From: Candidatus Fermentibacterota bacterium | GTDB taxonomy: Bacteria; JAFGKV01 | Reading direction: 5' to 3' | Length of the DNA stretch: 64,000 bases | NCBI GenBank assembly: GCA_030620115.1 | Contig: JAUXFG010000001.1 | Location: forward strand, 9,677 to 73,676 | In this document: positions 1 through 64,000 of the stretch, piece by piece | Layout: every line of letters starts with the position of its first letter | How positions within the stretch are numbered: the stretch's first letter is position 1 | Program-made: the position numbers and the translations under genes | The notes under the pieces: generated by a model | Seen by the model: only the letters and a program-made list of their open reading frames with translations | Told to the model about the DNA's origin: nothing | Databases searched by the model: none

Positions 1-2
1 TC

Positions 3-185
3 GTCTCCGTGGGAGTGCGGAGCCTGGATGTGGATGATATCAAGATAGAATACATCTTGGATCGATTGACCCGTCGCTTGGGCATCAGCAGACGGGTGGA
101 CATCAAGCTTGTTGGTGAACGGGCACAAGACGAGTACTCAGGAACGTCCTCGCAGGTTGAACTGAAGCTCAGGTATAAATTCTAG
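3..185 (+). CDS. C-terminal fragment of an upstream gene, possibly an outer-membrane beta-barrel protein (the C-terminal F fits the OMP C-terminal signature)
   Basis: Open frame 3 runs from the window edge to TAG at 183-185 and translates to ...VDIKLVGERAQDEYSGTSSQVELKLRYKF*. The alternating hydrophobic last strand ending in F is typical of OMP/TonB-dependent receptor C-termini. Confidence 0.25.
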   Translation, partial: VSVGVRSLDVDDIKIEYILDRLTRRLGISRRVDIKLVGERAQDEYSGTSSQVELKLRYKF

Positions 186-499
186 TAAAGCTGCGCCTCA
201 AACCGACGAGTGATCATGCCGTAGCCCATTGATCGAGGCGCAGCGATACCGGTTGCTGGTCACTGGATACTGGATGATGGGACCGGATCGTTCCGTTTTC
301 CTTCCAGCATCAAGCATCCAGAAACCAGCATCGCCTCGCAGCCAACCCACATATGTCGTCGCAAAACTTGACTCGTTTGTGAAGTTTCCAACCTATTGAA
401 GACGGCTAGTAAATCCATAGACTTACTAGAGATTTAGCCTACATTCCGCACTTCGTGAGGGCGATTCTGGCGAATATTGGGCCGCTCTCGACACCCGAA

Positions 500-1222
500 T
501 CAGGTGTAGCCTGAGAGGTCCATATCGAGTAATCTGAGCAGCAGTTTCTGGAGGGGCGAGAGTCGAATCGGAAACGTGACCGTTTCACCTCCTCGTTGGA
601 ATTCATACCACGATACCCCACTGAAGATTTCGAGGAGACGAGCTGTTGTCGGCGTCTTGGTTGGCCGCCCTTCCGGCAATATGGGCAAGCTCTCGATGCC
701 ATGGCGTTTCTCGACGTAGAGCTGATATTTGTAGATGAACAGCACTTCCTTCTTCGATGCCTTCCCCGATTTGAGGTTGGTGGCCAACGGGAAGACACCA
801 TCAGTCCGAGCCTCCAAGCGGAGTGCCTCTTTGTCTCGGTGTACCTGGAGGTGAAAGACACGAGTGTGAATCTCTCGCACGGGGTCGCCTGTCTTCGGTC
901 TACCGCGGCGGAGGTACTTGGTGGTGATCCGGATCTGAGAAGCAATAGTCACGTTGAGGAAACGCCGACAGCCTCGCTGCCCAACGATTCGCTCGACCTC
1001 TTTACGGATAGAAGCTCGGCGTCGCAAGTGGCCGCGGTTGAGCCGTGTATCGAGGGCAAAGAACTCTGCTTCAGCCTTCCGCATGGCAGCTTCTCGTGCA
1101 TATGCGTCAAGCTCCATCTTCTGGGAGCTGCGGAATGTAGGATTGTGCACAGAAGAACTGACGATTCGCTTTTTTGCGGAACGTCTGTCGGAAAGGAAAC
1201 CCACGCAAGGAGTCCCGCTCAA
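500..1222 (-). mobile_element. IS1634-family (IS4-superfamily) transposase, C-terminal ~240 aa only; truncated relic
   Basis: Motifs DGVFPLATN ... EVLFIYKYQLYVEKRHG match the conserved C-terminal block of IS1634-type DDE transposases. The N-terminal ~300 aa are absent because tonB begins 150 bp upstream. The flanking DNA has lower GC. Confidence 0.5.
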
Positions 1223-1371
1223 CTCAGGTTCCTCGCAGAGTATACGATTGCGTCGTCCGACATCCAGCGGCGTAGCCGCAGGTCAAGCCGCGTTAACCGA
1301 AAGCATCACCGTCTTTACCATCTCCGCTGTTTCGTACAGAGAGTTGGAGAGAAATACGGGTTAGCTTCGTC

Positions 1372-1971
1372 TCATTCAAGCGAGAAGATGAACTGCATGG
1401 ATACCCAGACGCCGACAGGCTTACCCATGAGCGTGGCGGAGTGGAAGAGCATCCGGTACGCCGCTTCACGGACGGTGTCGAAGGACATCTCATCGCCTTT
1501 GATGATGCGTACATCCCTCACGCACCCGTGTTCATCCACGAACAGGCGTGCAAGAACCCGTCCCTCATGCCCGGCGAGCCTGGCATTTTCGGGATACATG
1601 GGCGTCTCCCTTCTGATCAGTTTCGGTGTTGTGTCGTGAGGGATGTGTTCTCTTGGGCCAGGACGCACCGGCGGGGGTGGTCTCGATGGGATGATCTCCG
1701 GTCCGGTGCTCTTGGACCTGGTTTTGTCGGGGATTTCCTTGATGCGCGGTCTTGGAAGCGCGGACGATCTCCGTTTGGGGATGTCCAGCAAAGGAAGGCG
1801 TTCGATCTTGATGGGTTCTTGGGGTTTCGGTAATGCCACTCTGATGTCGTATGTCGGTGCTGCAACGAACATAAAGAGGTGGATGAGCAGAGCAAGAAGC
1901 AGCGCCCGTCGCTGGAAGGTTGCTGCTATGGACCGCTCCCGTCCCCATGGTGTCTTCTGTTCGCATTGCAT
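1372..1971 (-). CDS. tonB: energy transducer TonB
   Basis: N-terminal TM helix, Pro-rich spacer (PSRPPPPVRPGP), and a C-terminal TonB_C block YPENARLAGHEGRVLARLFVDEHGCVRDVRIIKG...FDTVREAAYRML...GKPVGVWVSMQFIF. Confidence 0.8.
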   Translation of the reverse strand: MQCEQKTPWGRERSIAATFQRRALLLALLIHLFMFVAAPTYDIRVALPKPQEPIKIERLPLLDIPKRRSSALPRPRIKEIPDKTRSKSTGPEIIPSRPPPPVRPGPREHIPHDTTPKLIRRETPMYPENARLAGHEGRVLARLFVDEHGCVRDVRIIKGDEMSFDTVREAAYRMLFHSATLMGKPVGVWVSMQFIFSLE

Positions 1972-2104
1972 GATCCCCTCCTTCTTTCCCGCGACAGTAG
2001 ACGGCTCCCCGGCTGTCTATTGGGAGCCATTCATGATTTCCACTAGTGAAGCGACGGAGATGGTCGCGAGGTTCACCGGGGGTTGATGTGTGCAGACCAA
2101 AGAT

Positions 2105-2272
2105 GGGGGATGGGGAAGAAGAGGCCTTCAGCGTTGAGCGTTCAGCGTTGAGATGATGGAGCAAGGAGAGATTCTTCGTTCCCTGTGGTCGCTCAGAATG
2201 ACAGTGGTAGTGCCAATGTGGATGTGTGAATGCCTGTCATTCTGAGGGAGCGGAGCGACCGAAGAATCTGGG
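2105..2272. repeat. composite palindromic repeat, family H copy 1 (cgttcag tandem units followed by the ~110-bp CAGAATGACA hairpin element)
   Basis: gagagattcttcg...GTCGCTCAGAATGACAG...(~35 nt)...TGTCATTCTGAGGGAGCGGAGCGACcgaagaatctg is a near-perfect inverted repeat. The ORF 2226..2426 (MNACHSEGAERPKNL...) is a translation artefact of it. Confidence 0.7.
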
Positions 2273-2491
2273 AGGGGGAATGATGGACGGAAAGGATTGG
2301 CCCGGACTCCTCAACTTCTCAATAGGTGCGGGCGGTCTCGGAAGAATCCCCTCAATCCCCCTCTACAGAAGGAGGAGCTCGCCCTCGGTCGCAAGCCTTT
2401 CAGTCTTCGCCTTCCCGTGGCTATGACGGACATGCGCAGCAATCCCGCATCCGCCGCGGAACACGAGATCCGGTGAGAAATGCGATTAGAG

Positions 2492-4039
2492 TTACGCGTC
2501 CTCCTCGGATGAAGCGGGCTGTCGCTGTTGGAACTCCTTGGATCCTTTGAGCACTGAGAGCGCCACGGCGCCGAGCAGGACGAGAAGGAGCATTGCCCAG
2601 CCAAAGACGACTTCTTGGCTGCGGAGGCCGAAATCGCCATACGGGGCCTTGAGACGTTCGTGTATTTCAAAGGCGAGCATGAAAATGATGAATGCGGGGA
2701 TGATGAGCTGAATCCTGATGTCCCACCAGATGCCGATCTTTCCTTCAGAGCGTTCGTTGATGAAATGGCGCATTCGAGAAGCCCTGTAGTACCATCCCAC
2801 GATCAGGCATGTGCCAAGAACCACGAGTGGGAGGCCGAAGAAATTCATGAAATGATCAACGATATCGAGCCAGTGAATACCTGAACCCAACAAGTACGGC
2901 AGCCCCATGACCAACCCTACGCCTGCCACCGTGAGGTTTGCCCGGGCATGGGTGAAGCCGAACTTGTCCTTTATGGCAGCCGACATGGCTTCCACCAGGC
3001 TGAAGGCGGAATCAATGGCCAGAAGACTGAGCATGGTGAAGAAGAGCACTCCGAAGAGCTCCGGAAGGGGCAGGCCGTTGATGATTTCCGGATAAGTCAC
3101 GAATGTCAGGCCGGGGCCGGATTCTACCACTTGTGCCACGTCAACACCTTCGAGGAATGCCTTATGCCCCAGTGCGCCAAAGACCGCAAATCCGCCCACC
3201 ACGGCAGTCATGGCGTCGGCGATGCCGATGATCCATGCATTTTTCACAATGCATGTCCTGTCGTCCATAAAACTCCCATACGCAATCATTACCCCGAAGC
3301 CAACCGTGAGGCTGAAAAAGACCTGCGAGATGGCTGCGAGCCAGAGCTCATGGGCGCCTATTTGGCCGGCCCCGGGGTTTATGGTCCACAGCATGGACCA
3401 GTCTGGCGTAAGGTAGTATGAGAGGCCCTGCGAGGCCCCCTCGAGCGTGACGCCGCGAACGACGAATACGATGAGGAGAAGCCATGGACCGAGGACGGTG
3501 AACCAGACCACCTTTCCCACGGTCTTCGTCCCTTTCCAGATGGAGGCTACTATCCAGATCCACGCCACGAGAACACCAGCAAACAACGGCCACTTGAATG
3601 CACCGAGCTCCCACGGTTTCTGGGGATTGTTGGTTATCCCAAGGACTTCGTCGAAGAAGAATTCCCCGGGAGTGTTGCCCCACGAGAGCCCGAAGCTGTA
3701 GCAGAAGTAGTTGATGCAGTAGGACATAATGCCGGAGTAATAGGTGCAGATGATGAAGCCTGTTCCTACGGCAAACCAACCAAACCATTCGAGATTCTTA
3801 TGCACGCCGCGAAAGGCGCCCGGAGATGCATTGCTCATCTTTTTCCCAAGGGAGAACTCGAGCATGAGGAGCGGTATCCCCGCCACAAGAAGGCAGATTG
3901 CGTATGCTATGAGAAATGCCCCCCCACCATACTTGTAGCATACATAGGGAAACCGCCAGAGGTTACCCAACCCGATAGCGGAGCCGATTGATGCCAGGAC
4001 GAAAGCCGTCCTGCTTCCCCAGACATCACGAGCTGCCAT
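2492..4039 (-). CDS. neurotransmitter:sodium symporter (NSS/SNF, SLC6-like) family transporter
   Basis: Hallmark GLGNLWRFPY motif and a 12-TM architecture. The likely start is the internal Met (MAARDVWGS...) at 4039, which has a revcomp AGGAGGA RBS just upstream. The ORF track extends to 4141. Confidence 0.85.
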   Translation of the reverse strand: MAARDVWGSRTAFVLASIGSAIGLGNLWRFPYVCYKYGGGAFLIAYAICLLVAGIPLLMLEFSLGKKMSNASPGAFRGVHKNLEWFGWFAVGTGFIICTYYSGIMSYCINYFCYSFGLSWGNTPGEFFFDEVLGITNNPQKPWELGAFKWPLFAGVLVAWIWIVASIWKGTKTVGKVVWFTVLGPWLLLIVFVVRGVTLEGASQGLSYYLTPDWSMLWTINPGAGQIGAHELWLAAISQVFFSLTVGFGVMIAYGSFMDDRTCIVKNAWIIGIADAMTAVVGGFAVFGALGHKAFLEGVDVAQVVESGPGLTFVTYPEIINGLPLPELFGVLFFTMLSLLAIDSAFSLVEAMSAAIKDKFGFTHARANLTVAGVGLVMGLPYLLGSGIHWLDIVDHFMNFFGLPLVVLGTCLIVGWYYRASRMRHFINERSEGKIGIWWDIRIQLIIPAFIIFMLAFEIHERLKAPYGDFGLRSQEVVFGWAMLLLVLLGAVALSVLKGSKEFQQRQPASSEEDA

Positions 4040-4267
4040 TATCTCCTCCTTGAGGGATCGACCCACGTTTATCACCCAATAGGAAAGGCATTGGGTTATG
4101 ACCTGGGTCAGGTGGTGGAAAGCGGCACTGAAGCGACTCACGGCTATCTATGACTCGTTGATTCCTGGTCAAGAGTCGTGTGTCGGTCGGAGTGGAGCTT
4201 TGCCACCCGCTTGTGGCGGGCTGGCCCAACTGGAGTATTGGAATGCTGGATTGCGGGAATGGGGAGA

Positions 4268-4352
4268 GGAGAGCGTTCAGCGTTCAGCGTTCAGATGGCA
4301 GAATGAGAAGAGGGAGAGGGTTTTTCGCTTCTTGCAGTCGCTCAGAATGACA
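4268..4352. repeat. family H repeat, partial copy (cgttcag x3 plus the left hairpin arm)
   Basis: gagcgttcagcgttcagcgttcag ... cagtcgctcagaatgacacatgtcatc. Confidence 0.55.
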
Positions 4353-4426
4353 CATGTCATCTACAAGAACCGGGCAACTCTGCTATTGACACATCTCCTG
4401 GAAGCCATATTCTGTTGCGCGTTCTC

Positions 4427-4503
4427 GGGGCGTAGCGCAGTTCGGTAGCGCACTGGCATGGGGGGCCAGTGGTCGCTGGTTCAAATCCAGTCGCCCCGAC
4501 CAG
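4427..4503 (+). tRNA. tRNA-Pro (anticodon GGG)
   Basis: Cloverleaf fits: acceptor CGGGGCG/CGCCCCG, D-arm GCGC-AGTTCGGTA-GCGC, anticodon stem CTGGC/GCCAG with loop AT-GGG-GG, T-arm GCTGG-TTCAAAT-CCAGT, and an encoded CCA. Confidence 0.85.
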
Positions 4504-4505
4504 AG

Positions 4506-4532
4506 GCCGGCTTCGGTGGTCGGCCTTTTTTC
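4506..4532 (+). terminator. rho-independent terminator after tRNA-Pro
   Basis: GGCCGGC-ttcggtg-GTCGGCC hairpin followed by TTTTTT. Confidence 0.6.
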
Positions 4533-4586
4533 AATTGCTGCGAGTCATTCAAACCCTATGACTCGGATGTTGACGGGAGTTGCACC

Positions 4587-5372
4587 ATGCTGATTCTTCT
4601 CACAAATGATGATGGAGTGGACGCTGTCGGACTGACTATTCTCAGGGAGAAGATTCGTATCCTCGGCGACGTGGTTGTTTGCGCTCCAAATCGAAACTGC
4701 AGTGCCAGCAGCCGCAAGCTGACATTGGATCGACCGCTTCATATCCGAGAGATTGAGCCCGCGGTTTTCTCCATTGACGGCTCGCCTGCTGATTGTGTGC
4801 TCTTGGCGATCCATCAGATTCTCCAAGAGAAGCCGGCTATCGTGATCTCAGGCATCAACTCCGGGGCCAATCTTGGACAGGACATCTTCTACTCCGGAAC
4901 CGTCGGAGCCGCTATGGAGGCACGGATTCATGGGGTGCCTGCCGCCGCCATTTCCCTTGCCTCCAGGGCGCCCGAGGGTATGCCCGCCGCAGGTGATGTA
5001 GCGCTCTGGGTGGCACAACATATGTTGCAAGGGCATGTGCCCGACCATGTGGTGCTTAATGTCAATGTGCCGTCGGGTATCACGACTCCCGGGGCGAAGC
5101 TCACGCGCCTGGGGCGGCGGACGTATGAGGATCTCGTGACCGTCTCGCGCGGTCCCCGGGATCGAATCGTCTACTGGATCGGTGGAAACGGGCCTACATG
5201 GGAGGAGGATCCGTTCTGTGATGCAGCCGCCATTGCCGAGGGGCTTGTCTCGGTGACGCCGCTGGGTGAAGATCTCACGGAGTACCGGGCGATTCGGCAT
5301 ATCAAGCTTCCCGGGCTCCGATTTGATGAAGAACTGTTTGTTGAAAATGCCGGTCAGGGATCCCAAGCTTAG
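4587..5372 (+). CDS. surE: 5'/3'-nucleotidase SurE
   Basis: N-terminal MLILLTNDDGVDAVGL signature. The internal Met at 4587 gives a protein of the expected ~260 aa. Confidence 0.85.
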   Translation: MLILLTNDDGVDAVGLTILREKIRILGDVVVCAPNRNCSASSRKLTLDRPLHIREIEPAVFSIDGSPADCVLLAIHQILQEKPAIVISGINSGANLGQDIFYSGTVGAAMEARIHGVPAAAISLASRAPEGMPAAGDVALWVAQHMLQGHVPDHVVLNVNVPSGITTPGAKLTRLGRRTYEDLVTVSRGPRDRIVYWIGGNGPTWEEDPFCDAAAIAEGLVSVTPLGEDLTEYRAIRHIKLPGLRFDEELFVENAGQGSQA

Positions 5373-6018
5373 CACTAAGCGTCCTGACGACGACGCGCAT
5401 ATCATCGCCGCGGTAGCCCGCGTACCTCGGGAGCGGTTTATCGATCCTTCCCTGAGATCGTTGGCATATGGGGATTACCCGTTACCAATTGGGAGCGATC
5501 AGACCATAAGTTCGGTGGAAACAGTCATTCGTCTTTGTTTGGCACTGAAGGTGCAGGGGGGAGAACGTGTACTCGAGATCGGCACGGGATCGGGGTATCA
5601 GGCAGCAGTTCTTTCGGAACTCGGCTGCCGCGTTTTCAGCATCGAGAAGGTTGCAGAGCTCTCAAGGGCTGCGCGTAGACTGCTTGACCGGCTCGGGTAC
5701 CAACGTGTGTTGGTTCATTGGGGTGACGGAGGTGAGGGCTGGCCCAAGTATGCGCCCTTTGATCGCATACTATTGACCGCCGCGTGCCCGTCGGTTCCTC
5801 CGCCTTTGGAGGGACAACTGGCGGAAGGAGGACTCATGGTGTTCCCTCTGGGGCCTCCCAAAGAGCAACGGCTTGTTCGAGCTTACAAGGGTCGGCACGG
5901 GCGACTCAGAATCACGGAGATGGAGCAGTGCAATTTCGTACCGATGGTCGGCCGATGGGGATGGAGCAAAGAGTTGCTCTCGAAGTTTTGGGGCGTGGGA
6001 GAGGCCGCTGAGGTCTAA
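5326..6018 (+). CDS. pcm: protein-L-isoaspartate O-methyltransferase
   Basis: SAM-binding VLEIGTGSGYQAAVL motif and the conserved surE-pcm gene order. The start is uncertain (Met at 5326 or 5347); the ORF track begins at 5266 and overlaps surE. Confidence 0.85.
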   Translation: MKNCLLKMPVRDPKLSTKRPDDDAHIIAAVARVPRERFIDPSLRSLAYGDYPLPIGSDQTISSVETVIRLCLALKVQGGERVLEIGTGSGYQAAVLSELGCRVFSIEKVAELSRAARRLLDRLGYQRVLVHWGDGGEGWPKYAPFDRILLTAACPSVPPPLEGQLAEGGLMVFPLGPPKEQRLVRAYKGRHGRLRITEMEQCNFVPMVGRWGWSKELLSKFWGVGEAAEV

Positions 6019-6043
6019 GGAGGATTTGGTGATTCGTCTACTC

Positions 6044-6643
6044 ATGTGGCCGTCGCGCATCATGCGAAAGATGTACGATTGGGTCCTGAAATGGGCGGAG
6101 ACGAAGCAGGCGCTGTGGGCTCTTTTTATCCTGGCATTCGCGGAGTCATCGTTTTTTCCGATTCCTCCTGATGTCTTGCTCATCGCCATGGCTGTGGCGA
6201 CACCCTTGAAGGGGTTACGGTACGCCGCCGTGGCCACGTTGGGCAGTGCCTTGGGCGGTATGCTTGGCTATGTGATCGGGGCGGAGCTATATGACGCCAT
6301 AGGGAGGCACATCATTGCGTTCTACCACCTGGAATCACAGTGGGAGACGGTGATGGCGAGCTATCAGAAGAATGCGTTTCTTCTTGTCGCGGGCGCGGGG
6401 TTCACGCCAATTCCCTACAAGGTCTTCACCATTGCGGGAGGAGCGTGTCGGATCTATTTTCCGACCATGGTCTTGGCTTCAGTACTCTCGAGAGGGGCCC
6501 GTTTCGGATTGGTGGCGGGTCTCATACGTGTCTTTGGGCCAGGGGTGAAACAGCTTATCGATCGCTATTTCAACCTGTTGAGCCTGCTTTTTTTCGTGCT
6601 CCTCGTGCTGGGGTTCTATGTGGCCAAGGTGCTCTTGCATTGA
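6044..6643 (+). CDS. DedA/YqaA-family (VTT domain) inner-membrane protein
   Basis: ALWALFILAFAESSFFPIPPDVLL motif and multiple TM helices. The start is taken at the Met after the pcm stop. Confidence 0.7.
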   Translation: MWPSRIMRKMYDWVLKWAETKQALWALFILAFAESSFFPIPPDVLLIAMAVATPLKGLRYAAVATLGSALGGMLGYVIGAELYDAIGRHIIAFYHLESQWETVMASYQKNAFLLVAGAGFTPIPYKVFTIAGGACRIYFPTMVLASVLSRGARFGLVAGLIRVFGPGVKQLIDRYFNLLSLLFFVLLVLGFYVAKVLLH

Positions 6644-6663
6644 GGGCTGAACGTGCAGATTTT

Positions 6664-6740
<77 letters not shown>

Positions 6741-6788
6741 GATATCAGCAGAGCGGACAGATTGCTTGTAGGCACATTCTCGCGACGC

Positions 6789-7268
6789 ATGAACTCGCAT
6801 ACCGGAAGGAACGTAAAAGCACAGATCGCCGTTATTGGGTCTGCCCGACCGTCCAAAGAGGGCTATGAGCTTGCCATGGAGGCGGGAAGGCTGCTGGGGC
6901 GAGAAGGTGTGGTGGTCCTCTGTGGTGGCCTGGGGGGGATAATGGAAGCCGTGAGCCGCGGAGTGCATGAGGAGGGCGGGCTTGTCATTGGTATTGTTCC
7001 CGGCGCAAGACACGACGGAAATCCATGGCTCAGTGCCAGGATTTCCCCGGGCATGGGGCTTGCGAGGAATTACATCCTTGTCAACTCCGCGGATGGCGTA
7101 CTCGCCGTGGAGGGAGGCCTGGGGACGCTTTCGGAACTCTCGTTCGCCAGGCAGCTTGGCCTGCCCATCGCGGGACTCAACTCATGGGATTTACCAGAGT
7201 TGGATCTGTTCCGTTCGACACGGCCGACAGAGGCCGTTGCTTGGCTCTTGGAGCAGCTAGATGTGTGA
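6789..7268 (+). CDS. LOG-family / TIGR00725-type Rossmann-fold nucleotide-binding protein (cytokinin riboside 5'-monophosphate phosphoribohydrolase-like)
   Basis: Motifs IAVIGSAR...[16 protein letters not shown]...GIVPG match the LOG / lysine-decarboxylase-like family. The track ORF overlaps the tRNA, so the internal Met at 6789 was used. Confidence 0.65.
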
Positions 7269-7536
7269 GCGAAGAAGCATTGTAGTGACCGGTCGGGTGC
7301 AGAACGTAGGCTTTCGTTGGTTTGTCGTTCAACGGGCTCGATCCATGGGACTCGTGGGGTGGGTGAGGAACGCTCCGGACGGCACGGTGGAGATTGAGGT
7401 CCAGGGAGTTCAAGACGATCTGGCATCATTTCTTGCAGCCATGAAAGAAGGCCCCCGCTTTGCGAGGGTTGCCGACGTGGTGGTGGAAGAGATCCCCTGC
7501 GGGAGCGGCGAGCACGACTTCGGAGTGAGATTCTGA
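7261..7536 (+). CDS. acyP: acylphosphatase
   Basis: VTGRVQNVGFRWFV...GWVRNAPDGTVEIEVQG signature in a 91-aa protein. Confidence 0.8.
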   Translation: MCERRSIVVTGRVQNVGFRWFVVQRARSMGLVGWVRNAPDGTVEIEVQGVQDDLASFLAAMKEGPRFARVADVVVEEIPCGSGEHDFGVRF

Positions 7537-7568
7537 GTGAAGACAAAGGAAAATCGGAGGTCAACAGA

Positions 7569-8093
7569 ATGGAGCTAGCAGATATTATCCGATCGGTACC
7601 GGATTTCCCAAAGAAAGGGATAGTTTTCAAGGACATCACGACTCTCCTCGCGGACGAGAAGGCATTTTGTGCGGTTCTCCACCAATGGGCCGATCGATTG
7701 CGGGCACGAGAGGTGACGAGGGTCCTTGCCATAGAGTCGAGGGGCTTTATATTCGGCGGTGCTTTGGCTTATGAACTCAAGGTTCCGTTGGCTTTGGCCC
7801 GGAAGGCGGGGAAGCTGCCCTGGTCGACCATACGGGAAGAATATGCCCTGGAATACGGCACGGATAGTCTTGAGCTCCACGAGGATGCAATAACGCCGGG
7901 AGACCGGGTTGCCGTGGTGGACGATCTCTTGGCTACCGGCGGAACTGCGTTGGCCACTGTCAAGTTGGCCGAGCGGCTCAATGGAATAGTCGTTGATGTT
8001 GGCTTCCTCATTGAGCTGGCATTCCTGCACGGAAGGGAGAAGCTCGACGCCTATCCTGTTGAGAGCTTCATCACGTATTCGTCTGAGGCCTGA
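7569..8093 (+). CDS. apt: adenine phosphoribosyltransferase
   Basis: PRPP-binding motif VAVVDDLLATGGTALA and the N-terminal DFPKKGIVFKDIT block. Confidence 0.9.
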   Translation: MELADIIRSVPDFPKKGIVFKDITTLLADEKAFCAVLHQWADRLRAREVTRVLAIESRGFIFGGALAYELKVPLALARKAGKLPWSTIREEYALEYGTDSLELHEDAITPGDRVAVVDDLLATGGTALATVKLAERLNGIVVDVGFLIELAFLHGREKLDAYPVESFITYSSEA

Positions 8094-8104
8094 TAAGGCT
8101 TCTT

Positions 8105-8182
8105 GCCCCCGTAGCTCAGTCAGGATAGAGCACCGGTTTCCTAAACCGGGTGCCGCAAGTTCGAGTCTTGCCGGGGGCGCCA
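8105..8182 (+). tRNA. tRNA-Arg (anticodon CCT)
   Basis: Acceptor GCCCCCG/CGGGGGC, anticodon stem CCGGT/ACCGG with loop TT-CCT-AA, T-arm GCAAG-TTCGAGT-CTTGC, and an encoded CCA. Confidence 0.85.
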
Positions 8183-8188
8183 TTCGAT

Positions 8189-8262
8189 ACCCTAAGCCGG
8201 ACTTCTCACCGGGTTTCGAAGCGAAGCGTTCGTCACGATGTGCCACGCGGTTCTGTGTGGTG
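8189..8262. repeat. family R (REP-like) repeat, partial copy
   Basis: agccggacttctcaccgggtttcgaagcgaag matches the arm of the 25.7-kb, 27.0-kb and 50.9-kb copies. Confidence 0.45.
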
Positions 8263-8292
8263 ATTTGGAGAATCGAAGAGAAGGAATAAACA

Positions 8293-9015
8293 ATGCCTCC
8301 CAAGAGAAAAAGGCTCACCAAGAAGGAGATCAAACACGATCCCATCCTCGAGAGTGTTCTTGCCGCATGGCAGTACTATACCCGGCATAGCGCCAGGTTC
8401 AATGGCATTGCACTCGGTGTAGTCGTGCTCGTGGTCGCGCTGATCGGCCTGAACTCCTACCATTCTTCGGGCATTCGAGATGCGGAGACCGATTTGGCCC
8501 GAGCATTGTTCCATTATGAGGCGGGGGAACAGAAACAGTCGGTAGAATTTCTCGGGAGACTTGTCTCTGAGAAGGGTGGCACGCCGGCAGGCAAGAGGGC
8601 GGTCTACTACCTTGGCCAGGCGAAATTCCAGATGGGCGAATATGCAGATGCTCAGGCGCTGTTCTCCCAGTATGAGAGCCACGCCACCGATGATCCAATG
8701 CTGAAAGCCGCAGCGGCAAAAGGTGAAGCTGATTGTTTGGTGGAACTTGGAGAGCTGTCGGCTGCCGGGGTCAAATACCTTGAAGTTGCCAAGGAGTTCA
8801 ACGCCAATCCTTTGGCACCGGACTGCCTATTCTTGGCTGGACTTGCGTTGGGCAAGGCTGCCGACAAGAAGTCGGCGGTTTCTGCGCTCCGGAAGCTTCT
8901 GGAAGACTATCCCGACTATGCGAGGAGTGGGCAGGCCCGTGTCCTGCTTGGTGAACTGCGTGCAGAGAATAAAAGGGTGGGGTCTCAGAGCAGCCCCATT
9001 GGTGCGGATAGTTGA
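8293..9015 (+). CDS. membrane-anchored tetratricopeptide-repeat protein (YfgM/YbgF-like)
   Basis: Basic N-terminus, a single TM helix (IALGVVVLVVALIGL), then TPR-like helices. Confidence 0.45.
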   Translation: MPPKRKRLTKKEIKHDPILESVLAAWQYYTRHSARFNGIALGVVVLVVALIGLNSYHSSGIRDAETDLARALFHYEAGEQKQSVEFLGRLVSEKGGTPAGKRAVYYLGQAKFQMGEYADAQALFSQYESHATDDPMLKAAAAKGEADCLVELGELSAAGVKYLEVAKEFNANPLAPDCLFLAGLALGKAADKKSAVSALRKLLEDYPDYARSGQARVLLGELRAENKRVGSQSSPIGADS

Positions 9016-9362
9016 ACGAAGGCATAACCGATACCGAGCGTGCTATTGGCGCCCTATGCTATATGGGGCCCCTCTTCGTCATCTCACGAGTGGTCTTGCC
9101 GAGAAGCGATTTCTGCCGGTTTCATTTCAGGCAAGGCCTGGTTCTTTTTGTTCTTGAGCTGGTGGCTGCTGTCTTCCTCGCCATAGTCAAGGGAACTCTG
9201 GGCCTTATTCCTGTTTTGGGTACACTCGTTGTGGCAGCTCTGGGATTCGTGATCTGGGTCGTTGCCTTTCTTGTTTCCTTGGCAGGGGTGGCGAGTGCGG
9301 TGAAGGGAGAGCGTTGGCGTATTCCTCTCATCTCGGAGTATGCCGACATCGTGCCAATCTGA
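9012..9362 (+). CDS. small membrane protein, DUF4870-like
   Basis: A GALCYMGPLFVI...HFRQGLVLFV pattern and 3 TM helices. Confidence 0.4.
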   Translation: MNEGITDTERAIGALCYMGPLFVISRVVLPRSDFCRFHFRQGLVLFVLELVAAVFLAIVKGTLGLIPVLGTLVVAALGFVIWVVAFLVSLAGVASAVKGERWRIPLISEYADIVPI

Positions 9363-9398
9363 TGATCTTTACGAATTGGGAAGAACTCTGGAGGAGTC

Positions 9399-9626
9399 AT
9401 GTCGCGTAGGTGTTGCATCACAGGGAAGAAGCCCATGGTGGCGAACCATGTTTCCCACGCCCACAATAAGACCAAGAGACGGCAGCTGCCGAATCTTCAA
9501 ACGAAACGGATCTGGCTTCCCGATGAAGGAAGATGGGTCCGACTCCGGGTCTCGGCACGCGCTTTGCGGACTATCGACAAGAAGGGACTCAAGGCGGCCA
9601 TGCGTGATGCGGGCGTAAGATTGTAG
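9399..9626 (+). CDS. rpmB: 50S ribosomal protein L28
   Basis: Motifs [12 protein letters not shown]...[12 protein letters not shown]...[15 protein letters not shown]. Confidence 0.85.
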
Positions 9627-9657
9627 GCTGACGAAACGTTCAGTCTGGGAGGAAAGG

Positions 9658-9891
9658 ATGAGACAGGTTAGAGAGCGGCGCAGGTTTGGAAGAGTACGGA
9701 TCAGGATCGAGCGAATTGAGGACCTCAACTACAAGAATCTCGAGCTATTGAAACGTTTTATCTCCGAAAGAGGGAAGATAGTGGCGCGTAAGACTTCTCG
9801 CATTCGGGCGCGGGAGCAGCGGATACTTGCACGCGAGATAAAGCGCGCGCGTCATTTGGCGTTGCTGCCCTACTGCTCGCATCACAAGTAG
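9658..9891 (+). CDS. rpsR: 30S ribosomal protein S18
   Basis: Motifs [50 protein letters not shown]. Confidence 0.8.
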
Positions 9892-9962
9892 AGCGGTTCC
9901 TTGACTCCCCGTATGTGGGAATCTATACTCGCGGGCGCATCCGCAACCGGTTAGGCCAGGAG

Positions 9963-10040
9963 GGGCGATTAGCTCAGTTTGGTTAGAGCGCTTGCTCGAC
10001 ACGCAAGAGGCCACTGGTTCAAGTCCAGTATCGCCCACCA
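9963..10040 (+). tRNA. tRNA-Val (anticodon GAC); position 33 reads C rather than the usual U
   Basis: Acceptor GGGCGAT/ATCGCCC, D-arm GCTC-AGTTTGGTTA-GAGC, anticodon stem CTTGC/GCAAG with loop TC-GAC-AC, T-arm ACTGG-TTCAAGT-CCAGT, and an encoded CCA. Confidence 0.7.
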
Positions 10041-10137
10041 GGTAGCAATTGAGCCGTCGGTCTTTTGACCGTCGGTTTGGCAGGCTGTGCGGAAGTCACA
10101 GCCATCATTCAAATAAGGAGAGGATAGCGCATTAAAT

Positions 10138-10686
10138 ATGGTGAGGAGGTGGAAGCCCGAAGGTGAAACGGATCGGGTCAAGATCAACCGCATGATTAAG
10201 GCCGCGCAGGTCAGGGTGATCGGCGCTGATGGAAGCCAGGTAGGCGTGATGCCTACGCGCGAGGCAATATTGATCGCAGAGGAGCAGGGATTGGATCTTG
10301 TGGAGGTGGCTCCCAAAGCGAAGCCTCCTGTGTGCAAGATAGTCGACTATGGAAAATTTCGTTATGAGCGCACGAGAAGGGAACGGATTGCCCGCAAGAA
10401 GCAGCATACCGTAGATGTGAAGGAGATCAGGCTTCGTCCCAAGATCGACGATCATGATTACGGATTCAAAGCGAAGAATGCAAAAAAGTTTCTTGAAGCG
10501 CGTAACAAGGTGAAGGTGTCGGTACTGTTCCGTGGTCGCGAGAAGAGCCATTCAGAGCGGGGTCGTGTGCTCCTCGATAGGTTTGCCGCAGATCTGGCGG
10601 AGGTGGCTGTCATTGAGCAGCAGCCGCAACTGGATGGCCGGAGCATGATCATGATCATGGTTCTTGCTCCGCGCTCTGTGAGCTGA
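10138..10686 (+). CDS. infC: translation initiation factor IF-3
   Basis: Motifs INRMIKAAQVRVIGADGSQVGVMPTREAILIAEEQGLDLVEVAP...CKIVDYGKFRYE, and a conserved infC-rpmI-rplT order. Confidence 0.85.
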   Translation: MVRRWKPEGETDRVKINRMIKAAQVRVIGADGSQVGVMPTREAILIAEEQGLDLVEVAPKAKPPVCKIVDYGKFRYERTRRERIARKKQHTVDVKEIRLRPKIDDHDYGFKAKNAKKFLEARNKVKVSVLFRGREKSHSERGRVLLDRFAADLAEVAVIEQQPQLDGRSMIMIMVLAPRSVS

Positions 10687-10793
10687 ATCAACTGATCCGT
10701 CTCTCCTAAGGTCGCCTTCCTTCCCCCTACGCTATTCGTTATCTACCATTTTTTGCCCCGGCTGCGAGGAGCCGGCTTACGTGGAGTTGTCTT

Positions 10794-10988
10794 ATGCCAA
10801 AAATCAAGACGAACCGCGCGGCGGCCAAGCGTTTCAGAACGACAGGAACTGGCAAGATCAGGCGATACCATTCCCATGCCAGTCATATTTTGACGAAGAA
10901 GTCTGCCAAGAGGAAACGCGGACTTCGTAAGGGAGCGCTCATAAGTGATGCCGAAGAAAAGCGCGTGCGGAGGCTGATCGTTTGCTGA
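10794..10988 (+). CDS. rpmI: 50S ribosomal protein L35
   Basis: [24 protein letters not shown]... in a 64-aa protein. Confidence 0.9.
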
Positions 10989-11000
10989 GGAGGTGATAGA

Positions 11001-11363
11001 TTGTCGCGATCACAGGTACGGGTTCCTTCCCGTGCGAGACGGAAGGAAGTTCTGCGCCTCGCCAAGGGTTTTCGGGGAGGACGTGGACGTTTGTATCGCC
11101 CTGCCGTCGAATCTCTGCTCAGAGCGGGCCAATTTGCCTATCGAGATCGTAGGCGGAGGAAACGGGATTTTCGAAGACTCTGGATAGCCAGAATCAATGC
11201 GGCCACACGGGCCAATGGTATGAGCTATTCTCTGTTCATCCATGGGCTCGACACTGCGGGGATTAGGTTGGACCGGAAACAACTGGCTGATTTGGCGGTG
11301 AGAGAGCCGGAGGCCTTTACGCAGGTAGTGAAAACCGCACAAGAAGCGTTGGCTCCAGAATAG
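11001..11363 (+). CDS. rplT: 50S ribosomal protein L20
   Basis: Motifs [21 protein letters not shown]...[19 protein letters not shown]. Confidence 0.9.
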
Positions 11364-11373
11364 TAGGTCACCA

Positions 11374-11697
11374 GTGGATCAACGTGATGCACCTCTGCTG
11401 GCAATACCGCTTGAGAAGTGGGAACAGTTGGAGGATTTGACTGCATCACTGAGAGCCATGTGTGCACGGCTCGTAATGGAGCAGAAGCAACTGAAAGGGC
11501 AGCTTGAGCGAACCATTGCGGAACTTGATCGCAAAAGGATCCTGAACGAGGAATTGGAAGAGAAGCGGCTGGAGGCCGATCATTTCCTCGCCCATAGAGA
11601 CAATATTCGGCAGAAACTGGATGGGCTGCTCTCACGACTGGATGTCCTAGAACTCCCCGAAGGAATCATGGCTATGCTCTCGGACAATGCATCGTAA
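11374..11697 (+). CDS. coiled-coil protein, possibly ZapB-like cell-division factor
   Basis: Heptad-rich E/L/K/R composition in a 107-aa protein lying immediately upstream of the zapA-like gene. Confidence 0.3.
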   Translation: MDQRDAPLLAIPLEKWEQLEDLTASLRAMCARLVMEQKQLKGQLERTIAELDRKRILNEELEEKRLEADHFLAHRDNIRQKLDGLLSRLDVLELPEGIMAMLSDNAS

Positions 11698-11706
11698 GGA
11701 AGAAGC

Positions 11707-12003
11707 ATGGGTGAACCAATAAAATTCGCGATGATGGGGCAGGAATATGTCATATCGGGGAATATAGAACCCAACTATATCGCTGAGCTTGCGAATTTTG
11801 TTGATAGAAGTACGAAGGAATTACGTGCAAAATCGAGTGGAATGTCGAGTGAAAGATTAGCAGTTCTTGCGGCGATGAATATCGCTGATGAGTTGTTTTC
11901 CTTAAGACAAGAGCTTGAGGAGGCAAAGGAGCGTGCTGGAAGTAGGGTCGATAGATTGATATCGGAGATGAGAGCCGATCTGGACGTGACGAGTGAAAAG
12001 TAG
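11707..12003 (+). CDS. zapA: cell division protein ZapA
   Basis: An IKFAMMGQEYVISGNIEPNYIAELANFVD start and a C-terminal coiled coil in a 98-aa protein. Confidence 0.6.
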   Translation: MGEPIKFAMMGQEYVISGNIEPNYIAELANFVDRSTKELRAKSSGMSSERLAVLAAMNIADELFSLRQELEEAKERAGSRVDRLISEMRADLDVTSEK

Positions 12004-12049
12004 AATAATCAGGCAAGATTATCATTTCAAATATCGGATTCACAAGGTC

Positions 12050-12235
12050 AAGAGTTCCCTGTCGTGTTTGTGAAGCTTGGGCATGTTTTGAGCCAACACT
12101 TGAACCGACGGGGTTCAACGTGGACACTTCTGAAAAGGCCCGCTCTCCGGGCATGGAGCGCTCTGCGGCGATCCCCACTTTTTGATTCAGGTTCAAGACA
12201 GACCCAACGCACGGCATTGATACGGGGGACTCTTT
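12050..12235 (+). ncRNA. candidate 6S RNA (SsrS)-like structured RNA
   Basis: A 275-bp non-coding gap after zapA, which is the classic ssrS position. An 11-bp closing helix GAGTTCCCTGT (12050-12060) pairs with ACGGGGGACTC (12222-12232) and is followed by a U-run. Confidence 0.3.
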
Positions 12236-12331
12236 TTTTTGCGCCCGTGGTTATGGGTTCTGGGCTGAATCACTCCTTTGGGAGCGCAGTCCCGGTACGA
12301 GCCCGACACCCGGGACATAGGGGAATCTCTG

Positions 12332-13900
12332 ATGATGGTGCATTACGGAATACTCGCAGCAGTGGCGGTGGTGTTGTCCTTCCTGGGCTTTCTGTTCGGG
12401 ATGTGGTGGAAGAGACTCAGCGACGAACGTCGTATGGCCAGCGTCAAGCAGCTGGCGGACAGGATTCTCGACGAAGCCCGCAGAGATGCGGAAGTACAAA
12501 AACGAGAAGCCGCCCTGGAGGCCAAGGATCGTTGGTATCAGGCCAAGTCGGCATTTGAGAGCGAAACAAAGGGGCGGCGCAAAGAGATAGAGACCCTCTC
12601 GAAGAAGCTTACTGAAAGAGAGTTCAATCTCGAACGCAAAGCTGATATCCTCAGCAAGAAGGAGCGCGAGTTTACCAATAGGGTGAAAGCCTTGTTGACG
12701 AAAGAGCGTGTCGTCAAACAGAAGGAGGAGAGACTCAGCGAGGTTCTTGCAGAGCAGAACCGTTGTCTTGAGCGCATTGCCGGCATGACCGAGTCTGAGG
12801 CAAAACGCCAGCTCATGGGGAACCTGGAAGAGGAGGCGAGAAAGACGGTTGCGCGAACGGTCAAGGCTATCAAGGATCGGGCCATTGAGACTGCGAACAA
12901 AGAGGCCAAGAAAATCATCAGCCTCGCCATACAGCGATGTGCCGCTGAGCACGTCACCGAGTCCACAGTGACCGTGGTAACTCTGCCATCCGACGAGATG
13001 AAGGGCAGAATTATTGGCCGAGAAGGCCGGAACATCAGAGCGTTCGAGACTGCAACCGGTGTGGACGTCGTGGTGGACGATACTCCAGAGGCGGTGGCCT
13101 TGTCCGCATTTGATCCAATCCGAAGGGAAGTCGCCAGGATTTCAATGGAACGACTCCTGGAGGACGGCCGCATCCATCCCACCAAGATCGAAGAAATCGT
13201 CAAGAAGGTCAGTCTGGAGATGGAAGAGAAGATTCGTGAGGCAGGGGAGCACGCTGCAATGGAGGTTGGCGTTCACGGGCTTCATCCCGAGCTCGTCCGT
13301 CTTCTTGGAAGATTGCGCTACCGCACGAGTTATGGTCAGAACGTACTAGTTCACTCCAAGGAGACGGCCATCATCGCCGGCATCATGGCCTCCGAGCTTG
13401 GGTTTGATGCGGCGCTCGCTCGGCGGGGGGGATTGCTCCACGACATCGGCAAAGCTTTGGATCACACTGTTGACGGGACCCATACGCAGATCGGCACCGA
13501 GTATGTGCAGAGGTACGGTGAGAATCCCGTGGTGGTGAACTGCGTTGCCGCCCACCATGAAGAGACGGATTTCGAGACCCCCATGGCGGTGCTCGTACAG
13601 GCGGCGGACGCCATCAGCGGGGCGAGGCCGGGCGCCCGGCGTGAGTTGTTGGAGACCTACGTGAAGCGTTTGGAGAAGCTCGAAGAGATCGGGGATTCCT
13701 TCGAAGGAGTCGAAAAGGCATACGCCATTCAGGCGGGAAGAGAAATCCGGGTCATTGTCTGCCATACCTTGATTGACGACGTCGGCGCAGAACAGCTGGC
13801 TTCATCCGTGGCACAAAAGATAGAGCAGCAAATGGAGTATCCCGGTCAGATCAAGATCACCGTCATCAGGGAAACCCGCGCGGTGGAATACGCTAGGTAA
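12332..13900 (+). CDS. rny: ribonuclease Y
   Basis: N-terminal TM helix, coiled-coil region, KH domain ([21 protein letters not shown]) and HD domain ([11 protein letters not shown]). The Met at 12332 follows a GGGGA RBS. Confidence 0.9.
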
Positions 13901-13904
13901 GATC

Positions 13905-15182
13905 TTGAGCACAAACGACCGATGCCCGAACGGAGAGAATGACCCAAAGAGCGATTCCGCAGAAGCCTCAGGCAGTGTATTCTGGCTCACCGTAAGCCAG
14001 CTCACTGGGCACGTGAAGAGGTGCCTGGAGGAGTCTGTTCTGCCTACATGGGTAAAGGGCGAACTCTCCAATGTGAAGCTGCATCGTCCGTCAGGCCACC
14101 TTTACTTCTCCTTGAAGGATGAGGGGGCCGTGCTCCGCTGTGTCATGTTTCGGCGGAGCGTAGCGGGTATCGGCTTCGAACCTATGGAGGGGGAGGATGT
14201 CCTCGCCTTCGGAAGGGTGACGGTTTACGAACGGCACGGTCAGTATCAACTCCTCGTTGATGATCTGGTCCCCGCAGGCACGAAGGGGTTGGCAGCTCTT
14301 CAGCTGGAACGTCTCAAAGAACGATTGGCCGGGGAGGGGCTGTTCGATTCTGCCAGGAAGAAGGAACTCCCGGCGTTTCCTGCGGTGGTGGGCGTGGTCA
14401 CATCGCCCACAGGCGCGGCATTACGAGATATCATCCGCGTCACGCGGCGTCGATGGCCTGCGGCCCGAATTCTCCTCTCGCCCGCACAGGTGCAGGGAAG
14501 TGATGCGCCTAGGACTCTGGCCAAGGCGATTGAACTGCAGAACATGGCCGGGCTTGCGGATGTCCTGATCGTGGGAAGAGGCGGCGGTGCTCGGGAAGAT
14601 CTGTCGGCATTCAATGAAGAGATCGTGGTTCGGGCCATCGCTGCATCTGCTATCCCCATCGTCTCCGCGGTGGGACACGAAACCGACACGACCCTGGCGG
14701 ATCTGGCGGCCGACGTTCGTGCACCAACACCCTCGGCGGCCGCCGAGCGTGCCGTTCCCGAGGGGAGAGACTTGACATTGCGCGTTTTCTCTCTCGGAGG
14801 CAGGATTGAACGAGCCATGGGTATGAAGCTTGAGCTTCTTGGAGAGAAACTCCGAAGACTTCAAGGGAGCCATGGGTTGCGGGGACCGCGCTATCTTGTG
14901 CAAGAAAAAGCCCTGCGATTCGACGAGCTTGGATCTCGCCTGAAGGCAGTGATGGACGGGCAGCTGAATCAGCTGGAAACGAGATTCACAGGACTGGACG
15001 AGCGGCTGGCTGCCTTGAATCCTATGGCCGTTCTCCAGCGCGGGTACACACTCTGTGTGGACCCACGGTCTCGAGCGCTCCTTGCACGGGCCAAAGAGGT
15101 CCAGACTGGGCAGCTTCTGGAGGTTGTATTCTCGGATGGAGAGGTGACATGTCAGGCGATAAAAACAACTCAACCGACATAA
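13905..15182 (+). CDS. xseA: exodeoxyribonuclease VII large subunit
   Basis: OB-fold N-terminus (LKDEGAVLRCVMF) followed by the conserved catalytic region. Confidence 0.9.
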   Translation: MSTNDRCPNGENDPKSDSAEASGSVFWLTVSQLTGHVKRCLEESVLPTWVKGELSNVKLHRPSGHLYFSLKDEGAVLRCVMFRRSVAGIGFEPMEGEDVLAFGRVTVYERHGQYQLLVDDLVPAGTKGLAALQLERLKERLAGEGLFDSARKKELPAFPAVVGVVTSPTGAALRDIIRVTRRRWPAARILLSPAQVQGSDAPRTLAKAIELQNMAGLADVLIVGRGGGAREDLSAFNEEIVVRAIAASAIPIVSAVGHETDTTLADLAADVRAPTPSAAAERAVPEGRDLTLRVFSLGGRIERAMGMKLELLGEKLRRLQGSHGLRGPRYLVQEKALRFDELGSRLKAVMDGQLNQLETRFTGLDERLAALNPMAVLQRGYTLCVDPRSRALLARAKEVQTGQLLEVVFSDGEVTCQAIKTTQPT

Positions 15183-15415
15183 TCGGACCAGAGATCAGAG
15201 AGTTTGACGCCCGCCTGAAGAGGCTGGAGGAAGTTGTCGCACAGCTTGAGCGAGGAGGAGTGCCACTCGAAGAATCGCTGAAGCTGTTCGAGGAAGGCAT
15301 GGGTCTTCTCAAGAAGCTTCAGCGTGTGCTGGAGCTGGTAGAAGTGAGGATCGATGAGCTGGTAGATCATGGGGAAGAGAAGCTGGGAACTAGACCTCTC
15401 GAAATCTCCGACTGA
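15149..15415 (+). CDS. xseB: exodeoxyribonuclease VII small subunit
   Basis: FDARLKRLEEVVAQLERGGVPLEESLKLFEEGMGL... in an 88-aa protein. Confidence 0.85.
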   Translation: MSGDKNNSTDIIGPEIREFDARLKRLEEVVAQLERGGVPLEESLKLFEEGMGLLKKLQRVLELVEVRIDELVDHGEEKLGTRPLEISD

Positions 15416-15440
15416 ACTCCTCGCACACATCGGGGCCCGG

Positions 15441-16295
15441 ATGGATACGTTCTTCGAGGAAGAATTGGCCGGGCTTCTGGGAGGTGAAACGTATCTGGCG
15501 GAAGCAGCCCGGTACATGCTGCGGGGAGGGGGAAAGCGTGTGCGTCCCGCCCTGGTGATACTGTCAGCATGGAGCTGCCGTGGCCCTATGGCCATTGACT
15601 TCAACGCTCTTCTTGCGCTTGCTGCCGCCACAGAGCTCATGCATACCTACTCCCTGGTGCATGACGATTTGCCATGCATGGACGACGATGATACGCGGCG
15701 AGGGAGGCCCTCCTGCCATGTGATGTTCGGCGTCGAAAGCGCTGTCTGGGCAGGAGATAGCCTCCAGATGGAGGCTATCAGATTGCTTCATGCGAGCTTG
15801 CACAAGCCGGCACTATTGAGAGATGCTGTTGGAGTCCTTGCCAAGGGGTGTGGATTCCAGGGGATGGTGGGAGGTCAGTGGCTCGATCTGTTGTGGGAAG
15901 GAACAGAGCCGACGTGGGAGAAGGTGAAGCGCATTCATGCTCAGAAAACCGCGGCGCTTATGTCTTCGTGCGGTGAGCTCGGGGCGCTGGCGGGGAATGC
16001 GGATCAGGAAGAACGGTACATACTTCGACGATTTGGGTGCAACGTGGGGTTGGCCTTCCAGGCCATCGATGATCTGTTGGATGTGGTGGGCGACGAATCG
16101 ACCGTGGGGAAACGAACAGGGAAAGATCTCGCTGCGGGCAAGATGTCCATGGCCGGCGTCGCCGGCATTACGGAGACCAGGCGTTATGCAGAGGATCTCG
16201 TAGGGAAGATGGTGGCTGATGTGGAGAGGCTGGAAGGAGAAGCCGCACCTTCTCTTGCGGAACTCGCGCGTCATCTGTTGAGAAGAACAAACTGA
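15441..16295 (+). CDS. ispA: polyprenyl (farnesyl/geranylgeranyl) diphosphate synthase
   Basis: First DDxxD motif (LVHDDLPCMDDDDTRRGRP) and second (FQAIDDLLDVVGD). The conserved xseB-ispA-dxs order. The start is taken at the first Met after the xseB stop. Confidence 0.85.
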   Translation: MDTFFEEELAGLLGGETYLAEAARYMLRGGGKRVRPALVILSAWSCRGPMAIDFNALLALAAATELMHTYSLVHDDLPCMDDDDTRRGRPSCHVMFGVESAVWAGDSLQMEAIRLLHASLHKPALLRDAVGVLAKGCGFQGMVGGQWLDLLWEGTEPTWEKVKRIHAQKTAALMSSCGELGALAGNADQEERYILRRFGCNVGLAFQAIDDLLDVVGDESTVGKRTGKDLAAGKMSMAGVAGITETRRYAEDLVGKMVADVERLEGEAAPSLAELARHLLRRTN

Positions 16296-16300
16296 CGGAA

Positions 16301-18214
16301 ATGGATACAAGTCTAGTGAGCAATAGATCCGAACTCCTCAATAGGATCAATTCGCCGGCCGATGTAAAGGAGCTCACTATCCCCCAGCTGCTTCAACTTG
16401 CTCAGGAAATCCGCGAGTTGGTGGTGAAGACTGTCAGCAAGACGGGGGGACACCTTGGTCCGAGCCTAGGGGTTGTTGAGCTTACGCTTGCACTCCACTA
16501 CGTGTACGATTTCGCCGTGGACAGACTGGTGTGGGATGTCGGGCATCAGTGCTATCCCCATAAGCTCCTGACCGGCCGCAGGGAGCAGTTCGCCACGCTG
16601 CGTCAACTGGGGGGCATAAGTGGATTTCCCAAGCGTAGCGAGTCCCTCTATGATCATTTTGGCACCGGACATGCGGGGACCGCTGTCTCTGCGGTGCTTG
16701 GGATGGCGCTGGCCCGGGATGCGTTAGGCAAGGATCATTCCGTGGTAGCCGTGGTAGGAGACGGCGCCGCCACGGAAGGAATGGTATTCGAGGGGCTCAA
16801 TCATGCAGGCGATTCAGCCACTGATATCACCGTAGTGCTCAATGATAATGCATGGTCAATATCACCCAGCGTCGGTGGGTTGAATGAGTACTTGAATCGG
16901 CTCATCACCATGCCTGCTTATCAGAAGCTTCGGGATGAGATGTGGCGCTTCACCGGCGTTCTGCCAACCGAATCCAAGCGAAAGGTTCGCAAGGCGGTGC
17001 ATCGTTTCCAGGAAAGCGTCAAGAACTTGCTGGTGCCGGGGACGCTGTTCGAAGAACTAGGATTTCGCTACATAGGCCCCGTGGATGGGCACAACTGCTC
17101 GGCCCTCATTCGAACCTTCAAATATGTCAAGAATCTGAAGTGCCCTGTGCTCGTTCATGTGATGACACAGAAGGGCCGTGGCTACGCTCCCGCTGAGAGC
17201 GATGGGCAGCGGCTTCATGGCGTGGGACCGTTTGACGTGTCCAAAGCGAAACCGGATATATCAGGCGGCATCACTTTCACCCGAGTGTTTGGCACCACCT
17301 TGGTGGATTTTGCCAAAGAGCGTAGTAATGTGTTTGCCATCACAGCCGCCATGCCTGTGGGCACGGGGCTGCAATTTTTCGCTGATGCCTATCCCGATCG
17401 TTTTATTGATGTAGGGATTGCGGAGCAACATGCCGTCACCTTGGCGGCGGGGATGGCGGCAGAAGGCCTCAAGCCCGTGGTGGCCATTTATTCGTCGTTT
17501 TTGCAGCGGGCATATGATCAGGTCATTCATGATGTGTGTCTGCAAAAGCTTCCCGTGGCCCTTTTTCTGGACAGGGCGGGACTCGTTGGGGAGGACGGCC
17601 CTACCCACCATGGCGCCTATGATCTCAGTTATCTCAGGCCGATTCCGGATCTTGTACTCATCTCGCCGGCTGACGAAGCCGAATTGCAGCGAGCCATGGC
17701 CTTCGCACTCAATTTTGATTCCGGCCCCGTGGCGGTACGGTTTCCCCGCGGAAAAGGCCCAGGAATCGCCTTGGAAGAGCCGATCTCTGCTTTTCCTCTT
17801 GGCAAAGGAAGGCTCCTAAGGCAGGGGCATGGAGTGGCCATTATCGGCGTGGGGCCTGTGGTGTACGAAGGGCTGAAGGCAGCCGAATTGCTCGTAGAAG
17901 CGGGAATCGACATAGCAGTTGTCGACGCCCGATTCGTGAAGCCTCTGGATGAAGAGCTTTTGCTCGATATTGGGAAGAGGAGCAGGCTGATCCTTACCAT
18001 TGAGGATAATGTATTGGCCGGCGGGTTTGGGAGCGCGATCCGGGAACTCTACGGCGAGAAACTTCCCCTTCCGCCGAGAATGGTATCGATTGGGCTGCCT
18101 GACCGATTCGTGCAGCATGGGGATGTGACCATACTGCGCGATATGATGGGGTTGAGTGCGGAAAAGATCACCGAGAGAGTGAGAGAAGAACTCGCGGCAG
18201 ACGGTGAGGAATGA
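16301..18214 (+). CDS. dxs: 1-deoxy-D-xylulose-5-phosphate synthase
   Basis: 637 aa with a TPP-binding GGHLGPSLGVVELTLALHYVYD block and transketolase-like domains. Confidence 0.95.
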   Translation: MDTSLVSNRSELLNRINSPADVKELTIPQLLQLAQEIRELVVKTVSKTGGHLGPSLGVVELTLALHYVYDFAVDRLVWDVGHQCYPHKLLTGRREQFATLRQLGGISGFPKRSESLYDHFGTGHAGTAVSAVLGMALARDALGKDHSVVAVVGDGAATEGMVFEGLNHAGDSATDITVVLNDNAWSISPSVGGLNEYLNRLITMPAYQKLRDEMWRFTGVLPTESKRKVRKAVHRFQESVKNLLVPGTLFEELGFRYIGPVDGHNCSALIRTFKYVKNLKCPVLVHVMTQKGRGYAPAESDGQRLHGVGPFDVSKAKPDISGGITFTRVFGTTLVDFAKERSNVFAITAAMPVGTGLQFFADAYPDRFIDVGIAEQHAVTLAAGMAAEGLKPVVAIYSSFLQRAYDQVIHDVCLQKLPVALFLDRAGLVGEDGPTHHGAYDLSYLRPIPDLVLISPADEAELQRAMAFALNFDSGPVAVRFPRGKGPGIALEEPISAFPLGKGRLLRQGHGVAIIGVGPVVYEGLKAAELLVEAGIDIAVVDARFVKPLDEELLLDIGKRSRLILTIEDNVLAGGFGSAIRELYGEKLPLPPRMVSIGLPDRFVQHGDVTILRDMMGLSAEKITERVREELAADGEE

Positions 18215-19095
18215 GGAATAGTTTCTCCCTGGGGTTGGTGGTAAACCTCGCGCGCCCCGGGGCACTTGAGCTCCTGGGGGAGGTGCGGCGTTGGGCAGGA
18301 GCGAAGCACGCAGACCTCGTGCTGGGAGATGTGGGTTTCGGCTATCCCCCCGGCGATGAGAAGAAACTACCGGTGACGGAGATGTCGGGGTTCTGTGATG
18401 CAGTTCTCGTGATCGGTGGCGACGGGACGATACTGAGAGCCGCGCCGCTTGTGGCTCCGTTGGCTATTCCTCTGGTTGCGGTGAACACAGGTGACTTCGG
18501 CTTCTTGGCCACTGCCGAGAGCGAAGAGATCGAAGATCTTCTGGAGGAATTGCTGGCGGGGAGCCTCAGGGAGGAGTCTCGTTGCCTTCTCGATGCCCAT
18601 TTCGATGCGACTCATGGTTCCCGGGATGTCCTTGCATTGAATGACATCGTCATGCATAGAGGAGAAGAGGCCAAAATCGTGAAGCTCCAGGTCATGGTGG
18701 GAGATGAGTTGGTGAGTAGGTTTGCTGCCGATGGGGTCATTGTTTCGACACCCACCGGCTCAACCGCCTACAGTCTCTCGGCCGGTGGCCCGGTGTTTCA
18801 TCCCGGAGTCGACGCCTTGGCCATCACCCCACTCTGTGCGCACACGCTTGCCATGAGGCCGGCGGTGGTGTCGGGGAACGCGAAGATCACTCTGAAGGTT
18901 CTGGCCTACGAAGGCGGGGACGTTCTCGTGCTGGCTGATGGCCAGGTGGTGGCGAATCTTGGGATAGGCGATGAGGTGATCGTTGAGAGATCCCAACACC
19001 GGGTCCGTCTGCTCCTGAGGAAGGAGCGATCTTTTTACCAAGTACTGAGGGCGAAACTCGGATGGGCTGGAGCCCGGGATTTCGGGGAGATCTGA
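18211..19095 (+). CDS. nadK: NAD(+) kinase
   Basis: GGDGTILRAA and NDIVMHRG...DGVIVSTPTGSTAYSLSAGGP motifs. Overlaps the dxs stop (ATGA). Confidence 0.9.
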   Translation: MRNSFSLGLVVNLARPGALELLGEVRRWAGAKHADLVLGDVGFGYPPGDEKKLPVTEMSGFCDAVLVIGGDGTILRAAPLVAPLAIPLVAVNTGDFGFLATAESEEIEDLLEELLAGSLREESRCLLDAHFDATHGSRDVLALNDIVMHRGEEAKIVKLQVMVGDELVSRFAADGVIVSTPTGSTAYSLSAGGPVFHPGVDALAITPLCAHTLAMRPAVVSGNAKITLKVLAYEGGDVLVLADGQVVANLGIGDEVIVERSQHRVRLLLRKERSFYQVLRAKLGWAGARDFGEI

Positions 19096-19096
19096 C

Positions 19097-20788
19097 GTGC
19101 TCAAGAAGCTCCTCATACGTAGCTTCCGTGTCGTAGAAAGCCTGGCTTTCGAGCCAGGAGGAGGACTCAACGTCATCACAGGCGAGACCGGAGCCGGTAA
19201 ATCGCTTTTGGTGGGAGCATTGGAAGCTGCTTTGGGAAGTGAAGTCACCAAAGACGATGTCCGTGATCTCGCCGAGACTGCTGCAATCGTGGCGGAGTTC
19301 GAGATTGCTCCCGACTCGCATGCATTCACCAAACTCAATGAGCTGATTCCAGGATGGCAGGGGCCAAGTCTGGTGATGGAGCGGCGAATCCACTCGAGCA
19401 GCCGAAGCTCATGCCGTGTACAAGGGAAGCAGGTGAGCCGAGAATTCCTCTCCAGGGCGGGGGCATGGCTGGTTGATTTCCATGGGCAACATTCACACCA
19501 GCTCCTGTTGACACCATCATCGCAGCTCGAGATCCTTGATGAGTTCGCGGGGTTTGGGCCCAAACGAGAAGTGGTGGCACAAGCGCACAAACGCTGGCAG
19601 GAGTTGAAACGGCTTGTTCAGGAACGCAAGGCCTGGCTCGAGAGAGCCCGCAGGGAGCGAGAGGAACGAGCCTTCCAGTTGGCAGAGCTGCGTCAGTTGA
19701 ATCTCCGCCATGGTGAGAGAGCGGAGCTGGAGAAGGATCTGAAGATCCTCGCCACTGGGCAGGATTGGAAGGAGACCTGCATCCGCGCTCGGCAAACCCT
19801 CATGGAGGAAGATGGATCCGTGGCGGAGAGGCTCGTGCACATCAGTCGTGACCTCGAGGCACTTGGAGCTCATTTCCCCGAACTCAAGAGTGGGCTTGTG
19901 GGGCTTGAGTCATCGATAGTGGAGATCCAGGAGTTCACCGACGTAATCCGCCATATCGGTGAACGCTTGACCGTGGATCCGGCGAGGCAGAGTGAGATCG
20001 AAGAGCGGCTCGCCGCGCTCATTGGCCTCGAAAAGCGATTTGGACGAGACGAAGCGGGTCTTATCGAACTGCGGCAGGAACTGGAGCATGCTGCTGATGT
20101 GCTAACCAGAGCAGACGAGGATTTGCGGGCCTTGGAGATTGAACTGGAGGGTTCGAGGAATACGCTGGAGGAGCAGGCAGCCGAATTGAGCATGGGAAGA
20201 CTCAGGGCTGCGGAGCAATTTGTCCCGAGGGTGGAGGCAGAGCTTGCGCTTCTGGGCCTGGAACGAGCGCGTCTTATCGTTCGCCTCGAACCATTGCCGG
20301 TACGTGATGGTTTTGCAGGTGACGGGAGCGGCAAGGAACGGGCTATGCTTCTCTTCTCTTCGGCACTAGAGGAGGAGCCTAAGGAGCTGGCTCGGGTAGC
20401 CAGCGGAGGCGAGCTCTCGAGAATCATGCTTGCCTTGAAGACCGTTCTTGGCGATTCCGATCCAGTTGGCGCCATGGTGTTTGACGAAATCGACACAGGC
20501 GTCGGAGGAGGGTTGGCGGCGGTTGTGGGGGAGCGTTTGCAGGCATTGGGCGCCGAGCGCCAGGTTATCTGCATTACCCACTTGGCCCCAGTGGCCAGCC
20601 GAGCGGCTCATCATTTCGTGGTGGAAAAGGACGTACGAGAACGGGTCTCTATTCAGATCAGGAGGCTCTCTCCCGAAAAGAGGATCAACGAAGTTGCACG
20701 GATGCTTGGCGGTTTTCCGCTATCCGATGAGGCATTGCGCCACGCCGAGGCTCTTCTTGACAAGACTCCCCAAGGAGGTTCCCAGTGA
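19097..20788 (+). CDS. recN: DNA repair protein RecN
   Basis: Walker A GETGAGKSLL, a long coiled coil, and a C-terminal signature. GTG start. Confidence 0.9.
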   Translation: MLKKLLIRSFRVVESLAFEPGGGLNVITGETGAGKSLLVGALEAALGSEVTKDDVRDLAETAAIVAEFEIAPDSHAFTKLNELIPGWQGPSLVMERRIHSSSRSSCRVQGKQVSREFLSRAGAWLVDFHGQHSHQLLLTPSSQLEILDEFAGFGPKREVVAQAHKRWQELKRLVQERKAWLERARREREERAFQLAELRQLNLRHGERAELEKDLKILATGQDWKETCIRARQTLMEEDGSVAERLVHISRDLEALGAHFPELKSGLVGLESSIVEIQEFTDVIRHIGERLTVDPARQSEIEERLAALIGLEKRFGRDEAGLIELRQELEHAADVLTRADEDLRALEIELEGSRNTLEEQAAELSMGRLRAAEQFVPRVEAELALLGLERARLIVRLEPLPVRDGFAGDGSGKERAMLLFSSALEEEPKELARVASGGELSRIMLALKTVLGDSDPVGAMVFDEIDTGVGGGLAAVVGERLQALGAERQVICITHLAPVASRAAHHFVVEKDVRERVSIQIRRLSPEKRINEVARMLGGFPLSDEALRHAEALLDKTPQGGSQ

Positions 20789-21870
20789 GGATCTTGCGTA
20801 ACGATTGGATGGATGTGATCTCCGCCGCCAGCCTCGGGCTCAGGGTGAGGAAGTGGGCAGTGGCGCTACCGGGTGTGGCGGCCGGATTCGTCTGGTGGGG
20901 AGTGTTTGGCTATGTCGCCCTCCTCGTTCAGGGATGGTCGTTTGCGCAGATCTGGCGTGTCTTCGGTCCCCTACCATGGATGACAAAAATGACGCTGGGA
21001 GGTCCAATCGGAACGCTGTTGTGGCTAGTGGCGGACATAGGTTCCGTGGCTGCCTGGCTTCTGGCTTCGGCCGCCATCGCGAAGATTACCTACGAGCAGC
21101 TCAAGGGCAATGAGTTCGTGAGCTGGACGGAAGCATGGACATTCTCATTGTCGCGGTGGAAAGCGCTGATCCTTACCCCCTTCACGCTGCTGGTGGGTGC
21201 AGGCCTTGCCCTGTTCTTTCTTTGGATCATATCTCTACTGGTGGGGGCGTGGCAACCGTTGGCGGGGATACTCTTCGTGTTCGCCTTGCCTGCCGCCGCA
21301 GCGCTTCTCTATATCTGTATGCTCAGTTGCCTGGCGGTTGTCATGGGGCCTGCAGTGGTTGCCAGCAGCAACAGCCTTACCCTCGAGACACTCTTCGAGA
21401 TTCTCAGTCTCCATGCGAGTCAGGGGCGAAGGAGTTGGTTCTATTCGTTGCTCTCCGGCCTTCTGGCCTCGATTCATACCGCTGCTCTGGGACTGTTCCT
21501 CGCAGTGGCGTCGTTGTTTTCGACTTGGGTCTTGGATCTGGGGCATGGGGGTATGGTGGGCCGCATGTTCAAAGCCGCGTCGGCCTGCACACCGCGGATC
21601 GCTGCGGCGATCAACGGGGTGCCGGGGTTCTTCGAATCAGTGACTCATGCAGGAGGAGTGGGCTCCCGTGTGCCTCAGAGTTATGCGCTGCTTGCAGAAC
21701 CTATCTCGTTGGGCACGGGTCTTTTGGCATTCTGGTTGCTCGTCTTGTTTTTTCTGTTAGGAGCACAGTTTGTCACGACATACACTACATGCAGTACCAC
21801 TTCATACATCGTACTCAGGCAGCTGAAGGATGAACAGAACTTGCTTGAGGAAGATCTCGGGGATGAGTAG
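20785..21870 (+). CDS. polytopic membrane protein, hypothetical
   Basis: 361 aa with at least 7 predicted TM helices and no recognised motif. Confidence 0.45.
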   Translation: MRILRNDWMDVISAASLGLRVRKWAVALPGVAAGFVWWGVFGYVALLVQGWSFAQIWRVFGPLPWMTKMTLGGPIGTLLWLVADIGSVAAWLLASAAIAKITYEQLKGNEFVSWTEAWTFSLSRWKALILTPFTLLVGAGLALFFLWIISLLVGAWQPLAGILFVFALPAAAALLYICMLSCLAVVMGPAVVASSNSLTLETLFEILSLHASQGRRSWFYSLLSGLLASIHTAALGLFLAVASLFSTWVLDLGHGGMVGRMFKAASACTPRIAAAINGVPGFFESVTHAGGVGSRVPQSYALLAEPISLGTGLLAFWLLVLFFLLGAQFVTTYTTCSTTSYIVLRQLKDEQNLLEEDLGDE

Positions 21871-21903
21871 CATCACGTTTCCTTGAGAGCCGAGGCGAGT
21901 GCC

Positions 21904-22410
21904 ATGTACTATCTGGTCGATGGTTCCAACCTGCTGGGCGCCATGAACGAGCTTGGTTCTCGCGGTGCGGAGATATCACTTCTTGCGAGAATCGACCGTT
22001 TCTGCCAGGCGCGACGGCATCGTGCACTGGTGGCGTTCGATGGCATGGAGAATCATGAGCCAGGAAGGAAGTTCGGTTTCGGAGCACGTGTCACCGTCTG
22101 TATTGCTCCGGGACGAGGGGGGAAGGACCGCGCCGACCGTCTACTCTTGGCTCGATTGAAGGAGCGGAAAGACACCCAGGGAGTCTGCCTTATTTCCAGT
22201 GATCGTGTTCTTGCGGCTCTCGTCCGCGTCACGGGGGCAGAGGTGATGGGGAGCCGGGAATTCGCCGATATGCTTCAGCAAAGGCTCGCCAGAGCTACTG
22301 ATGATTCTGAAAAAGAACACGCCATACGAGGAATCGACAATTCGGAGTTCCGCCGTTTGTGGGGCTCTTCCGCGCCGGATAGATCCAGGGACCAGGGCGT
22401 GGGGGACTGA
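21904..22410 (+). CDS. NYN-domain (YacP/Rae1-like) putative RNase
   Basis: MYYLVDGSNLLGA ... ALVAFDG ... VCLISSDR pattern of NYN/PIN-like nucleases. Confidence 0.5.
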   Translation: MYYLVDGSNLLGAMNELGSRGAEISLLARIDRFCQARRHRALVAFDGMENHEPGRKFGFGARVTVCIAPGRGGKDRADRLLLARLKERKDTQGVCLISSDRVLAALVRVTGAEVMGSREFADMLQQRLARATDDSEKEHAIRGIDNSEFRRLWGSSAPDRSRDQGVGD

Positions 22411-22415
22411 TTGCC

Positions 22416-22910
22416 TTGGCTTGTCTTTACGAGAAAAAAGAGAAGCCTCAAACAGGTGGGTCTGCGAGCCACCCCGAAGACTCAGTGGCCATGGTCGTGG
22501 AACTCACCTTTGGTGCAGTGCGCATGGCGGCCTCTGCAGTGCGAGGCATCGCCGAACTGATGCTGGATCAAGAACAAGGTCAGCAGCTGGAAGTCGTGGT
22601 CGCCGAGGTAGGGAACAACATCATCCTGCACGGCATGGGAGACATGCAGAACCCGCCTGGTCATACATTCACCATCACGGTGACAGGCCGAGATGGGAAG
22701 CTCACCTTGATCTTCGAAGACGAGGGCCCCCCATTTGACCTGGCAGCAGCCCGGCCTGGGACGCCGGAAGAGAGTGTTGCGCAGGGAGGAGGCGGCCTTG
22801 GGATTTTCATCGTTCGACAGGTGATGGACGAGTTGTCCTACACAAGGAAGGGCACGAGAAACAGGCTGACGTTGGTGAAGTATGGGGCGCCGGCGGAAGA
22901 TGCTTCATAG
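22416..22910 (+). CDS. HATPase_c-type ATP-binding protein (anti-sigma regulatory factor / RsbW-SpoIIAB-like)
   Basis: VAEVGNNIILHG...TGRDGKLTLIFEDEGPPFD...GGGGLGIFIVRQVMDE, i.e. N-box and G-box of GHKL kinases. The start is uncertain (possibly the Met at 22491). Confidence 0.5.
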   Translation: MACLYEKKEKPQTGGSASHPEDSVAMVVELTFGAVRMAASAVRGIAELMLDQEQGQQLEVVVAEVGNNIILHGMGDMQNPPGHTFTITVTGRDGKLTLIFEDEGPPFDLAAARPGTPEESVAQGGGGLGIFIVRQVMDELSYTRKGTRNRLTLVKYGAPAEDAS

Positions 22911-23165
22911 GCCCCACGAAGGGTATAGGCTTCTTCCGAGACTATGCTCGGAAGAAGAAACGTCGAACATCCAACATTCAACGTCCAACATCGAAGTAGG
23001 AGCCTGGATTGGATCCGTCGGCTGGGGGATAGGTTTCTTTCGAGACTACGTATGGAAAAAAAACGTCGAAGATCGAACGCCGAAGTGGGGCGCTTCCTTC
23101 ATCCGTCCTCAGTCATCACTCTATCCCCGCCACTGCGGGGTTGGTGAACTCGCACTACCAATCGT

Positions 23166-23972
23166 CTAATCTACTGTATCGTTTCCCAAGATGGCATTTG
23201 CGATGCGCCTGATGGAAAAGGTTTTTATGCGGCGAGGGGAAGGGACAAGCAGGCGGATATCTTCTCCTCTGAGGATCATGCGAGGAAGCGTCTCAGAGAT
23301 CACATGGAAGTACTCCTCACCCCCCAGCTTGACAACCTTTTTCACAGCGTCCTTCCAAAGACGGACCCTTGAGGAGGGACCATGCAGGTCAGAGCCGAGA
23401 AGGTGAACCAGATGATTCCTTATCAGCAGTTCAGCGAATCTCTGGACATCAGAGCCATGCAGCCCAAAAAGGCTGGCGATGTCGAGCTGAGCGAGGATGC
23501 CTTTGCAGTACCACGATCGGATCTCCTCAGTATCTCTGTGGAGCAGGTAGTATCGCGCTGGATGGGCCACAATAGGAGTTATGCCTGATTCAACCATGTG
23601 TTCGAGTACGCTCATGGAGAACCATGGAATCTCATGCAGAGGAAACTCTACGAGAGCGTATGTGTGCTGATCCGCGATGGTGAGAAGATCGCCCTTGAGG
23701 AGTCGTTCGGTCATTCCTTGGTGAACCATGATTTCGCATCCGGGAATGAGCCGTATCACGATTCCCGCATCATCCAATGTCTGCTGGAGATCCCTGGTCG
23801 CAGAGAGCAGCATGTCAGGCGTGAGCTCATAGTGCCCCGGAAGGTAATGGGAGCTTGCGACCAGCGTCTGGATACCTTGCTCAACAAGTGCCCTGGCCGC
23901 CTGGAGGGCCTCTTCTGTGGTGGCACACCCGTCATCCATACCGGGAAGAATATGAGAATGGAAGTCTATCAC
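23166..23972 (-). CDS. Mn-dependent protein-tyrosine phosphatase, CpsB/YwqE (PHP-domain) family
   Basis: MIDFHSHILPGMDDG N-terminal signature with conserved His/Asp of the PHP fold. Confidence 0.8.
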   Translation of the reverse strand: MIDFHSHILPGMDDGCATTEEALQAARALVEQGIQTLVASSHYLPGHYELTPDMLLSATRDLQQTLDDAGIVIRLIPGCEIMVHQGMTERLLKGDLLTIADQHTYALVEFPLHEIPWFSMSVLEHMVESGITPIVAHPARYYLLHRDTEEIRSWYCKGILAQLDIASLFGLHGSDVQRFAELLIRNHLVHLLGSDLHGPSSRVRLWKDAVKKVVKLGGEEYFHVISETLPRMILRGEDIRLLVPSPRRIKTFSIRRIANAILGNDTVD

Positions 23973-24061
23973 CTGCTGCTCCAGAAGGGGCCTACGAAAA
24001 ATCCAAACAAGTAAGAGCGCGCCTGTGGGTGGTCAACCTGGACAGGAATTGCGAATGAGGA

Positions 24062-24217
24062 ATGTGAAATCTGATAATCTGGAATCTGCAATCTGGAATC
24101 TGGGGAAAGGGGAGAGATTCTTCGCTCCTGTCGGTCGCTCAGAATGACAGGGGTGTGGTACGAACAGATGTGGCACTGTGTGTCATTCTGAGGAAGCGGA
24201 GCGACCGAAGAATCTGG
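24062..24217. repeat. family H composite repeat, copy 3 (gaatctg tandem units plus the CAGAATGACA hairpin element)
   Basis: aatctgataatctggaatctgcaatctggaatctg followed by gagagattcttcgctcc...GTCGCTCAGAATGACAG...TGTCATTCTGAGGAAGCGGAGCGACcgaagaatctg. Confidence 0.7.
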
Positions 24218-24404
24218 GTGGGGGGAAGGCGGGAATTGAGGAATGCGGGAAGCTCGTGAGCTATTGAGCCCTTCGACTTTGCTCAGGACAGGCTGATAAG
24301 CTGTTGAGCGGGGATGGGAAGGGAAGATTGCTGGAATGGATTGGGATTCTTTGGCACATAAGACGTCATCCGCCAAAAAATTGTAACATTCCCGATGCGT
24401 CAGA

Positions 24405-25664
24405 TTACCCCTCCTTGGCCGCATATTCCTCGTACATCCAGCGATGCCCGTGCAGAGCCCTCAGTGCTTGCTTCGCATATATATTGTAGGGCTCGTCGAT
24501 GAGTATTCTCCGAAAGACTTGTTCGATTGTCTTTTTCTTGCCCGATCTGCGGCCGATCTCGGCCAAGATCTCGTAGACCCTCCATTGGCGCTTATTCACC
24601 GCCAGGAATCGTGTGGCGATCTCCTCTGCCTTGTACATGTTGCCGCCTTCATAGTACATGGTCATTACCCGTATCCACAGTTCCCAGTGGCTCTCCCAGT
24701 ATTCCGCGAGCTGCTCATACTCTCGTGCCGCCTCCAACATCATCCCCCGCCCCTCATACCCCATCCCTGCTTGGAGATGACCCACATTGAAGATCTGCTC
24801 CCGGTGTTCGGGTTTCATGAAACAGAGAGCCGACAGCAGGAGGGACGCCGCCAGAAGTACTCCGGCGCCCTTGAGAATTACCCGTTCCCTTCTGCGGACC
24901 ATTCCATGGGCTGCGATGGCTGCCACGGCAGTCAGGGAAAAGGCAAAAAAGACCTCCCCGACCTCATCGTCTGTTGCGGTAATCGGTGCACTCATGAGCC
25001 AGGCCCCCACTGCGAAGCCGGTGGCTGCACCAAAGCTGGGAACCGGAATGCCGAGTCGATAGAGAAGGCGCCCCAGGGGCTTGATGGCCCACGCGAGCAG
25101 AGGGACACCGACACCATAGATGAGCATGAAAAGGGCGCCCATGCGCCGTGGTTGCATCCACGGAGAAGAAATATTGTGGAGTGTTACCTCCATCTGTACG
25201 TTTCGTTGGAGAAAGTACTCGGGGGGGGTGAAGCCGAAGATCCGTTGTCCCCAACTGATTTCTTCCCCGGCTACGAAGAAGCTGAAAGCCGCCATGGCGC
25301 CGCAAAAGAGCATCCCAAGCCATTGGCGTTTCCGGGAGCGCCGGAAAGAGCTTCTCCCCCATAACAAGGCGCCCCACATGAGCGTCAGGAAGCCAAACCA
25401 TTCCGGTGGCGTATCCTCCATGAGCATATAACCATAGAGGGCAGGGAAGAAGAAGAGGAGTCCGCCGAACATGAGCACCAGGAGGCCGTTGACCAGAAGC
25501 TCGGGCCTTCCGAAGCGCCGGGTATCATATGATTGGTTTCCTGTGGCGAGTTGCGAAGATTCCACCCGGTCAGGCTCCTGAGACAAGAGATGTAGAGCTT
25601 TTCCCCTTCGATGCCCCCAACTTACACGAAAGCCGTGAATTGGGAAGATCCATCCATGGCACAC
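24405..25664 (-). CDS. membrane protein with C-terminal TPR-like domain, hypothetical
   Basis: Several TM helices and a conserved EEISWGQRIFGF loop, then helical repeats. The start is uncertain. Confidence 0.45.
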   Translation of the reverse strand: MCHGWIFPIHGFRVSWGHRRGKALHLLSQEPDRVESSQLATGNQSYDTRRFGRPELLVNGLLVLMFGGLLFFFPALYGYMLMEDTPPEWFGFLTLMWGALLWGRSSFRRSRKRQWLGMLFCGAMAAFSFFVAGEEISWGQRIFGFTPPEYFLQRNVQMEVTLHNISSPWMQPRRMGALFMLIYGVGVPLLAWAIKPLGRLLYRLGIPVPSFGAATGFAVGAWLMSAPITATDDEVGEVFFAFSLTAVAAIAAHGMVRRRERVILKGAGVLLAASLLLSALCFMKPEHREQIFNVGHLQAGMGYEGRGMMLEAAREYEQLAEYWESHWELWIRVMTMYYEGGNMYKAEEIATRFLAVNKRQWRVYEILAEIGRRSGKKKTIEQVFRRILIDEPYNIYAKQALRALHGHRWMYEEYAAKEG

Positions 25665-25756
25665 GGCGGGGCTGAAGCTGATACTGTGTGAGAAGGGCCT
25701 CGATCGGAGCGATTGCGGCGAAGGGCAGAATTTGCGTATGTTGCCCGCTCAGCGTT

Positions 25757-25900
25757 AGCCCGGACTTCTCACCGGCTTTCGTCGCGAAACCGTCGAGATG
25801 GTTCTGGCTGCGAGGCTTGCGACTGAGGACCCCGCAGGCGTATCCACTGTCCCGCGTCGGACGCGGGACTGCAGCCGAAAGCTGGTGAGAAGTTCGGGTT
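25757..25900. repeat. family R (REP-like) palindromic repeat, copy 1
   Basis: Contains gcttgcgactgaggaccccgcaggcgtatccactgtCCCGCGtcggaCGCGGGac. Its ends (ccggacttctcaccggctttcg / cgaaagctggtgagaagttcgg) are themselves inverted. Confidence 0.7.
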
Positions 25901-25911
25901 AGGAGGAATCA

Positions 25912-27036
25912 GTGAGCACACGCCGCGCAAGAATTGCCATCAAGAACCTCTGTTTCTCGATACTGCCTGCGCTTGTTCTTTTCGTGGGAGCGGAGGTGGC
26001 TCTTCGGCTTATTGCGCCTTTTTGGATGGAGTGTGTGCGGACCAGAGCTTGCCCGGCACATGATCACAGGCCTCTGAATCTTACCGAACAGGGACACAAT
26101 TTCAGTCTCGAGACGCATGAACCATTGTTCGTATACCATCCACGATTTTTCTGGTGGCCACGATCATATGTGCAAGGGACGTTCTGGTCGACGCCGGATG
26201 TGAAGACCAACAGGTTCGGGCTGCGAGATGATGAGGTCGACATGTCTCCCGGGAGGAGGAACATCCTGTTCGTTGGTGATTCGGTGGTGTGGGGTAGCCT
26301 GGTCTATCAGGAGGACCGATTCACGGAGAAGACGCACGCCATTCTTCAAAGCCAGCCTGAGTTCAGGGACGTCCAACTCATCAATGCAGGAGTTCTCGGC
26401 TTCTCCACCTTTCAGGTACGCACCTACCTCAAGGAAGAGGGGCTGGACCGATTCAAGCCTGAGGTTGTGGTCATTTGCGCGGGGATAAACGACAACTGGC
26501 CGTTCTCCATGTGCGACCGGGAGATCTATGCTCGTAATATGCGACTTGGCAACAGACTGAGGCGGTGGTGCATGCGGTCGGACCTCTTTCTATTGCTCGA
26601 CAGGTACGTCAATGAGCTGGCGTTGTGGGCGCGAACCGGGGAGAACCCTCAAGGATTCACATTCCTGTTCCGGGAATCGTCAGGGAAGAAGACGGTTCTT
26701 CGGAATCAACCCCATCAGACCGAGCAGAACTTGAGGGAGGCCGGCGCACTGATCGAAGCGTCGGGAGCCCGGGTCGTCATCGTGTTGGAGGACATACGCG
26801 CCCGACAACCCGGAGGTTTCGCTACGCGAAGCTTCAAGGCCGCAAGATCGAGGATCAGGCAGCTTGCCGCGCATGCGGGGTGGCCGGTCATCGAAATCGC
26901 CAAGCTCGGTCAACCCCCGATCGAGATGAAGGTGAATGACTATCTCATTGATTTTTGTCATTTACACCCGAGAGGGCACGAAGTGGTGGGGAGATGGCTG
27001 GCGGATGTGTTGACGGGAATGCTGCAAGAAGACTAA
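25912..27036 (+). CDS. membrane-anchored SGNH/GDSL-family hydrolase (paralog 1)
   Basis: N-terminal TM helix, a WMECVRTRACP motif, block I FVGDSVVWG, block III GINDN and block V DFCHLHPRGHE. GTG start with an AGGAGG RBS. Confidence 0.7.
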   Translation: MSTRRARIAIKNLCFSILPALVLFVGAEVALRLIAPFWMECVRTRACPAHDHRPLNLTEQGHNFSLETHEPLFVYHPRFFWWPRSYVQGTFWSTPDVKTNRFGLRDDEVDMSPGRRNILFVGDSVVWGSLVYQEDRFTEKTHAILQSQPEFRDVQLINAGVLGFSTFQVRTYLKEEGLDRFKPEVVVICAGINDNWPFSMCDREIYARNMRLGNRLRRWCMRSDLFLLLDRYVNELALWARTGENPQGFTFLFRESSGKKTVLRNQPHQTEQNLREAGALIEASGARVVIVLEDIRARQPGGFATRSFKAARSRIRQLAAHAGWPVIEIAKLGQPPIEMKVNDYLIDFCHLHPRGHEVVGRWLADVLTGMLQED

Positions 27037-27390
27037 CCCGAACTTCTCACCAGTTTTTGGCTGCAGTCCCGCGTCCGACGCGGGACAGTGGATACGCCTG
27101 CGGGGTCCTCAGTCGCAAGCCGAGCCCGGACCTCTCACCAGCTTCCTACCCCGCTGGAAGCGGGGCCGATATGGCTCTGTCTGCTGCGTTACGCTCCGTC
27201 AGCTTCCTCGATCCCGCGTCGGCCGCGGGACAGAGGATACGCCTGCGGGAGCCTCGGTCGCAAGCCTTGCAGCCACAACCATTTCTTCTGTCTCGCCACG
27301 GAAGCCGGCGAGAAGTCCGAGCTAACATTCAGAACCATTTCGGCCGTTTCGCTTCGAAAGCCGGTGAGAAGTCCGGCTTATCGAAGCTCC
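27034..27390. repeat. family R repeats, two tandem core copies in inverted orientation relative to copy 1
   Basis: 27067-27120 is the exact reverse complement of 25808-25861. A second core (CCCGCGtcggcCGCGGG) lies at ~27216. Arms ttctcacc / ggtgagaag are present. Confidence 0.7.
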
Positions 27391-29309
27391 GGGCGAAGCA
27401 AGAGCACCTGAATGTCGTGCTGGGCATCCTGGTACCCCACCTCAAGCTCTTCCCCTCTCATCATATCAAGACCTTTGCACACCCCCGGTTCACACCGTCT
27501 GAAGAGCTCATCAACATAGATGGCCTTGACATCTCTTGTCAGAAGCCACCCGAGCAGGTCGCGGCGCGATGTGAGTTTGCGGGGTTCGGGAAATATGGGG
27601 ATATAATCCAAGCGTGCCATGATCACGGGAGCCGGAGAGTAGGAAGCCACATTCGAACCTGCAGGGAGATGGCTGGCCAAGAAGAGAGCCGCCTGCTCGT
27701 TGGGAGCTGTGCCCAGCTCCGGGATGGAAGGGATGGAGCAGCGAGCTGGGCGGCAGAATAGGCTTTGGAGGGTAAGCAGGAATACTATGCCATAGGAGCC
27801 AATCGAGGTTCTGACTGAGTGTCTCAACGTGCCCCCATACCGATCCGATAGAATCCATATGATCGACAAGCCAAGCAGGAAGACCACGGCCGGGGCGAGC
27901 AGGCGCTTATTGACAGTGCCGAGTGCATAGATGATCAGTCCGAGCATTACGGCGCATGCTATTACCCGCTCTCGTCTCTGGTTTATTGTGGCGAATAGCG
28001 CGGCCGAACCAATGGCAGCAAGCACAAATACGATGGCGCAAGGCAGAAGGAAGTACCCCTCCCTGAAGAAGGTCACCAGGTAGGCCAGGAGATGCAAGGG
28101 CCACGCGAGCATGATGAGGAGAACGGACCATGCCCGTCTTCTGGCGAGTGCGACGATTCCGCGGACTGCGAGCAGGAGGAGCAGCGCGCCTGTTCCGTGG
28201 AGCCCCTTGCCATAGGCCACGAAAGCTTGAGCCGGCATCTGGAGGATTACATGAGTGATACGTTGAAGAAACGCCCTTGGATTCCTCCGGATGGCCTTGA
28301 GTACGGAATAGTTGTTATCCTCAGGCGTACCATAGAGATCCCGCGCCAAGGCATATCCCTCTACATAGGGATTCTCCGCCTCGCAGAGAGGACCATAAGC
28401 GACCCCTTGGCCTTGCTCAAACGCGTCGTAGAGTCTACGCTTGGTACCAACCTCGAACTCTCCCGAAAGCAACCCGACGAGCGCGATATATCCCCCAACT
28501 ATCACGGCGAATGGCGCCACGCATGCGGCGACTGATCCGAGCGTTTTCCCCCGTGCGCCATGCAGGAGAATCACAAGTATCAGTGCGGTGATGAAGAGAA
28601 GCAGCCCGTCATTCCGACAAAGTGCCGCCATGGAGATGAATACCGCGCAGATAACGAGGTGTTTCCTCAAGCCGGTGGCGGAGAACCTCAGAAACTGCCA
28701 GAGCGCAAAGGCGGAGAGAGCCGCGAAGAGCGCATCGCTGGAGTTATCCAGGATGCTCAAGAGACTGGGCGTTACCAAAAGAAGGAGCAAAGGCATGAGG
28801 GGCGATACGATGTGCTTGAGTTCGCGGCTGATGACGTAGGTGCCAAACCAAAGGAAGATGAAGATGATGATGCGGCCAAGCGCATAGGCATGCATGAGCC
28901 AGAATGGCGATTCTTGAAAAGGGATGATCGCCAGCGCCCAGAACGCGGCGACAAGCGGGTTGGATGCGTAGGTGGGGAATTCCCCGTGGAGCAGCAGCCG
29001 GCCATTGTTGAGATAGTAGGCTTCATCGAACGACCAGATGTCGGTCAGAGTGGGAAAGAAAGCGCGGAAGGTGAGAGCAAAACCTAAGGCGATGAGCAGA
29101 GCGACGCATATGGGTGGGCAGTCCCCGGGGATGAAAACATTCGATTTCCCCGGCGTTTGGCTATCGGGGATCCTACTTGATGTTCGCGTCTTGTTAGGCA
29201 AATCTATGGCCTCGCGACAGGGCTCCCTGCCATGGAAACGGGGAGCTCCGGATCTTGTCCGTGGCGAACAGGCGTCCGAGCCAACTGGGCAACCCCGAGA
29301 TCTTTCCAC
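27378..29309 (-). CDS. GT-C fold glycosyltransferase (PMT/ArnT, GT39/GT83-like) polytopic membrane protein
   Basis: At least 12 TM helices and a DE motif in the first extracytoplasmic loop (IWSFDEAYYLNNG). The track start at 29309 overlaps paralog 2, so the real start is probably an internal non-ATG codon. Confidence 0.55.
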   Translation of the reverse strand: MERSRGCPVGSDACSPRTRSGAPRFHGREPCREAIDLPNKTRTSSRIPDSQTPGKSNVFIPGDCPPICVALLIALGFALTFRAFFPTLTDIWSFDEAYYLNNGRLLLHGEFPTYASNPLVAAFWALAIIPFQESPFWLMHAYALGRIIIFIFLWFGTYVISRELKHIVSPLMPLLLLLVTPSLLSILDNSSDALFAALSAFALWQFLRFSATGLRKHLVICAVFISMAALCRNDGLLLFITALILVILLHGARGKTLGSVAACVAPFAVIVGGYIALVGLLSGEFEVGTKRRLYDAFEQGQGVAYGPLCEAENPYVEGYALARDLYGTPEDNNYSVLKAIRRNPRAFLQRITHVILQMPAQAFVAYGKGLHGTGALLLLLAVRGIVALARRRAWSVLLIMLAWPLHLLAYLVTFFREGYFLLPCAIVFVLAAIGSAALFATINQRRERVIACAVMLGLIIYALGTVNKRLLAPAVVFLLGLSIIWILSDRYGGTLRHSVRTSIGSYGIVFLLTLQSLFCRPARCSIPSIPELGTAPNEQAALFLASHLPAGSNVASYSPAPVIMARLDYIPIFPEPRKLTSRRDLLGWLLTRDVKAIYVDELFRRCEPGVCKGLDMMRGEELEVGYQDAQHDIQVLLLRPELR

Positions 29310-30451
29310 TCCCCAAGGTCAGCCCCGACCAATAGCTTCTCCAGTACCTCAGCGAGCCGCGTCGCCACGATATCATGGCCCTTTGGATGGAGATGGCAGA
29401 AATCAAGGAGGTACTCGTGTGGAACCAAGGACAATGGTGAGCTACTAAGATCCTCAATCTTGATGATTCCCCATCCTCGGTTGGTTGCCAGTCGCTCCAC
29501 TTTTGAGCGTCCGGCTCTGAATCCTTCTGGATCCCAGTTCTTTGGATGCTCGCTACGAGTGTGTTCCAGAATGATCACGACTCGCGCTCCCTGGACCTCG
29601 GCCGAATTGCCGATTTCTCTGAAATTCTCTTCCGTCTCGGAAGGCGAGTCTCGATGAATTCTCACAGGATTCCATCTCTCACGAAACAGAAAAGAAAGCC
29701 CTTCAGGATTGCGGCCAGTTCTCCGCCATTCCAGTAGTTCGCCGACGTACCGGTTGAGGAGAAGGAATACGTTTGAATGCATGAGGAAATGCTTCACACG
29801 ATATGGAGGCGACATATTCGTGCGGAAGCTCTCCCTGTCGCTCCTGTTAAACAGCCAGCTATCGTTGATGCCAGCACAGACAACAACAATCTCGGGTCTG
29901 AACCTGGTGAGGCCAACTCTCTTGAGGTATTGGAGTACCTGAAAAGATGAGAACCCGACTATGCCGGCATTGATGAGCTGTACATCTTCGAGGCCCGAGC
30001 GTCTTGAAAGGAGTTTCTGCGCTTTGTTGGAGAAACGTTCAGCCTCGAACACGAGACTCCCCCACATGACGGAGTCTCCCAGGAGGAGAACATTCCTTCT
30101 TGCCTGGGACTCGTCGATTTCGTTTCCGCGGAGCCCCAGACTGTTTGTCCGCACCTCGGGCGTTGCGCATACTGTGCCACGAATATGGGGCCGTGGCCAC
30201 CAGAACAGCCTTGGATGATAGATGGACAATGGTTCTCCCGTCTCAATCACGAAATTGCCGCGGTGCTGGGTGAAGAATACCGGATTGAAGTCATGCGGGG
30301 GGCATGCTCTCGTCCGCAGACATTCCATCCATGGTGGCGACACGATGCGGAGCCCAATCTCCATTCCAAGGAGGAGCAGCACAGCGGGAGCAACCGAAAA
30401 AAGGAGTTTCTTCCATTGCACAAGCTTCGCTACATTATTCCTATTGCTCAC
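29204..30451 (-). CDS. membrane-anchored SGNH/GDSL-family hydrolase (paralog 2)
   Basis: WMECLRTRACP, LLLGDSVMWG, GINDS and DFCHLHPKGHD. It has the same architecture as paralog 1 plus a ~40-aa C-terminal extension. Confidence 0.7.
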   Translation of the reverse strand: MSNRNNVAKLVQWKKLLFSVAPAVLLLLGMEIGLRIVSPPWMECLRTRACPPHDFNPVFFTQHRGNFVIETGEPLSIYHPRLFWWPRPHIRGTVCATPEVRTNSLGLRGNEIDESQARRNVLLLGDSVMWGSLVFEAERFSNKAQKLLSRRSGLEDVQLINAGIVGFSSFQVLQYLKRVGLTRFRPEIVVVCAGINDSWLFNRSDRESFRTNMSPPYRVKHFLMHSNVFLLLNRYVGELLEWRRTGRNPEGLSFLFRERWNPVRIHRDSPSETEENFREIGNSAEVQGARVVIILEHTRSEHPKNWDPEGFRAGRSKVERLATNRGWGIIKIEDLSSSPLSLVPHEYLLDFCHLHPKGHDIVATRLAEVLEKLLVGADLGEWKDLGVAQLARTPVRHGQDPELPVSMAGSPVARP

Positions 30452-30542
30452 TGAGACGGTCCTTTCGCGTCGACGAAGGGATATTGGTGAAAAGCACTCC
30501 TGGGCGCGGTAGTCCAGCTAACACTGCTGAGAACCGGGAGAG

Positions 30543-31673
30543 CTATGTGCCCGCCACAGGTAATGAGAGCGTATCGTCATTTGTACTTGTCATCAGCTCG
30601 TCAATCCATCCCTCTTCGATGATTCGGGTTGCGACACACTCAGCGACGCGGCGGTTTCCTTTTGCATTGAAGTGACACTTGTCTTGTGGATAGTTCTTCA
30701 TGATCCCATCTTCAGGCGCCGTGCGGTACATGTCTCGAATATCGACGAGGACCAGGGAGTCTTCTCGCTCGAGACGCTGGAGCATGGCATTGTAGAAGTC
30801 AAGTGCAAGATCATGTCTTGCATGCTGCCGCGTGATGGCCAGGAATCGTGCTCCCCTGTGTTCACAGTAGGCTTTGGCTTTCTTGATGTTCTCGAAGTAC
30901 TGGGGCGGATCGACCCGCCGTGGATAATCGAGTGAGTGCTCCCAGGGCCTTTCCTCTATGGTACTGTTAGGGACCAAGTAGAGGGTACGTGTCCATCGGA
31001 TGAAGGCACTCTTGTCAAGGAGATGGCGCAGCGTGTACATGGGACCGGCATACAGTCGTGCGAATATGCGATCGCAATAGCCGTTGGCTGGCGCATTGTC
31101 GTTACTGCCTCCCCAGTACACCACGATGTCAGGCTTCACGCGGTCGAATTCCCCGCGCAGGATTTTCAGTGTCTGGTATGAACTATGGGCGGGAATGCCA
31201 AGATTGAAGGAGGCCATTCTCTGGGTGTCATATCGCTCGGCCACCAATGAAACCAGTACATCAGGGAAGCTCTTGCCCGGTGGTGACGACCAGCCCAATA
31301 CCATGGAGTCGCCCAAGAATATCCATCGAATCGCGTCGACTCCCTGATACCGCCAGGGTGTAGTGCGAAAACCCCAGGAGTCGATTCTGATCGTTTTTTT
31401 CTCGCCGGGTTTCATGCCGGCTTTGAGCTCGATATCGGGCTTGAGGGTCCAGAAGTAGCGCTGATGCCAGACAATCTTGCCCCGTACACCGGCGAGTCCC
31501 CGGCACCGAAATACCACTGGGTCGTGCAATGCCATTCCCGGGAAATGGAATGCCCGCGCCACCAACTCTCCTGCAAGAAAAAGCACCGGGAGCGCCAAGG
31601 CGACTATGGTGAAAAATCTGGTGATTCGCCACATCCTCATATTCCTTTTCCGGGGAAGAATCCGCGCTGCCAC
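30543..31673 (-). CDS. membrane-anchored SGNH/GDSL-family hydrolase (paralog 3, divergent)
   Basis: IFLGDSMVLGWS, WGGSNDN and DKCHFNAKGN blocks, with an N-terminal TM helix. The start may be an internal Met (MRMWRIT...). Confidence 0.6.
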   Translation of the reverse strand: MAARILPRKRNMRMWRITRFFTIVALALPVLFLAGELVARAFHFPGMALHDPVVFRCRGLAGVRGKIVWHQRYFWTLKPDIELKAGMKPGEKKTIRIDSWGFRTTPWRYQGVDAIRWIFLGDSMVLGWSSPPGKSFPDVLVSLVAERYDTQRMASFNLGIPAHSSYQTLKILRGEFDRVKPDIVVYWGGSNDNAPANGYCDRIFARLYAGPMYTLRHLLDKSAFIRWTRTLYLVPNSTIEERPWEHSLDYPRRVDPPQYFENIKKAKAYCEHRGARFLAITRQHARHDLALDFYNAMLQRLEREDSLVLVDIRDMYRTAPEDGIMKNYPQDKCHFNAKGNRRVAECVATRIIEEGWIDELMTSTNDDTLSLPVAGT

Positions 31674-31856
31674 ATAGGCCGGTTCCGATCAATCTAACGG
31701 CGCAATGTGCCGACGCAACGATAGATGTGCCGCATTGTTGAGTATTCTCCCATGGAGATGGATCATGGCTCAGTCCCGGCAAAGTGGACTCTGCCCATTC
31801 TCAGCCTTAGCTTCCCAAGAGAGCAATGAAGAGAAGTACCACGAAGGAGTTGGGCC

Positions 31857-34190
31857 ATGACTAGTCGTCTTGCTTGTATGATCGTTGCCGCCATGCTCTG
31901 TGGGTCGGCACCTGCGATGACCCTTGTGGAGGAAGCTACGGTTGCCGGTGACTCCCGGGAAGCCGGGTTCGAGGCAGTACAGCTCGCGCTACGAGGAGTC
32001 ATTGATTCAGCGGTGGTGAAGACCATTGGCCCGAGGCTTGCCCAGCGTTTTCGGCGCGAGCTGGAAGCCCACATCCATGCGAGACGAAGGGCGTTCATTT
32101 CCCATTACCGAATCCCGTTTCTCGTGGATAAGCCCTATGATGGGATCACCACGAGAAAGGTCTCTGCCGAAGTCTCTCTGGAAACGTTGGCCGACACCCT
32201 CATCGCCATGGGGCTGGCCTGGCGAGATCCTGAGGGAAAGGTGGCAGGGTGCCGCGAGGTAGTGGTGAACTTCGCCGACTTTTCACCCCATGATGCACTT
32301 GCCCTGGCAAATGAGATCGAGGGCAGTGGTCTTGTGGCCCGGAACCTGGGCACAGTCGAGAAAATGGCGGGTCCCCAGATGCGCTTCTTGATTTCCGGCT
32401 CCCCATGGGACCTTGCCAGGTCTCTCGCTCAGCTTAGCGCGGAGCGGTTCTCTGTTGGTGCGGTTGCGGGAGATGTCATCGATTTGATCGCCGGCGGGGA
32501 CTTGGCTATCCGGCCTTCGGACGAACGAGAGAATCTTCCACCGCTGGAGATTATGGAGCTCTGGATTGATGAGCTTTTTCCGGCACGCCATCCCCGCTAT
32601 GCACATGAGGCTGTAGGGCGGCTGGTTGTGGCGAACCATGGCGCCCATGCCGTCAGCCATATGGATGTCGAAGTAGAGTGCCCCGCATTCCTCGAGGTGC
32701 CATGGGTGATGCATGCCGGTCCCATTGCTCCCGGCACGATCGATTCCCTGCTCCTCCTGATTCCTTTCTCAGGCGCGCGGCTTATGGCGGTCAGGGATGA
32801 AACACAAACGGTGGTCAGAGTGACCTTGACGTGGAGCCGGGGAGGAGAGGAAAAGCAGCGTGCCGCCACCACGACAGTGACTGTTCACAGTCGCAATGCC
32901 GTGGATTGGAACGATGTGAGATCCGCGTGTGCATTTGTCACGCCAAGTGCACCGGTAGTGGAAGGCGTTGCCAGAAGGGCAATGTCCACTGCGCTCCAGG
33001 GCCAGCAGGATCTTCCGGGAAGCCTTGCCAGGGCGTTCAAGATCGTGCAGGCGCTTTCGTCGTTTGAACTTGCATACACGCCCGATCCTCCCTCGCCGGT
33101 GAGTGCGGCATACGATCATATGCAATTCTCCAACGAAACGCTGCGCCTTGGGGCAGGTGATTGCGAGGATACCGCCGTGCTCTTAGGATCATGTCTGGAA
33201 AATGGGGATCTGCCGGTCCAGCTGCTTCTTACCCAGGACCATGTCTTTGCCGCGTTCAACACGGGCTTGTATTCCAAGGATGGCTTTCTGATCTCTCCTG
33301 ACCGGGAGCGATTTCTCGTGTTGGACGGGAGAATCTGGTTGCCCATAGAGACGACACTGTTGAGCCAGGGCTTTCTTCGGGCCTGGAACGAGGGTGTCCA
33401 AACCTATCGCGCTTTGGAGAAGACAGGCGATTATCTCGAGCGGGTTGATGTACGCCGGGGGTGGCGTATCTATCCTCCTGCAGGAACTCCCGGCGACGAC
33501 GGCTTCACCAAGATGCCCGATATGGCGGGGGCTTCGGCTGAGCTGCGTGCCTTGCTCTCTGCCAGGAGGAAGGCGGTGGCGGAGGTAGAGGAGCGGCTTC
33601 ATGCAGCGGTCAAGGCGCATCCCGAAGATTGGGAGTCGCTCTATAGACTTGGGGTGCTATTGGGGCGCGAGAGCAGGGCTTTCGAAGCTCTCGAATCGTT
33701 CAAGCGTATCCCCGATGGGGTGGCACTTGGCGCGCAGGCGCGAATCGGTGAAGGGAACAGTTACTTGGTTGAGTCGAAGGTTGAGTCTGCGTTGGTCAAG
33801 TATCGCCATGCCGTGGAGCTGGATCCCGATAGTCCTGTGGCGCATGTGAATCTTGGGGTGGCCTACTACCTGGGTGGAGATGAAGAGGGAGCGGTGGAGA
33901 GCTTTGCCTCGGCGGTGGACCTGCTCCCGGGAGAAGAGAAGTCGCTGGCCCATCTGCTGGGAGTGGATATCGAGGAGCTTGGCACCAAAGCTGCAGATGC
34001 ACGGCAGAGACAAGCACTCTCCAAGGGTGAACTCAGGGCGCTCATGGACAAGGTACGAAAGAAGAAGGAATGGAAAAGGCTTGCGGACCGCGGCCCGAGC
34101 CGTCACAAGTTCGCGGGAAGGAAGGCGCTGGATCCAGAGCAGCGGCTTTGTGCAGAGCGGCTCGTGTTTTGGCCCGAGATCGAAGGGTAG
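31857..34190 (+). CDS. secreted transglutaminase-like (papain-fold Cys/His/Asp) domain protein with C-terminal TPR repeats
   Basis: Signal peptide. A GAGDCEDTAVLLGSCLENGDLPVQLL...DHVFAAF...LDGRIWLPIETT arrangement resembling the TGase core. TPR-like helices in the last ~200 aa. Confidence 0.45.
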   Translation: MTSRLACMIVAAMLCGSAPAMTLVEEATVAGDSREAGFEAVQLALRGVIDSAVVKTIGPRLAQRFRRELEAHIHARRRAFISHYRIPFLVDKPYDGITTRKVSAEVSLETLADTLIAMGLAWRDPEGKVAGCREVVVNFADFSPHDALALANEIEGSGLVARNLGTVEKMAGPQMRFLISGSPWDLARSLAQLSAERFSVGAVAGDVIDLIAGGDLAIRPSDERENLPPLEIMELWIDELFPARHPRYAHEAVGRLVVANHGAHAVSHMDVEVECPAFLEVPWVMHAGPIAPGTIDSLLLLIPFSGARLMAVRDETQTVVRVTLTWSRGGEEKQRAATTTVTVHSRNAVDWNDVRSACAFVTPSAPVVEGVARRAMSTALQGQQDLPGSLARAFKIVQALSSFELAYTPDPPSPVSAAYDHMQFSNETLRLGAGDCEDTAVLLGSCLENGDLPVQLLLTQDHVFAAFNTGLYSKDGFLISPDRERFLVLDGRIWLPIETTLLSQGFLRAWNEGVQTYRALEKTGDYLERVDVRRGWRIYPPAGTPGDDGFTKMPDMAGASAELRALLSARRKAVAEVEERLHAAVKAHPEDWESLYRLGVLLGRESRAFEALESFKRIPDGVALGAQARIGEGNSYLVESKVESALVKYRHAVELDPDSPVAHVNLGVAYYLGGDEEGAVESFASAVDLLPGEEKSLAHLLGVDIEELGTKAADARQRQALSKGELRALMDKVRKKKEWKRLADRGPSRHKFAGRKALDPEQRLCAERLVFWPEIEG

Positions 34191-34195
34191 CGCTC

Positions 34196-36130
34196 GTGGC
34201 GATACCCAGGGCGTATGGCTGGTCTGCCGCCGGTGTCATGGCTGTGGGGTGGGTACTGGTGACATGTGCGCTCTCGCCTCTCATCCTGGAGGACTTGGAG
34301 CTTCGCGTTTTTGATCTTTTTCAGCGTTTGGAAGGTATCGATGAAGCCAAACGAGACGATATCGTGCTCGTCAATGTGGACGATGCGACCATCTCTGCCT
34401 TTGGATGGCCGGTGCCTCGTATAGTTTGGGCTCTGTGGCTGAATAATCTGAATGAATTCGGCCCTCGCCAGATAGGATTCGATCTTTTCCTGACACATCA
34501 CCTTTGTGATCCTGCGGAGGATACATTGTTGGCGGCGACCATGCGCGATTCCCGCCCCGTTATTCTCGCAGTCGGGCTGGCATTGCCAGAGGAGCAGAAT
34601 TACCATGAGATCGTGGTGCTCGACAGCGCGGATTTGTCTCTTGTATCCCCGTGGCCTCAACGAGAGGGGTTGGCCTTCGACTCGCGGATTCTCCACTCGG
34701 ATGTGGTCACCGAACGGCCGCTGCCTGTGCTCTTGGACTCGGCATGGGGAGCAGCCAATGTGGCATTGGATCCGGACGGCGATGGTGTGATCCGTCGGGT
34801 TCCACTGTTTACCGAGTTTGCCGATCGGTTGGCGCCGAATTTTGCGCTATCACTCTTTCTCCAGCGGCGGGGCATTGGCCTTGGCGAGCTCACCCTCATA
34901 CCCGGAATGGAACTCATCATTCCCGGAACGGCGCCGATACGTTTGGACTCCAAGTCGCGGATGATTCTGGACTATGTGGGTGGACCGGGCTCTTTTCTCA
35001 CGTTCAGCTTTGTCGAACTCCTCGATCTCTTGGATCGGGCTCTCTCTGATGGGGACGAGAAGGCCATGGAAGCGCTGAGATCGATTCGGGGGGCAACGGT
35101 CATCCTCGGAGTAACCGATCCCTCCCTCATGGACTTACCCGCCACTCCGGTGCATCCCCGATTCCCCGGTCCTGAGATACAGGCCACCGTTCTGGACAAT
35201 CTCCTGAGGGGCACGCACATAACACGGACGGGCTGGAAGGTGGAACTGCTCCTTGCATTCCTTCTCTCGCTCCTCGCGTCAGCAGTGGGGTTACGACTTC
35301 GTCCCGCCACGGGGGCCGCCGTAGTTATTGTCGTGGCAGTAGTCTTCTTGGTGGCCGTTTTCCTGCTTGGCACGCAGCACAACCTATGGGTTGGATCTGT
35401 GGCTGCTCTAGTGGCCGTCGCAGGGAGCTATGGCGCCAGTGTCACCCTTGAACGATTGGCGCGGGAGAAGGAGCAGCGGCTTGTGAAGGATGCGTTCGGC
35501 AAATATGTGTCGCCGGCCGTGCTCAAGGAGCTCCTCCACGATCCCAGTTCCGTACTGAGTGGGGCGGGACAGAAGAAAGACATCACGATCATTTTCTCGG
35601 ATGTAAAGGGCTTCAGCAGACTATGTGAAGAGCACGAGGCTACGGCGCTCCTCACGCAACTCAATGAATATCTCTCGGAGATGACCGAGATCGTGTTCAT
35701 GCATGGGGGGACTGTCGACAAGTTCATGGGTGACGGGCTCATGGCCTTTTTTGGCCATCCGGCCATCCTGGATGATCATGCTGCAAGGGCAGTCCGCGCG
35801 GCCGTTGAGATGCAGCGGAGGTTAGGGGAACTGAGGAAGCGGTGGGAAGAGGAAGGGAGACTTCAGTTCCGCATCAGGGTTGGGGTGAACTCAGGTCAAG
35901 TCATAGCCGGGAGTATGGGTGGCGCCGGAAAGATGGATTATACGGTCTTCGGGCGAAGTGTAAATCTGGCACAGCGTCTCGAGGCTGGTTGTGATACCGA
36001 TGGTGTGCTGGTGAGCGAGCGGACGCTCTTGGAAGCTGGATTGGAAACAGACCAGGCGCAGGCGAAAACCATCCATGCGAAGAATATCGGAGAGGTGACG
36101 GCCTTTCAACTGCCTATGGGGGTTCCGTGA
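34196..36130 (+). CDS. CHASE2 sensor domain - class III adenylate/guanylate cyclase
   Basis: N-terminal TM helix and a CHASE2-like periplasmic region. Cyclase core motifs IIFSDVKGFS...GDGLMAFFG...RIRVGVNSGQVIAG. The start is taken at the GTG just after the upstream stop; the track ORF begins at 34070 inside the previous gene. Confidence 0.75.
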   Translation: MAIPRAYGWSAAGVMAVGWVLVTCALSPLILEDLELRVFDLFQRLEGIDEAKRDDIVLVNVDDATISAFGWPVPRIVWALWLNNLNEFGPRQIGFDLFLTHHLCDPAEDTLLAATMRDSRPVILAVGLALPEEQNYHEIVVLDSADLSLVSPWPQREGLAFDSRILHSDVVTERPLPVLLDSAWGAANVALDPDGDGVIRRVPLFTEFADRLAPNFALSLFLQRRGIGLGELTLIPGMELIIPGTAPIRLDSKSRMILDYVGGPGSFLTFSFVELLDLLDRALSDGDEKAMEALRSIRGATVILGVTDPSLMDLPATPVHPRFPGPEIQATVLDNLLRGTHITRTGWKVELLLAFLLSLLASAVGLRLRPATGAAVVIVVAVVFLVAVFLLGTQHNLWVGSVAALVAVAGSYGASVTLERLAREKEQRLVKDAFGKYVSPAVLKELLHDPSSVLSGAGQKKDITIIFSDVKGFSRLCEEHEATALLTQLNEYLSEMTEIVFMHGGTVDKFMGDGLMAFFGHPAILDDHAARAVRAAVEMQRRLGELRKRWEEEGRLQFRIRVGVNSGQVIAGSMGGAGKMDYTVFGRSVNLAQRLEAGCDTDGVLVSERTLLEAGLETDQAQAKTIHAKNIGEVTAFQLPMGVP

Positions 36131-36520
36131 TTCCGCACGGAACTGAGCTGCCGCTTCCCGCCGGGATGACAGAAGACAGAGGACAGCCATATGGAGTGCG
36201 GCGACATGTCGCCGCTTTGTTTCTCCGTGCCGTGTCGCGGAATCTGAAAGCGGCCTCGTGCGGCCGCACTCCAAGATTCTGTCATCGGAGCTTATCCCGC
36301 GCGGTACGCGGGATTGGTAATCTCCGCCCCACTAAGCGCTCATGGGGAAGCAGAGCGGTGTGCTCCATGAGCGTGAGAATGAATCAGTGTAGCTTCTCAA
36401 TAGATCCGTGCAATATCGGAAAAATCCCCCTCAATCCCCCTTTGCAAAGGGGGAGAAGGCCCGGATGCACGGACTTATTGAGAAGTTGCGAATCGCAAAG
36501 GCGCGTGAGGGGCTGGTAGC

Positions 36521-38200
36521 ATGGGGCGTTCACCGGTATTCGTGCTCGGACTCGATGGTGCAGCATGGCCGGTGGTGCAGCCTTTGATCGATAAGGGTGC
36601 TCTCCCATTCCTGGGGAGCTTGGTGGACAACGGGGCATGGGGTACCTTGGAGGCCCCATGGCCGTGGGCCACTTTTCCGTCGTGGACAAGCATCATGACG
36701 GGCACAACCCAGGGGGTGCATGGTCTCCTTGATTTCAGCGAGCTCGATCCCGCCACAATGCATGTGCGTTTTGTCGATTCCACGTGGCGTCGGGTACCGG
36801 CGATCTGGCAGCTTGCCACAACGAGGGGAAAACGATCCGTGGTTCTCGGGGTACCGGGAACCTATCCCCCTGACAGAGATGTGGAGCTCATGATTTCCGG
36901 CTTTGATACCCCGGTGACCACCAGCATTGATCCGACATTTGTCTGGCCTCCGGACTTCCGTACTCGATTGTTCAGAGAGGTGGGCCGGTTTCCCCTGACG
37001 CCGGTACAAGAGCTGCGCATTGGGAAGGGGTGGCATCGGAAGGCGCTTGCGGCGTTGCTGGAGAGCATCCAGGGGAAGACTCGAGTCGCACGATTTGTTC
37101 TCGAAGAGCTCCACCCCGATTTATTCGTCATGGTATTCGGGGAATCGGATACGGTGTGTCACCACTTCTGGCATTTTGCGGATCCCAGGAGTCCCCGGGC
37201 AGAACCAGGCCTTCGCCCTGAGTTGCGGACCGCCATTGAGCAGGTCTATACGGCGCTGGATAGCGCACTCTCAGAGATCGTGCAGAGCTCGAGATTGGCG
37301 CCTACTGTTCTGCTGGTTTCGGATCATGGATTCGGCGGCGCGGGAAGTACGGCGCTTCACCTCAACCGGTTTCTTGCATCCCATGGCTTCCTTACATTCG
37401 GATCACGTGCCGCCTTACCGGCTGTTTTTTCTTCGGTGCCCGCCACGATGCTGCCCTTTTTCCCACGGACCCTGCAGCAGTGGGTCTTTCGCAAGGCGGG
37501 GTCAAAGATGATTCCGCGGCTCGAAGGTCGGCGCAGATTTGCGGGGATTTTGTGGCAGGAGACGTTGGCCTATTCTGAGGAGTTGAACTATGCTCCTGCG
37601 ATTCGGATCAATCTGCGCGGTCGCGAGCGAGGTGGCGTGGTTGCGCCTGAGAAATATGAAGAGGTCCGGGAGCGGATTACGGCGGCATTGCGGGCATGGA
37701 GGGACAAGAGGACGGGCGAGCCCGTGGTAAGGAGAATCTTTCGGAGGGAAGAGCTCATCCAGGGGCCCGCGGTCGAGAAGGCGCCGGACCTTCTCCTGGA
37801 ATTGCATGCCCCTGGAGGATACTCGTATGTGGTGCTTCCCTCGGAGGGGAAAACGGAGCCGGTGCAGGAAGAGATCGACAGCGCTGGATCGAGTGGGGCC
37901 AAGGGCAGGGGAATGCACGGGAGCCACCGGCGGGAGGGGTTTTTTGTCGTCTCCGGCAAAGGCATTTCCCGGGGGGCGCTGCAGAACCCGGTGCAGGCGC
38001 ATCAGGTGGCGGGAATTGTCCTTGCGGAGTTAGGTCTTTCGCTTCCGTCCTGGATCTCTCTGCCCCCTCCAGGGGTGCTTATGCATGAGCCCGAGATAGA
38101 AGCGGGAGAAGAGCATGCCCAAAGAGGTGAATTAGTTGACCGCGCGGGAGATCTGGCATGGGAACGCACCAGGCGCCTGAAAGATCTTGGATATCTATGA
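36521..38200 (+). CDS. alkaline-phosphatase superfamily phosphohydrolase/phosphomutase (COG3379-like, type I phosphodiesterase/nucleotide pyrophosphatase family)
   Basis: N-terminal VFVLGLDGA metal-ligand block, SGFDTP and VSDHGF motifs. Confidence 0.65.
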   Translation: MGRSPVFVLGLDGAAWPVVQPLIDKGALPFLGSLVDNGAWGTLEAPWPWATFPSWTSIMTGTTQGVHGLLDFSELDPATMHVRFVDSTWRRVPAIWQLATTRGKRSVVLGVPGTYPPDRDVELMISGFDTPVTTSIDPTFVWPPDFRTRLFREVGRFPLTPVQELRIGKGWHRKALAALLESIQGKTRVARFVLEELHPDLFVMVFGESDTVCHHFWHFADPRSPRAEPGLRPELRTAIEQVYTALDSALSEIVQSSRLAPTVLLVSDHGFGGAGSTALHLNRFLASHGFLTFGSRAALPAVFSSVPATMLPFFPRTLQQWVFRKAGSKMIPRLEGRRRFAGILWQETLAYSEELNYAPAIRINLRGRERGGVVAPEKYEEVRERITAALRAWRDKRTGEPVVRRIFRREELIQGPAVEKAPDLLLELHAPGGYSYVVLPSEGKTEPVQEEIDSAGSSGAKGRGMHGSHRREGFFVVSGKGISRGALQNPVQAHQVAGIVLAELGLSLPSWISLPPPGVLMHEPEIEAGEEHAQRGELVDRAGDLAWERTRRLKDLGYL

Positions 38201-38593
38201 GCGGTGTCAGGGTTCGCGCAAGAATCAGCACTAACAACGGCCATGACGGAGTATGGCCCTCCAGAGGGGGATGCGTACATCTTGTCCTGTGGAGGGACGA
38301 CCTCCGTGTCGTCCGCAGAACTAGGCCCAAGAATCTCACGACTTTCTGCCTGAATCAACAACTCCGCAACCCGAAGTCCGTGAGCCACTGCCCTTGAGCA
38401 GAACCGAATGGCGAGAATGACTATGACGGCCAATGTCCTCCATCTTCCATCGGCATCGGCATCGAATTGAGGTGTGATCACATGGCCCTCAGTCGCGGAA
38501 ATCCGGATGTTTGATGAAGGCGCGCGCAACGGTGTGGCTGATTTTGATAGCGATTCCGATGATGCTCAGCTGAGAGCAGGGAGCAGAGAGCTC

Positions 38594-39775
38594 ATGGCCG
38601 GGGCTGGCGGGAAACAAGCACTGCGCATCCTTATGCTGGCGCCCTGCCCATTCCCCACCAGCCAAGGATCGCAGACGTTGATCAGGCAGCTGGCAGCCGG
38701 CCTCCAACATCGTGGACATGAAGTCCACCTGGTGACCTATCACCATGGTGAGTACAGGGAGGAATTCGCCTTCAGCGTGCATAGGACGCCCTATTTCCCC
38801 GGCACAAGCAGGCTCAAGGCGGGGCCGAGCCTTGGCAAGCTCGTGCTTGATCTTTTCTTTTGGTACATTGCAGTGAGAGTGGCGGGAGAGATCAATCCCC
38901 ATCTTATTCACGGGCACAACTACGAGGGCGCCATTCTTGGCCATTTGGTGGCCAAGAAACGCGGCATTCCACTGATATATCACACACATAACGTGATGCA
39001 TGAAGAGCTGCCCACCTACTTCCATCAGAGGCCTCTTCGATTTTTGGCGCGGAAGGTCGGTCTATGTTTGGATAATTGGATACCGCGGCACGCCGATCAA
39101 ATCATTGCCATCAACAGGGCGCTGAGGCGGGAGCTCGTGACCATGGGGATTGATCCTGAACGGATACGGATCGTACCTCCAGGAATCTGGCCGGCGGAGT
39201 GGGAGAGAGCCGTGGAGCCCCGGCAAGAGCCTTTGGTCGTCTACACCGGCAATCTGGACAACTATCAGAACCTTTCCCTGCTGATTGAGGGTATAAGGCT
39301 GGTGAAACAGAGGATTCCTGGAGCCACGCTGAAGATCGTAAGCCATGAGACCAGACCGAGGTTGGAACGAGAAGCTCGTAAGCTGGGCATGGAAGAAGCC
39401 GTAGAATTCATCAAAGTCGATACGTTCAGTCAGGTCAAGGCGTGGATACTGCGGGCTGCGGTGGTGGTCTGCCCGCGGATACCAACGTGTGGTTACCCCA
39501 TAAAGCTTGTGAACTACCTTGCTGCGGGTAGACCGGTGGTGGTCAGCGAGGCTTCCGCAGACGGCATTGTGGATGGGGAAAGCGGGCTGGTGGTGGAAAC
39601 AGGGAATCCCGCCGCGTATGCAGAGGGTATCATCAAGCTCCTCACCGATCGAGCACTTGCGACTCGCATTGCCCGGGAAGGGAGGCGCTTGGCATCGGAG
39701 AAGCATTCATGGGATCGATCTTTGGCTGCCATCGAGGCTTCGTATCGAGCGGCATTAACCGGGGTCAAATCTTGA
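38594..39775 (+). CDS. glycosyltransferase family 4 (GT-B)
   Basis: ILMLAPCPFP N-terminal domain and the EX7E-like C-terminal region (ESGLVVETGNPAAYAEGI). The start is taken at the internal Met; the track begins at 38474. Confidence 0.75.
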   Translation: MAGAGGKQALRILMLAPCPFPTSQGSQTLIRQLAAGLQHRGHEVHLVTYHHGEYREEFAFSVHRTPYFPGTSRLKAGPSLGKLVLDLFFWYIAVRVAGEINPHLIHGHNYEGAILGHLVAKKRGIPLIYHTHNVMHEELPTYFHQRPLRFLARKVGLCLDNWIPRHADQIIAINRALRRELVTMGIDPERIRIVPPGIWPAEWERAVEPRQEPLVVYTGNLDNYQNLSLLIEGIRLVKQRIPGATLKIVSHETRPRLEREARKLGMEEAVEFIKVDTFSQVKAWILRAAVVVCPRIPTCGYPIKLVNYLAAGRPVVVSEASADGIVDGESGLVVETGNPAAYAEGIIKLLTDRALATRIAREGRRLASEKHSWDRSLAAIEASYRAALTGVKS

Positions 39776-39786
39776 CGGGCATCCTC

Positions 39787-42700
39787 ATGGCCGGGCTTGT
39801 GCTGGCAGTCATCGGAGCACCTTCGCATGGGGCTGAGGTCGAGGTTCTCAGATCAGACCAGGCGAGCATCAGGTTGCTGATCAGGCCCTCAGTGGATGAT
39901 CGGGTATGGAATGGATGGGTCGGCCTCCCTCCCGGAGCCTCGGTGGAAGAGGTGAGCGTTCGAACACAAGGGCGTGTGCGCCCGGTACCATGGGAGCTGG
40001 GCCGCGAGGTCACCACAAGTCCTCAAATCACCGTTGGTCCCGTGGGTTTCATAAGGTTCCATAGGGCTTGTCCCCTTCGGGTCGAGACAGGAATGGCTAC
40101 CCAGGACGGGGTGGCAGGAATTCCAGAGGTCCTATTGGTGGAGATCCTGCTTTCGCCAGGATCTGCCAAGGCGCGGAAACGAAATGTCGGATTTCAGAAT
40201 GTATTGTCGAATTTGTTCGTGAACTGGCAAAGCGCCCAGCATTGGGCCGAGCAGATGGACGGTCCGCCGCTTCCGCCTCCAGTGCCGGCCCCGAGCATCC
40301 GTATCCGAGTAAGAGAGGAGGGGCTCTACAGGATTACTGCAGAGGATCTTCCCGATATGCCTGGGGATGCGGATCCCCGGATGTTTTCTCTTTGGAACCG
40401 AGGGAGCTATGTTCCTTTGCGGGTGGTAGTGCAGCAGCCGGACACCGTATGGAAAGATGGTGACTGGATCGAGTTCTATGCCCACGGCACCCGGCGGGAA
40501 GATCCACAGGGACGGTGGACTCCGGTGGAAAGCAAGTATGGCCTCGATAACCCCTACTATCTCGTGTGGGACCAGGTGGATCCTCCAAGAATCCTCGATG
40601 TGTCTTCAGAGCCTACAGGCGGCCCGGCCGCTACGTATCATTGGTGGGTATGTCACCGTGAGGTGAACACGAATTCCTCACTATCGGGCCATGAGGGAGC
40701 CATCGACGATGAATGGTACTGGGGCGGACAGCTCGGCCCCGGCCAGATTTCCAAGCAGTTTTCTCTGCCAGATCTGGCGCGGGAAGTGGCGGATGGGGTG
40801 ATCCGCGCCAGATTCCAATCCATGAGCCTTTCCGAGTCTGAGATGCATCTTCTGGTGAATGGCGCCATGGTCGCAGAAGGGTCGTGGAACGGCTTCGGCG
40901 CACAGCTCTTGGAAGGTCAGGGGGTGCCGCTTGATGTGGGTACGAATCAGCTCGTTATGGATTTCTCGGGAGATGCGTACTCACGAGTTCATCTCGACTG
41001 GTTCGCAATTCAATACCCTCGAGAGTATGTCATGTCAGGGGGGCAGGCCGCGTTCGGACCATCTGCCGATGATCGCCCAGAGTACGAGATTTCTGGTTTG
41101 GAGCCTGGGACCAAGACGGATATCTTTGAGATCAGCTCAGGCCTCAGATTCATGGATTTCCACCACGAGGCGGACCAAGAAGGGGCAATCCGGTTCAGGG
41201 CTAATCTCCCGGATAGTGCGACCTTCTTGGTGGTGACGAACAGCGGTTGGCTTACTTCCCTTGATCTTCCCGACATGCCTACGTGGATCGAGCCACATCC
41301 GGCCGTGGCTGATGAGGATCGAGAAGGTAGCTATTTGATTGTGTATCCGTCTGATTTCTTAGAGGCGGCCAGCGGCCTGAGAGATCACCATCTGGACGCC
41401 GGAGATATCGAAAGTGCAGAGATGGTGGATGTGCGCCATATCTGGGAGGAGTTCTCATACGGCCTGCCGGACCCGCGAGCCTTGCGCTCATTCCTGCAAT
41501 GGACATTGGCCAATTGGAGCGATCCGCCGGAGTTCGTGCTGCTCTTTGGGGACGGCACGTGGGACTACAACGGCTACATGAACCAACACGCCAGCGTGAA
41601 TCTCGTGCCCAGCTATGGCAATCCCGCGTCTGATAATTTCTACGCGAGCCTCAACGATACGAGCTACTTCCCCGATCTACACGTCGGACGTGTGCCGGCG
41701 GTTGATGCCACTCAAGCCTGGAATGCTTTCCAAAAGATACGCAACTACCGTGCCTCTCCAGAGCCGTCGTTGTGGCGCAAGCTTGTTCTTTTTGTCAATG
41801 GCGGGGGCACACAGGATGAGTTTGACTACTTCGCGGCGTGGACATCGATCACCTCCCAGCTTGTCGTCGCACCGCCGCCGGTCCTGGGCGCCACATCGAT
41901 CATTGCTAAGGACCAGGAAGAATACTGGATGGGCTACTACAATAAGAGCATAGCCGCGGCGGTAGACTCAGGCTGTCTGATCATGAACTTCTTCGGCCAC
42001 GCCGCAACGCAGACCTGGGACTTTATGTTCGAGTCAGATGATGTTGATTCACTTCTCAACGGGGATCGTACCCCCTTGGTGCTCAGCCCTACATGCTTCA
42101 CCGGCGATTTCGCGGATCCACGCCAGGTGGTCTTCGCGGAACACTTCCTCAGATTGGACGAACCGGAGCACGGCGCAATCGGCTTTTTTGGAAGCTCCGG
42201 CACCGCGTACCAGAACAAAGGCGGGGTCTACGCCTATCGGATCATGGAGTCCATCTTTTGCAAGGGAGATCCCCGAGTCGGGCCGGCAATCACCTGGGCG
42301 AAGCTCAACGGATATCCCTACACGAGCCCTGAGGACTCGATCATGGCCACGGTATTCAGCCTGCTGGGCGATCCGCTCCTCTCCCTCGTGCTGCCCGAAG
42401 CGCCGGACCTTCACATCGGTCCGGAGAGGGTTACCGTGCAACCAGAGGAGCCGGCAGTGGGGGATAGCGTGAGGCTTCTTGTGAGCGTGCTCAATGAAGG
42501 GGTGTCATGGGAGGATGAATACCGGGTGACTGTCCACTGCGAAGGCCAGGAGCTGGCTTCAGGATTTGCCCGGGCCGATTCGCTGGAGAATCGCCTTTCC
42601 TTGTCCTGGCCTGCCCCTGCCCAACCGGGAAGCCAGGAGATCGAGATCCATGTGGACCCGGATCAGAGTGTAGAAGAGGAAGACAGGGAGGACAATACCA

Positions 42701-45700
42701 CTGCGTTGACCATAACCTACCTCAAGCGGCGCCCTGTGGTCCTCTTGCCTCTCAGCGATGCCATGGTTCCGGGAGCTCTTGCGGAATTTTTCATCACCGC
42801 AGTCTCGACGCAACCCCATGGGTTCCAGATTGCGCTTTGCGATACCTTTGGTTCCTCTGTGATCGACTCCTCCGGTCCCGTGTCGCCTGAGGCAGGCCTT
42901 GTTTCGTGGACATGGTCCTCGCCTAGTCCAGGGACCTACTGTTGGAGGGCGAGGGGCCAGGGCGGCGCATGGTCTTTTCCCAGGTGGTTCACTACTGGAG
43001 TGGAAGCAGCGGGATGGGGCCAGTTCCTTCCCGCGCAGCTGACCGGCGGGGTCATGGAAGACTGCGAAGTCACCGATCTAGGGCTTGGGTTGTACGCCAG
43101 GGTCAACATATCTCGGGATTTTGCACTGTTGTCAGAAGGCGCCACTGTTCCTGAGGTCTCGACCCACAACCCCGACGCCTGCGGCCCGGAGAATCTCATT
43201 GGAGGCCAGGTGGGGAACACCGATTGGGGCGGTTCCTTTTACTTCCGCCGGCTCGATGAGAACCAGTATGCGGTGGTGGACCTGGGAGAGCCCAGGATGA
43301 TAATAAAGATCGCCAGCGCCCATGAAGGGGATACACTCACTGACCGATCCGTATGGTCCCATTTCGGTATCGAAAGCTCGTTGAATGATGTCGATTACAA
43401 GCTGTGGGGCAATACGCCTGACTACAGCGACTCAGGCTATGGGCCATGGATTTCGAGTAACATGGCCTATGAGAAGCCGTATCCGATCTCGGTTCGGTAT
43501 ATCAAGTTCAGCTATGGACAATGTCATCCCATAGGCACAATACGGCCGGGCTCACGGGTCTATGAAGTCTATGCATATGCCGCGCTGTACCCTGATTCAG
43601 GCTCGGTCTTTTCCCCGCCCCTCGGTCCTTCTGATCAGTGGGGCAGGCTCACGGCCTTGGGCGATGTTCCAGGAGGGACCAACACGACGATCGAGGTCTA
43701 TCTGGAAGATGAGAATGGAACGTGGGAGCTGGGCAGAACTATGTCCTTGGGAGCGGATCAGGCCCTTGATTGGATCGGAGATGAGTACCGGCGCGTGAAG
43801 CTTCGTGGCGTACTCACCAGCGAGTCTATGGATGTGACGCCCAGGCTTATGAGCTGGAGCGTGGAGTATCGCTCGATCCCGGATCTTGCGACCATGCACG
43901 ATACGCTTCTCGTAGTTCCTGAGCTGCCGGAGCCTGGCAGCACGGCCCAGATTCGAGCCATAGTGATCAATGCCGGTTCAGAACCAGTTTCGGGAGCCTC
44001 GTACCGTCTCGATGCGCAGCTTGATGATGATGCGCCCACGACTCTGGAGTCGGGCGTGCTGGGATGGCTTACCCCGGGATTGCCCGAGAGTCTTTCGACC
44101 CCATGGGTTGCGGAGGGAGGCGTGACGCGTTTCACCCTGGTGCTCGACCCTGATGAAAAGATCACCGAGGCATGGGAAGAGAACAATACGGTGTATGGAG
44201 AGGCCCGTGTACTGGGCAATCTTGCCTGGATAGATAGTATCGAGGTCAGCCCTCCGGTTCCCAGTCCCAGAGAATCGCTTTCTGTAGAAGCATGGGTCGT
44301 CAATAATGGGGTTCTTGCTTTGGGCGAGAGTTGGGCACGGTGTTTCTGGGTTGGGTCGGACAGCGGAGAGATAGTCGCCATTCCCCCTCTTGCGCGTGAT
44401 GAACGAGCAAGGCTTATCTGGTCCATGGTGGCGCCCGACAGCGTGGGGTCCTATCAGCTCGCCTGTGAGCTCGATCCGGATTCCCTGGTTCGGGAAGCCT
44501 GGGAGGATGATAATATCATCTTGCTCCCTATCGAGGTTGTACAAGGCCCTGACCCGGCTCTTTTCGATGTAGATGTCTACTGTGTGACGCCCGCGGTGGG
44601 CGATCCTGTGGAGGTCGTTCTGGGATTGACGAACTTCGGTGGCCGGGATACTGAAGAGTTCCTCGTTCTTGGCCTCGAACAAGGGGTGTGGCGCGACAGT
44701 CTCTTCATTGATGGGCTCGCCGGCGCGGAGAGTACGGTGGTCTCTTTGTGGTGGCCCACCGGCGATGCGGCGCGGAGCCACTTCCTGGAGTTCCATGTCG
44801 ATCCTGACAGCTTTGTCGTTGATTGTGACCGGGCCAACAATGTCTTGACCATGGAGCTTATCACGGTTCTTCTCCCCGATCTCTACGCCGCAGGCGATAG
44901 TACGTGGCCCGCTTTTCCCATTGCAGGTGACCCCATGACCCTGCATACAGAAGTCAGGAATCGCGGCATCGTGCCTGCAGGGGGCTTCGAGGTATCCGTG
45001 CAATGGCCCGATGGGGAACAAGAGACGCAACGCGTTGATTCGCTGGGGGGCCAAGAGACGGTTCAGTTCCAGTGGGATTGGATACCCGAGACATCCGGTA
45101 GCGGTAGCGTGATCATGACCATTGATAGTGCCGGTGAGGTGGGAGAGGCATGTGAAACCAACAATGAGACGGCAATCCAGCTCCAAATAGGGCAGCCGTG
45201 GGACTTGGCTGTAGCCTCAACGGACATTCAGAAGCAAGATCCCACGGCTTCGTTCGTGGCCTGGGATTCATTGTTTCTCCACATCATCGTGCACAATGTG
45301 GGAGACGAGGCATCGCCTTCAGTGCCTGTCGAGCTTTTCGACGGCATCCCGGAATCGGACGGAACGCTTCTCAAAGCGGAGGACATGGCCTTGGCGGCAG
45401 GCGCTTCCGATACCTTGGAGGCGGTGTGGCCCGAAGGTGCTTTTCCCGGCACACATCTTCTGGTGGCGGTGCTGAACCGGCAGAATGAGATCGAAGAGTT
45501 CAATACTTCGAACAACCGGGCGAGCCGGGAGGTGGTGGTGTTGGGAGACACGATCCCTCCAGGCGTGGCGGTCAGGCCGCCGTGGCCGGGATTCGCCCAG
45601 GGCGGGTTTCTCGCTCAGGGAGACACCATTACGGCATACGGATGGGATGAAGCCAGCGGGATGAATCGCCTGGAGATTTTTCTGGATGATGCGGACATCA

Positions 45701-46155
45701 CCGAGGCATTCATCTCAGAGCCGGACTCGAGTCAGGGGATTCCAGGGATCAGAACGATTTTCCCTATTGTGGGGGGGCCTGGTGAACATCGATTGAGAGC
45801 CCGGGCTGTGGATAATGCGGGGCTATGGACAGAGGCTGAAATCCGATATACGCTTTCCCAAACCGCACTGGTACGAAATGTGGCTGCATTCCCGAGCCCC
45901 GCGTCAGGTCCTACCCGGGTCACGGCGGAACTCTCACGGCCGGGCCAGATGATTATCAGCCTCTATACCACAGGGGGCCGGTTCATCCGGCGCCTCCAGG
46001 GCGAAGCTCTCTATCCGGGCAGGGCAGGCCTGGAGTGGGACCTTCTGGACCAGGATGGTGACCGCGTGGCGAATGGCGTGTACCTTGTAAGCTTCAAATT
46101 GCAGACTGATGAAGCCAGCACGGAGGCACTAGGGAAACTCGTGGTGATGAGGTAG
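39787..46155 (+). CDS. giant secreted peptidase C25 (gingipain-like) family protein with multiple CARDB/Ig-like repeats and a C-terminal FlgD-Ig / T9SS-type sorting domain
   Basis: Signal peptide (MAGLVLAVIGAPSHGAEV). C25 core at ~41.3-42.4 kb with candidate catalytic His (NFFGHAATQTW) and Cys (SPTCFTGDFADP). At least 5 repeats ending in DN/NN motifs (REDNTTA, EDDNII, RANNVL, ETNNET, NTSNNR). The C-terminus PSPASGPTRVTAELSRPGQMIISLYTTGGRFIRRLQ...VYLVSFKLQTD...GKLVVMR resembles a Por/T9SS CTD. Confidence 0.8.
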   Translation: MAGLVLAVIGAPSHGAEVEVLRSDQASIRLLIRPSVDDRVWNGWVGLPPGASVEEVSVRTQGRVRPVPWELGREVTTSPQITVGPVGFIRFHRACPLRVETGMATQDGVAGIPEVLLVEILLSPGSAKARKRNVGFQNVLSNLFVNWQSAQHWAEQMDGPPLPPPVPAPSIRIRVREEGLYRITAEDLPDMPGDADPRMFSLWNRGSYVPLRVVVQQPDTVWKDGDWIEFYAHGTRREDPQGRWTPVESKYGLDNPYYLVWDQVDPPRILDVSSEPTGGPAATYHWWVCHREVNTNSSLSGHEGAIDDEWYWGGQLGPGQISKQFSLPDLAREVADGVIRARFQSMSLSESEMHLLVNGAMVAEGSWNGFGAQLLEGQGVPLDVGTNQLVMDFSGDAYSRVHLDWFAIQYPREYVMSGGQAAFGPSADDRPEYEISGLEPGTKTDIFEISSGLRFMDFHHEADQEGAIRFRANLPDSATFLVVTNSGWLTSLDLPDMPTWIEPHPAVADEDREGSYLIVYPSDFLEAASGLRDHHLDAGDIESAEMVDVRHIWEEFSYGLPDPRALRSFLQWTLANWSDPPEFVLLFGDGTWDYNGYMNQHASVNLVPSYGNPASDNFYASLNDTSYFPDLHVGRVPAVDATQAWNAFQKIRNYRASPEPSLWRKLVLFVNGGGTQDEFDYFAAWTSITSQLVVAPPPVLGATSIIAKDQEEYWMGYYNKSIAAAVDSGCLIMNFFGHAATQTWDFMFESDDVDSLLNGDRTPLVLSPTCFTGDFADPRQVVFAEHFLRLDEPEHGAIGFFGSSGTAYQNKGGVYAYRIMESIFCKGDPRVGPAITWAKLNGYPYTSPEDSIMATVFSLLGDPLLSLVLPEAPDLHIGPERVTVQPEEPAVGDSVRLLVSVLNEGVSWEDEYRVTVHCEGQELASGFARADSLENRLSLSWPAPAQPGSQEIEIHVDPDQSVEEEDREDNTTALTITYLKRRPVVLLPLSDAMVPGALAEFFITAVSTQPHGFQIALCDTFGSSVIDSSGPVSPEAGLVSWTWSSPSPGTYCWRARGQGGAWSFPRWFTTGVEAAGWGQFLPAQLTGGVMEDCEVTDLGLGLYARVNISRDFALLSEGATVPEVSTHNPDACGPENLIGGQVGNTDWGGSFYFRRLDENQYAVVDLGEPRMIIKIASAHEGDTLTDRSVWSHFGIESSLNDVDYKLWGNTPDYSDSGYGPWISSNMAYEKPYPISVRYIKFSYGQCHPIGTIRPGSRVYEVYAYAALYPDSGSVFSPPLGPSDQWGRLTALGDVPGGTNTTIEVYLEDENGTWELGRTMSLGADQALDWIGDEYRRVKLRGVLTSESMDVTPRLMSWSVEYRSIPDLATMHDTLLVVPELPEPGSTAQIRAIVINAGSEPVSGASYRLDAQLDDDAPTTLESGVLGWLTPGLPESLSTPWVAEGGVTRFTLVLDPDEKITEAWEENNTVYGEARVLGNLAWIDSIEVSPPVPSPRESLSVEAWVVNNGVLALGESWARCFWVGSDSGEIVAIPPLARDERARLIWSMVAPDSVGSYQLACELDPDSLVREAWEDDNIILLPIEVVQGPDPALFDVDVYCVTPAVGDPVEVVLGLTNFGGRDTEEFLVLGLEQGVWRDSLFIDGLAGAESTVVSLWWPTGDAARSHFLEFHVDPDSFVVDCDRANNVLTMELITVLLPDLYAAGDSTWPAFPIAGDPMTLHTEVRNRGIVPAGGFEVSVQWPDGEQETQRVDSLGGQETVQFQWDWIPETSGSGSVIMTIDSAGEVGEACETNNETAIQLQIGQPWDLAVASTDIQKQDPTASFVAWDSLFLHIIVHNVGDEASPSVPVELFDGIPESDGTLLKAEDMALAAGASDTLEAVWPEGAFPGTHLLVAVLNRQNEIEEFNTSNNRASREVVVLGDTIPPGVAVRPPWPGFAQGGFLAQGDTITAYGWDEASGMNRLEIFLDDADITEAFISEPDSSQGIPGIRTIFPIVGGPGEHRLRARAVDNAGLWTEAEIRYTLSQTALVRNVAAFPSPASGPTRVTAELSRPGQMIISLYTTGGRFIRRLQGEALYPGRAGLEWDLLDQDGDRVANGVYLVSFKLQTDEASTEALGKLVVMR

Positions 46156-46211
46156 TCCTCCGTCCGGATCGAATCGCGTCGTTGTTGTGACGCGAGGCGG
46201 GGAGAGCTGCC

Positions 46212-46718
46212 GTGTCATTGATGAGATACCTCAGGGAAGACGGCGTTCGAATGGAACTGCAGACCGTTATGCCGACACCCGAGGAGATGGAGACAAGTGA
46301 GAGAAGCCGATGGCTTCCGGAGGTGAAGAGGGCGGTTCTCCAGGAGCTTGCCGAATTGCTGAGTACTTCCCCAGAGATCCGGAAACCCGGCAAGATCTTT
46401 ATTGACCTATACAACCGAGAGAAGCAGTGGACCACCGCACTTGGGAGAGGAGTTGCATTCCCACATGTGCGAACCAAGCATACGAGATCCCTCGTTTTTG
46501 CCATCGCACGGAGTGTTGAGGGCATTGATTTCGGGGCGCCGGATGGGGAACCGGTGCATTTTTTCCTTTGTATGGTGGCGCCACCGTACGAAGACAAGAC
46601 CTATTTGAGGTTTGTCAAGAAATTGGCCGAGGCAGTGACGTATGGCGGGCTTATTAAGCGGGCTCTGGAAGCGCAGAGTGCCTGGGAGCTGATACGGTTG
46701 GTGGACGATCTGATCTAG
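46212..46718 (+). CDS. ptsN: PTS EIIA type-2 (PtsN/EIIA-Ntr-like) regulatory protein
   Basis: GVAFPH active-site signature in a 168-aa protein. Confidence 0.7.
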   Translation: MSLMRYLREDGVRMELQTVMPTPEEMETSERSRWLPEVKRAVLQELAELLSTSPEIRKPGKIFIDLYNREKQWTTALGRGVAFPHVRTKHTRSLVFAIARSVEGIDFGAPDGEPVHFFLCMVAPPYEDKTYLRFVKKLAEAVTYGGLIKRALEAQSAWELIRLVDDLI

Positions 46719-46807
46719 CCCGCACCACGGTGCGCAGTTGATCGTGGGTTATGCGTGGTGGACCGTCTTGCGTGGGCATTGGACTCGGTCAGGCATCTCG
46801 GCCAGAG

Positions 46808-46852
46808 TAAGAGAGATTCTTCGGTCGCTCCGCTTCCTCAGAATGACACACA
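46808..46852. repeat. family H repeat, half copy (right arm, reverse orientation)
   Basis: gagattcttcggtcgctccgcttcctcagaatgacac is the reverse complement of the right arm of the hairpin element. Confidence 0.5.
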
Positions 46853-47239
46853 GCATCCAGTTTCCTCAATTCGCAATCCAGCATTTTGCTTTTCGTAACC
46901 GTTGACGGAGATATTTCAGGAAAAGCCCGGAAGTGCTTTACACTTTCGGAACCCTCCTTGCAATGACTGAGGCCCCGGTGGTCATCGCGAGCGGTAGCGC
47001 GGCGATCTCAGTTGAGGGCATGAGATTGCTTCGTCGCGGACTCAATCCTGAGCTTGCCGAAGGGCTCCTCGCAATGACTGATGGTGGGGCTACGGTTCCG
47101 GGATCTCTCTATGGGATTTTATATTCCTATCGTGAGCCGTAGCGTCAGGCCGAGACCGTAAAACGAGAAAATGAAACATCCCAATCCCCGCTCAGCAGCT
47201 TATCAGCCTGTCCTGAGCAAAGTCGAAGGGCTCAATAAC

Positions 47240-48457
47240 TCACGAGTTTCCTGCATTCCCCGTGGCGAATACCAGCCAGAGCAAGAGGAGTACTCCCGAG
47301 AAACGATGGAGCTCTCTGATCCAAGGGACAAGTTCGTCGAATATGGAGGTGATGGAAGGGATCAGAAGCAAGACCCCAGTGGCCAAGAGGAGGCTCAGGA
47401 TGACCGCCCGAAAGAAGCGCGCGGAAAGAAATTTCGGATGGGAAATCCCTCTGGGGAGCAGGAATCGGGCAGCGCATACTGCAAGGAGAATGACGCCGGC
47501 AAGCAGATGAACGTGACAGAGTGAAGAAAGTGCCCGGCCGCCACCAAAGTAGATACCCGCTCCGGTGATCAAAAGGAGGAGCATGGCGATTCCACGGATC
47601 CTCGCGGCGGGCCCTGGTGCGAATATTTGTATAAAACCATTGGCGCCGGTTCGAAGCACCCGTCGGAGATGCAGTGCAATGAGGAGGAGCAGGACCGCGA
47701 TGACGAAGATCAGCTCCGCGGCGAGACCATATCCCCATCCGGGCACTCTTCTTCCCGTCCAATGGTCAATCTGTTGGCCAAAGGTGGCGTCGGCCAACCG
47801 TCTGGAATGGCAAATCCTGCAATCTCGGAGGGATGAGGGCGCCGGCAGCACAAAATGCTCCGATCCGCCTGTCTCCAGGGGGAAGTGGCATCGCGTACAT
47901 GACACTTGCCTGAGATGTAACCCTGCTCCAGGAAAGAGCAAATGGCTCTCATTCAGCTCTCTCATTGGGTGACAACGGATGCAGGACTCATTGGTCTGTT
48001 GAGGTGGTGCACATCGTGAGATTGATGAGGAATGTGGCTCGTGGCAGGCGCCGCACGAGAAGTTCCCCATTCGGGTGACGTGAATATCCCCGCCTTGCGC
48101 AGCAAGATACTCGTTGAATGGCAGATGACTGCAAGGGGCCGGCTCTGTTCCGTGGCATGAACCGCAGGAGAGTGACGTGGAAGCGCCTGGAGGGAGGTGG
48201 GGTACGTGGGCGAATGATTCGCCATGGCACTGTATACAGCTCAAAGAACCATGATCACTCTCAAGGAATCCCTTCTCCGACAGGGGGACGGAGAATCCGA
48301 CGCCCATGCTATCCGCCTTCACGAGAGAGACCCGCTCGTGACACCCGAGACATGATGCGCTCTCGGGGGGAAGGCTCTCTCGGTTCGCTGCATTGATGAG
48401 CAGCGCGAGGATAACAAGCAAAATCGCCATCGATTCGGGACCTCCATGAGGGATCAT
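47240..48457 (-). CDS. multiheme (7x CxxCH) c-type cytochrome fused to a C-terminal polytopic membrane (putative di-heme b-type) domain; CbcL-like
   Basis: Signal peptide. Seven CxxCH motifs: CLGCH, CIQCH, CGSCH, CGACH, CIRCH, CTRCH, CRICH. Then ~5 TM helices with conserved His residues (ALHLRR, LCHVHLLAG, RELHRF). Confidence 0.7.
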   Translation of the reverse strand: MIPHGGPESMAILLVILALLINAANRESLPPESASCLGCHERVSLVKADSMGVGFSVPLSEKGFLESDHGSLSCIQCHGESFAHVPHLPPGASTSLSCGSCHGTEPAPCSHLPFNEYLAAQGGDIHVTRMGNFSCGACHEPHSSSISRCAPPQQTNESCIRCHPMRELNESHLLFPGAGLHLRQVSCTRCHFPLETGGSEHFVLPAPSSLRDCRICHSRRLADATFGQQIDHWTGRRVPGWGYGLAAELIFVIAVLLLLIALHLRRVLRTGANGFIQIFAPGPAARIRGIAMLLLLITGAGIYFGGGRALSSLCHVHLLAGVILLAVCAARFLLPRGISHPKFLSARFFRAVILSLLLATGVLLLIPSITSIFDELVPWIRELHRFSGVLLLLWLVFATGNAGNS

Positions 48458-49022
48458 GGTGTTCTATGATCTACAGATGATAGGCAACTTGTGGGTTCGA
48501 GTCCAGTTTTTGATGCCTCTGCGGGTTGCCAATCGAAGAAGAATGATGCATATTGTTTCCAGGGCAGATAGCCCTGCTGAATGCACCATGGCAGGAGGAT
48601 GGAAAGCTTTGCGCCACTTGTTGGGCTGCCATTCTATTCGCCGGTTCGGATATCCCGTACGTGGGCGATCTCGAAGAGGTAGCACCGACCTCCCACCGTT
48701 CAATTCCCTTGAGATACTTAACCCCCAGAGGTCAGAAGTCAGAAATCAGAGGTCAGCCGGACAACTTCGTCGGCAGCTCTCTCGCGAGCTTCTCCGCGTG
48801 ATGAGCTTCCACTCCCGCGCAGTACGCGGGACAGAAAGCGTAGATGTCTCGAATCAAGACTCTGATCTTTGTGTCCCGCACTGGTTCCATGTGTCCTTCA
48901 TGGGGTTGATAGGGGAAGAAAGCACGGTTCTGAGGCGCAGCTGAAGATCATGAGAAGGGATTGCCGAGGATTGGTGCAAAGCGGTCTTGTTGCATCATGA
49001 CACCGACGCTGGAGGTGATGTA

Positions 49023-49442
49023 ATGCCAAAACGTTGCGCTGTTTGGATCGATCATTCAAATGCCTTTATTGTGAAGTTCGCCAACGGTGGCGAACCTGAA
49101 GTGGAGAAGTTGGAATCAGGTATCGGAGCCATACACAAGAGTACCGGTGGGGCAAGAGCAAAGGAACCATATCGTCACGGTTCGGCGAGGAGACATTCCG
49201 AAGAGGAGCGGAGGAACCATCAGCTCACGAAGTTCTACGGCCAGATAGTATCACGGATCAAGGATGCCCCGAAGGTTCTGCTGCTTGGCCCAGGTTTGGC
49301 AAAGCAGGAGCTTGGGAAAGCCATCCAGGACTTACCTGGCGCTCACAAACCAGGTTACGAAATCCATCCAGCCGAGAAGATGTCCGATCGTCAGCTAGTG
49401 GCCCTGGTCCGGAAAGAGCTGAATGTACCGGCGCCTCTCTAG
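49023..49442 (+). CDS. Host_attach (PF10116) / bacterial eRF1-like (baeRF) family protein
   Basis: 139 aa. CAVWIDHSNAFIVKF...RHSEEERRNHQLTKFYGQIV...KVLLLGPGLAKQELGKAI...KMSDRQLVALVRKEL resembles the Host_attach family. The ATG is preceded by a GGAGGTGA SD. Confidence 0.4.
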   Translation: MPKRCAVWIDHSNAFIVKFANGGEPEVEKLESGIGAIHKSTGGARAKEPYRHGSARRHSEEERRNHQLTKFYGQIVSRIKDAPKVLLLGPGLAKQELGKAIQDLPGAHKPGYEIHPAEKMSDRQLVALVRKELNVPAPL

Positions 49443-49460
49443 CTGCCTGCGGCAGGCAGG

Positions 49461-49528
49461 GGGAATTGGGTGATGGAAGAATGGGGTGATGGGGTGATGG
49501 GGTGATGGGGTGATGGGGTATGGGGAGG
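49461..49528. repeat. tandem octamer array (GGGGTGAT)n
   Basis: gggtgatggaagaatggggtgatggggtgatggggtgatggggtgatggggtatgggg. Immediately preceded by the perfect palindrome CTGCCTGCgGCAGGCAG at 49443-49459. Confidence 0.8.
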
Positions 49529-49652
49529 GGATTCTCGGAGAGAGGGAATATCAGTATTCCTATTCCTGCGCGAACCCTAAGCTCCATATCCGTGCACGGG
49601 TGACCGTTTCGATCACTTAAAAGAGGAAAGAATCTCCAAGGGACCGTCTGCG

Positions 49653-50909
49653 ATGAGGTGGGCGGCCCTTGAAGCACGACAGCTTTTCTCCACTGGATTC
49701 TTCCATGTCGTGGGAGCCCAGGGTGTGGTGCGAGCTGTCACGATTGTACAGGGGTTGGTGCTTGCGCGTATGCTGGGGCGCGAGGATCTTGGGCGATACG
49801 CGGTATTCGCGTCCGTGTTGGCCCTGGGGGCGATTGTTGCCCAGGCGGGAGTTCCCAGTGCGCTTTCCCGTTTCATCGCCCTTGCTGAGGACAGGAAGCG
49901 CCAGAAGGAAATCCGTGACTCGGCGGCGACCGTGGCAATCCTGTGGTCTCTGGTGGTGGGTGCTTCTCTCGCGCTGCCGCCGTTAGGACGCGTGCTCTCC
50001 AATGAGTCCTGGGTATGGGGCGTCCTTCCTCTTGCACTGATCATTCTTCCGCTGCAGACAGCTTCGCAGTCGAGCCTGGCGTTGTTGCACGGCCGTGCGA
50101 TGCTCCAGAGGAAATCCGGTCTCGAGAGCCTGGCTGCTCTGATCTCCATTATGGCCATCATCGGGGGAGCTATGGGCATGGGCGTCTCTGGCGCGGCGTG
50201 GGGGCGGGTCGTCGCGGCGGGGTGTATTGCGGTGATGATAGGCCGGGTCACCGGGCAAAGGCCCTCTGCAAAGAAGGTATGCCCCGATGGATTCTGGCGA
50301 TTCGCGCTTTTGAGCCTGGCCAGCTCGTCGTTCTCCACCATGATCCATACGGCGGATACGCTGGTGCTGGCAATATTCCGGATCGGCAGTGGCATCATCG
50401 GAGATTACCGTGTCGCCGCCATGGCATACCTTGGTCTCTCCATGGTTCCCGCTGCCGCCATGCATACGATGTTTCCTCGACTGGTGAGAATACACAGGGA
50501 TGGCGGCGATCTCGCAGCTCTCTGTCGGCGATTGGGGATTCGACTCCTGGCTTATGGGCTGACCGTGGGGATCATGGGAGTGGTGTTTTTACCCAGGCTG
50601 CTTGTATGCATTCTTGGGGCACAGTACCATGGGTCCAAGCCCTTTCTTCTGATTCTCTCAATGGGGCTGCCCTTTCGGGCGCTGGTGTTGGGCGCAGGCA
50701 GCGTCATCCTTGCTTTGGGAAGACCGGGTCTCAACTTCTCACTTCTTCTACTTTCGGGAACTCTCAACATTGCCCTCAATGTGTTGCTCATTTCCTCAAT
50801 CGGCGCAGTTGGCGCGGCGTGGGCAACATTGGCCACCGAGGCAACCAGCGCCATTGCCGGATCCGTGGCGGTTCTGGTTATTTTGAGGAGGTCTCTCCGT
50901 GCGGGCTAG
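49653..50909 (+). CDS. MOP-superfamily polysaccharide flippase (Wzx/MurJ-like)
   Basis: 418 aa with ~12 TM helices and a polysaccharide biosynthesis protein-like N-terminus. Confidence 0.65.
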   Translation: MRWAALEARQLFSTGFFHVVGAQGVVRAVTIVQGLVLARMLGREDLGRYAVFASVLALGAIVAQAGVPSALSRFIALAEDRKRQKEIRDSAATVAILWSLVVGASLALPPLGRVLSNESWVWGVLPLALIILPLQTASQSSLALLHGRAMLQRKSGLESLAALISIMAIIGGAMGMGVSGAAWGRVVAAGCIAVMIGRVTGQRPSAKKVCPDGFWRFALLSLASSSFSTMIHTADTLVLAIFRIGSGIIGDYRVAAMAYLGLSMVPAAAMHTMFPRLVRIHRDGGDLAALCRRLGIRLLAYGLTVGIMGVVFLPRLLVCILGAQYHGSKPFLLILSMGLPFRALVLGAGSVILALGRPGLNFSLLLLSGTLNIALNVLLISSIGAVGAAWATLATEATSAIAGSVAVLVILRRSLRAG

Positions 50910-51110
50910 CCTGCGCTTCTTACCGGCTTTCGTCGCGAAGCGGTGTAGTTAGCTGTGCCTGCAAGGCTTGCGACCGAGGACCCCGCAGGCGTATCCCCTG
51001 TCCCGCGTCTGACGCGGGATCGAGGAGTCCGAAGGAGCGTAACGCAGCAGGCAGAGCCAAATGCAACGCTGTAGTCCCGCGGCGGACGCGGGATGAGAAA
51101 TGCGGGCTAA
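50907..51110. repeat. family R (REP-like) repeat, copy 3
   Basis: cttaccggctttcgtcgcgaag...gcttgcgaccgaggaccccgcaggcgtatcccctgtCCCGCGtctgaCGCGGGat...gagcgtaacgcagcaggcagagcc...CCCGCGgcggaCGCGGGat. It shares both cores and the gagcgtaacgcagcagg segment with the 27-kb copy. Confidence 0.7.
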
Positions 51111-51114
51111 GCCC

Positions 51115-52068
51115 ATGGTATTCTACGGAGAGGACGCATTGGCGCTGGAACTCTGGCATGATCTTGCCGCTGGAGACCGGCGATGCAGGCTGTCTCAGAC
51201 ACCGCAGTGGGCACGGTGGTCTGCGGATGAGCTGGGGTGGAAGATAGGGTGCATGATGTGGGAATTGGAAGAAGTCGTCTTCCCGTTTGTGGTGGTCAAT
51301 CGGCACTCGTGTATTGATGTTCTTGTGGAATCGCTTCCATGGGGTCAGATCGGGGGGCCCCTGGTGGGTGGGAGCGAGCATCGGGAAGTGACCTCATTGG
51401 TGGCAAAAGAGATCGAAGGACTTGCGCAGGAACTCCTAGTATACGCCGACTCCGTGCGATTCTCCCCGGCCACGTGGCAATCATGCACCTACAGCATTCA
51501 TGAGGCTTCTCTGACGGACGACCGGGAACGCCAGTGGGCACTTGCAGAGCCGCGTTGCAGAACCGCTGCCCGACATGCGGAGCGAGAAGGCGTCCGAATT
51601 GTGAAAGCCACGGGAGGCGCCTTGCTGGCCGAGTCAGTGGCTCTCCACCTGAGACAGCAAGGCGTGAGAGATGCCAGGGTACTGCCTGGTAGCTGGTGGG
51701 AGCGTCTTTTGCGGGAAGGTGCACATCATGTGGGGCTCTGGTGTGCAGTTATGGACAGCCGCGTTATTGCCGCATTGCTCGTCGGGTGGTGGCAAGATCG
51801 AGCAGTAGCATTGATTTCCACCAGTGACCCAAGGGCACGGCCTCTGAAGGCGGGGAACCTTCTCTATCTCACCGTGTTGGAAGAGCTTGGAGTTCGGGGC
51901 CTCAGAACCCTTGATCTCGGCGGGAGTCGAGGCAAGCCCGGGCTCGAATCATTCAAGGAGTCAGTGGGTGCGTATCGCACCAGCAGACCCTTCTATCGAT
52001 ACAGGAATCCGACCTACAAGCTTTACCAGAGCGTTGCCCGGAAAGCGAAGATGATCGTCGGGCATTGA
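51115..52068 (+). CDS. FemAB-family / BioF2-like GNAT acyltransferase (peptide or aminoacyl transferase acting on a glycan or lipid-linked precursor)
   Basis: Two-lobed GNAT-like architecture of ~320 aa. The start is taken at the Met after the repeat; the track start at 51100 lies inside repeat R3. Confidence 0.45.
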   Translation: MVFYGEDALALELWHDLAAGDRRCRLSQTPQWARWSADELGWKIGCMMWELEEVVFPFVVVNRHSCIDVLVESLPWGQIGGPLVGGSEHREVTSLVAKEIEGLAQELLVYADSVRFSPATWQSCTYSIHEASLTDDRERQWALAEPRCRTAARHAEREGVRIVKATGGALLAESVALHLRQQGVRDARVLPGSWWERLLREGAHHVGLWCAVMDSRVIAALLVGWWQDRAVALISTSDPRARPLKAGNLLYLTVLEELGVRGLRTLDLGGSRGKPGLESFKESVGAYRTSRPFYRYRNPTYKLYQSVARKAKMIVGH

Positions 52069-52161
52069 CAAGGAGGTTGTTTTCTCGCAGGTTGGATGAA
52101 TGAATTTGCGAGGTTTGGCCCGAACTAGTCTAACACCAAATGCAAGTGAGGAGCGCAGACG

Positions 52162-52590
52162 ATGAGAACAAGGCTCTTGATCATAGCAGGAATGATAGTG
52201 TTCGCTCACACGGCAGGTTTGGCCTTTACCGGGGTCAGCGCGCCCTCGCTCTCGATGGGTGAGCGGCACACTGGAGTGAGCTTGCTGGATCTATCGAGAG
52301 TGAGCATCAAGAACAGTCTCATGTTCGGCTACTCCTCTGGTGTGGGAAGGAAGGAGTCGGCTGGCGCGCTCTTCACTACCCTCGGGTATAGATTTTCGCC
52401 ACGATTGATGGTTCGGGCGACCCTAAGCAAAGAGTTCTCGATCTATGGCCGGGACTCGTCGGATCAGAACATTTCCCTCTCCGGGCTCAAGGTCGACTGG
52501 AAGCCCATAGACAGCATGCATTTCCATCTGGAGTTCGCCAGAGTCCCCTCTCTCTGGCAGGAGCGAACCCTGTTTCCCCGCAATTGGTGA
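52162..52590 (+). CDS. small secreted protein, beta-rich, hypothetical
   Basis: Signal peptide MRTRLLIIAGMIVFAHTAGLA, alternating beta-strand-like composition, and a C-terminal aromatic. Confidence 0.35.
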   Translation: MRTRLLIIAGMIVFAHTAGLAFTGVSAPSLSMGERHTGVSLLDLSRVSIKNSLMFGYSSGVGRKESAGALFTTLGYRFSPRLMVRATLSKEFSIYGRDSSDQNISLSGLKVDWKPIDSMHFHLEFARVPSLWQERTLFPRNW

Positions 52591-52634
52591 GCGGGGGGGT
52601 TTTGATCCCTCTCCCGAGCTAGATCTAGCTGCCC

Positions 52635-53813
52635 ATGTACCGCATATTGGGCATCGCTCCTACGCCGTTTTTTTCTGATCGCGGCTGTCACGTCCGTATA
52701 CTTGAAGAGGCCCGGGCGCTTACCCGGCTTGGGCATGAAGTCACCATTTGCACCTACCATCTTGGCCGAGATCCCGAAGGTATCACGCTCCATCGCATCC
52801 CCCATATCCCCTGGTATTCCAAACATGATGCAGGCCCATCCTGGCACAAGTACTACATTGATATGCTTCTAACGGTGCGGGCTCTATTGAGTGGCCTTCG
52901 CGATAAGCCTGATATCGTCCATGGCCATCTTCATGAGGGGGTCTTCATCGGCTACTTCGTAAGCCGGATTCTGGATGTGCCCCTGGTATTCGACCTCCAG
53001 GGAAGCCTCACGGGGGAGATGCTTGCACACGATTTTATCTCCACCAGAGGCCTGTTCTACAGCTCCAATCGTTTCCTCGAAAAGTTGACCACGCAGATGG
53101 CTGATGTGATTCTTGCGTCCTCGGTGGGTGCAGCATCTTATCTCCAGGACGATCCCGATCTGAACGGGAAGAAGGTTCATATCGTGCCCGAAGGGATCGA
53201 TGTCCGGCCGTATGATGCCATCAAAGAGACCGAAACGCTTCGTGCTTCCTTAGGGATTTCGAGGGACGATCCGCTCTGTGTCTACATGGGAGTGCTCTAT
53301 CCATATCAGGGAATCGATGCGTTGATCCGATCGGCGCCCATTGCCCTTGAATTGTGCCCTGCTCTTCAATTTCTTGTCATCGGGTTTCCCCATGTTGAGC
53401 ACTATCGGCAGATGGCCGAGAGGCTCGGTTTGGGAGAACGGTTTCATTTTGTTGGCAAGGTTCACTACGAGAACGTGCCCGAGTACTTGAAGGCGGGCGA
53501 TCTTGCGGTTACGCCGAAGGATTCCCAGACCGAAGCAAACTCAAAGATATACAACTTCATGGCTGCAGCGCTCCCAGTGGTTGCCTACGACACCGCCACC
53601 AACCGGTCACTGCTGGGCGAGCTGGGCGTATATGTGACGCGAGGTGACGAGTCGGGGCTCGCCAAGGCGGTGGGCTCGTTGGCCGCGGACCATACGCGAA
53701 GGAAAGACCTGGGAGAGGCGGTTCGGCGCAAGGCACAGGAGGAGTTCAGCTGGATGGAGGTGGGAAGAAAGATCGTGACCGTCTACGAAGATCTGCTTCG
53801 TGGAAGAGGATAG
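52635..53813 (+). CDS. glycosyltransferase family 4 (GT-B)
   Basis: YRILGIAPTPFFSDRGCHVRILEEARAL N-domain and the C-terminal GDLAVTPKDSQTEANSKIYNFMAAALPVVAYD EX7E region. Confidence 0.8.
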   Translation: MYRILGIAPTPFFSDRGCHVRILEEARALTRLGHEVTICTYHLGRDPEGITLHRIPHIPWYSKHDAGPSWHKYYIDMLLTVRALLSGLRDKPDIVHGHLHEGVFIGYFVSRILDVPLVFDLQGSLTGEMLAHDFISTRGLFYSSNRFLEKLTTQMADVILASSVGAASYLQDDPDLNGKKVHIVPEGIDVRPYDAIKETETLRASLGISRDDPLCVYMGVLYPYQGIDALIRSAPIALELCPALQFLVIGFPHVEHYRQMAERLGLGERFHFVGKVHYENVPEYLKAGDLAVTPKDSQTEANSKIYNFMAAALPVVAYDTATNRSLLGELGVYVTRGDESGLAKAVGSLAADHTRRKDLGEAVRRKAQEEFSWMEVGRKIVTVYEDLLRGRG

Positions 53814-53825
53814 GGAGGAATGGGG

Positions 53826-53997
53826 AATATAGAATCTGCAATGTAGAATCTGAAATCTGACAATCTGGAATTTGGGGAAAGTGTGGGAGAGATTCTTCAC
53901 TCCTTGTGGTCGCTCAGAATGACAGGGGTGGTGCGCAGAAGGATGCAGTACGTTGTGTCATTCTGAGGGAGCGGAGCGACCGAAGAATCTGCGGGAG
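53826..53997. repeat. family H composite repeat, copy 5
   Basis: gaatctgcaatgtagaatctgaaatctgacaatctggaatttg then gtgggagagattcttcactcc...GTCGCTCAGAATGACAG...TGTCATTCTGAGGGAGCGGAGCGACcgaagaatctg. The ORF 53953..54270 (MCHSEGAERPKNL...) is an artefact of it. Confidence 0.7.
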
Positions 53998-54321
53998 GAG
54001 GGGGAGGATGTGGGAATGAGGATTGGGAGAAATGAACATCCAACGCCGAACGTCCAGCGTCGGAGTGGGGATGATGGAGGGCCATGCTCCGTCATGGCCG
54101 TTGATGCTCGATACGACGGACGCGATCCGCCACCTGGCGGACGTCCCTCCAGAGATGCAATACTCCTCCGGCTGAGGGCTGATAGCTGGAGATGGGAAGG
54201 AGGAGGAAGGATAAGGGAATTTGAAATTAAACAAGCTGCAATCCGGGCTAAGAGCTCAGATTGTGGGTGATCGACAACGGACCAATAGACAAATCGACGA
54301 ACTTCAAGGAGGTTTCGTGTC

Positions 54322-55920
54322 ATGAACATTCGCTTTATTGTTGTCTCGCTGCTTCTGGTTGGGGCTATCTCATGTCAAATCCCGTCTGAATCCGGTGACG
54401 ACATACTGGTGGAGGGGAAAGGCCTGCGGATCACCAAGGATGAATTCGCGGAGTATCTGAAGCAGGTACCTCCCTTTGCCAAGGGTCAGCTCTCGGAGGA
54501 CGAGATACTCGACAGGTATGTGAAGTCCGAGCTTCTTTACCTGGAGGCGCTCAATACCGGATTGGATCGGGAACCGGAGGTCAAGAAAAAGATCGATACC
54601 ACCATCAAACAGATCCTCCAGCGGGAGTACTACACGCGGGAATTGGAACAGAAGATGGGTGTTGATGATGATGCGGTGGCGAGCTACTACGAGGCACACC
54701 AAGACCTCTTCGCCCAGCCCGAGCAGCGGAAGTGCTGGCATCTGCTATGCAAGACTCGTGAGCATGCCGAAGCGGCCCGGCAAGAGATAGAAGGGGGTGT
54801 TGATTTCCGGGATGTGGCGAAGCGGGAGAGCATAGACGACAAGACACGCGAGGCTGGTGGGCGGCTTGGCATTTTCTCCAGGGGAAAGGCGCCTCCCATT
54901 ATCAAGGAACGTCCGGCCCTTCTCGATACCTTGTTTGCTCTTCCCTCCGGCATGATGAGCAGCGTCATCGAAAGTGATCTTGGATATCACGTACTCAAGG
55001 GAATGGTGGCGAAGCGGATGCCATACAAGCCATTGGATGAAGTGGCACATGACATCCGTGGCCGGATACTGGTGCCGGACTCCTTGGTTCAGCAGTACTA
55101 TGATAAGAATGAGGACAAGTATCGAGTTGAGGATAGAGCGCGTGTCCGCCATCTCATGGTGGCACAGAAGAGCCAAGCGGAGGAGCTGAAGGAGCGTATT
55201 CTCCAGGGCGAGGATATGTCGGCGTTGGCCAAGGAGCACAGTATTGACGAAGGCACAAAACGGTCCGGTGGCCTTCTTGGTTGGGTTCGGCGTGAGGCGC
55301 CAATAAAAAGCATCGGAGAGAATGCGGCATTCGAGGCTGCGGTATGGGAAACCCGTGCTGGTGAGATCGGACCAATCATGAAGGTTGAGAACGGGTACAG
55401 CCTTTTCAGAGTCGAGGAGCGAAAGCATGCGGGAATAAAGGATCTGGGGGAGGTGGAATCTTCCATCCGTTCACAGCTTGCATCCCAGGCCAAGCGTGAA
55501 GCCATTGAGAAGGCCTTCGAGAAGATGAAAGCAGACTACCAGGTGACCGTACGCACAGAGAACGGGAAGGGAAAGGCGAAATCCCAAAAGGGAGTCGTAG
55601 ATGCGGCGGGAAAAGATCGCCAGGAGATGAACGACGAGGAGCTATTCGCTCTCGCCCAGGAGGAGGCTACCCCGACCAAACGCCTGGAGATCTATCGCGA
55701 GATTGTGCGGAGGTTTCCTGACGGTGAGCGGGCTGATGATAGTCAGTTCATGATGGGATTCGTGCTCTCGGAGGAATTGGGTGACTCTAGCGCAGGCGCC
55801 AATGCATACAAGGAGCTTCTTGCGCGCTATCCTAAGAGTGATTGGGTGGATGACGCGGAAACAATGCTCAAGGTACTGCAGCAAGGCGAGGCCGCAGAGG
55901 CGCAACTGGAGGACAAATAG
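54322..55920 (+). CDS. periplasmic parvulin-type peptidyl-prolyl cis-trans isomerase (SurA/PpiD/PrsA-like), two PpiC domains
   Basis: Signal peptide. Two rotamase blocks (KCWHLLCKT...SIDDKTREAGGRLGIF and VRHLMVAQ...SIDEGTKRSGGLLGWV). C-terminal TPR-like tail. Confidence 0.8.
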   Translation: MNIRFIVVSLLLVGAISCQIPSESGDDILVEGKGLRITKDEFAEYLKQVPPFAKGQLSEDEILDRYVKSELLYLEALNTGLDREPEVKKKIDTTIKQILQREYYTRELEQKMGVDDDAVASYYEAHQDLFAQPEQRKCWHLLCKTREHAEAARQEIEGGVDFRDVAKRESIDDKTREAGGRLGIFSRGKAPPIIKERPALLDTLFALPSGMMSSVIESDLGYHVLKGMVAKRMPYKPLDEVAHDIRGRILVPDSLVQQYYDKNEDKYRVEDRARVRHLMVAQKSQAEELKERILQGEDMSALAKEHSIDEGTKRSGGLLGWVRREAPIKSIGENAAFEAAVWETRAGEIGPIMKVENGYSLFRVEERKHAGIKDLGEVESSIRSQLASQAKREAIEKAFEKMKADYQVTVRTENGKGKAKSQKGVVDAAGKDRQEMNDEELFALAQEEATPTKRLEIYREIVRRFPDGERADDSQFMMGFVLSEELGDSSAGANAYKELLARYPKSDWVDDAETMLKVLQQGEAAEAQLEDK

Positions 55921-55971
55921 CCTGGCCATTTCACGAATCGCATGGCGAAGCAACGTGAGGGATATCCCTGA

Positions 55972-56056
55972 GAGGTTCAGGCTTCAGAGGTTCAGGGTTG
56001 AGGGTTCAGAGTTCAGAGGTTGAGGGTTCAGTGTTGAGGGTTCAGGGTTCAGTCCG
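55972..56056. repeat. tandem octamer array (GGTTCAG/GGTTGAG)n, ~11 units
   Basis: aggttcaggcttcagaggttcagggttgagggttcagagttcagaggttgagggttcagtgttgagggttcagggttcag. Confidence 0.8.
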
Positions 56057-56148
56057 GCCACTGATGGCGCCGCGCCATCAGGTTTTTCAAGGCAGAGAGT
56101 ACAGCAAATATGAAATGTACTCTCAAAGAAGACAACGGAGGAAGGATG

Positions 56149-56258
56149 TGGGAGAGATTCTTCGCTCCTTGGAATCGCTCAGAATGACAGTGGAAGTGTG
56201 CAGAAGTATGTGGCATTGCGTGTCATTCTGAGGGAGCAATGCGACTGAAGAATCTGGG
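56149..56258. repeat. family H hairpin element, copy 6
   Basis: gtgggagagattcttcgctcc...ATCGCTCAGAATGACAG...TGTCATTCTGAGGGAGCAATGCGACtgaagaatctg. Confidence 0.7.
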
Positions 56259-56286
56259 TGGGGATTGGGGGGGGAAGAAGGCTTCA

Positions 56287-56958
56287 CTAAAGATCTGAAT
56301 CGTTGATTTGTGAGTTCTGGACCTGCGAGCCCCAAGAAGGTGACGGACGGGCTTCGAAGAGCGCAGAGGCCGGAGAACCGAGCAGTGAGGTGAGACCCAC
56401 GGCACGGGCGCCTGATTCCAGGAGCCTTGAGAGCCGGGGCCATCGGAGAAGGCGATGCAGCCGGTACGGAAGAATGAGACCCCTGTCTTTCTTGCTGCAA
56501 TAGAAACCGCATGACCGGAACGTGCTGACTACTTCCGAGAGCGAGAATATCCGATGAGGGGGCGGCGCTTCTGGCCCACGAACCAGGCGCCAGATTCGTG
56601 GTTCCAGCGCGGCCAGGGATGGCCGGATTGGAAAATCGATGAGTACTGCGCTCCTGGCCACACGGCAGCACTCAGAGACCATGGCCTCCCAGGATGGCAC
56701 ATGCAGGAGGAGCCTGGAAGCCATGACCAGGTCAAATGAATTATCGGGAAAGGGCAGAGCACACGAATCGCCGAGCACGAGGGGAGAGAGAATGCCAGCG
56801 TTTCTTGAGACTATGAGCATAGGGAGACTACAATCGAGCCCCACAATGAACCGGGGTTTGACCGCAGAGAAAAGTTTTCCAGAGCCGGTTCCAAGGTCGA
56901 GCATAGAAGCGTTTGAGGAGTATCCCGCGGCGAACTCGGCAAAGATAGCTCGCTCCAT
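56287..56958 (-). CDS. class I SAM-dependent methyltransferase
   Basis: Motif I MLDLGTGSGKL, motif II LPFPDNSFDLVMAS. The track ORF (to 57276) would overlap the divergent lipoprotein gene by 230 bp, so the start is taken at the internal Met (MERAIF) and is uncertain. Confidence 0.55.
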   Translation of the reverse strand: MERAIFAEFAAGYSSNASMLDLGTGSGKLFSAVKPRFIVGLDCSLPMLIVSRNAGILSPLVLGDSCALPFPDNSFDLVMASRLLLHVPSWEAMVSECCRVARSAVLIDFPIRPSLAALEPRIWRLVRGPEAPPPHRIFSLSEVVSTFRSCGFYCSKKDRGLILPYRLHRLLRWPRLSRLLESGARAVGLTSLLGSPASALFEARPSPSWGSQVQNSQINDSDL

Positions 56959-57046
56959 CTCAATGAACCATGCTCCTGTTGCACCACCATATCTGTCCTT
57001 GTGGAATGCATCAGCCACGGCCGGGTTTCTATAGTAATCCGGGATT

Positions 57047-58750
57047 TTGTCTTTGTTTACGCTCAAAAGATCCACTCCAGCGAAGAGAAATCTGCTCCTG
57101 AATGTAGGCTCTCTAGCGCTCTGCCTCACGCTTTTTTTTTCCTGTGCATCAACTACCCGGCTCCGAACAGACTCTCCGGAAGAGGATGATCCATATGTGA
57201 GCTTTGTCTTGGGAGCTATGTATGACCAAGCGGGGAGGCCCAATGCGGCGTATCGGGAGTATCTGAAAGCAGCCAAGAGCGGTATTGATGATCCCTATAT
57301 CTGGTACAGGATTGGGGCACTGGCGCTCAGAATGGGAGACATCGAACGATCAGCGCAGGCGTTCGACAGAGCCATCAAGGGTGCGGCACCCCCTGTGGGC
57401 TGGCTTCGTCAGACTGCGACGGTTCAGGGCATGGCAGGAATGCCGCGGGATGCTTTGGACACGTATGGCCGAATCCTGCGTCTTGCACCTGGGGATCAGC
57501 ATGCTTCACTGGCTGCGGCGAAGTTGCTTTTGGGTTTTGGGAAGAGCGACAGTGCAGCGGTGCTCTTGGAGGGGATGATTCCACGGTGGCCGGAGAATAT
57601 CTCGGCGGCGAAAGAGAAGGCGCAGCTTTTGCTGAACGCCCATAGACCTGATCTGGTGGTGGAATGGTGTCGCAGCCACCCGCAGTATGGGAGTGATCGA
57701 CAGGCAGCGTACCTGTGTGCACTGGCCATGGAAGCAACGGGGACCGCTGATTCTGCTGCGGCAACATACGTGAGTTTGGCGGGAGACGCTGGCTGCAGTG
57801 AGCAGCTTCTGACAAGCTGTTTCCAGGGTCTTGTAAGGCTTGGGAGATCGGATGACGCCTATATGGTGGCAAAGGCAGCCTCAAGGTGTGAAGGTCTCGA
57901 GGAAGAATGGGGGCGCCGGGCCGTGCTGATTTTGTTGAGTTCCAACCAGCTTGCGAAGGCTGAGGAGGAATTGGAACGGACATTAAAGAAGGCTCCCAAC
58001 GATTTTTTTGCCCTGGATCTGCTTTCAATGGTGGACATCCAGACCAACCGGCTTGGTCGGGCTCTTTCATTGCTGTCGCGCGCGGTCCAACTGGATCCTC
58101 GCTCCGGCCCATTGCGGAGGAAGTCCGCGGCCCTTCTTGCGGATATGGGAGATGACCGGGGGGCTCTTCTCTTGCTTGGCCGGTGCGTGGATGAGGTTAT
58201 GGATACTACCTGTGCCTTGGCCTTGGCTTCAGCATGGACGGCAGTGGGATTCCCTGAACGTGGGGTGGAGATCACCTCAGCATTCTCCTCCTCGAACAAT
58301 GAGGTGCTATTCCAGCGCGCTGCTTCGTGGGAGCGTTTGGCGTGCGTCGGACGGAGCAGGGAACTGTTTGAGCTGCTTCTGGAACAAGAGCCTGCACATG
58401 ACTCAGCCTGCAACTATCTCGGGTATATGCTCGCTGAGCGGGGCCTGGAGTTGTCGTACGCGAAGTGGCTCATAGAATCCGCACTTGCTGCGGAGCCCAA
58501 GAATCCGTACTACCTGGATAGTCTGGCCTGGGTTTTCTATATGGAAGGCCGCGTGGAGGAGGCCCTTCCTCTCTTGGAACAGGCGCTGGATGTCGCGGGG
58601 GATGAGCCCGAGCTATTGAAACATCTAGGCGAAGTACTCGTTCAGCTAGGTCGCACGGAAGAAGGGTTGGTCTATCTCGAGAAGGGGCTCAGGCTTACGC
58701 CTTGGGATGCGCCGCTGAGACTCCGGATCCGCGAGCTGACGGGGCCATGA
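57047..58750 (+). CDS. TPR-repeat lipoprotein
   Basis: Lipoprotein signal with lipobox (LTLFFSC) followed by about 10 TPR-like helical pairs. Confidence 0.65.
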   Translation: MSLFTLKRSTPAKRNLLLNVGSLALCLTLFFSCASTTRLRTDSPEEDDPYVSFVLGAMYDQAGRPNAAYREYLKAAKSGIDDPYIWYRIGALALRMGDIERSAQAFDRAIKGAAPPVGWLRQTATVQGMAGMPRDALDTYGRILRLAPGDQHASLAAAKLLLGFGKSDSAAVLLEGMIPRWPENISAAKEKAQLLLNAHRPDLVVEWCRSHPQYGSDRQAAYLCALAMEATGTADSAAATYVSLAGDAGCSEQLLTSCFQGLVRLGRSDDAYMVAKAASRCEGLEEEWGRRAVLILLSSNQLAKAEEELERTLKKAPNDFFALDLLSMVDIQTNRLGRALSLLSRAVQLDPRSGPLRRKSAALLADMGDDRGALLLLGRCVDEVMDTTCALALASAWTAVGFPERGVEITSAFSSSNNEVLFQRAASWERLACVGRSRELFELLLEQEPAHDSACNYLGYMLAERGLELSYAKWLIESALAAEPKNPYYLDSLAWVFYMEGRVEEALPLLEQALDVAGDEPELLKHLGEVLVQLGRTEEGLVYLEKGLRLTPWDAPLRLRIRELTGP

Positions 58751-61116
58751 ACAGTCACACGAGAGATGTGCTCGAGCTTCCTCATGTGTTGGGGCTCGTG
58801 GAGCAGTATGTCGTCTCCCCCATAGGGAGGGGGCAATTGCGGAGGCTCAGGCCTTCGCACGCAGCACGGGTGGTGAGCCTTCGGTTGCATCGTACCAAAG
58901 AGGCCTTGCTATTGCTCAGCGCGGGAGACGAACCAAACCTTGAAGAGCTCAAAGATCCCACGCCGGTCTTGCGGAGGGCAAGCGCTGACGCGACGCTTAG
59001 CGGTCCCGAGCTTGTGATCGCGGCGAATCTTCTCGCTGAGTCCAGAAGGCTTCGGGACTTCTTTGCTGCAAGGGAAGAGGTCTGTCCGGTTCTTTCCGCC
59101 ATGTTTTCCCCACGTGAAGTCGGCCCATCCACAGAGGGTGTGAGGCAGGTGTCGGAGAGCGAACGGCTCGAATCCTCCATCTGGCATGCCGTGGAGATTA
59201 CGGGAGAGGTGCGAGACGATGCGAGTCCAAAGCTCGCAGGCATACGTCGCAGGATCGCGCACCTGGAGCAACAGGCTCGTGCCCAAGCCGCATCTATGGC
59301 CACGCTGCCCTCGCTTCGTGAGGTGCTCCAAGAACCGGAAGTTCACTTCAAGGGTGGTCGACCGGTGCTCCCGGTGAAGGTGATGTTCCGTGAGCGCGTG
59401 AAGGGCGTGGTGCGGGATGTCTCGGCCAGTGGGGCGACGCTGTTTATCGAGCCTTTGGACGTAGCGAAGATGAGTGCAAAGCTTGAGAAGCTCAGAAAGG
59501 CCGAAACCAAGGAGGAGCTTCAGATCAGGAAAGCGCTCAGTCTCCGTCTCGGGGGATTGGCGGACTTCATGTCGCGAATGAGGGCGGCCATTGCTCGTAT
59601 AGAGTTGGCATTTGCGGCGGCGAGGTTCGGCCTCTCAAGGGGGGGGTGTTGCGCAGAGCTGTGCAACGATGGGGCCATTTCGCTCAAGAGATTAAGGCAT
59701 CCTCTTCTGGAAGCCGAGTGCATTCCAATGAGTCTCGATCTCAACGAGTCGAGGAGAACAGTGTTGGTGACAGGCCCGAACACCGGGGGGAAGACGGTTG
59801 CGCTGAAGAATATCGGCCTGGCGGTTCTCATGACCGCGTGTGGCCTTCCGGTTTTGGCGGATGAGGGGACACAGATTCCGGTATTCAGGGATGTATTGGT
59901 GGACATAGGCGATGAGCAATCGATTGAGCAGTCATTGAGTACCTTCAGCGGCCACATGGCCAATACGGTGGCTGTCATGCAACGATTCGCGGAGTTGGAT
60001 CGAGGGTACTGTCTTGTGTTGCTGGATGAGATGGGCGCAGGCACCGATCCGGAAGAGGGCCAGGCCTTGGGTTGCGCCATCCTTGAATGGCTTCATGATG
60101 CAGGTCTTGGGAAGGCCAGAATATTGGCGACGAGCCATTTTGCGGGACTCAAAGAGGTGGCGGCTACCACCGATGGAATGGCAAATGCGCGGATGCAATT
60201 CGATCCGGAGACTCTTCGCCCCACATTCGAGCTGAAGATGGGCGCATCAGGAGCCTCGCAGGCATTTCCCGTTGCCGCGCGTCTTGGTCTGGAGCCCGGA
60301 GTATTGGCTCGTGCCAGTGCCTTTCTCGGGCCGGACCGCGTGCAGCTTAGGGAGCTTCTCGCCTTGGTGGAGCGTGAACGGGCAGTGGTGAGAAACAAGG
60401 AAGAGGAGCTGAGATCCGGTGAAATATCTCTTGAGCAGCGCCGGGAGGAGTTTGAGATACAGGCGCGAGAGAAGCTCACCCAAGCGAATAGGCAGCGTGA
60501 GGAGTTCAGGAAAGAGGCGTTGGATCTGCTCTCCGAGTCGAGGCGGAAGTTAAAGAAAGCCCGTAAGGGAGAAGACATGCGCGCGACCCAAAGACGGCAC
60601 GTGGAGCTTGACCACTCACTCTCATCTCTCGCCAAGGCCCCTGGCGCAGACGAGGAACCACTCCAACCGGTTGCCGAAGTGGAGGCTGGACAGCACGTGG
60701 TGGTCAAAGACATTGGTGAGGGAGTTCTTGTTGAATTGAATGAGGAGGAGGGGACGGGAGTAGTTGCGATCAGGGGGTTCCAGGTGGAAGTTTCCCTGAC
60801 ACGAATCAAGCTCGGATCGGGAAAGAAACCGATCCAAGGGCATGTGGATCTTTTGGCATCCACCGATGATGCCTTTGGTCTGGAACTGAAACTCCTCGGT
60901 ATGCGAGCCGAAGAGGCGCGGGACGAAGTGGAGAAGTATCTTGACCGGGCTGGTCTTGCAGGGCTTTCCCAGATCAGGATTGTGCACGGGATGGGAAAGG
61001 GAGTACTGCGTGAGGTGGTACGCACCATGTTGACGGGCCACCCTCTGGTGAAGCGATTCAGGAACGCGAAAGCAGAAGAAGGGGGCAGTGGAGCCACTGT
61101 CGTCTATCTCGAGTAA
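58747..61116 (+). CDS. mutS2: endonuclease MutS2 (MutS domain plus C-terminal Smr)
   Basis: Walker A VTGPNTGGKTVALK, signature LVLLDEMGAGTDP, and a C-terminal Smr domain (IRIVHGMGKGVLREVVRTML). ATGA overlap with the upstream stop. Confidence 0.9.
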   Translation: MNSHTRDVLELPHVLGLVEQYVVSPIGRGQLRRLRPSHAARVVSLRLHRTKEALLLLSAGDEPNLEELKDPTPVLRRASADATLSGPELVIAANLLAESRRLRDFFAAREEVCPVLSAMFSPREVGPSTEGVRQVSESERLESSIWHAVEITGEVRDDASPKLAGIRRRIAHLEQQARAQAASMATLPSLREVLQEPEVHFKGGRPVLPVKVMFRERVKGVVRDVSASGATLFIEPLDVAKMSAKLEKLRKAETKEELQIRKALSLRLGGLADFMSRMRAAIARIELAFAAARFGLSRGGCCAELCNDGAISLKRLRHPLLEAECIPMSLDLNESRRTVLVTGPNTGGKTVALKNIGLAVLMTACGLPVLADEGTQIPVFRDVLVDIGDEQSIEQSLSTFSGHMANTVAVMQRFAELDRGYCLVLLDEMGAGTDPEEGQALGCAILEWLHDAGLGKARILATSHFAGLKEVAATTDGMANARMQFDPETLRPTFELKMGASGASQAFPVAARLGLEPGVLARASAFLGPDRVQLRELLALVERERAVVRNKEEELRSGEISLEQRREEFEIQAREKLTQANRQREEFRKEALDLLSESRRKLKKARKGEDMRATQRRHVELDHSLSSLAKAPGADEEPLQPVAEVEAGQHVVVKDIGEGVLVELNEEEGTGVVAIRGFQVEVSLTRIKLGSGKKPIQGHVDLLASTDDAFGLELKLLGMRAEEARDEVEKYLDRAGLAGLSQIRIVHGMGKGVLREVVRTMLTGHPLVKRFRNAKAEEGGSGATVVYLE

Positions 61117-61187
61117 CCAGCGAGGAGCGTAGGTGCTGAAGGCGGGGCCATCCACGCCGAATCGTGGGATGTCCATGGAAAGGTGAG

Positions 61188-61664
61188 ATGATGGAAAGCT
61201 GTTACAGAGGGCTCTTCTTCGAAGAGTTTGAGCAGGGAAGATCGTTTGGGACACAGGGGAGAACGATAACAGAGGCCGACATAGTGAATTTTGCAGGGCT
61301 CTCCGGGGATTTCAATCCTCTGCATATGGACGAGGAGTTCGCGCAGACTACGCCGCACGGGAAACGGATTGCCCACGGTATGCTGAGCGCGTCCATTGCG
61401 TCCGGAATGGCCGCCCAGGCCGGGCTCTTTGATGGAACCGCTCTAGCGCTCATGGCAGTGAATGTGAAGTTCACAGGTGCGGTGTATCCGGGAGACACGA
61501 TACATTTCGTTCTGCAAGTCAGTGGCGCGAAAAAGGCGCCGCAGGGGGACAGTGGGATCGTACAATTAAAAACCCATCTTAAGAACCAGCGGGGCGAGTC
61601 GGTGTCAGAGGGCAAGTGGACGCTGCTCATCAAGACGCGGTCGTGGCAACCGACACAGGAGTGA
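61188..61664 (+). CDS. MaoC-like (R)-specific enoyl-CoA hydratase / hot-dog fold dehydratase
   Basis: DIVNFAGLSGDFNPLHMDEEFAQTTPHGKRIAHGML hot-dog signature. Confidence 0.75.
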   Translation: MMESCYRGLFFEEFEQGRSFGTQGRTITEADIVNFAGLSGDFNPLHMDEEFAQTTPHGKRIAHGMLSASIASGMAAQAGLFDGTALALMAVNVKFTGAVYPGDTIHFVLQVSGAKKAPQGDSGIVQLKTHLKNQRGESVSEGKWTLLIKTRSWQPTQE

Positions 61665-61668
61665 AGAG

Positions 61669-62682
61669 ATGAACGTACTCGTCACAGGAGGGGCCGGTTT
61701 CATCGGCTCGAACTTCGTGCGACTGCTTCTTCACCAACGGCCTGATTGGCGCGTCACGGTCCTTGATAAGCTGACCTACGCAGGAAATCCGGCAAACCTC
61801 GACGATCTCAAGACGTCATCGCGATTCACCTTCTACAAAGGCGATATCTGTGATGGTTCGTTGATGGAGAAACTCATTCCCCCGCAAGATGCCGTGGTGA
61901 ACTTCGCTGCTGAGACCCATGTGGATCGATCATTGACAGGGGCAGATGATTTCTTAAGAACCGCAGTGTTGGGTACCAACACCATGCTCGAGATCATCCA
62001 GCGCCATCCCGCCATCAGATATATCCAGATCTCGACAGACGAGGTATATGGAAGCCTCGAAGAGGGAAGCGCCACCGAGGCATCCCCCCTGGTCCCACGG
62101 AATCCATATTCCGCCAGCAAGGCCGGGGGCGACTTACTGGCATTGAGCTACAAGGAAAGCTTTGGTCTTGATGTCCTCATTACCAGGAGTTCGAACAACT
62201 TCGGACCGTATCAGTATCCCGAAAAGGTGATGCCCCTATTTATCACCAATCTCCTTGAAGGCAAGCCGGTGCCGCTGTATGGAGACGGGCTCAATATACG
62301 CGATTGGCTGTTTGTTGAAGACAATTGTCATGCAATACTCACGGTACTGGAACATGGCGCTTCCGGACATATCTATAATATCGGTGCAGGCAACGAGATG
62401 CCGAACATCACGGTGACGAAGATGATCCTGGAGGCGCTCAACCAGCCTGAGAGCATGATACGTATGGTTGAAGACCGACCAGGGCATGATCGGCGGTACA
62501 GTCTTGTTTCGGATAAGATGCGTTTGCTTGGGTGGAAACCAGAGGCCGCCTTCCGTGATCAACTGGAGGCAACGGTGGCGTGGTATCGCGAGAATCCCGT
62601 ATGGTGGGAATCGCTCAAGAGTGGTGCGTTCAAGGAGTACTATCGCAAGATGTACGAGGAACGCAAAGGGTACTATGAGTAG
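61669..62682 (+). CDS. rfbB: dTDP-glucose 4,6-dehydratase
   Basis: NAD-binding VLVTGGAGFIGSNFV, catalytic YSASKAGGD, and the typical C-terminal ENPVWWE. Confidence 0.9.
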   Translation: MNVLVTGGAGFIGSNFVRLLLHQRPDWRVTVLDKLTYAGNPANLDDLKTSSRFTFYKGDICDGSLMEKLIPPQDAVVNFAAETHVDRSLTGADDFLRTAVLGTNTMLEIIQRHPAIRYIQISTDEVYGSLEEGSATEASPLVPRNPYSASKAGGDLLALSYKESFGLDVLITRSSNNFGPYQYPEKVMPLFITNLLEGKPVPLYGDGLNIRDWLFVEDNCHAILTVLEHGASGHIYNIGAGNEMPNITVTKMILEALNQPESMIRMVEDRPGHDRRYSLVSDKMRLLGWKPEAAFRDQLEATVAWYRENPVWWESLKSGAFKEYYRKMYEERKGYYE

Positions 62683-62711
62683 CGTTTTGATACCAGGGAA
62701 GGGGAAAAATC

Positions 62712-63377
62712 TTGCGTAGGCAAGATCATTTCGTCGCTATTGCGGGCAACATCGGGGTGGGGAAAACACGCCTCACGACTGAGCTCTCCCGCCTTCTGGG
62801 ATGGGTGCCATACTTTGAGCCGGTGGACGTGAATCCCTATCTTGATGATTTCTATCGTGATATGCCGCGCTGGAGTTTTCACCTCCAGGTATATTTTCTC
62901 TCCAAGCGTTTCATGATGCACAAGGAGCTTGTGGAGAACGGTGTGCCATGCGTCCAGGATAGATCCATCTATGAGGATGCCGAAATATTCGCTCGCATCC
63001 TCCACTCCTCAGGGCAGATGGACGACAGGGATTTCGAGAACTACTTGGATCTCTACAAGGTGATGACCTTATACCTGCGTCCACCGGATCTGATCATCTG
63101 TCTGCGGGCAACGGTGGATACTCTTGTTGAAAGGATATCCCAGCGTGGCAGAGACTGCGAGAAGGAGATTCCCCGGGCGTATCTCGAGACCCTGAACGAT
63201 GCCTACGAGGCATGGTGGGAGCGGGCCGGGCAACTGACGCAGCTCCTCCAAGTCGATACTGAGACCGTGGATCTGCTCTCTGAGGATGCCATGAGAGATC
63301 TGGTAGAGGAGGTGGCGCTCCGCGTGGGCTATCAGATGGAGTTGCCCCTGGGCGAACCGGGGCTTGCCCCAGACTGA
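62712..63377 (+). CDS. deoxynucleoside kinase (dAK/dGK/dCK family)
   Basis: P-loop AIAGNIGVGKTRL, an ERS-like motif (VQDRSIYED), and a LID region. Confidence 0.8.
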   Translation: MRRQDHFVAIAGNIGVGKTRLTTELSRLLGWVPYFEPVDVNPYLDDFYRDMPRWSFHLQVYFLSKRFMMHKELVENGVPCVQDRSIYEDAEIFARILHSSGQMDDRDFENYLDLYKVMTLYLRPPDLIICLRATVDTLVERISQRGRDCEKEIPRAYLETLNDAYEAWWERAGQLTQLLQVDTETVDLLSEDAMRDLVEEVALRVGYQMELPLGEPGLAPD

Positions 63378-63426
63378 ACACTGAAACCTCAAGATCTGTG
63401 AACGGCTACCCGGGATGGAAGGATCC

Positions 63427-64000
63427 ATGAAGAAGAATAAGAACCTGATGAGCCCATTGGGCCTCATTCTAGGGTTCCTGCGGCCCTATGTCCCTCGCCT
63501 TGTTCTTTCATTGCTCTGCCTGGCGGTTTTCTCGGTCTTGAGTGGCGTTACCATCGGTATGATTTCACCATTCGCCAAGGCATTGTTTCAACCGGAGAGT
63601 ATGGTGCAGTCTCCCGCGGAAGCCGGCGGGGTTGCAGTGGATGATGCCGCGTTGGTGAAGGCTCGAGGTTGGGCTGAATCGATAAGAAGCTGGGGGATGA
63701 GCCAGATCACCGGCGAAACGCCCTATGAGACCCTCCAACGAATCTGTGTGGCCGTACTCATCATTTTCCTCCTAAAGGCTCTCTTTTGGTACGCACAGGC
63801 CTACCTTTTCGCCACCGTGGAACAGGGCCTCATGAAGGACATCAGGGAGGCGCTCTACCGTCAGCTTCATAGCCTCTCCCTTTCCTTCTTCCATACCAGC
63901 CGGACTGGGGATCTTGTCTCCAGGATTACCAATGATGTGATGCTGGTTCGCGGTATGGTTCGCGCCATTGCAAAGGATTTCCTGCGCAAGGGGATGGAGC
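63427..64000 (+). CDS. ABC exporter, fused permease/ATPase (MsbA-like); N-terminal part only, continues beyond the window
   Basis: Open frame from ATG 63427 to the window end with ABC type-I exporter TM helices (LVLSLLCLAVFSVLSGVTIGMISPF...). Confidence 0.7.
   Translation, partial: MKKNKNLMSPLGLILGFLRPYVPRLVLSLLCLAVFSVLSGVTIGMISPFAKALFQPESMVQSPAEAGGVAVDDAALVKARGWAESIRSWGMSQITGETPYETLQRICVAVLIIFLLKALFWYAQAYLFATVEQGLMKDIREALYRQLHSLSLSFFHTSRTGDLVSRITNDVMLVRGMVRAIAKDFLRKGME

Follow-up and report, generated by a model that had tools for sequence, protein, structure and literature searches.

A rare heptaheme cytochrome c fused to a five-helix membrane domain with a candidate site for a single b heme

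The window, that is, the whole 64,000-nucleotide stretch of DNA that was analysed, contains an intact open reading frame on its reverse strand at 47240..48457 (405 aa in the open reading frame listing). Taken mechanically, this frame reaches an ATG at 48457. The true start is probably M10 of the frame, the ATG at 48430, since a GGAGG lies 9 nt upstream of it and proteins of 396 aa are present in the cluster closest to this protein. The gene and the parts of its product are as follows.

47240..48430 (-): most likely coding sequence of the heptaheme-c/5-TM protein, 396 aa plus stop, with colinear orthologs
48362..48430 (-): N-terminal hydrophobic signal/anchor segment, MAILLVILALLINAANRES, from hydropathy and an AF2 helix at residues 7-26
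47770..48361 (-): periplasmic heptaheme c domain, residues about 33-229, with seven CxxCH motifs and seven further invariant His
47725..47769 (-): juxtamembrane invariant motif W233-x2-R236-x2-P239-G240-W241, on the periplasmic side directly before TM1
47648..47728 (-): TM1, linker helix running from outside to inside, about residues 244-270 (hydropathy, AF2, conservation)
47458..47611 (-): first hairpin, comprising TM2 (283-304), an IYFGxG loop and TM3 (310-333) (AF2, conservation)
47245..47437 (-): second hairpin, comprising TM4 (341-368), an acidic loop and TM5 (377-404) (AF2, conservation)
48458..48986 (no strand): divergent intergenic region of 529 bp between the cytochrome gene and a conserved 151-aa neighbour

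The layout of seven CxxCH motifs followed by about five TM helices, described in an earlier note on this DNA, was confirmed by the open reading frame, the motif count, hydropathy and AF2 secondary structure. The N-terminal segment would fit, as expected, Sec export of the heme domain, with a presumed cleavage afterwards. The promoter presumably lies in the intergenic region, where one weak sigma-70-like site was found (48505-48477, minus strand); the scan for promoters and terminators gave two sites against 1.2 expected from shuffled sequence, which is not significant.

The gene occupies the same syntenic position in the window and at three other loci (L001, L009 and L025), which together represent every copy with readable context. 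The block runs from MutS2 through TPR, methyltransferase, PPIase, GT4, GNAT and flippase genes to a conserved, divergently oriented gene for a 139-151-aa protein, the cytochrome gene, and then a DnaJ-domain gene and/or EIIA. Because it keeps the same place in this long block across loci, the gene is taken to be vertically inherited, and the window to derive from a genome of Fermentibacteria type. The genes around it serve housekeeping and the cell envelope and do not form a functional operon with it. At three of these four loci, a PTS-EIIA regulator adjoins the cytochrome gene. The description of this neighbour as PtsN-like holds for its EIIA_2 domain (PF00359, E 2.5e-20) but not for PtsN itself (TIGR01419, 52 bits against a cut-off of 138.7), and the label Host_attach/baeRF-like once given to 48987..49442 found no confirmation, the protein having no Pfam match even at E <= 10. 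A functional link of the cytochrome to EIIA or to the 151-aa neighbour was considered and rejected, the adjacency being part of the MutS2-to-EIIA synteny in four loci, with a DnaJ-domain gene intervening in three. Comparison of the larger open reading frames of the 64-kb window with Pfam turned up no respiratory genes and nothing for quinone biosynthesis, cytochrome c maturation or a partner cytochrome, in line with the earlier statement that no other respiratory genes lie nearby. An Rfam scan of the window returned four tRNAs only.

Homologs are rare. Among 5.8 billion proteins, a word-indexed search picked out two real homologs, P0001 (91% identity) and P0002 (42%), and an exhaustive phmmer search of 1.84 billion cluster representatives with the membrane domain yielded seven real matches, while a word-indexed search with the TM-domain profile returned only P0004 and nothing new. 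Scans of genome and metagenome contigs located full-length orthologs at three loci, L001 (a MAG named Candidatus Fermentibacteria), L008 and L009, and a contig look-up with P0006 led to L025, the fourth locus with context. Two database entries that resembled stand-alone TM proteins, P0004 (182 aa, NCBI) and P0006 (150 aa, IMG), were rejected as such, each being the product of a mis-called start inside an intact ORF with seven CxxCH motifs. Public gene calls thus shorten two orthologs to the membrane domain and hide the heme domain from annotation-based surveys. Every fully readable copy is a fusion. Five independent assemblies carry the fused ORF in intact form, and purifying selection on it is evident. 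The best reading of this distribution is a lineage-specific family of Fermentibacteria type.

The seven CxxCH motifs of the c domain (at residues 36, 74, 98, 135, 159, 187 and 213) are all canonical, and all seven are invariant among the full-length orthologs (six sequences at 34-58% identity, plus one at 90%). Seven further His of this domain are also invariant (H69, H87, H126, H142, H172, H181 and H201) and are candidate distal heme ligands, and the full-length ortholog alignment contains no invariant Met. With seven CxxCH motifs, seven invariant His (as many as seven bis-His c hemes would require as distal ligands) and no invariant Met, the c hemes appear self-sufficient, which leaves the His pair of the membrane domain surplus to their needs. 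The periplasmic domain of CbcL likewise uses bis-His ligation for its c hemes (PMC9129911). In Pfam, only multiheme-c families match the protein, all on residues 25-220, with Cytochrome_C7 at E 5.4e-10 and further matches to MtrC/MtrF domain II/IV, Cytochrom_c3_2 and Paired_CXXCH_1; in NCBIfam, only far-sub-threshold matches to NrfH, DmsE and HmcA were obtained. The closest solved relative of the c domain, found with the family profile, is PDB 28pb_A (E 3.4e-13). The full-length AF2 model is too poor for use (pLDDT 47), as AF2 does not model the heme domain in the absence of its cofactors.

The membrane domain comprises five long helices at about residues 244-270, 283-304, 310-333, 341-368 and 377-404, as seen in hydropathy and AF2 secondary structure; the AF2 model behind this secondary structure is of moderate quality only (pLDDT 68, pTM 0.52). 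TM1 carries an invariant E248 near its periplasmic end and a non-conserved H263 near its cytoplasmic end. Invariant residues of the first hairpin are G282, P283, R288, G299, Y303, G305, G307, H317 and G321, and those of the second are G361, L364, P367, T370, D374, P378, R381, H384, R385 and W394. The His residues pointed out in the earlier note, H263 (ALHL), H315/H317 (CHVHLLAG) and H384 (RELHRF), are all present, but only H317 and H384 are invariant, and they are the only invariant TM histidines (8-9 sequences, 34-58% identity); H263 occurs in three of the seven sequences that cover TM1 and H315 in seven of eight. Early in TM3 is an HxH motif whose second His is H317, and early in TM5 is R-x-x-H-R-x-x-G, which contains H384. 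According to AF2, both His are placed seven residues, or two turns, into their helices from the periplasmic end, and they lie within 40 degrees (H317) and 18 degrees (H384) of the conservation moment of their helices. The heme domain has to face the periplasm, and the basic residues are concentrated in the loops TM1-2 and TM3-4. By the positive-inside rule, the topology is therefore N-out/C-in, which puts both H317 and H384 on the periplasmic side. Most of the invariant residues of the TM domain are on this side as well, including W233, R236, P239, G240, W241 and E248, together with Y303, G305, G307, P367, T370, D374, P378, R381 and R385. The protein ends a few residues beyond TM5.

Signs of homology between this domain and known cytochrome b families are weak. 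The C-terminal 180 residues of the query have no Pfam match, PF01292 giving none at E <= 1. Among the nine family members, three match PF01292 (best E 0.012-0.015; the best relative, P0006, reaches 15.5 bits against a cut-off of 30.1) and one matches DUF4405 (PF14358), whereas none of 90 decoys does; these were shuffled within helices and loops, so that composition and hydropathy layout were kept. The three members that match PF01292 are related to one another, and their matches are therefore not independent trials. These matches are colinear, placing TM2-5 on profile positions 16-155, and the TM2-3 hairpin of P0002 aligns weakly to DUF4405 and to TM1-2 of PF01292. When the family was compared with CbcL-type b domains by hhalign (E 0.015-0.037, probability <3%), either TM2-3 or TM4-5 was placed on the first hairpin of the b domain, and RxxHRxxG of TM5 was paired with the heme-ligand motif in TM2 of CbcL-type b domains. 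The two hairpins of the family also align to each other (P 0.004). A PDB profile search with the TM domain gave no matches, Foldseek of the TM domain found FdnI at E 3, and the PDB profile and fold searches were unspecific. An HMM built from 38 CbcL-type b domains showed no enrichment of the family over 2,700 segment-shuffled decoys; because it scored the family no better than the decoys, specific homology to the CbcL b domain was dropped. We conclude that the membrane domain is probably related, at great distance, to the cytochrome b561/DUF4405 hairpin fold, perhaps as a tandem pair of hairpins, although its membership of that fold family cannot be demonstrated. Experiments have shown that small TM proteins of DUF4405 type bind heme b via conserved His (PMC11334425), which makes ligation of a b heme plausible here.

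The earlier note had likened the protein to CbcL with a di-heme b domain, and a true member of the CbcL/MtoC/MtrH family would join its multiheme c domain to a HydC/FdnI-like domain in which electrons move between two stacked b hemes, and would act as a menaquinol oxidase that feeds periplasmic cytochromes. Members of this family have 3-23 CxxCH motifs, mostly six TM helices but sometimes five or four, three conserved His and reported lengths of 416-1034 aa (PMC6295460). The query shares the domain order, its seven CxxCH motifs and five helices fall within these ranges (five TM helices being the minority class), its c domain shares about 30% identity with N-termini of PF01292 fusions, and three of the nine members have sub-threshold PF01292 matches. 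However, at 396 aa it is below the shortest reported member, the query has no PF01292 score, and the HMM signal of CbcL-type b domains is absent. Moreover, the family retains two invariant TM His, both periplasm-side, against three conserved in the published family (PMC6295460) and five in the CbcL-like b domains that we aligned (H56, H95, H109, H203 and H218), four of which are at predicted ligand positions in TM1, TM2 and TM4. The cytoplasm-side ligand positions are not His in the query family: the residue three positions after R288 (A291 in TM2) is Ala, Gly or Val, and the family alignment contains no second His in TM5. We therefore regard a di-heme b domain as very unlikely. Because the c hemes are already satisfied and there is no His pair for a heme on the cytoplasmic side, one b heme would be possible but not two.

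Relatives of the heme module provide a second context. Pattern scans seeded on the c domain retrieved multiheme-c + PF01292 fusions from Acidobacteriota, KSB1 and other lineages, in which 11 CxxCH motifs are followed by a domain that passes PF01292 (L003, 47.7 bits against the cut-off of 30.1, which the query fails). These proteins have genuine CbcL-type architecture, which is very common, with at least 6,842 matches. Their first ~150 residues are about 30% identical to the query, and the heme modules are therefore related. In other relatives (L011, L013, L017, L002 and L015), a heptaheme or larger module is anchored by a single C-terminal TM helix with no b domain, and one more looks, on inspection of its sequence, as if it ends in a NarI-type domain. 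Given these differing membrane domains, the heme module has been combined with several anchors.

The single-TM relatives indicate that anchoring alone is a common solution, and they bear on another explanation, in which the five helices of the query are a heme-free anchor or docking module whose conserved periplasm-side residues, the two His among them, pack against the c domain, bind quinol beside heme c7 or dock another membrane complex. One TM helix without a b domain suffices in these related modules, quinol can be handled beside a c heme without heme b, as in NrfH/CymA-type proteins, and the domain has no significant match to any heme-b family. In addition, the last CxxCH is only about 27 residues from TM1, which could bring heme c7 itself to the surface of the membrane. 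A plain anchor, however, would have no need of four extra helices with about 20 invariant residues, nor of two invariant His at equal depth on conserved helix faces. Arg residues are typical partners of heme propionates, and R381 and R385 flank H384 as such partners would. On balance, a heme-free module seems rather unlikely to us, although it is the main rival of the reading favoured below.

A third explanation turns on the invariant acidic residues and His at the periplasmic face. The His pair, together with D374 and E248, might bind Fe, Cu or Zn, with the heme chain reducing or sensing the metal, in a redox/metal sensor or metal-handling role. An analogous proposal exists for the ferrosome-associated cytochrome FezC, ferrosome proteins occur among the DUF4405 relatives (PMC11334425), and an EIIA regulator adjoins the gene at three of the four loci described above. 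Against this, the protein has no cytoplasmic output or transport domain and its C-terminus follows soon after TM5, metal-transport genes are absent nearby, and the EIIA adjacency is the housekeeping synteny described above, interrupted by a DnaJ-domain gene in three genomes. We regard a sensor or metal-handling role as very unlikely.

The reading that we favour, to which we attach about even confidence, is a lineage-specific bc-type cytochrome of the cytoplasmic membrane, in which seven c hemes lie in the periplasm and H317 and H384 ligate a single b heme at the outer face. The N-terminal domain would be exported by Sec and would carry seven bis-His c hemes in the periplasm. TM1 would serve as a linker leading into a four-helix bundle made of two similar hairpins, TM2-3 and TM4-5, each of which would contribute one invariant His (H317 and H384) at equal depth near the periplasmic face and on a conserved helix face, and these two residues would ligate the single b heme near heme c7. 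If no heme lies on the cytoplasmic side, electrons cannot cross the membrane through the protein, which makes a quinol of the membrane, oxidised at the outer face, the likeliest donor. Quinol would be oxidised on the periplasmic side, at a site that may be lined by the invariant E248, Y303, D374, R381 and R385 and the semi-conserved H315, and its electrons would pass along the seven-heme wire to periplasmic or extracellular acceptors. Motifs, topology, conservation, rarity and synteny are observed here, whereas the b heme, quinol as its donor and the course of the electrons are inferred, and the reverse direction is equally possible. Against this reading stand the lack of a significant match of the TM domain to any heme-b family, the moderate quality of the AF2 model, the absence of quinone, maturation and partner genes from the larger open reading frames of the window, and the published account of Fermentibacteria genomes as devoid of respiration genes (PMC5030696). 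Going further, the protein might represent an undescribed, Fermentibacteria-restricted module with a single heme b, which arose from a tandem-duplicated DUF4405/cytochrome-b561-type hairpin and was fused to a heptaheme wire as a minimal quinol:periplasm (or extracellular) electron-transfer protein; we offer this tentatively, as possible rather than probable.

Anaerobic digesters, methane seeps and sulfidic sediments commonly harbour Fermentibacteria. The genomes of this lineage (Hyd24-12) have been described as fermentative and lacking respiration genes (PMC5030696, PMC5763382), and a conserved membrane multiheme cytochrome is therefore mildly surprising. For an otherwise fermentative organism, the protein would serve as an electron outlet. 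If this is true, members of a phylum so far regarded as obligately fermentative have a dedicated outlet to external acceptors or syntrophic partners and could get rid of reducing equivalents beyond the cytoplasm, on sulfur, iron, humics or partner cells for instance, which would change how the role of Fermentibacteria in syntrophic communities is modelled. The protein would also provide an example of multiheme modules recombined with different membrane anchors.

Several known systems share parts of this design. PDB 28pb chain A ('Cytochrome c', 278 aa) has six CxxCH motifs and an H-x-(W/L)-(L/F)-P-x-A-x-L-H motif colinear with the query c domain; it differs in being a soluble c domain only and is uninformative on the membrane domain. 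With PF01292 and DUF4405 proteins, the query shares a four-helix core, hairpins of the form TG...loop...H-x-x-(A/S)G, the RxxHRxxG motif and a His near the outer face, although every match of its family is below the curated thresholds. Unlike the PF01292/FdnI fold, it has no cytoplasm-side ligands, with R288-x-x-A in place of R-x-x-H, and it resembles tandem first hairpins rather than the canonical TM1-TM4. ImcH has seven heme motifs, the same number as the query (PMC6295460), but is set apart by its description, since the query has the reverse domain order and all seven of its motifs are canonical CxxCH. NapC/NirT/NrfH/CymA proteins are likewise membrane-anchored multiheme c proteins that connect the quinol pool to periplasmic acceptors. 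In these proteins and in ImcH, however, the TM helices are N-terminal and a membrane-surface c heme is used, whereas the membrane domain of the query is C-terminal; correspondingly, the query falls outside the NapC/NirT/NrfH group (NrfH TIGR03153, 28.7 bits against a cut-off of 134.2; PF03264, no match).

A further parallel is with CbcL/MtoC/MtrH proteins. Like the query, these begin with a periplasmic multiheme c domain of bis-His type, continue through a linker TM helix into a C-terminal polytopic membrane domain that bears His, and presumably exchange electrons between membrane and periplasm. The query differs from Geobacter sulfurreducens CbcL in having seven c hemes instead of nine and five TM helices instead of six, and from the CbcL family in having two invariant TM His instead of three or four heme-b ligands, in holding at most one b heme and thus no transmembrane heme pair, and in not being adjacent to other cytochrome genes. 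The CbcL-like fusion of the earlier note therefore stands in its layout and, through the ~30% identity, partly in its c domain, but not in its membrane domain. Because a HydC/FdnI-like domain is unrecognisable and the His set for two b hemes is missing, the protein is not a demonstrable member of the CbcL family. It nevertheless plausibly works like a CbcL-type protein, and, if the favoured reading is true, its periplasm-side-only b-heme bundle would represent the CbcL design in minimal form.

In two orthologs of the cytochrome, in which a heptaheme c domain is fused to a five-helix membrane domain, the public gene calls are shortened to the membrane domain alone. The ortholog at 9986..11200 of L001, a locus from a Candidatus Fermentibacteria MAG, is called as NCBI JXA88_08905 (P0004, 182 aa), and that at about 6260..7447 of locus L025 is called as an IMG/ENA protein (P0006, 150 aa). 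The DNA of both loci contains intact fusion ORFs with seven CxxCH motifs each. Because the public calls cover only the membrane domain, annotation-based surveys would overlook these cytochromes.

L001 and L025, together with a third ortholog locus, L009, share the syntenic block of the window, whose other features are as follows.

Other features of the window
13905..20788 (+), housekeeping run of xseA (Exonuc_VII_L), polyprenyl synthetase (ispA-like), dxs, NAD kinase and recN-like genes
25912..27036 (+), GDSL-lipase/acylhydrolase-like gene
27378..29309 (-), 643-aa membrane protein with a weak PMT_2 (glycosyltransferase) match
29204..30451 (-), GDSL-lipase/acylhydrolase-like gene
30543..31673 (-), GDSL-lipase/acylhydrolase-like gene
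39709..46155 (+), giant 2148-aa protein with a Peptidase_C25 (gingipain-like) domain and six CARDB repeats
46719..47239, 520-bp stretch between the convergent genes for the PtsN-like EIIA and the cytochrome
48987..49442 (+), gene for a 151-aa protein, divergent from the cytochrome gene

Within the stretch between the EIIA and cytochrome genes, neither a coding remnant nor an Rfam match was detected, whereas the equivalent position in L001, L009 and L025 is occupied by a gene for a DnaJ-domain protein of about 180 aa, which suggests loss or replacement of this gene in the lineage of the window. The divergent 151-aa protein, separated from the cytochrome gene by 529 bp, shares 57-58% identity with its counterparts from L001 and L009; in L025, the equivalent position is taken by a gene of 139 aa. 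An earlier label of the 151-aa protein as Host_attach/baeRF-like could not be confirmed, since Pfam gave no match even at E <= 10.

The gene for the 2148-aa protein (Peptidase_C25 domain, E 1.9e-66) terminates immediately upstream of the EIIA gene. Being part of a classical housekeeping run, the polyprenyl synthetase is no evidence of quinone synthesis. The 643-aa membrane protein lies amid the cluster of three GDSL-type paralogs.

Many related cytochromes carry a histidine near the cytoplasmic end of the linker TM helix C-terminal to the multiheme domain (G-x-x-H-x-x-x-W-like), as noted in six loci of multiheme relatives (L002, L003, L004, L005, L007 and L015). This histidine occurs both among single-TM-anchored proteins and among PF01292 (Ni_hydr_CYTB) fusions; its window equivalent, TM1 residue 263, is retained in only three of the seven query-family sequences.

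In another multiheme relative, a metagenomic 11-heme cytochrome (L014, 603..2429), the fused multi-helix domain looks NarI/HdrE-like when its motifs (RGRWAIHSLIF...) are judged by eye, and this protein may represent another case in which recombination has paired multiheme modules with b-type anchors of different kinds. Among solved structures, the c domain has its closest relative in PDB 28pb chain A (278 aa, titled "Cytochrome c"), in which six CxxCH motifs are colinear with those in about residues 35-203 of the window protein. Both share a common H-x-W/L-L/F-P...L-H...C-x-x-C-H motif.

Follow-up and report, generated by a model that had tools for sequence, protein, structure and literature searches.

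The window (the whole 64-kb stretch of DNA analysed) contains four hairpin elements of ~103-105 nt and two lone arms, here called Family H, in numbers far above chance. The gene neighbours of the copies were checked and all copies were found between genes, as originally predicted, with the complete elements (doublets) sitting among housekeeping genes. Doublet 1 is flanked by an ORF (1643-2086, +) and an SNF symporter gene (2492-4141, -), and doublet 2 by a cpsB-like gene (23166-23972, -) and an ORF (24405-25664, -). Doublet 3 is located in a 508-nt spacer between a glycosyltransferase gene and a PPIase gene, and doublet 4 between the PPIase gene (+) and a methyltransferase gene (-). A decayed single unit is located upstream of tRNA-Pro. 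The features are as follows (heptamer arrays called by TRF, G-rich tracts as seen in the sequence).

2130-2152 (+), heptamer array, 3.3 copies of AGCGTTG, abutting doublet 1 upstream
2168-2270 (+), doublet 1: unit A 2168-2204 (+), 31-nt spacer, unit B 2234-2270 (-)
4272-4294 (+), heptamer array, 3.3 copies of AGCGTTC, continuing into CAGAATGAGA and the decayed unit
4317-4353 (+), decayed single unit of the A (left-arm) type; covariance model (CM) 15.8 bits, E 0.02
24059-24103 (+), heptamer array, 6.3 copies of GGAATCT, upstream of doublet 2
24114-24216 (+), doublet 2: unit A 24114-24150 (+), unit B 24180-24216 (-)
46813-46849 (+), lone unit, intact, B (right-arm) type; CM 39.6 bits, E 1.2e-9
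46980-47079 (no strand assigned), probable head-to-head pair of the same superfamily, diverged: two units, 12-nt spacer
53825-53871 (+), heptamer array of AATCTGA, upstream of doublet 3
53889-53991 (+), doublet 3, the copy on which the original prediction centred: unit A 53889-53925 (+), unit B 53955-53991 (-)
53992-54035 (+), G-rich purine tract 3' of doublet 3
2271-2295, 24217-24250 and 56257-56280, similar G-rich tracts at the other doublets
55974-56052 (+), heptamer array, 11 copies of GGTTCAG, TRF score 98, ~100 nt upstream of doublet 4
56154-56256 (+), doublet 4, the most diverged copy: unit A 56154-56190 (+), unit B 56220-56256 (-)

The four full and two partial copies of the original prediction were confirmed at their places by pattern counts against shuffled sequences and by a covariance model of the unit. 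The sequence CAGAATGACA (≤1 mismatch) was matched 14 times in the window versus 4.4 ± 2.0 times in shuffles (0/100 reached 14), and the 33-nt right arm (≤3 mismatches) was matched four times versus zero expected. With the covariance model, nine strong units (E ≤ 3e-8), each 37 nt long and every one intergenic, and one decayed unit were detected in the window; the two units scored 41.2 and 41.1 bits in doublet 1, 44.8 and 37.6 bits in doublet 2, 40.2 and 39.9 bits in doublet 3, and 44.8 and 35.3 bits in doublet 4. The extents required correction, for the hairpin proper at doublet 3 is ~103 nt (53889-53991) and the predicted span also took in the array. Both half copies exist, but 46813-46849 (one mismatch versus the arm 33-mer) is an intact right-arm-type unit in the opposite orientation, and 4317-4353 is a decayed left-arm-type unit. 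In the pair at 46980-47079, the first unit (46980-47009, -) has the stem ATCGC/GCGAT and the second (47022-47079, +) the stem ATTGC/GCAAT with a nested inner hairpin; the assignment is supported by a structural pattern scan (11 matches versus 0-1 in shuffles) and by a weak CM match (12.4 bits).

Folded as RNA, the doublet hairpins are stable, at -41 to -50 kcal/mol with z of -2.8 to -4.6 (doublet 1, -49.2 kcal/mol, z -4.6; doublets 2 and 3, -49.5 kcal/mol each; doublet 4, -41.2 kcal/mol, z -2.75), and doublet 3 folded as DNA gave -24.6 kcal/mol, z -4.9. The predicted hairpin is real in both RNA and DNA folds, but it is not near-perfect, because its arms belong to two different variants of the unit and leave it imperfect in the middle third. 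Its loop is variable as described (55% identity), but measures 31 nt between TGACA and TGTCA in 4/4 copies instead of ~35 nt.

The repeated entity is a unit of 33-45 nt, not the 110-bp hairpin. On the purine-rich strand, the unit is composed of an unpaired 5'-TGTC tag, ATTCT, GA, a variable inner mini-hairpin (e.g., GC-GNA-GC), GA, AGAAT and a tail CTN, which reads CTG or CTC; TGTC adjoins the stem in all strong units. Each element of the window is made up of two different units arranged tail-to-tail, with the tags pointing inward (TGACA/TGTCA in doublet 1) and a 31-nt spacer between them. Identity among the window copies is 89-92% in the arms and 55% in the spacer, and the flanks are random. 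The stems of the window units are interrupted and their inner parts are 13-15 nt long; short-form relatives have a ATTCTGAG / CGAAGAAT stem around CGAAG with two G.A pairs, and these fit the stem and loop sizes described for CGTC-tagged REPs.

When 225 units were compared at the two variable stem positions, TT/AA was found in 185, TC/GA in 21, CC/GG in 9, TG/CA in 4 and CT/AG in 1, and non-complementary bases in only five. In the stem alignment (A3), 98.8% of the cells were paired and both sides were changed in 76 cells versus 17.6 ± 6.6 in shuffles (0/500). The first stem pair was A-T in 70/70 aligned units, and the second was T-A in 58 and C-G in 12. Inner parts of unrelated sequence, such as GGGCAC-TTCG-GTGCCC and GGCCCGC-CGA-GCGGGCC, still form hairpins. 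Units from inverted pairs were self-complementary at the variable positions in 240/252 cases, and the stem type was the same in both partners of 57/126 inverted pairs and heterotypic in 64/126. It is the small unit hairpin that is under constraint, not the long doublet hairpin, and compensatory changes keep each unit's stem. A unit hairpin folded on its own is weak by nearest-neighbour energies, and its -1.6 to -2.5 kcal/mol does not improve on shuffled sequences.

Since the tag and the base of the stem show strict conservation from phylum to phylum, and since paired changes in half-sites could reflect a dimeric protein on an inverted repeat, the units might be regarded as duplex DNA sites to which a conserved chromosomal protein (a nucleoid-associated protein, gyrase or a recombinase) binds. 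This explanation is extremely unlikely: at least five complementary stem variants coexist, often inside one doublet, and the inner hairpin may differ entirely in sequence from unit to unit, so that base pairing fits better than sequence-specific recognition of a duplex; no candidate protein emerged.

The G-rich tract that had been predicted 3' of the full copies is present after all four doublets. Tandem arrays of 7 nt, predicted to precede every full copy, lie directly 5' of the first three full copies and of the decayed unit, but the array of copy 4 is ~100 nt upstream. A terminator-like hairpin separates this array (55974-56052) from doublet 4. The array GGAATCT before doublet 2 echoes the head end of the unit itself (GAATCTG). 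Both the window and Desulfobaccales show a clear association with heptamers. A link between unit and heptamer is supported in the window and in the GTDB loci, but not in the metagenome tail-to-tail set, and was therefore rejected as a general rule. Flank identity among the window copies was 41% on the 3' side versus 26% on the 5' side, and the higher 3' value is a compositional effect only.

Outside the window, 411 units were found across 192 loci. The 33-nt arm pattern matched >111 stretches in genomes of >10 phyla, its carriers including Clostridia, Desulfobaccales, Dehalococcoidia, Anaerolineales, Planctomycetota, Bacteroidota, Ignavibacteria, Calditrichales, CPR and others; the short-form unit pattern matched 82 stretches of IMG/VR viral contigs, and the tail-to-tail pattern with 27-35-nt spacers >120 metagenome stretches. 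That the unit is common to many phyla and not specific to the source genome had been missed in the original prediction. Across the loci, pairs were arranged head-to-head in 108 cases, tail-to-tail in 18 and in tandem in 20, and units also occurred singly; the window itself has tail-to-tail heterodimers only. Tandem partial arrays of the unit were also found. At the GTDB loci, for which gene calls were crude, the neighbouring genes were co-directional in 38 cases, convergent in 28 and divergent in 10, versus a background of 65:17:18%. Units are enriched between convergent and depleted between divergent genes, and most of them are located downstream of a gene. Under a mechanism acting on lagging-strand ssDNA, a bias of orientation relative to GC skew might be expected; unit orientation versus local GC skew was 58:41 (p = 0.11), with no significant bias. 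Plasmids searched with the window element gave no match and GenBank phages one marginal match, and a text-string search of the literature with the element sequence and its spurious peptides returned unrelated primers only.

PPIase homologues 49-56% identical place the window beside Ca. Fermentibacteria. At the syntenic loci of three Fermentibacteria relatives the genes are separated by 39-102 nt or overlap, versus 366-521 nt in the window, and no units were found at the syntenic sites. At the site of doublet 3 (glycosyltransferase/PPIase) the spacer is 508 nt here versus 39-43 nt in the three relatives, and at the site of doublet 4 (PPIase/methyltransferase) the genes of the relatives are 102 nt apart or overlapping. 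No filled/empty polymorphism between close relatives was found among all fetched loci, where the sole polymorphism seen was that a 26-nt partial tandem repeat varied in its number of copies.

The hairpins might also be a functional RNA module (3'-end stabilisers, RNase sites or factor-dependent terminators) multiplied for that role. The very stable folds, a stem covariation compatible with RNA and the enrichment of units between convergent and depletion between divergent genes agree with this, and Di Nocera et al. (PMC3733652) argue likewise for REPs. Rfam, however, returned four tRNAs only for the whole window at the gathering score, and no family of any meaning for 53780-54060 even at E ≤ 10. 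The terminator module considered in the original prediction did not hold up: a consensus scan for intrinsic terminators over doublets 1, 3 and 4 and the decayed unit called no hairpin, and the 3' flank of the scanned hairpins is G-rich without a T tail (U-tract), so the terminator reading fails. Furthermore, doublet 2 keeps its + orientation between two minus-strand genes, doublet 4 is located beyond a terminator-like site, covariation keeps the small unit instead of the long hairpin, which would be the prevailing fold of a transcript, and units are present in tandem partial arrays as well. A module multiplied for an RNA function is thus unlikely. Among other candidates, the motifs of a hammerhead or other ribozyme core, of CRISPR repeats and of integron attC sites do not fit, and neither does a sigma-70 promoter inside the unit (spacing, 14 or 22 nt).

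In the original prediction the family was read as a MITE-like non-autonomous mobile element. It is dispersed, non-coding and selfish-like, and to this extent the reading stands, but a MITE in the strict sense does not. A classical MITE would have arisen by deletion from a DDE-type insertion sequence, with the arms as terminal inverted repeats, moved by cut-and-paste with target-site duplication (TSD). The size of ~105 bp, the inverted termini AGATTCTTCG/CGAAGAATCT, the dispersed, intergenic and multi-copy occurrence and the absence at the syntenic sites of relatives are in accordance with it. Nevertheless, no consistent TSD was found at the boundaries of the window copies, the flanks of which share G-richness only, and at 72 of the 103 inverted pairs elsewhere the junction lacks any direct repeat of ≥2 nt. 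The arms are independent units, which also occur as singlets, as tandem copies and in either inverted arrangement; they are constant while the interior diverges, and the same arm occurs in >10 phyla. In addition, no transposase was found beside any unit. A tblastn search with IS200 and IS608 TnpA, which could miss a divergent RAYT, detected no IS200/Y1 TnpA in the window and 1.6 Mb of unit-bearing loci, and no transposase family was found among the window ORFs examined (Pfam). All-against-all clustering of ORFs gave no transposase-like ORF as a recurrent neighbour in about 2.5 Mb of loci, each 8-15 kb long, or in the 64-kb window; the clusters near units were housekeeping genes (aminotransferase, ABC-F, MTHFR, CCA-adding enzyme and histidine kinase), and those among related viral contigs were phage structural genes. 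A classical MITE is therefore very unlikely.

Family H is probably composed of doublets of REP-type units that fit the CGTC/TGTC-tagged REP superfamily, in a REPIN-like arrangement, and amounts to non-autonomous selfish DNA. The features of the unit fit this superfamily (Di Nocera 2013) and the architecture of the doublet parallels REPINs; because the 30-40-base unit is common to many unrelated phyla, it belongs to a known, poorly understood class and is no new kind of element. Being dispersed, non-coding and intergenic, Family H appears to behave like non-autonomous selfish DNA. A trans-acting enzyme would recognise the folded single-stranded unit (tag and hairpin), for which the HUH/Y1 RAYT transposases acting on GTAG REPs would serve as a model by analogy, and local slippage would generate the neighbouring heptamer and partial-unit arrays. 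Inserted doublets would reside in 3' UTRs, in which their strong hairpin could act as a buffer against mRNA decay or read-through, and a role as a transcribed 3' hairpin is possible.

A broader reading, put forward tentatively and rather doubtful, is that the TGTC/CGTC unit is a single element, selfish or structural, of nearly all bacteria, which is conserved to the nucleotide in >10 phyla (CPR bacteria among them), persists without a dedicated transposase and is also present on phage contigs. If this were true, some as yet undescribed mechanism would propagate or regenerate the unit. Host replication/repair or template-switching on the folded single strand is one candidate and would leave 'stutter' arrays of heptamers and partial units; an unrecognised, widely shared trans-acting nuclease is the other. 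For annotation, the unit explains swollen intergenic spacers in metagenome-assembled genomes and many look-alike spurious ORFs (peptides such as ...HSEGAERPKNL...).

Among known systems, MITEs such as the Neisseria Correia elements, Nezha and Chunjie resemble Family H in being small, non-coding and dispersed, with inverted termini and hairpin-forming transcripts, but MITEs are flanked by TSDs and have a parent insertion sequence that shares their termini; no TSD and no such parent were found here. The REP/BIME elements of E. coli are likewise ~35-nt imperfect palindromes of alternating orientation downstream of genes. They bind gyrase and IHF, and roles in mRNA stabilisation and gyrase binding have been proposed for them; their sequences are unrelated to Family H and they are confined to enterobacteria. 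Cyanobacterial SDRs are reportedly (Elhai et al. 2008) hairpin repeats of 21-27 nt with compensatory changes, which are said to be often embedded in tandem heptamers (STRR) or nested mutually. Family H shares with this SDR/STRR system the tiny hairpin repeats with compensatory changes and the heptamer neighbours, but SDRs are confined to a cyanobacterial subgroup and differ in sequence.

REPINs, with their RAYT transposases (Bertels & Rainey 2011, PMC3116915; Nunvar 2010), are close in architecture: two inverted REPs are separated by a spacer of fixed length (31 nt in 4/4 copies here), the REPs are more conserved than the spacer, singlets are more decayed than doublets, two alternative folds (one long hairpin or two small hairpins) are available, and the location is extragenic. 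REPINs, however, carry a GTAG tag and are species-specific, each family lying beside its cognate single-copy RAYT gene, whereas the tag of Family H is TGTC, its unit is cross-phylum and the search of the window and 1.6 Mb of loci turned up no RAYT.

According to the description of the CGTC-tagged REP superfamily (Di Nocera, De Gregorio & Rocco 2013, PMC3733652), TGTC is a common variant of the CGTC tag; the units have an 8-9-bp stem with complementary A-T at stem positions one and two, a loop of 4-5 nt and an unpaired 3-nt tail (consensus, CCA); and dimers are predominantly head-to-head, rarely tail-to-tail and commonly heterodimers. The same paper reports the superfamily from five phyla without an associated transposase and includes in it Neisseria dRS3, Rickettsia RPE-4/6 and rhizobial units, e.g. 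CGTCATCCTCGGGCTTGACCCGAGGATCCA. Family H agrees with this account in its unpaired TGTC tag beside the stem, the A-T opening the stem, the 3-nt tail, the frequency of heterodimers, the predominance of head-to-head over rare tail-to-tail dimers with variable spacers, the nesting of some dimers in larger palindromes, the occurrence in several phyla without a transposase and the location between unidirectional or convergent ORFs. It also has the same partial tandem 'stutter' of the tag and 5' stem, and its ATCCT variant shares GTCATCCT...AGGATC with the rhizobial CGTC unit. The alpha-proteobacterial unit CGTCATCCTCGGGCTTGACCCGAGGATCCA was found at 603 places in 224 plasmids, and the top two matches of the unit model in 40 kb of the Shinella plasmid L201 are a CGTC REP dimer, although weak (12.9 bits, E about 0.1). 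Set against the described units, those of the window differ in having a 5-bp stem, GA/GA and an inner hairpin instead of an 8-9-bp stem and a 4-5-nt loop, a tail of CTG/CTC instead of CCA, and the rare tail-to-tail arrangement only. Beyond the five phyla given there, units were found in Fermentibacteria-like genomes, Chloroflexota, Desulfobacterota, Bacillota, Planctomycetota, CPR and viral contigs. The tagged-REP superfamily would thereby be extended to a Fermentibacteria-like lineage, many uncultivated phyla and viral contigs, which sharpens the question raised in 2013 of how CGTC-type REPs spread and stay uniform without a transposase of their own.

The repeat copies reported in the original prediction were confirmed, with minor corrections of coordinates. 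In the window, the core decamer CAGAATGACA had 14 matches at ≤1 mismatch (4.4 ± 2.0 in shuffled sequences), and the 33-nt right arm had 4 matches at ≤3 mismatches, where none was expected. Six sites were read directly and the four full copies were aligned; GGAGAGATTCTTC, TCGCTCAGAATGACAG, TGTCATTCTGAGG, and GAAGAATCTG were invariant among the latter. A covariance model of the repeat unit detected ten units, nine of them strong and one decayed, and eight of the strong ones were accounted for by the four full copies, which are doublets with the tags of both units facing inward (tail-to-tail). The elements of the window are as follows.

2168-2270: doublet 1
24114-24216: doublet 2
53889-53991: doublet 3
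56154-56256: doublet 4 (all four with the same + strand layout: variant A or left arm, 31 nt, variant B or right arm)
46813-46849: intact single unit, B type
4317-4353: decayed single unit, A type
46980-47079: probable diverged head-to-head pair (opposite inverted geometry), stems ATCGC/GCGAT and ATTGC/GCAAT, from the structural pattern scan
2130-2152, 4272-4310, 24059-24103, 53825-53871, and 55974-56052: heptamer arrays by unit sites, from TRF
24250-24320 (+ strand) and 47180-47250 (- strand): second repeat family of ~70 nt, core GAGCCCTTCGACTTTGCTCAGGACAGGCT identical in both copies
56061-56090: terminator-like hairpin (9 bp, 6 GC, then GTTTTT) 3′ of the PPIase gene, with the GGTTCAG array on one side and doublet 4 on the other

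Among the doublets, identity was 89-92% in the arms, 55% in the spacers (equal in length), 26% in the 5′ flanks, and 41% in the 3′ flanks, the last value because of G-richness only. The flanking genes are ordinary chromosomal ones (SNF symporter, CpsB, group-1 glycosyltransferase, parvulin PPIase, methyltransferase, PTS EIIA, and multihaem cytochrome), and doublet 2, flanked by two minus-strand genes, is still oriented as the others. G-rich purine tracts lie at 49463-49525 and in the 3′ flanks of all doublets, with an 8-mer array (ATGGGGTG, ×5.8) among them; GGGG runs on the + strand, abundant in intergenic DNA of the source genome, might form G-quadruplexes.

Outside the window, the right arm usually has an inverted partner 4-85 nt further on, in the geometry opposite to that of the window, and the basic repeat was therefore defined as a unit of 33-45 nt. 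On the purine-rich strand it reads TGTC-ATTCT-GA-GC-GNA-GC-GA-AGAAT-CTC, that is, an unpaired tag followed by a 5-bp stem, tandem G.A, and a GC-GNA-GC mini-hairpin; in the other orientation it is GAG-A-NN-CT-TC-[inner hairpin]-TC-AG-N′N′-T-GACA. For the inner part there are three main classes (7 nt, GC-TNC-GC; 15 nt, GGTCGC-TNC-GCTCCC; 17 nt, ACTCCGC-TNC-GCTCCGT), and further inner parts of unrelated sequence are hairpins nonetheless.

Among 225 units gathered by a pattern leaving the two NN positions free, the NN/N′N′ stem pairs were TT/AA (185), TC/GA (21), CC/GG (9), TG/CA (4), and CT/AG (1), and only 5 were non-complementary. In an alignment of 70 sequences, 98.8% of cells paired (29-47% in slid controls), and changes on both sides occurred in 76 cells against 17.6 ± 6.6 in shuffles; two inner pairs that had not been selected for were GC 56, AU 8, and CG 3, and CG 46, GC 15, UG 3, UA 2, and GU 1. 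Since the isolated unit is weak by standard energy rules (-1.6 to -2.5 kcal/mol), the reality of its hairpin rests on covariation and not on energy. When 126 inverted pairs were collected with no complementarity filter, by a search pattern that fixed one partner of most pairs and left the other free, 240 of the 252 units were self-complementary at the variable positions; the partners were of the same stem type in 57 pairs and differed in both halves in 64. Selection or homogenisation thus acts on the stem-loop of each unit and not on pairing between arms. The conserved element is a single-strand stem-loop with an unpaired tag. One rival reading is that of protein-binding sites on duplex DNA.

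A dedicated RNA module is a further rival. When folded as RNA, the full copies gave -41 to -50 kcal/mol (z -2.8 to -4.6), with the reverse strands nearly as stable, and copy 3 folded as DNA gave -24.6 kcal/mol (z -4.9). The terminator module previously proposed was not borne out, as no T-run followed any hairpin at doublets 1, 3, and 4, the regions covered by the scan; doublet 4 is placed beyond the terminator-like site. The units are intergenic and biased to gene 3′ ends, with 28 of 76 in convergent-gene spacers of the genome loci (17% expected); orientation relative to GC skew (58:41) showed no significant bias. In the preferred reading, the doublets are probably tolerated, and perhaps useful, as strong 3′-UTR hairpins.

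With one genome scanned for each species, the right-arm pattern was found in at least 111 stretches, from Clostridia, Desulfobaccales, Dehalococcoidia, Anaerolineales, Planctomycetota, Bacteroidota, Ignavibacteria, Calditrichales, CPR lineages, and more, and the short-form unit in 82 IMG/VR stretches, several of which hold 2-4 copies. The window element matched nothing in PLSDB plasmids and had a single, marginal match among GenBank phages. Over 192 loci, the arrangements were head-to-head (108), tail-to-tail (18), and tandem (20). Metagenomes commonly held tail-to-tail doublets with 27-35-nt spacers (>120 stretches), and the spacers or flanks of many were palindromic. Among the IMG/VR loci L119-L200, a group of related viral contigs carries several intergenic REP units apiece. 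Common to these contigs are a portal protein (phrog_64) and several families of proteins unmatched in Pfam and PHROG; they might carry the units from host to host. A composite palindrome of ~240 nt, multi-copy in Desulfobacca-like MAGs, was seen in Desulfobaccales loci including L098 (4360-4600) and L033 (460-700), in the order heptamer array (GTTCCAA-like), GAGACCTCTGCGAAAGTC hairpin, unit, conserved spacer of ~75 nt, inverted unit, hairpin, and heptamers.

Homologues of the window PPIase were 49-56% identical, including one encoded by a Ca. Fermentibacteria MAG, and their loci were syntenic with the window across >10 genes. The spacers compared as follows.

Glycosyltransferase to PPIase: 39-43 nt in relatives, 508 nt in the window
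PPIase to methyltransferase: 102 nt or overlapping in relatives, 366 nt in the window
PTS-EIIA to cytochrome: DnaJ-domain gene in relatives (two lineages), 521 nt of repeats in the window

No unit was found anywhere in the syntenic loci of relatives (7-22 kb). By this sequence comparison, made only at large evolutionary distance, a gain of repeats in the window lineage is shown. The 521-nt spacer (46718-47240) contains nothing but repeats, namely the single unit, the diverged pair in head-to-head arrangement, and a copy of the ~70-nt family. As a DnaJ-domain gene precedes the cytochrome gene in two related Fermentibacteria lineages (loci L116-L118; in L116 immediately after PTS-EIIA), this gene was apparently lost or replaced in the window.

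A MITE-like non-autonomous mobile element was one of the two readings offered formerly. A dispersed non-autonomous repeat is upheld by the data; the rival of a DDE-type MITE is disfavoured by the lack of target-site duplications in the window and at 103 pairs elsewhere, where the flanks often extend the palindrome instead. With regard to insertion polymorphism, spacers at the same sites in relatives are short and unit-free, but close filled and empty alleles were not found among all fetched loci, beyond copy-number variation of a 26-nt partial tandem repeat. No gene was found to travel with the units: clustering of nearby ORFs gave only housekeeping families, each in ≤6 of 111 genome loci, and, in the larger set, phage structural genes common to related viral contigs. 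IS200 and IS608 TnpA gave no match by tblastn, and no transposase was present among the window ORFs examined, including the top 25 families of the bulk family scan. The bulk Pfam scan, pooled over ORFs, gave strong Peptidase_C25 and CARDB matches, probably from the product of a 2148-aa ORF at 39709-46155. By analogy with the chemistry of RAYT and IS200/IS605, which likewise leaves no target-site duplication, the tag and hairpin are probably recognised by a trans-acting enzyme acting on single-stranded DNA.

The short tandem units noted earlier beside the copies were recovered by TRF as 7-nt arrays, which resemble unit ends repeated by stuttering: (G/A/C)AATCTG matches the head end of the unit, CGTTCAG matches part of the segment ...CGTTCAG/AATGACA (boundary after CGTTCAG) of one unit class, and the array at 4272-4310 continues directly into CAGAATGAGA. 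In the genome loci that bear units, 27% of tandem arrays had a period of 7, vs 5% in unit-free controls; the metagenome set showed no enrichment of such arrays beside units. Partial tandem repeats of the tag and 5′ stem (period ~26-33 nt) precede many units, as in L174, L194, L125, and L133 (related IMG/VR contigs), L022, L030, L043, L235, and L201 (19960-20010). At one homologous site in four related viral contigs, the 26-nt repeat was present in 2, 3, 3, and 4 copies; this variation is ongoing slippage, local to the unit ends, and not transposition. The ~70-nt repeat has a CTTCG...CTCAG skeleton like that of the REP unit, and both copies share spacers with Family H units. A promoter-like TTGACA-16-TATTCT (4386-4413) lies just downstream of the decayed unit and just upstream of tRNA-Pro(GGG); four tRNA genes (4426, 6664, 8105, and 9963) are interleaved with surE, pcm, and others over 5.6 kb.

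Two features remain the most interesting: a unit that has no dedicated transposase and is near-identical across many phyla and phage contigs, and the stutter arrays at its ends. For comparison, the rhizobial unit CGTCATCCTCGGGCTTGACCCGAGGATCCA was located, always unannotated, at 603 sites on 224 plasmids. One Shinella plasmid carries it as a head-to-head dimer, with partial tandem repeats of tag and stem in front, and the two best matches of the unit model on a 40-kb stretch there were that dimer, at a weak 12.9 bits (E about 0.1). According to Di Nocera et al. (2013; PMC3733652), REPs form two superfamilies by unpaired tag, GTAG or CGTC; CGTC repeats have loops of 4-5 nt and tails of 3 nt, predominantly head-to-head and rarely tail-to-tail dimers, frequent heterodimers, variable tail-to-tail spacers, and certain dimers nested inside longer palindromes, and are described there between unidirectional and convergent ORFs, in five phyla, and with no associated transposase. 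The window-type family fits nearly all of these features; the units of the window depart from them in their interrupted stems, with inner parts of 13-15 nt, and in a tail that reads CTG or CTC. REPINs (Bertels & Rainey 2011; PMC3116915) are alike in that conserved REPs enclose a spacer of constant length but lower conservation, that singlets are decayed, and that the doublet can fold in two ways; they are unlike in being GTAG-tagged and RAYT-linked. From these features and the weak profile similarity, Family H is therefore placed in the CGTC superfamily, as a REP family with TGTC tags that is present as REPIN-like tail-to-tail heterodimers.
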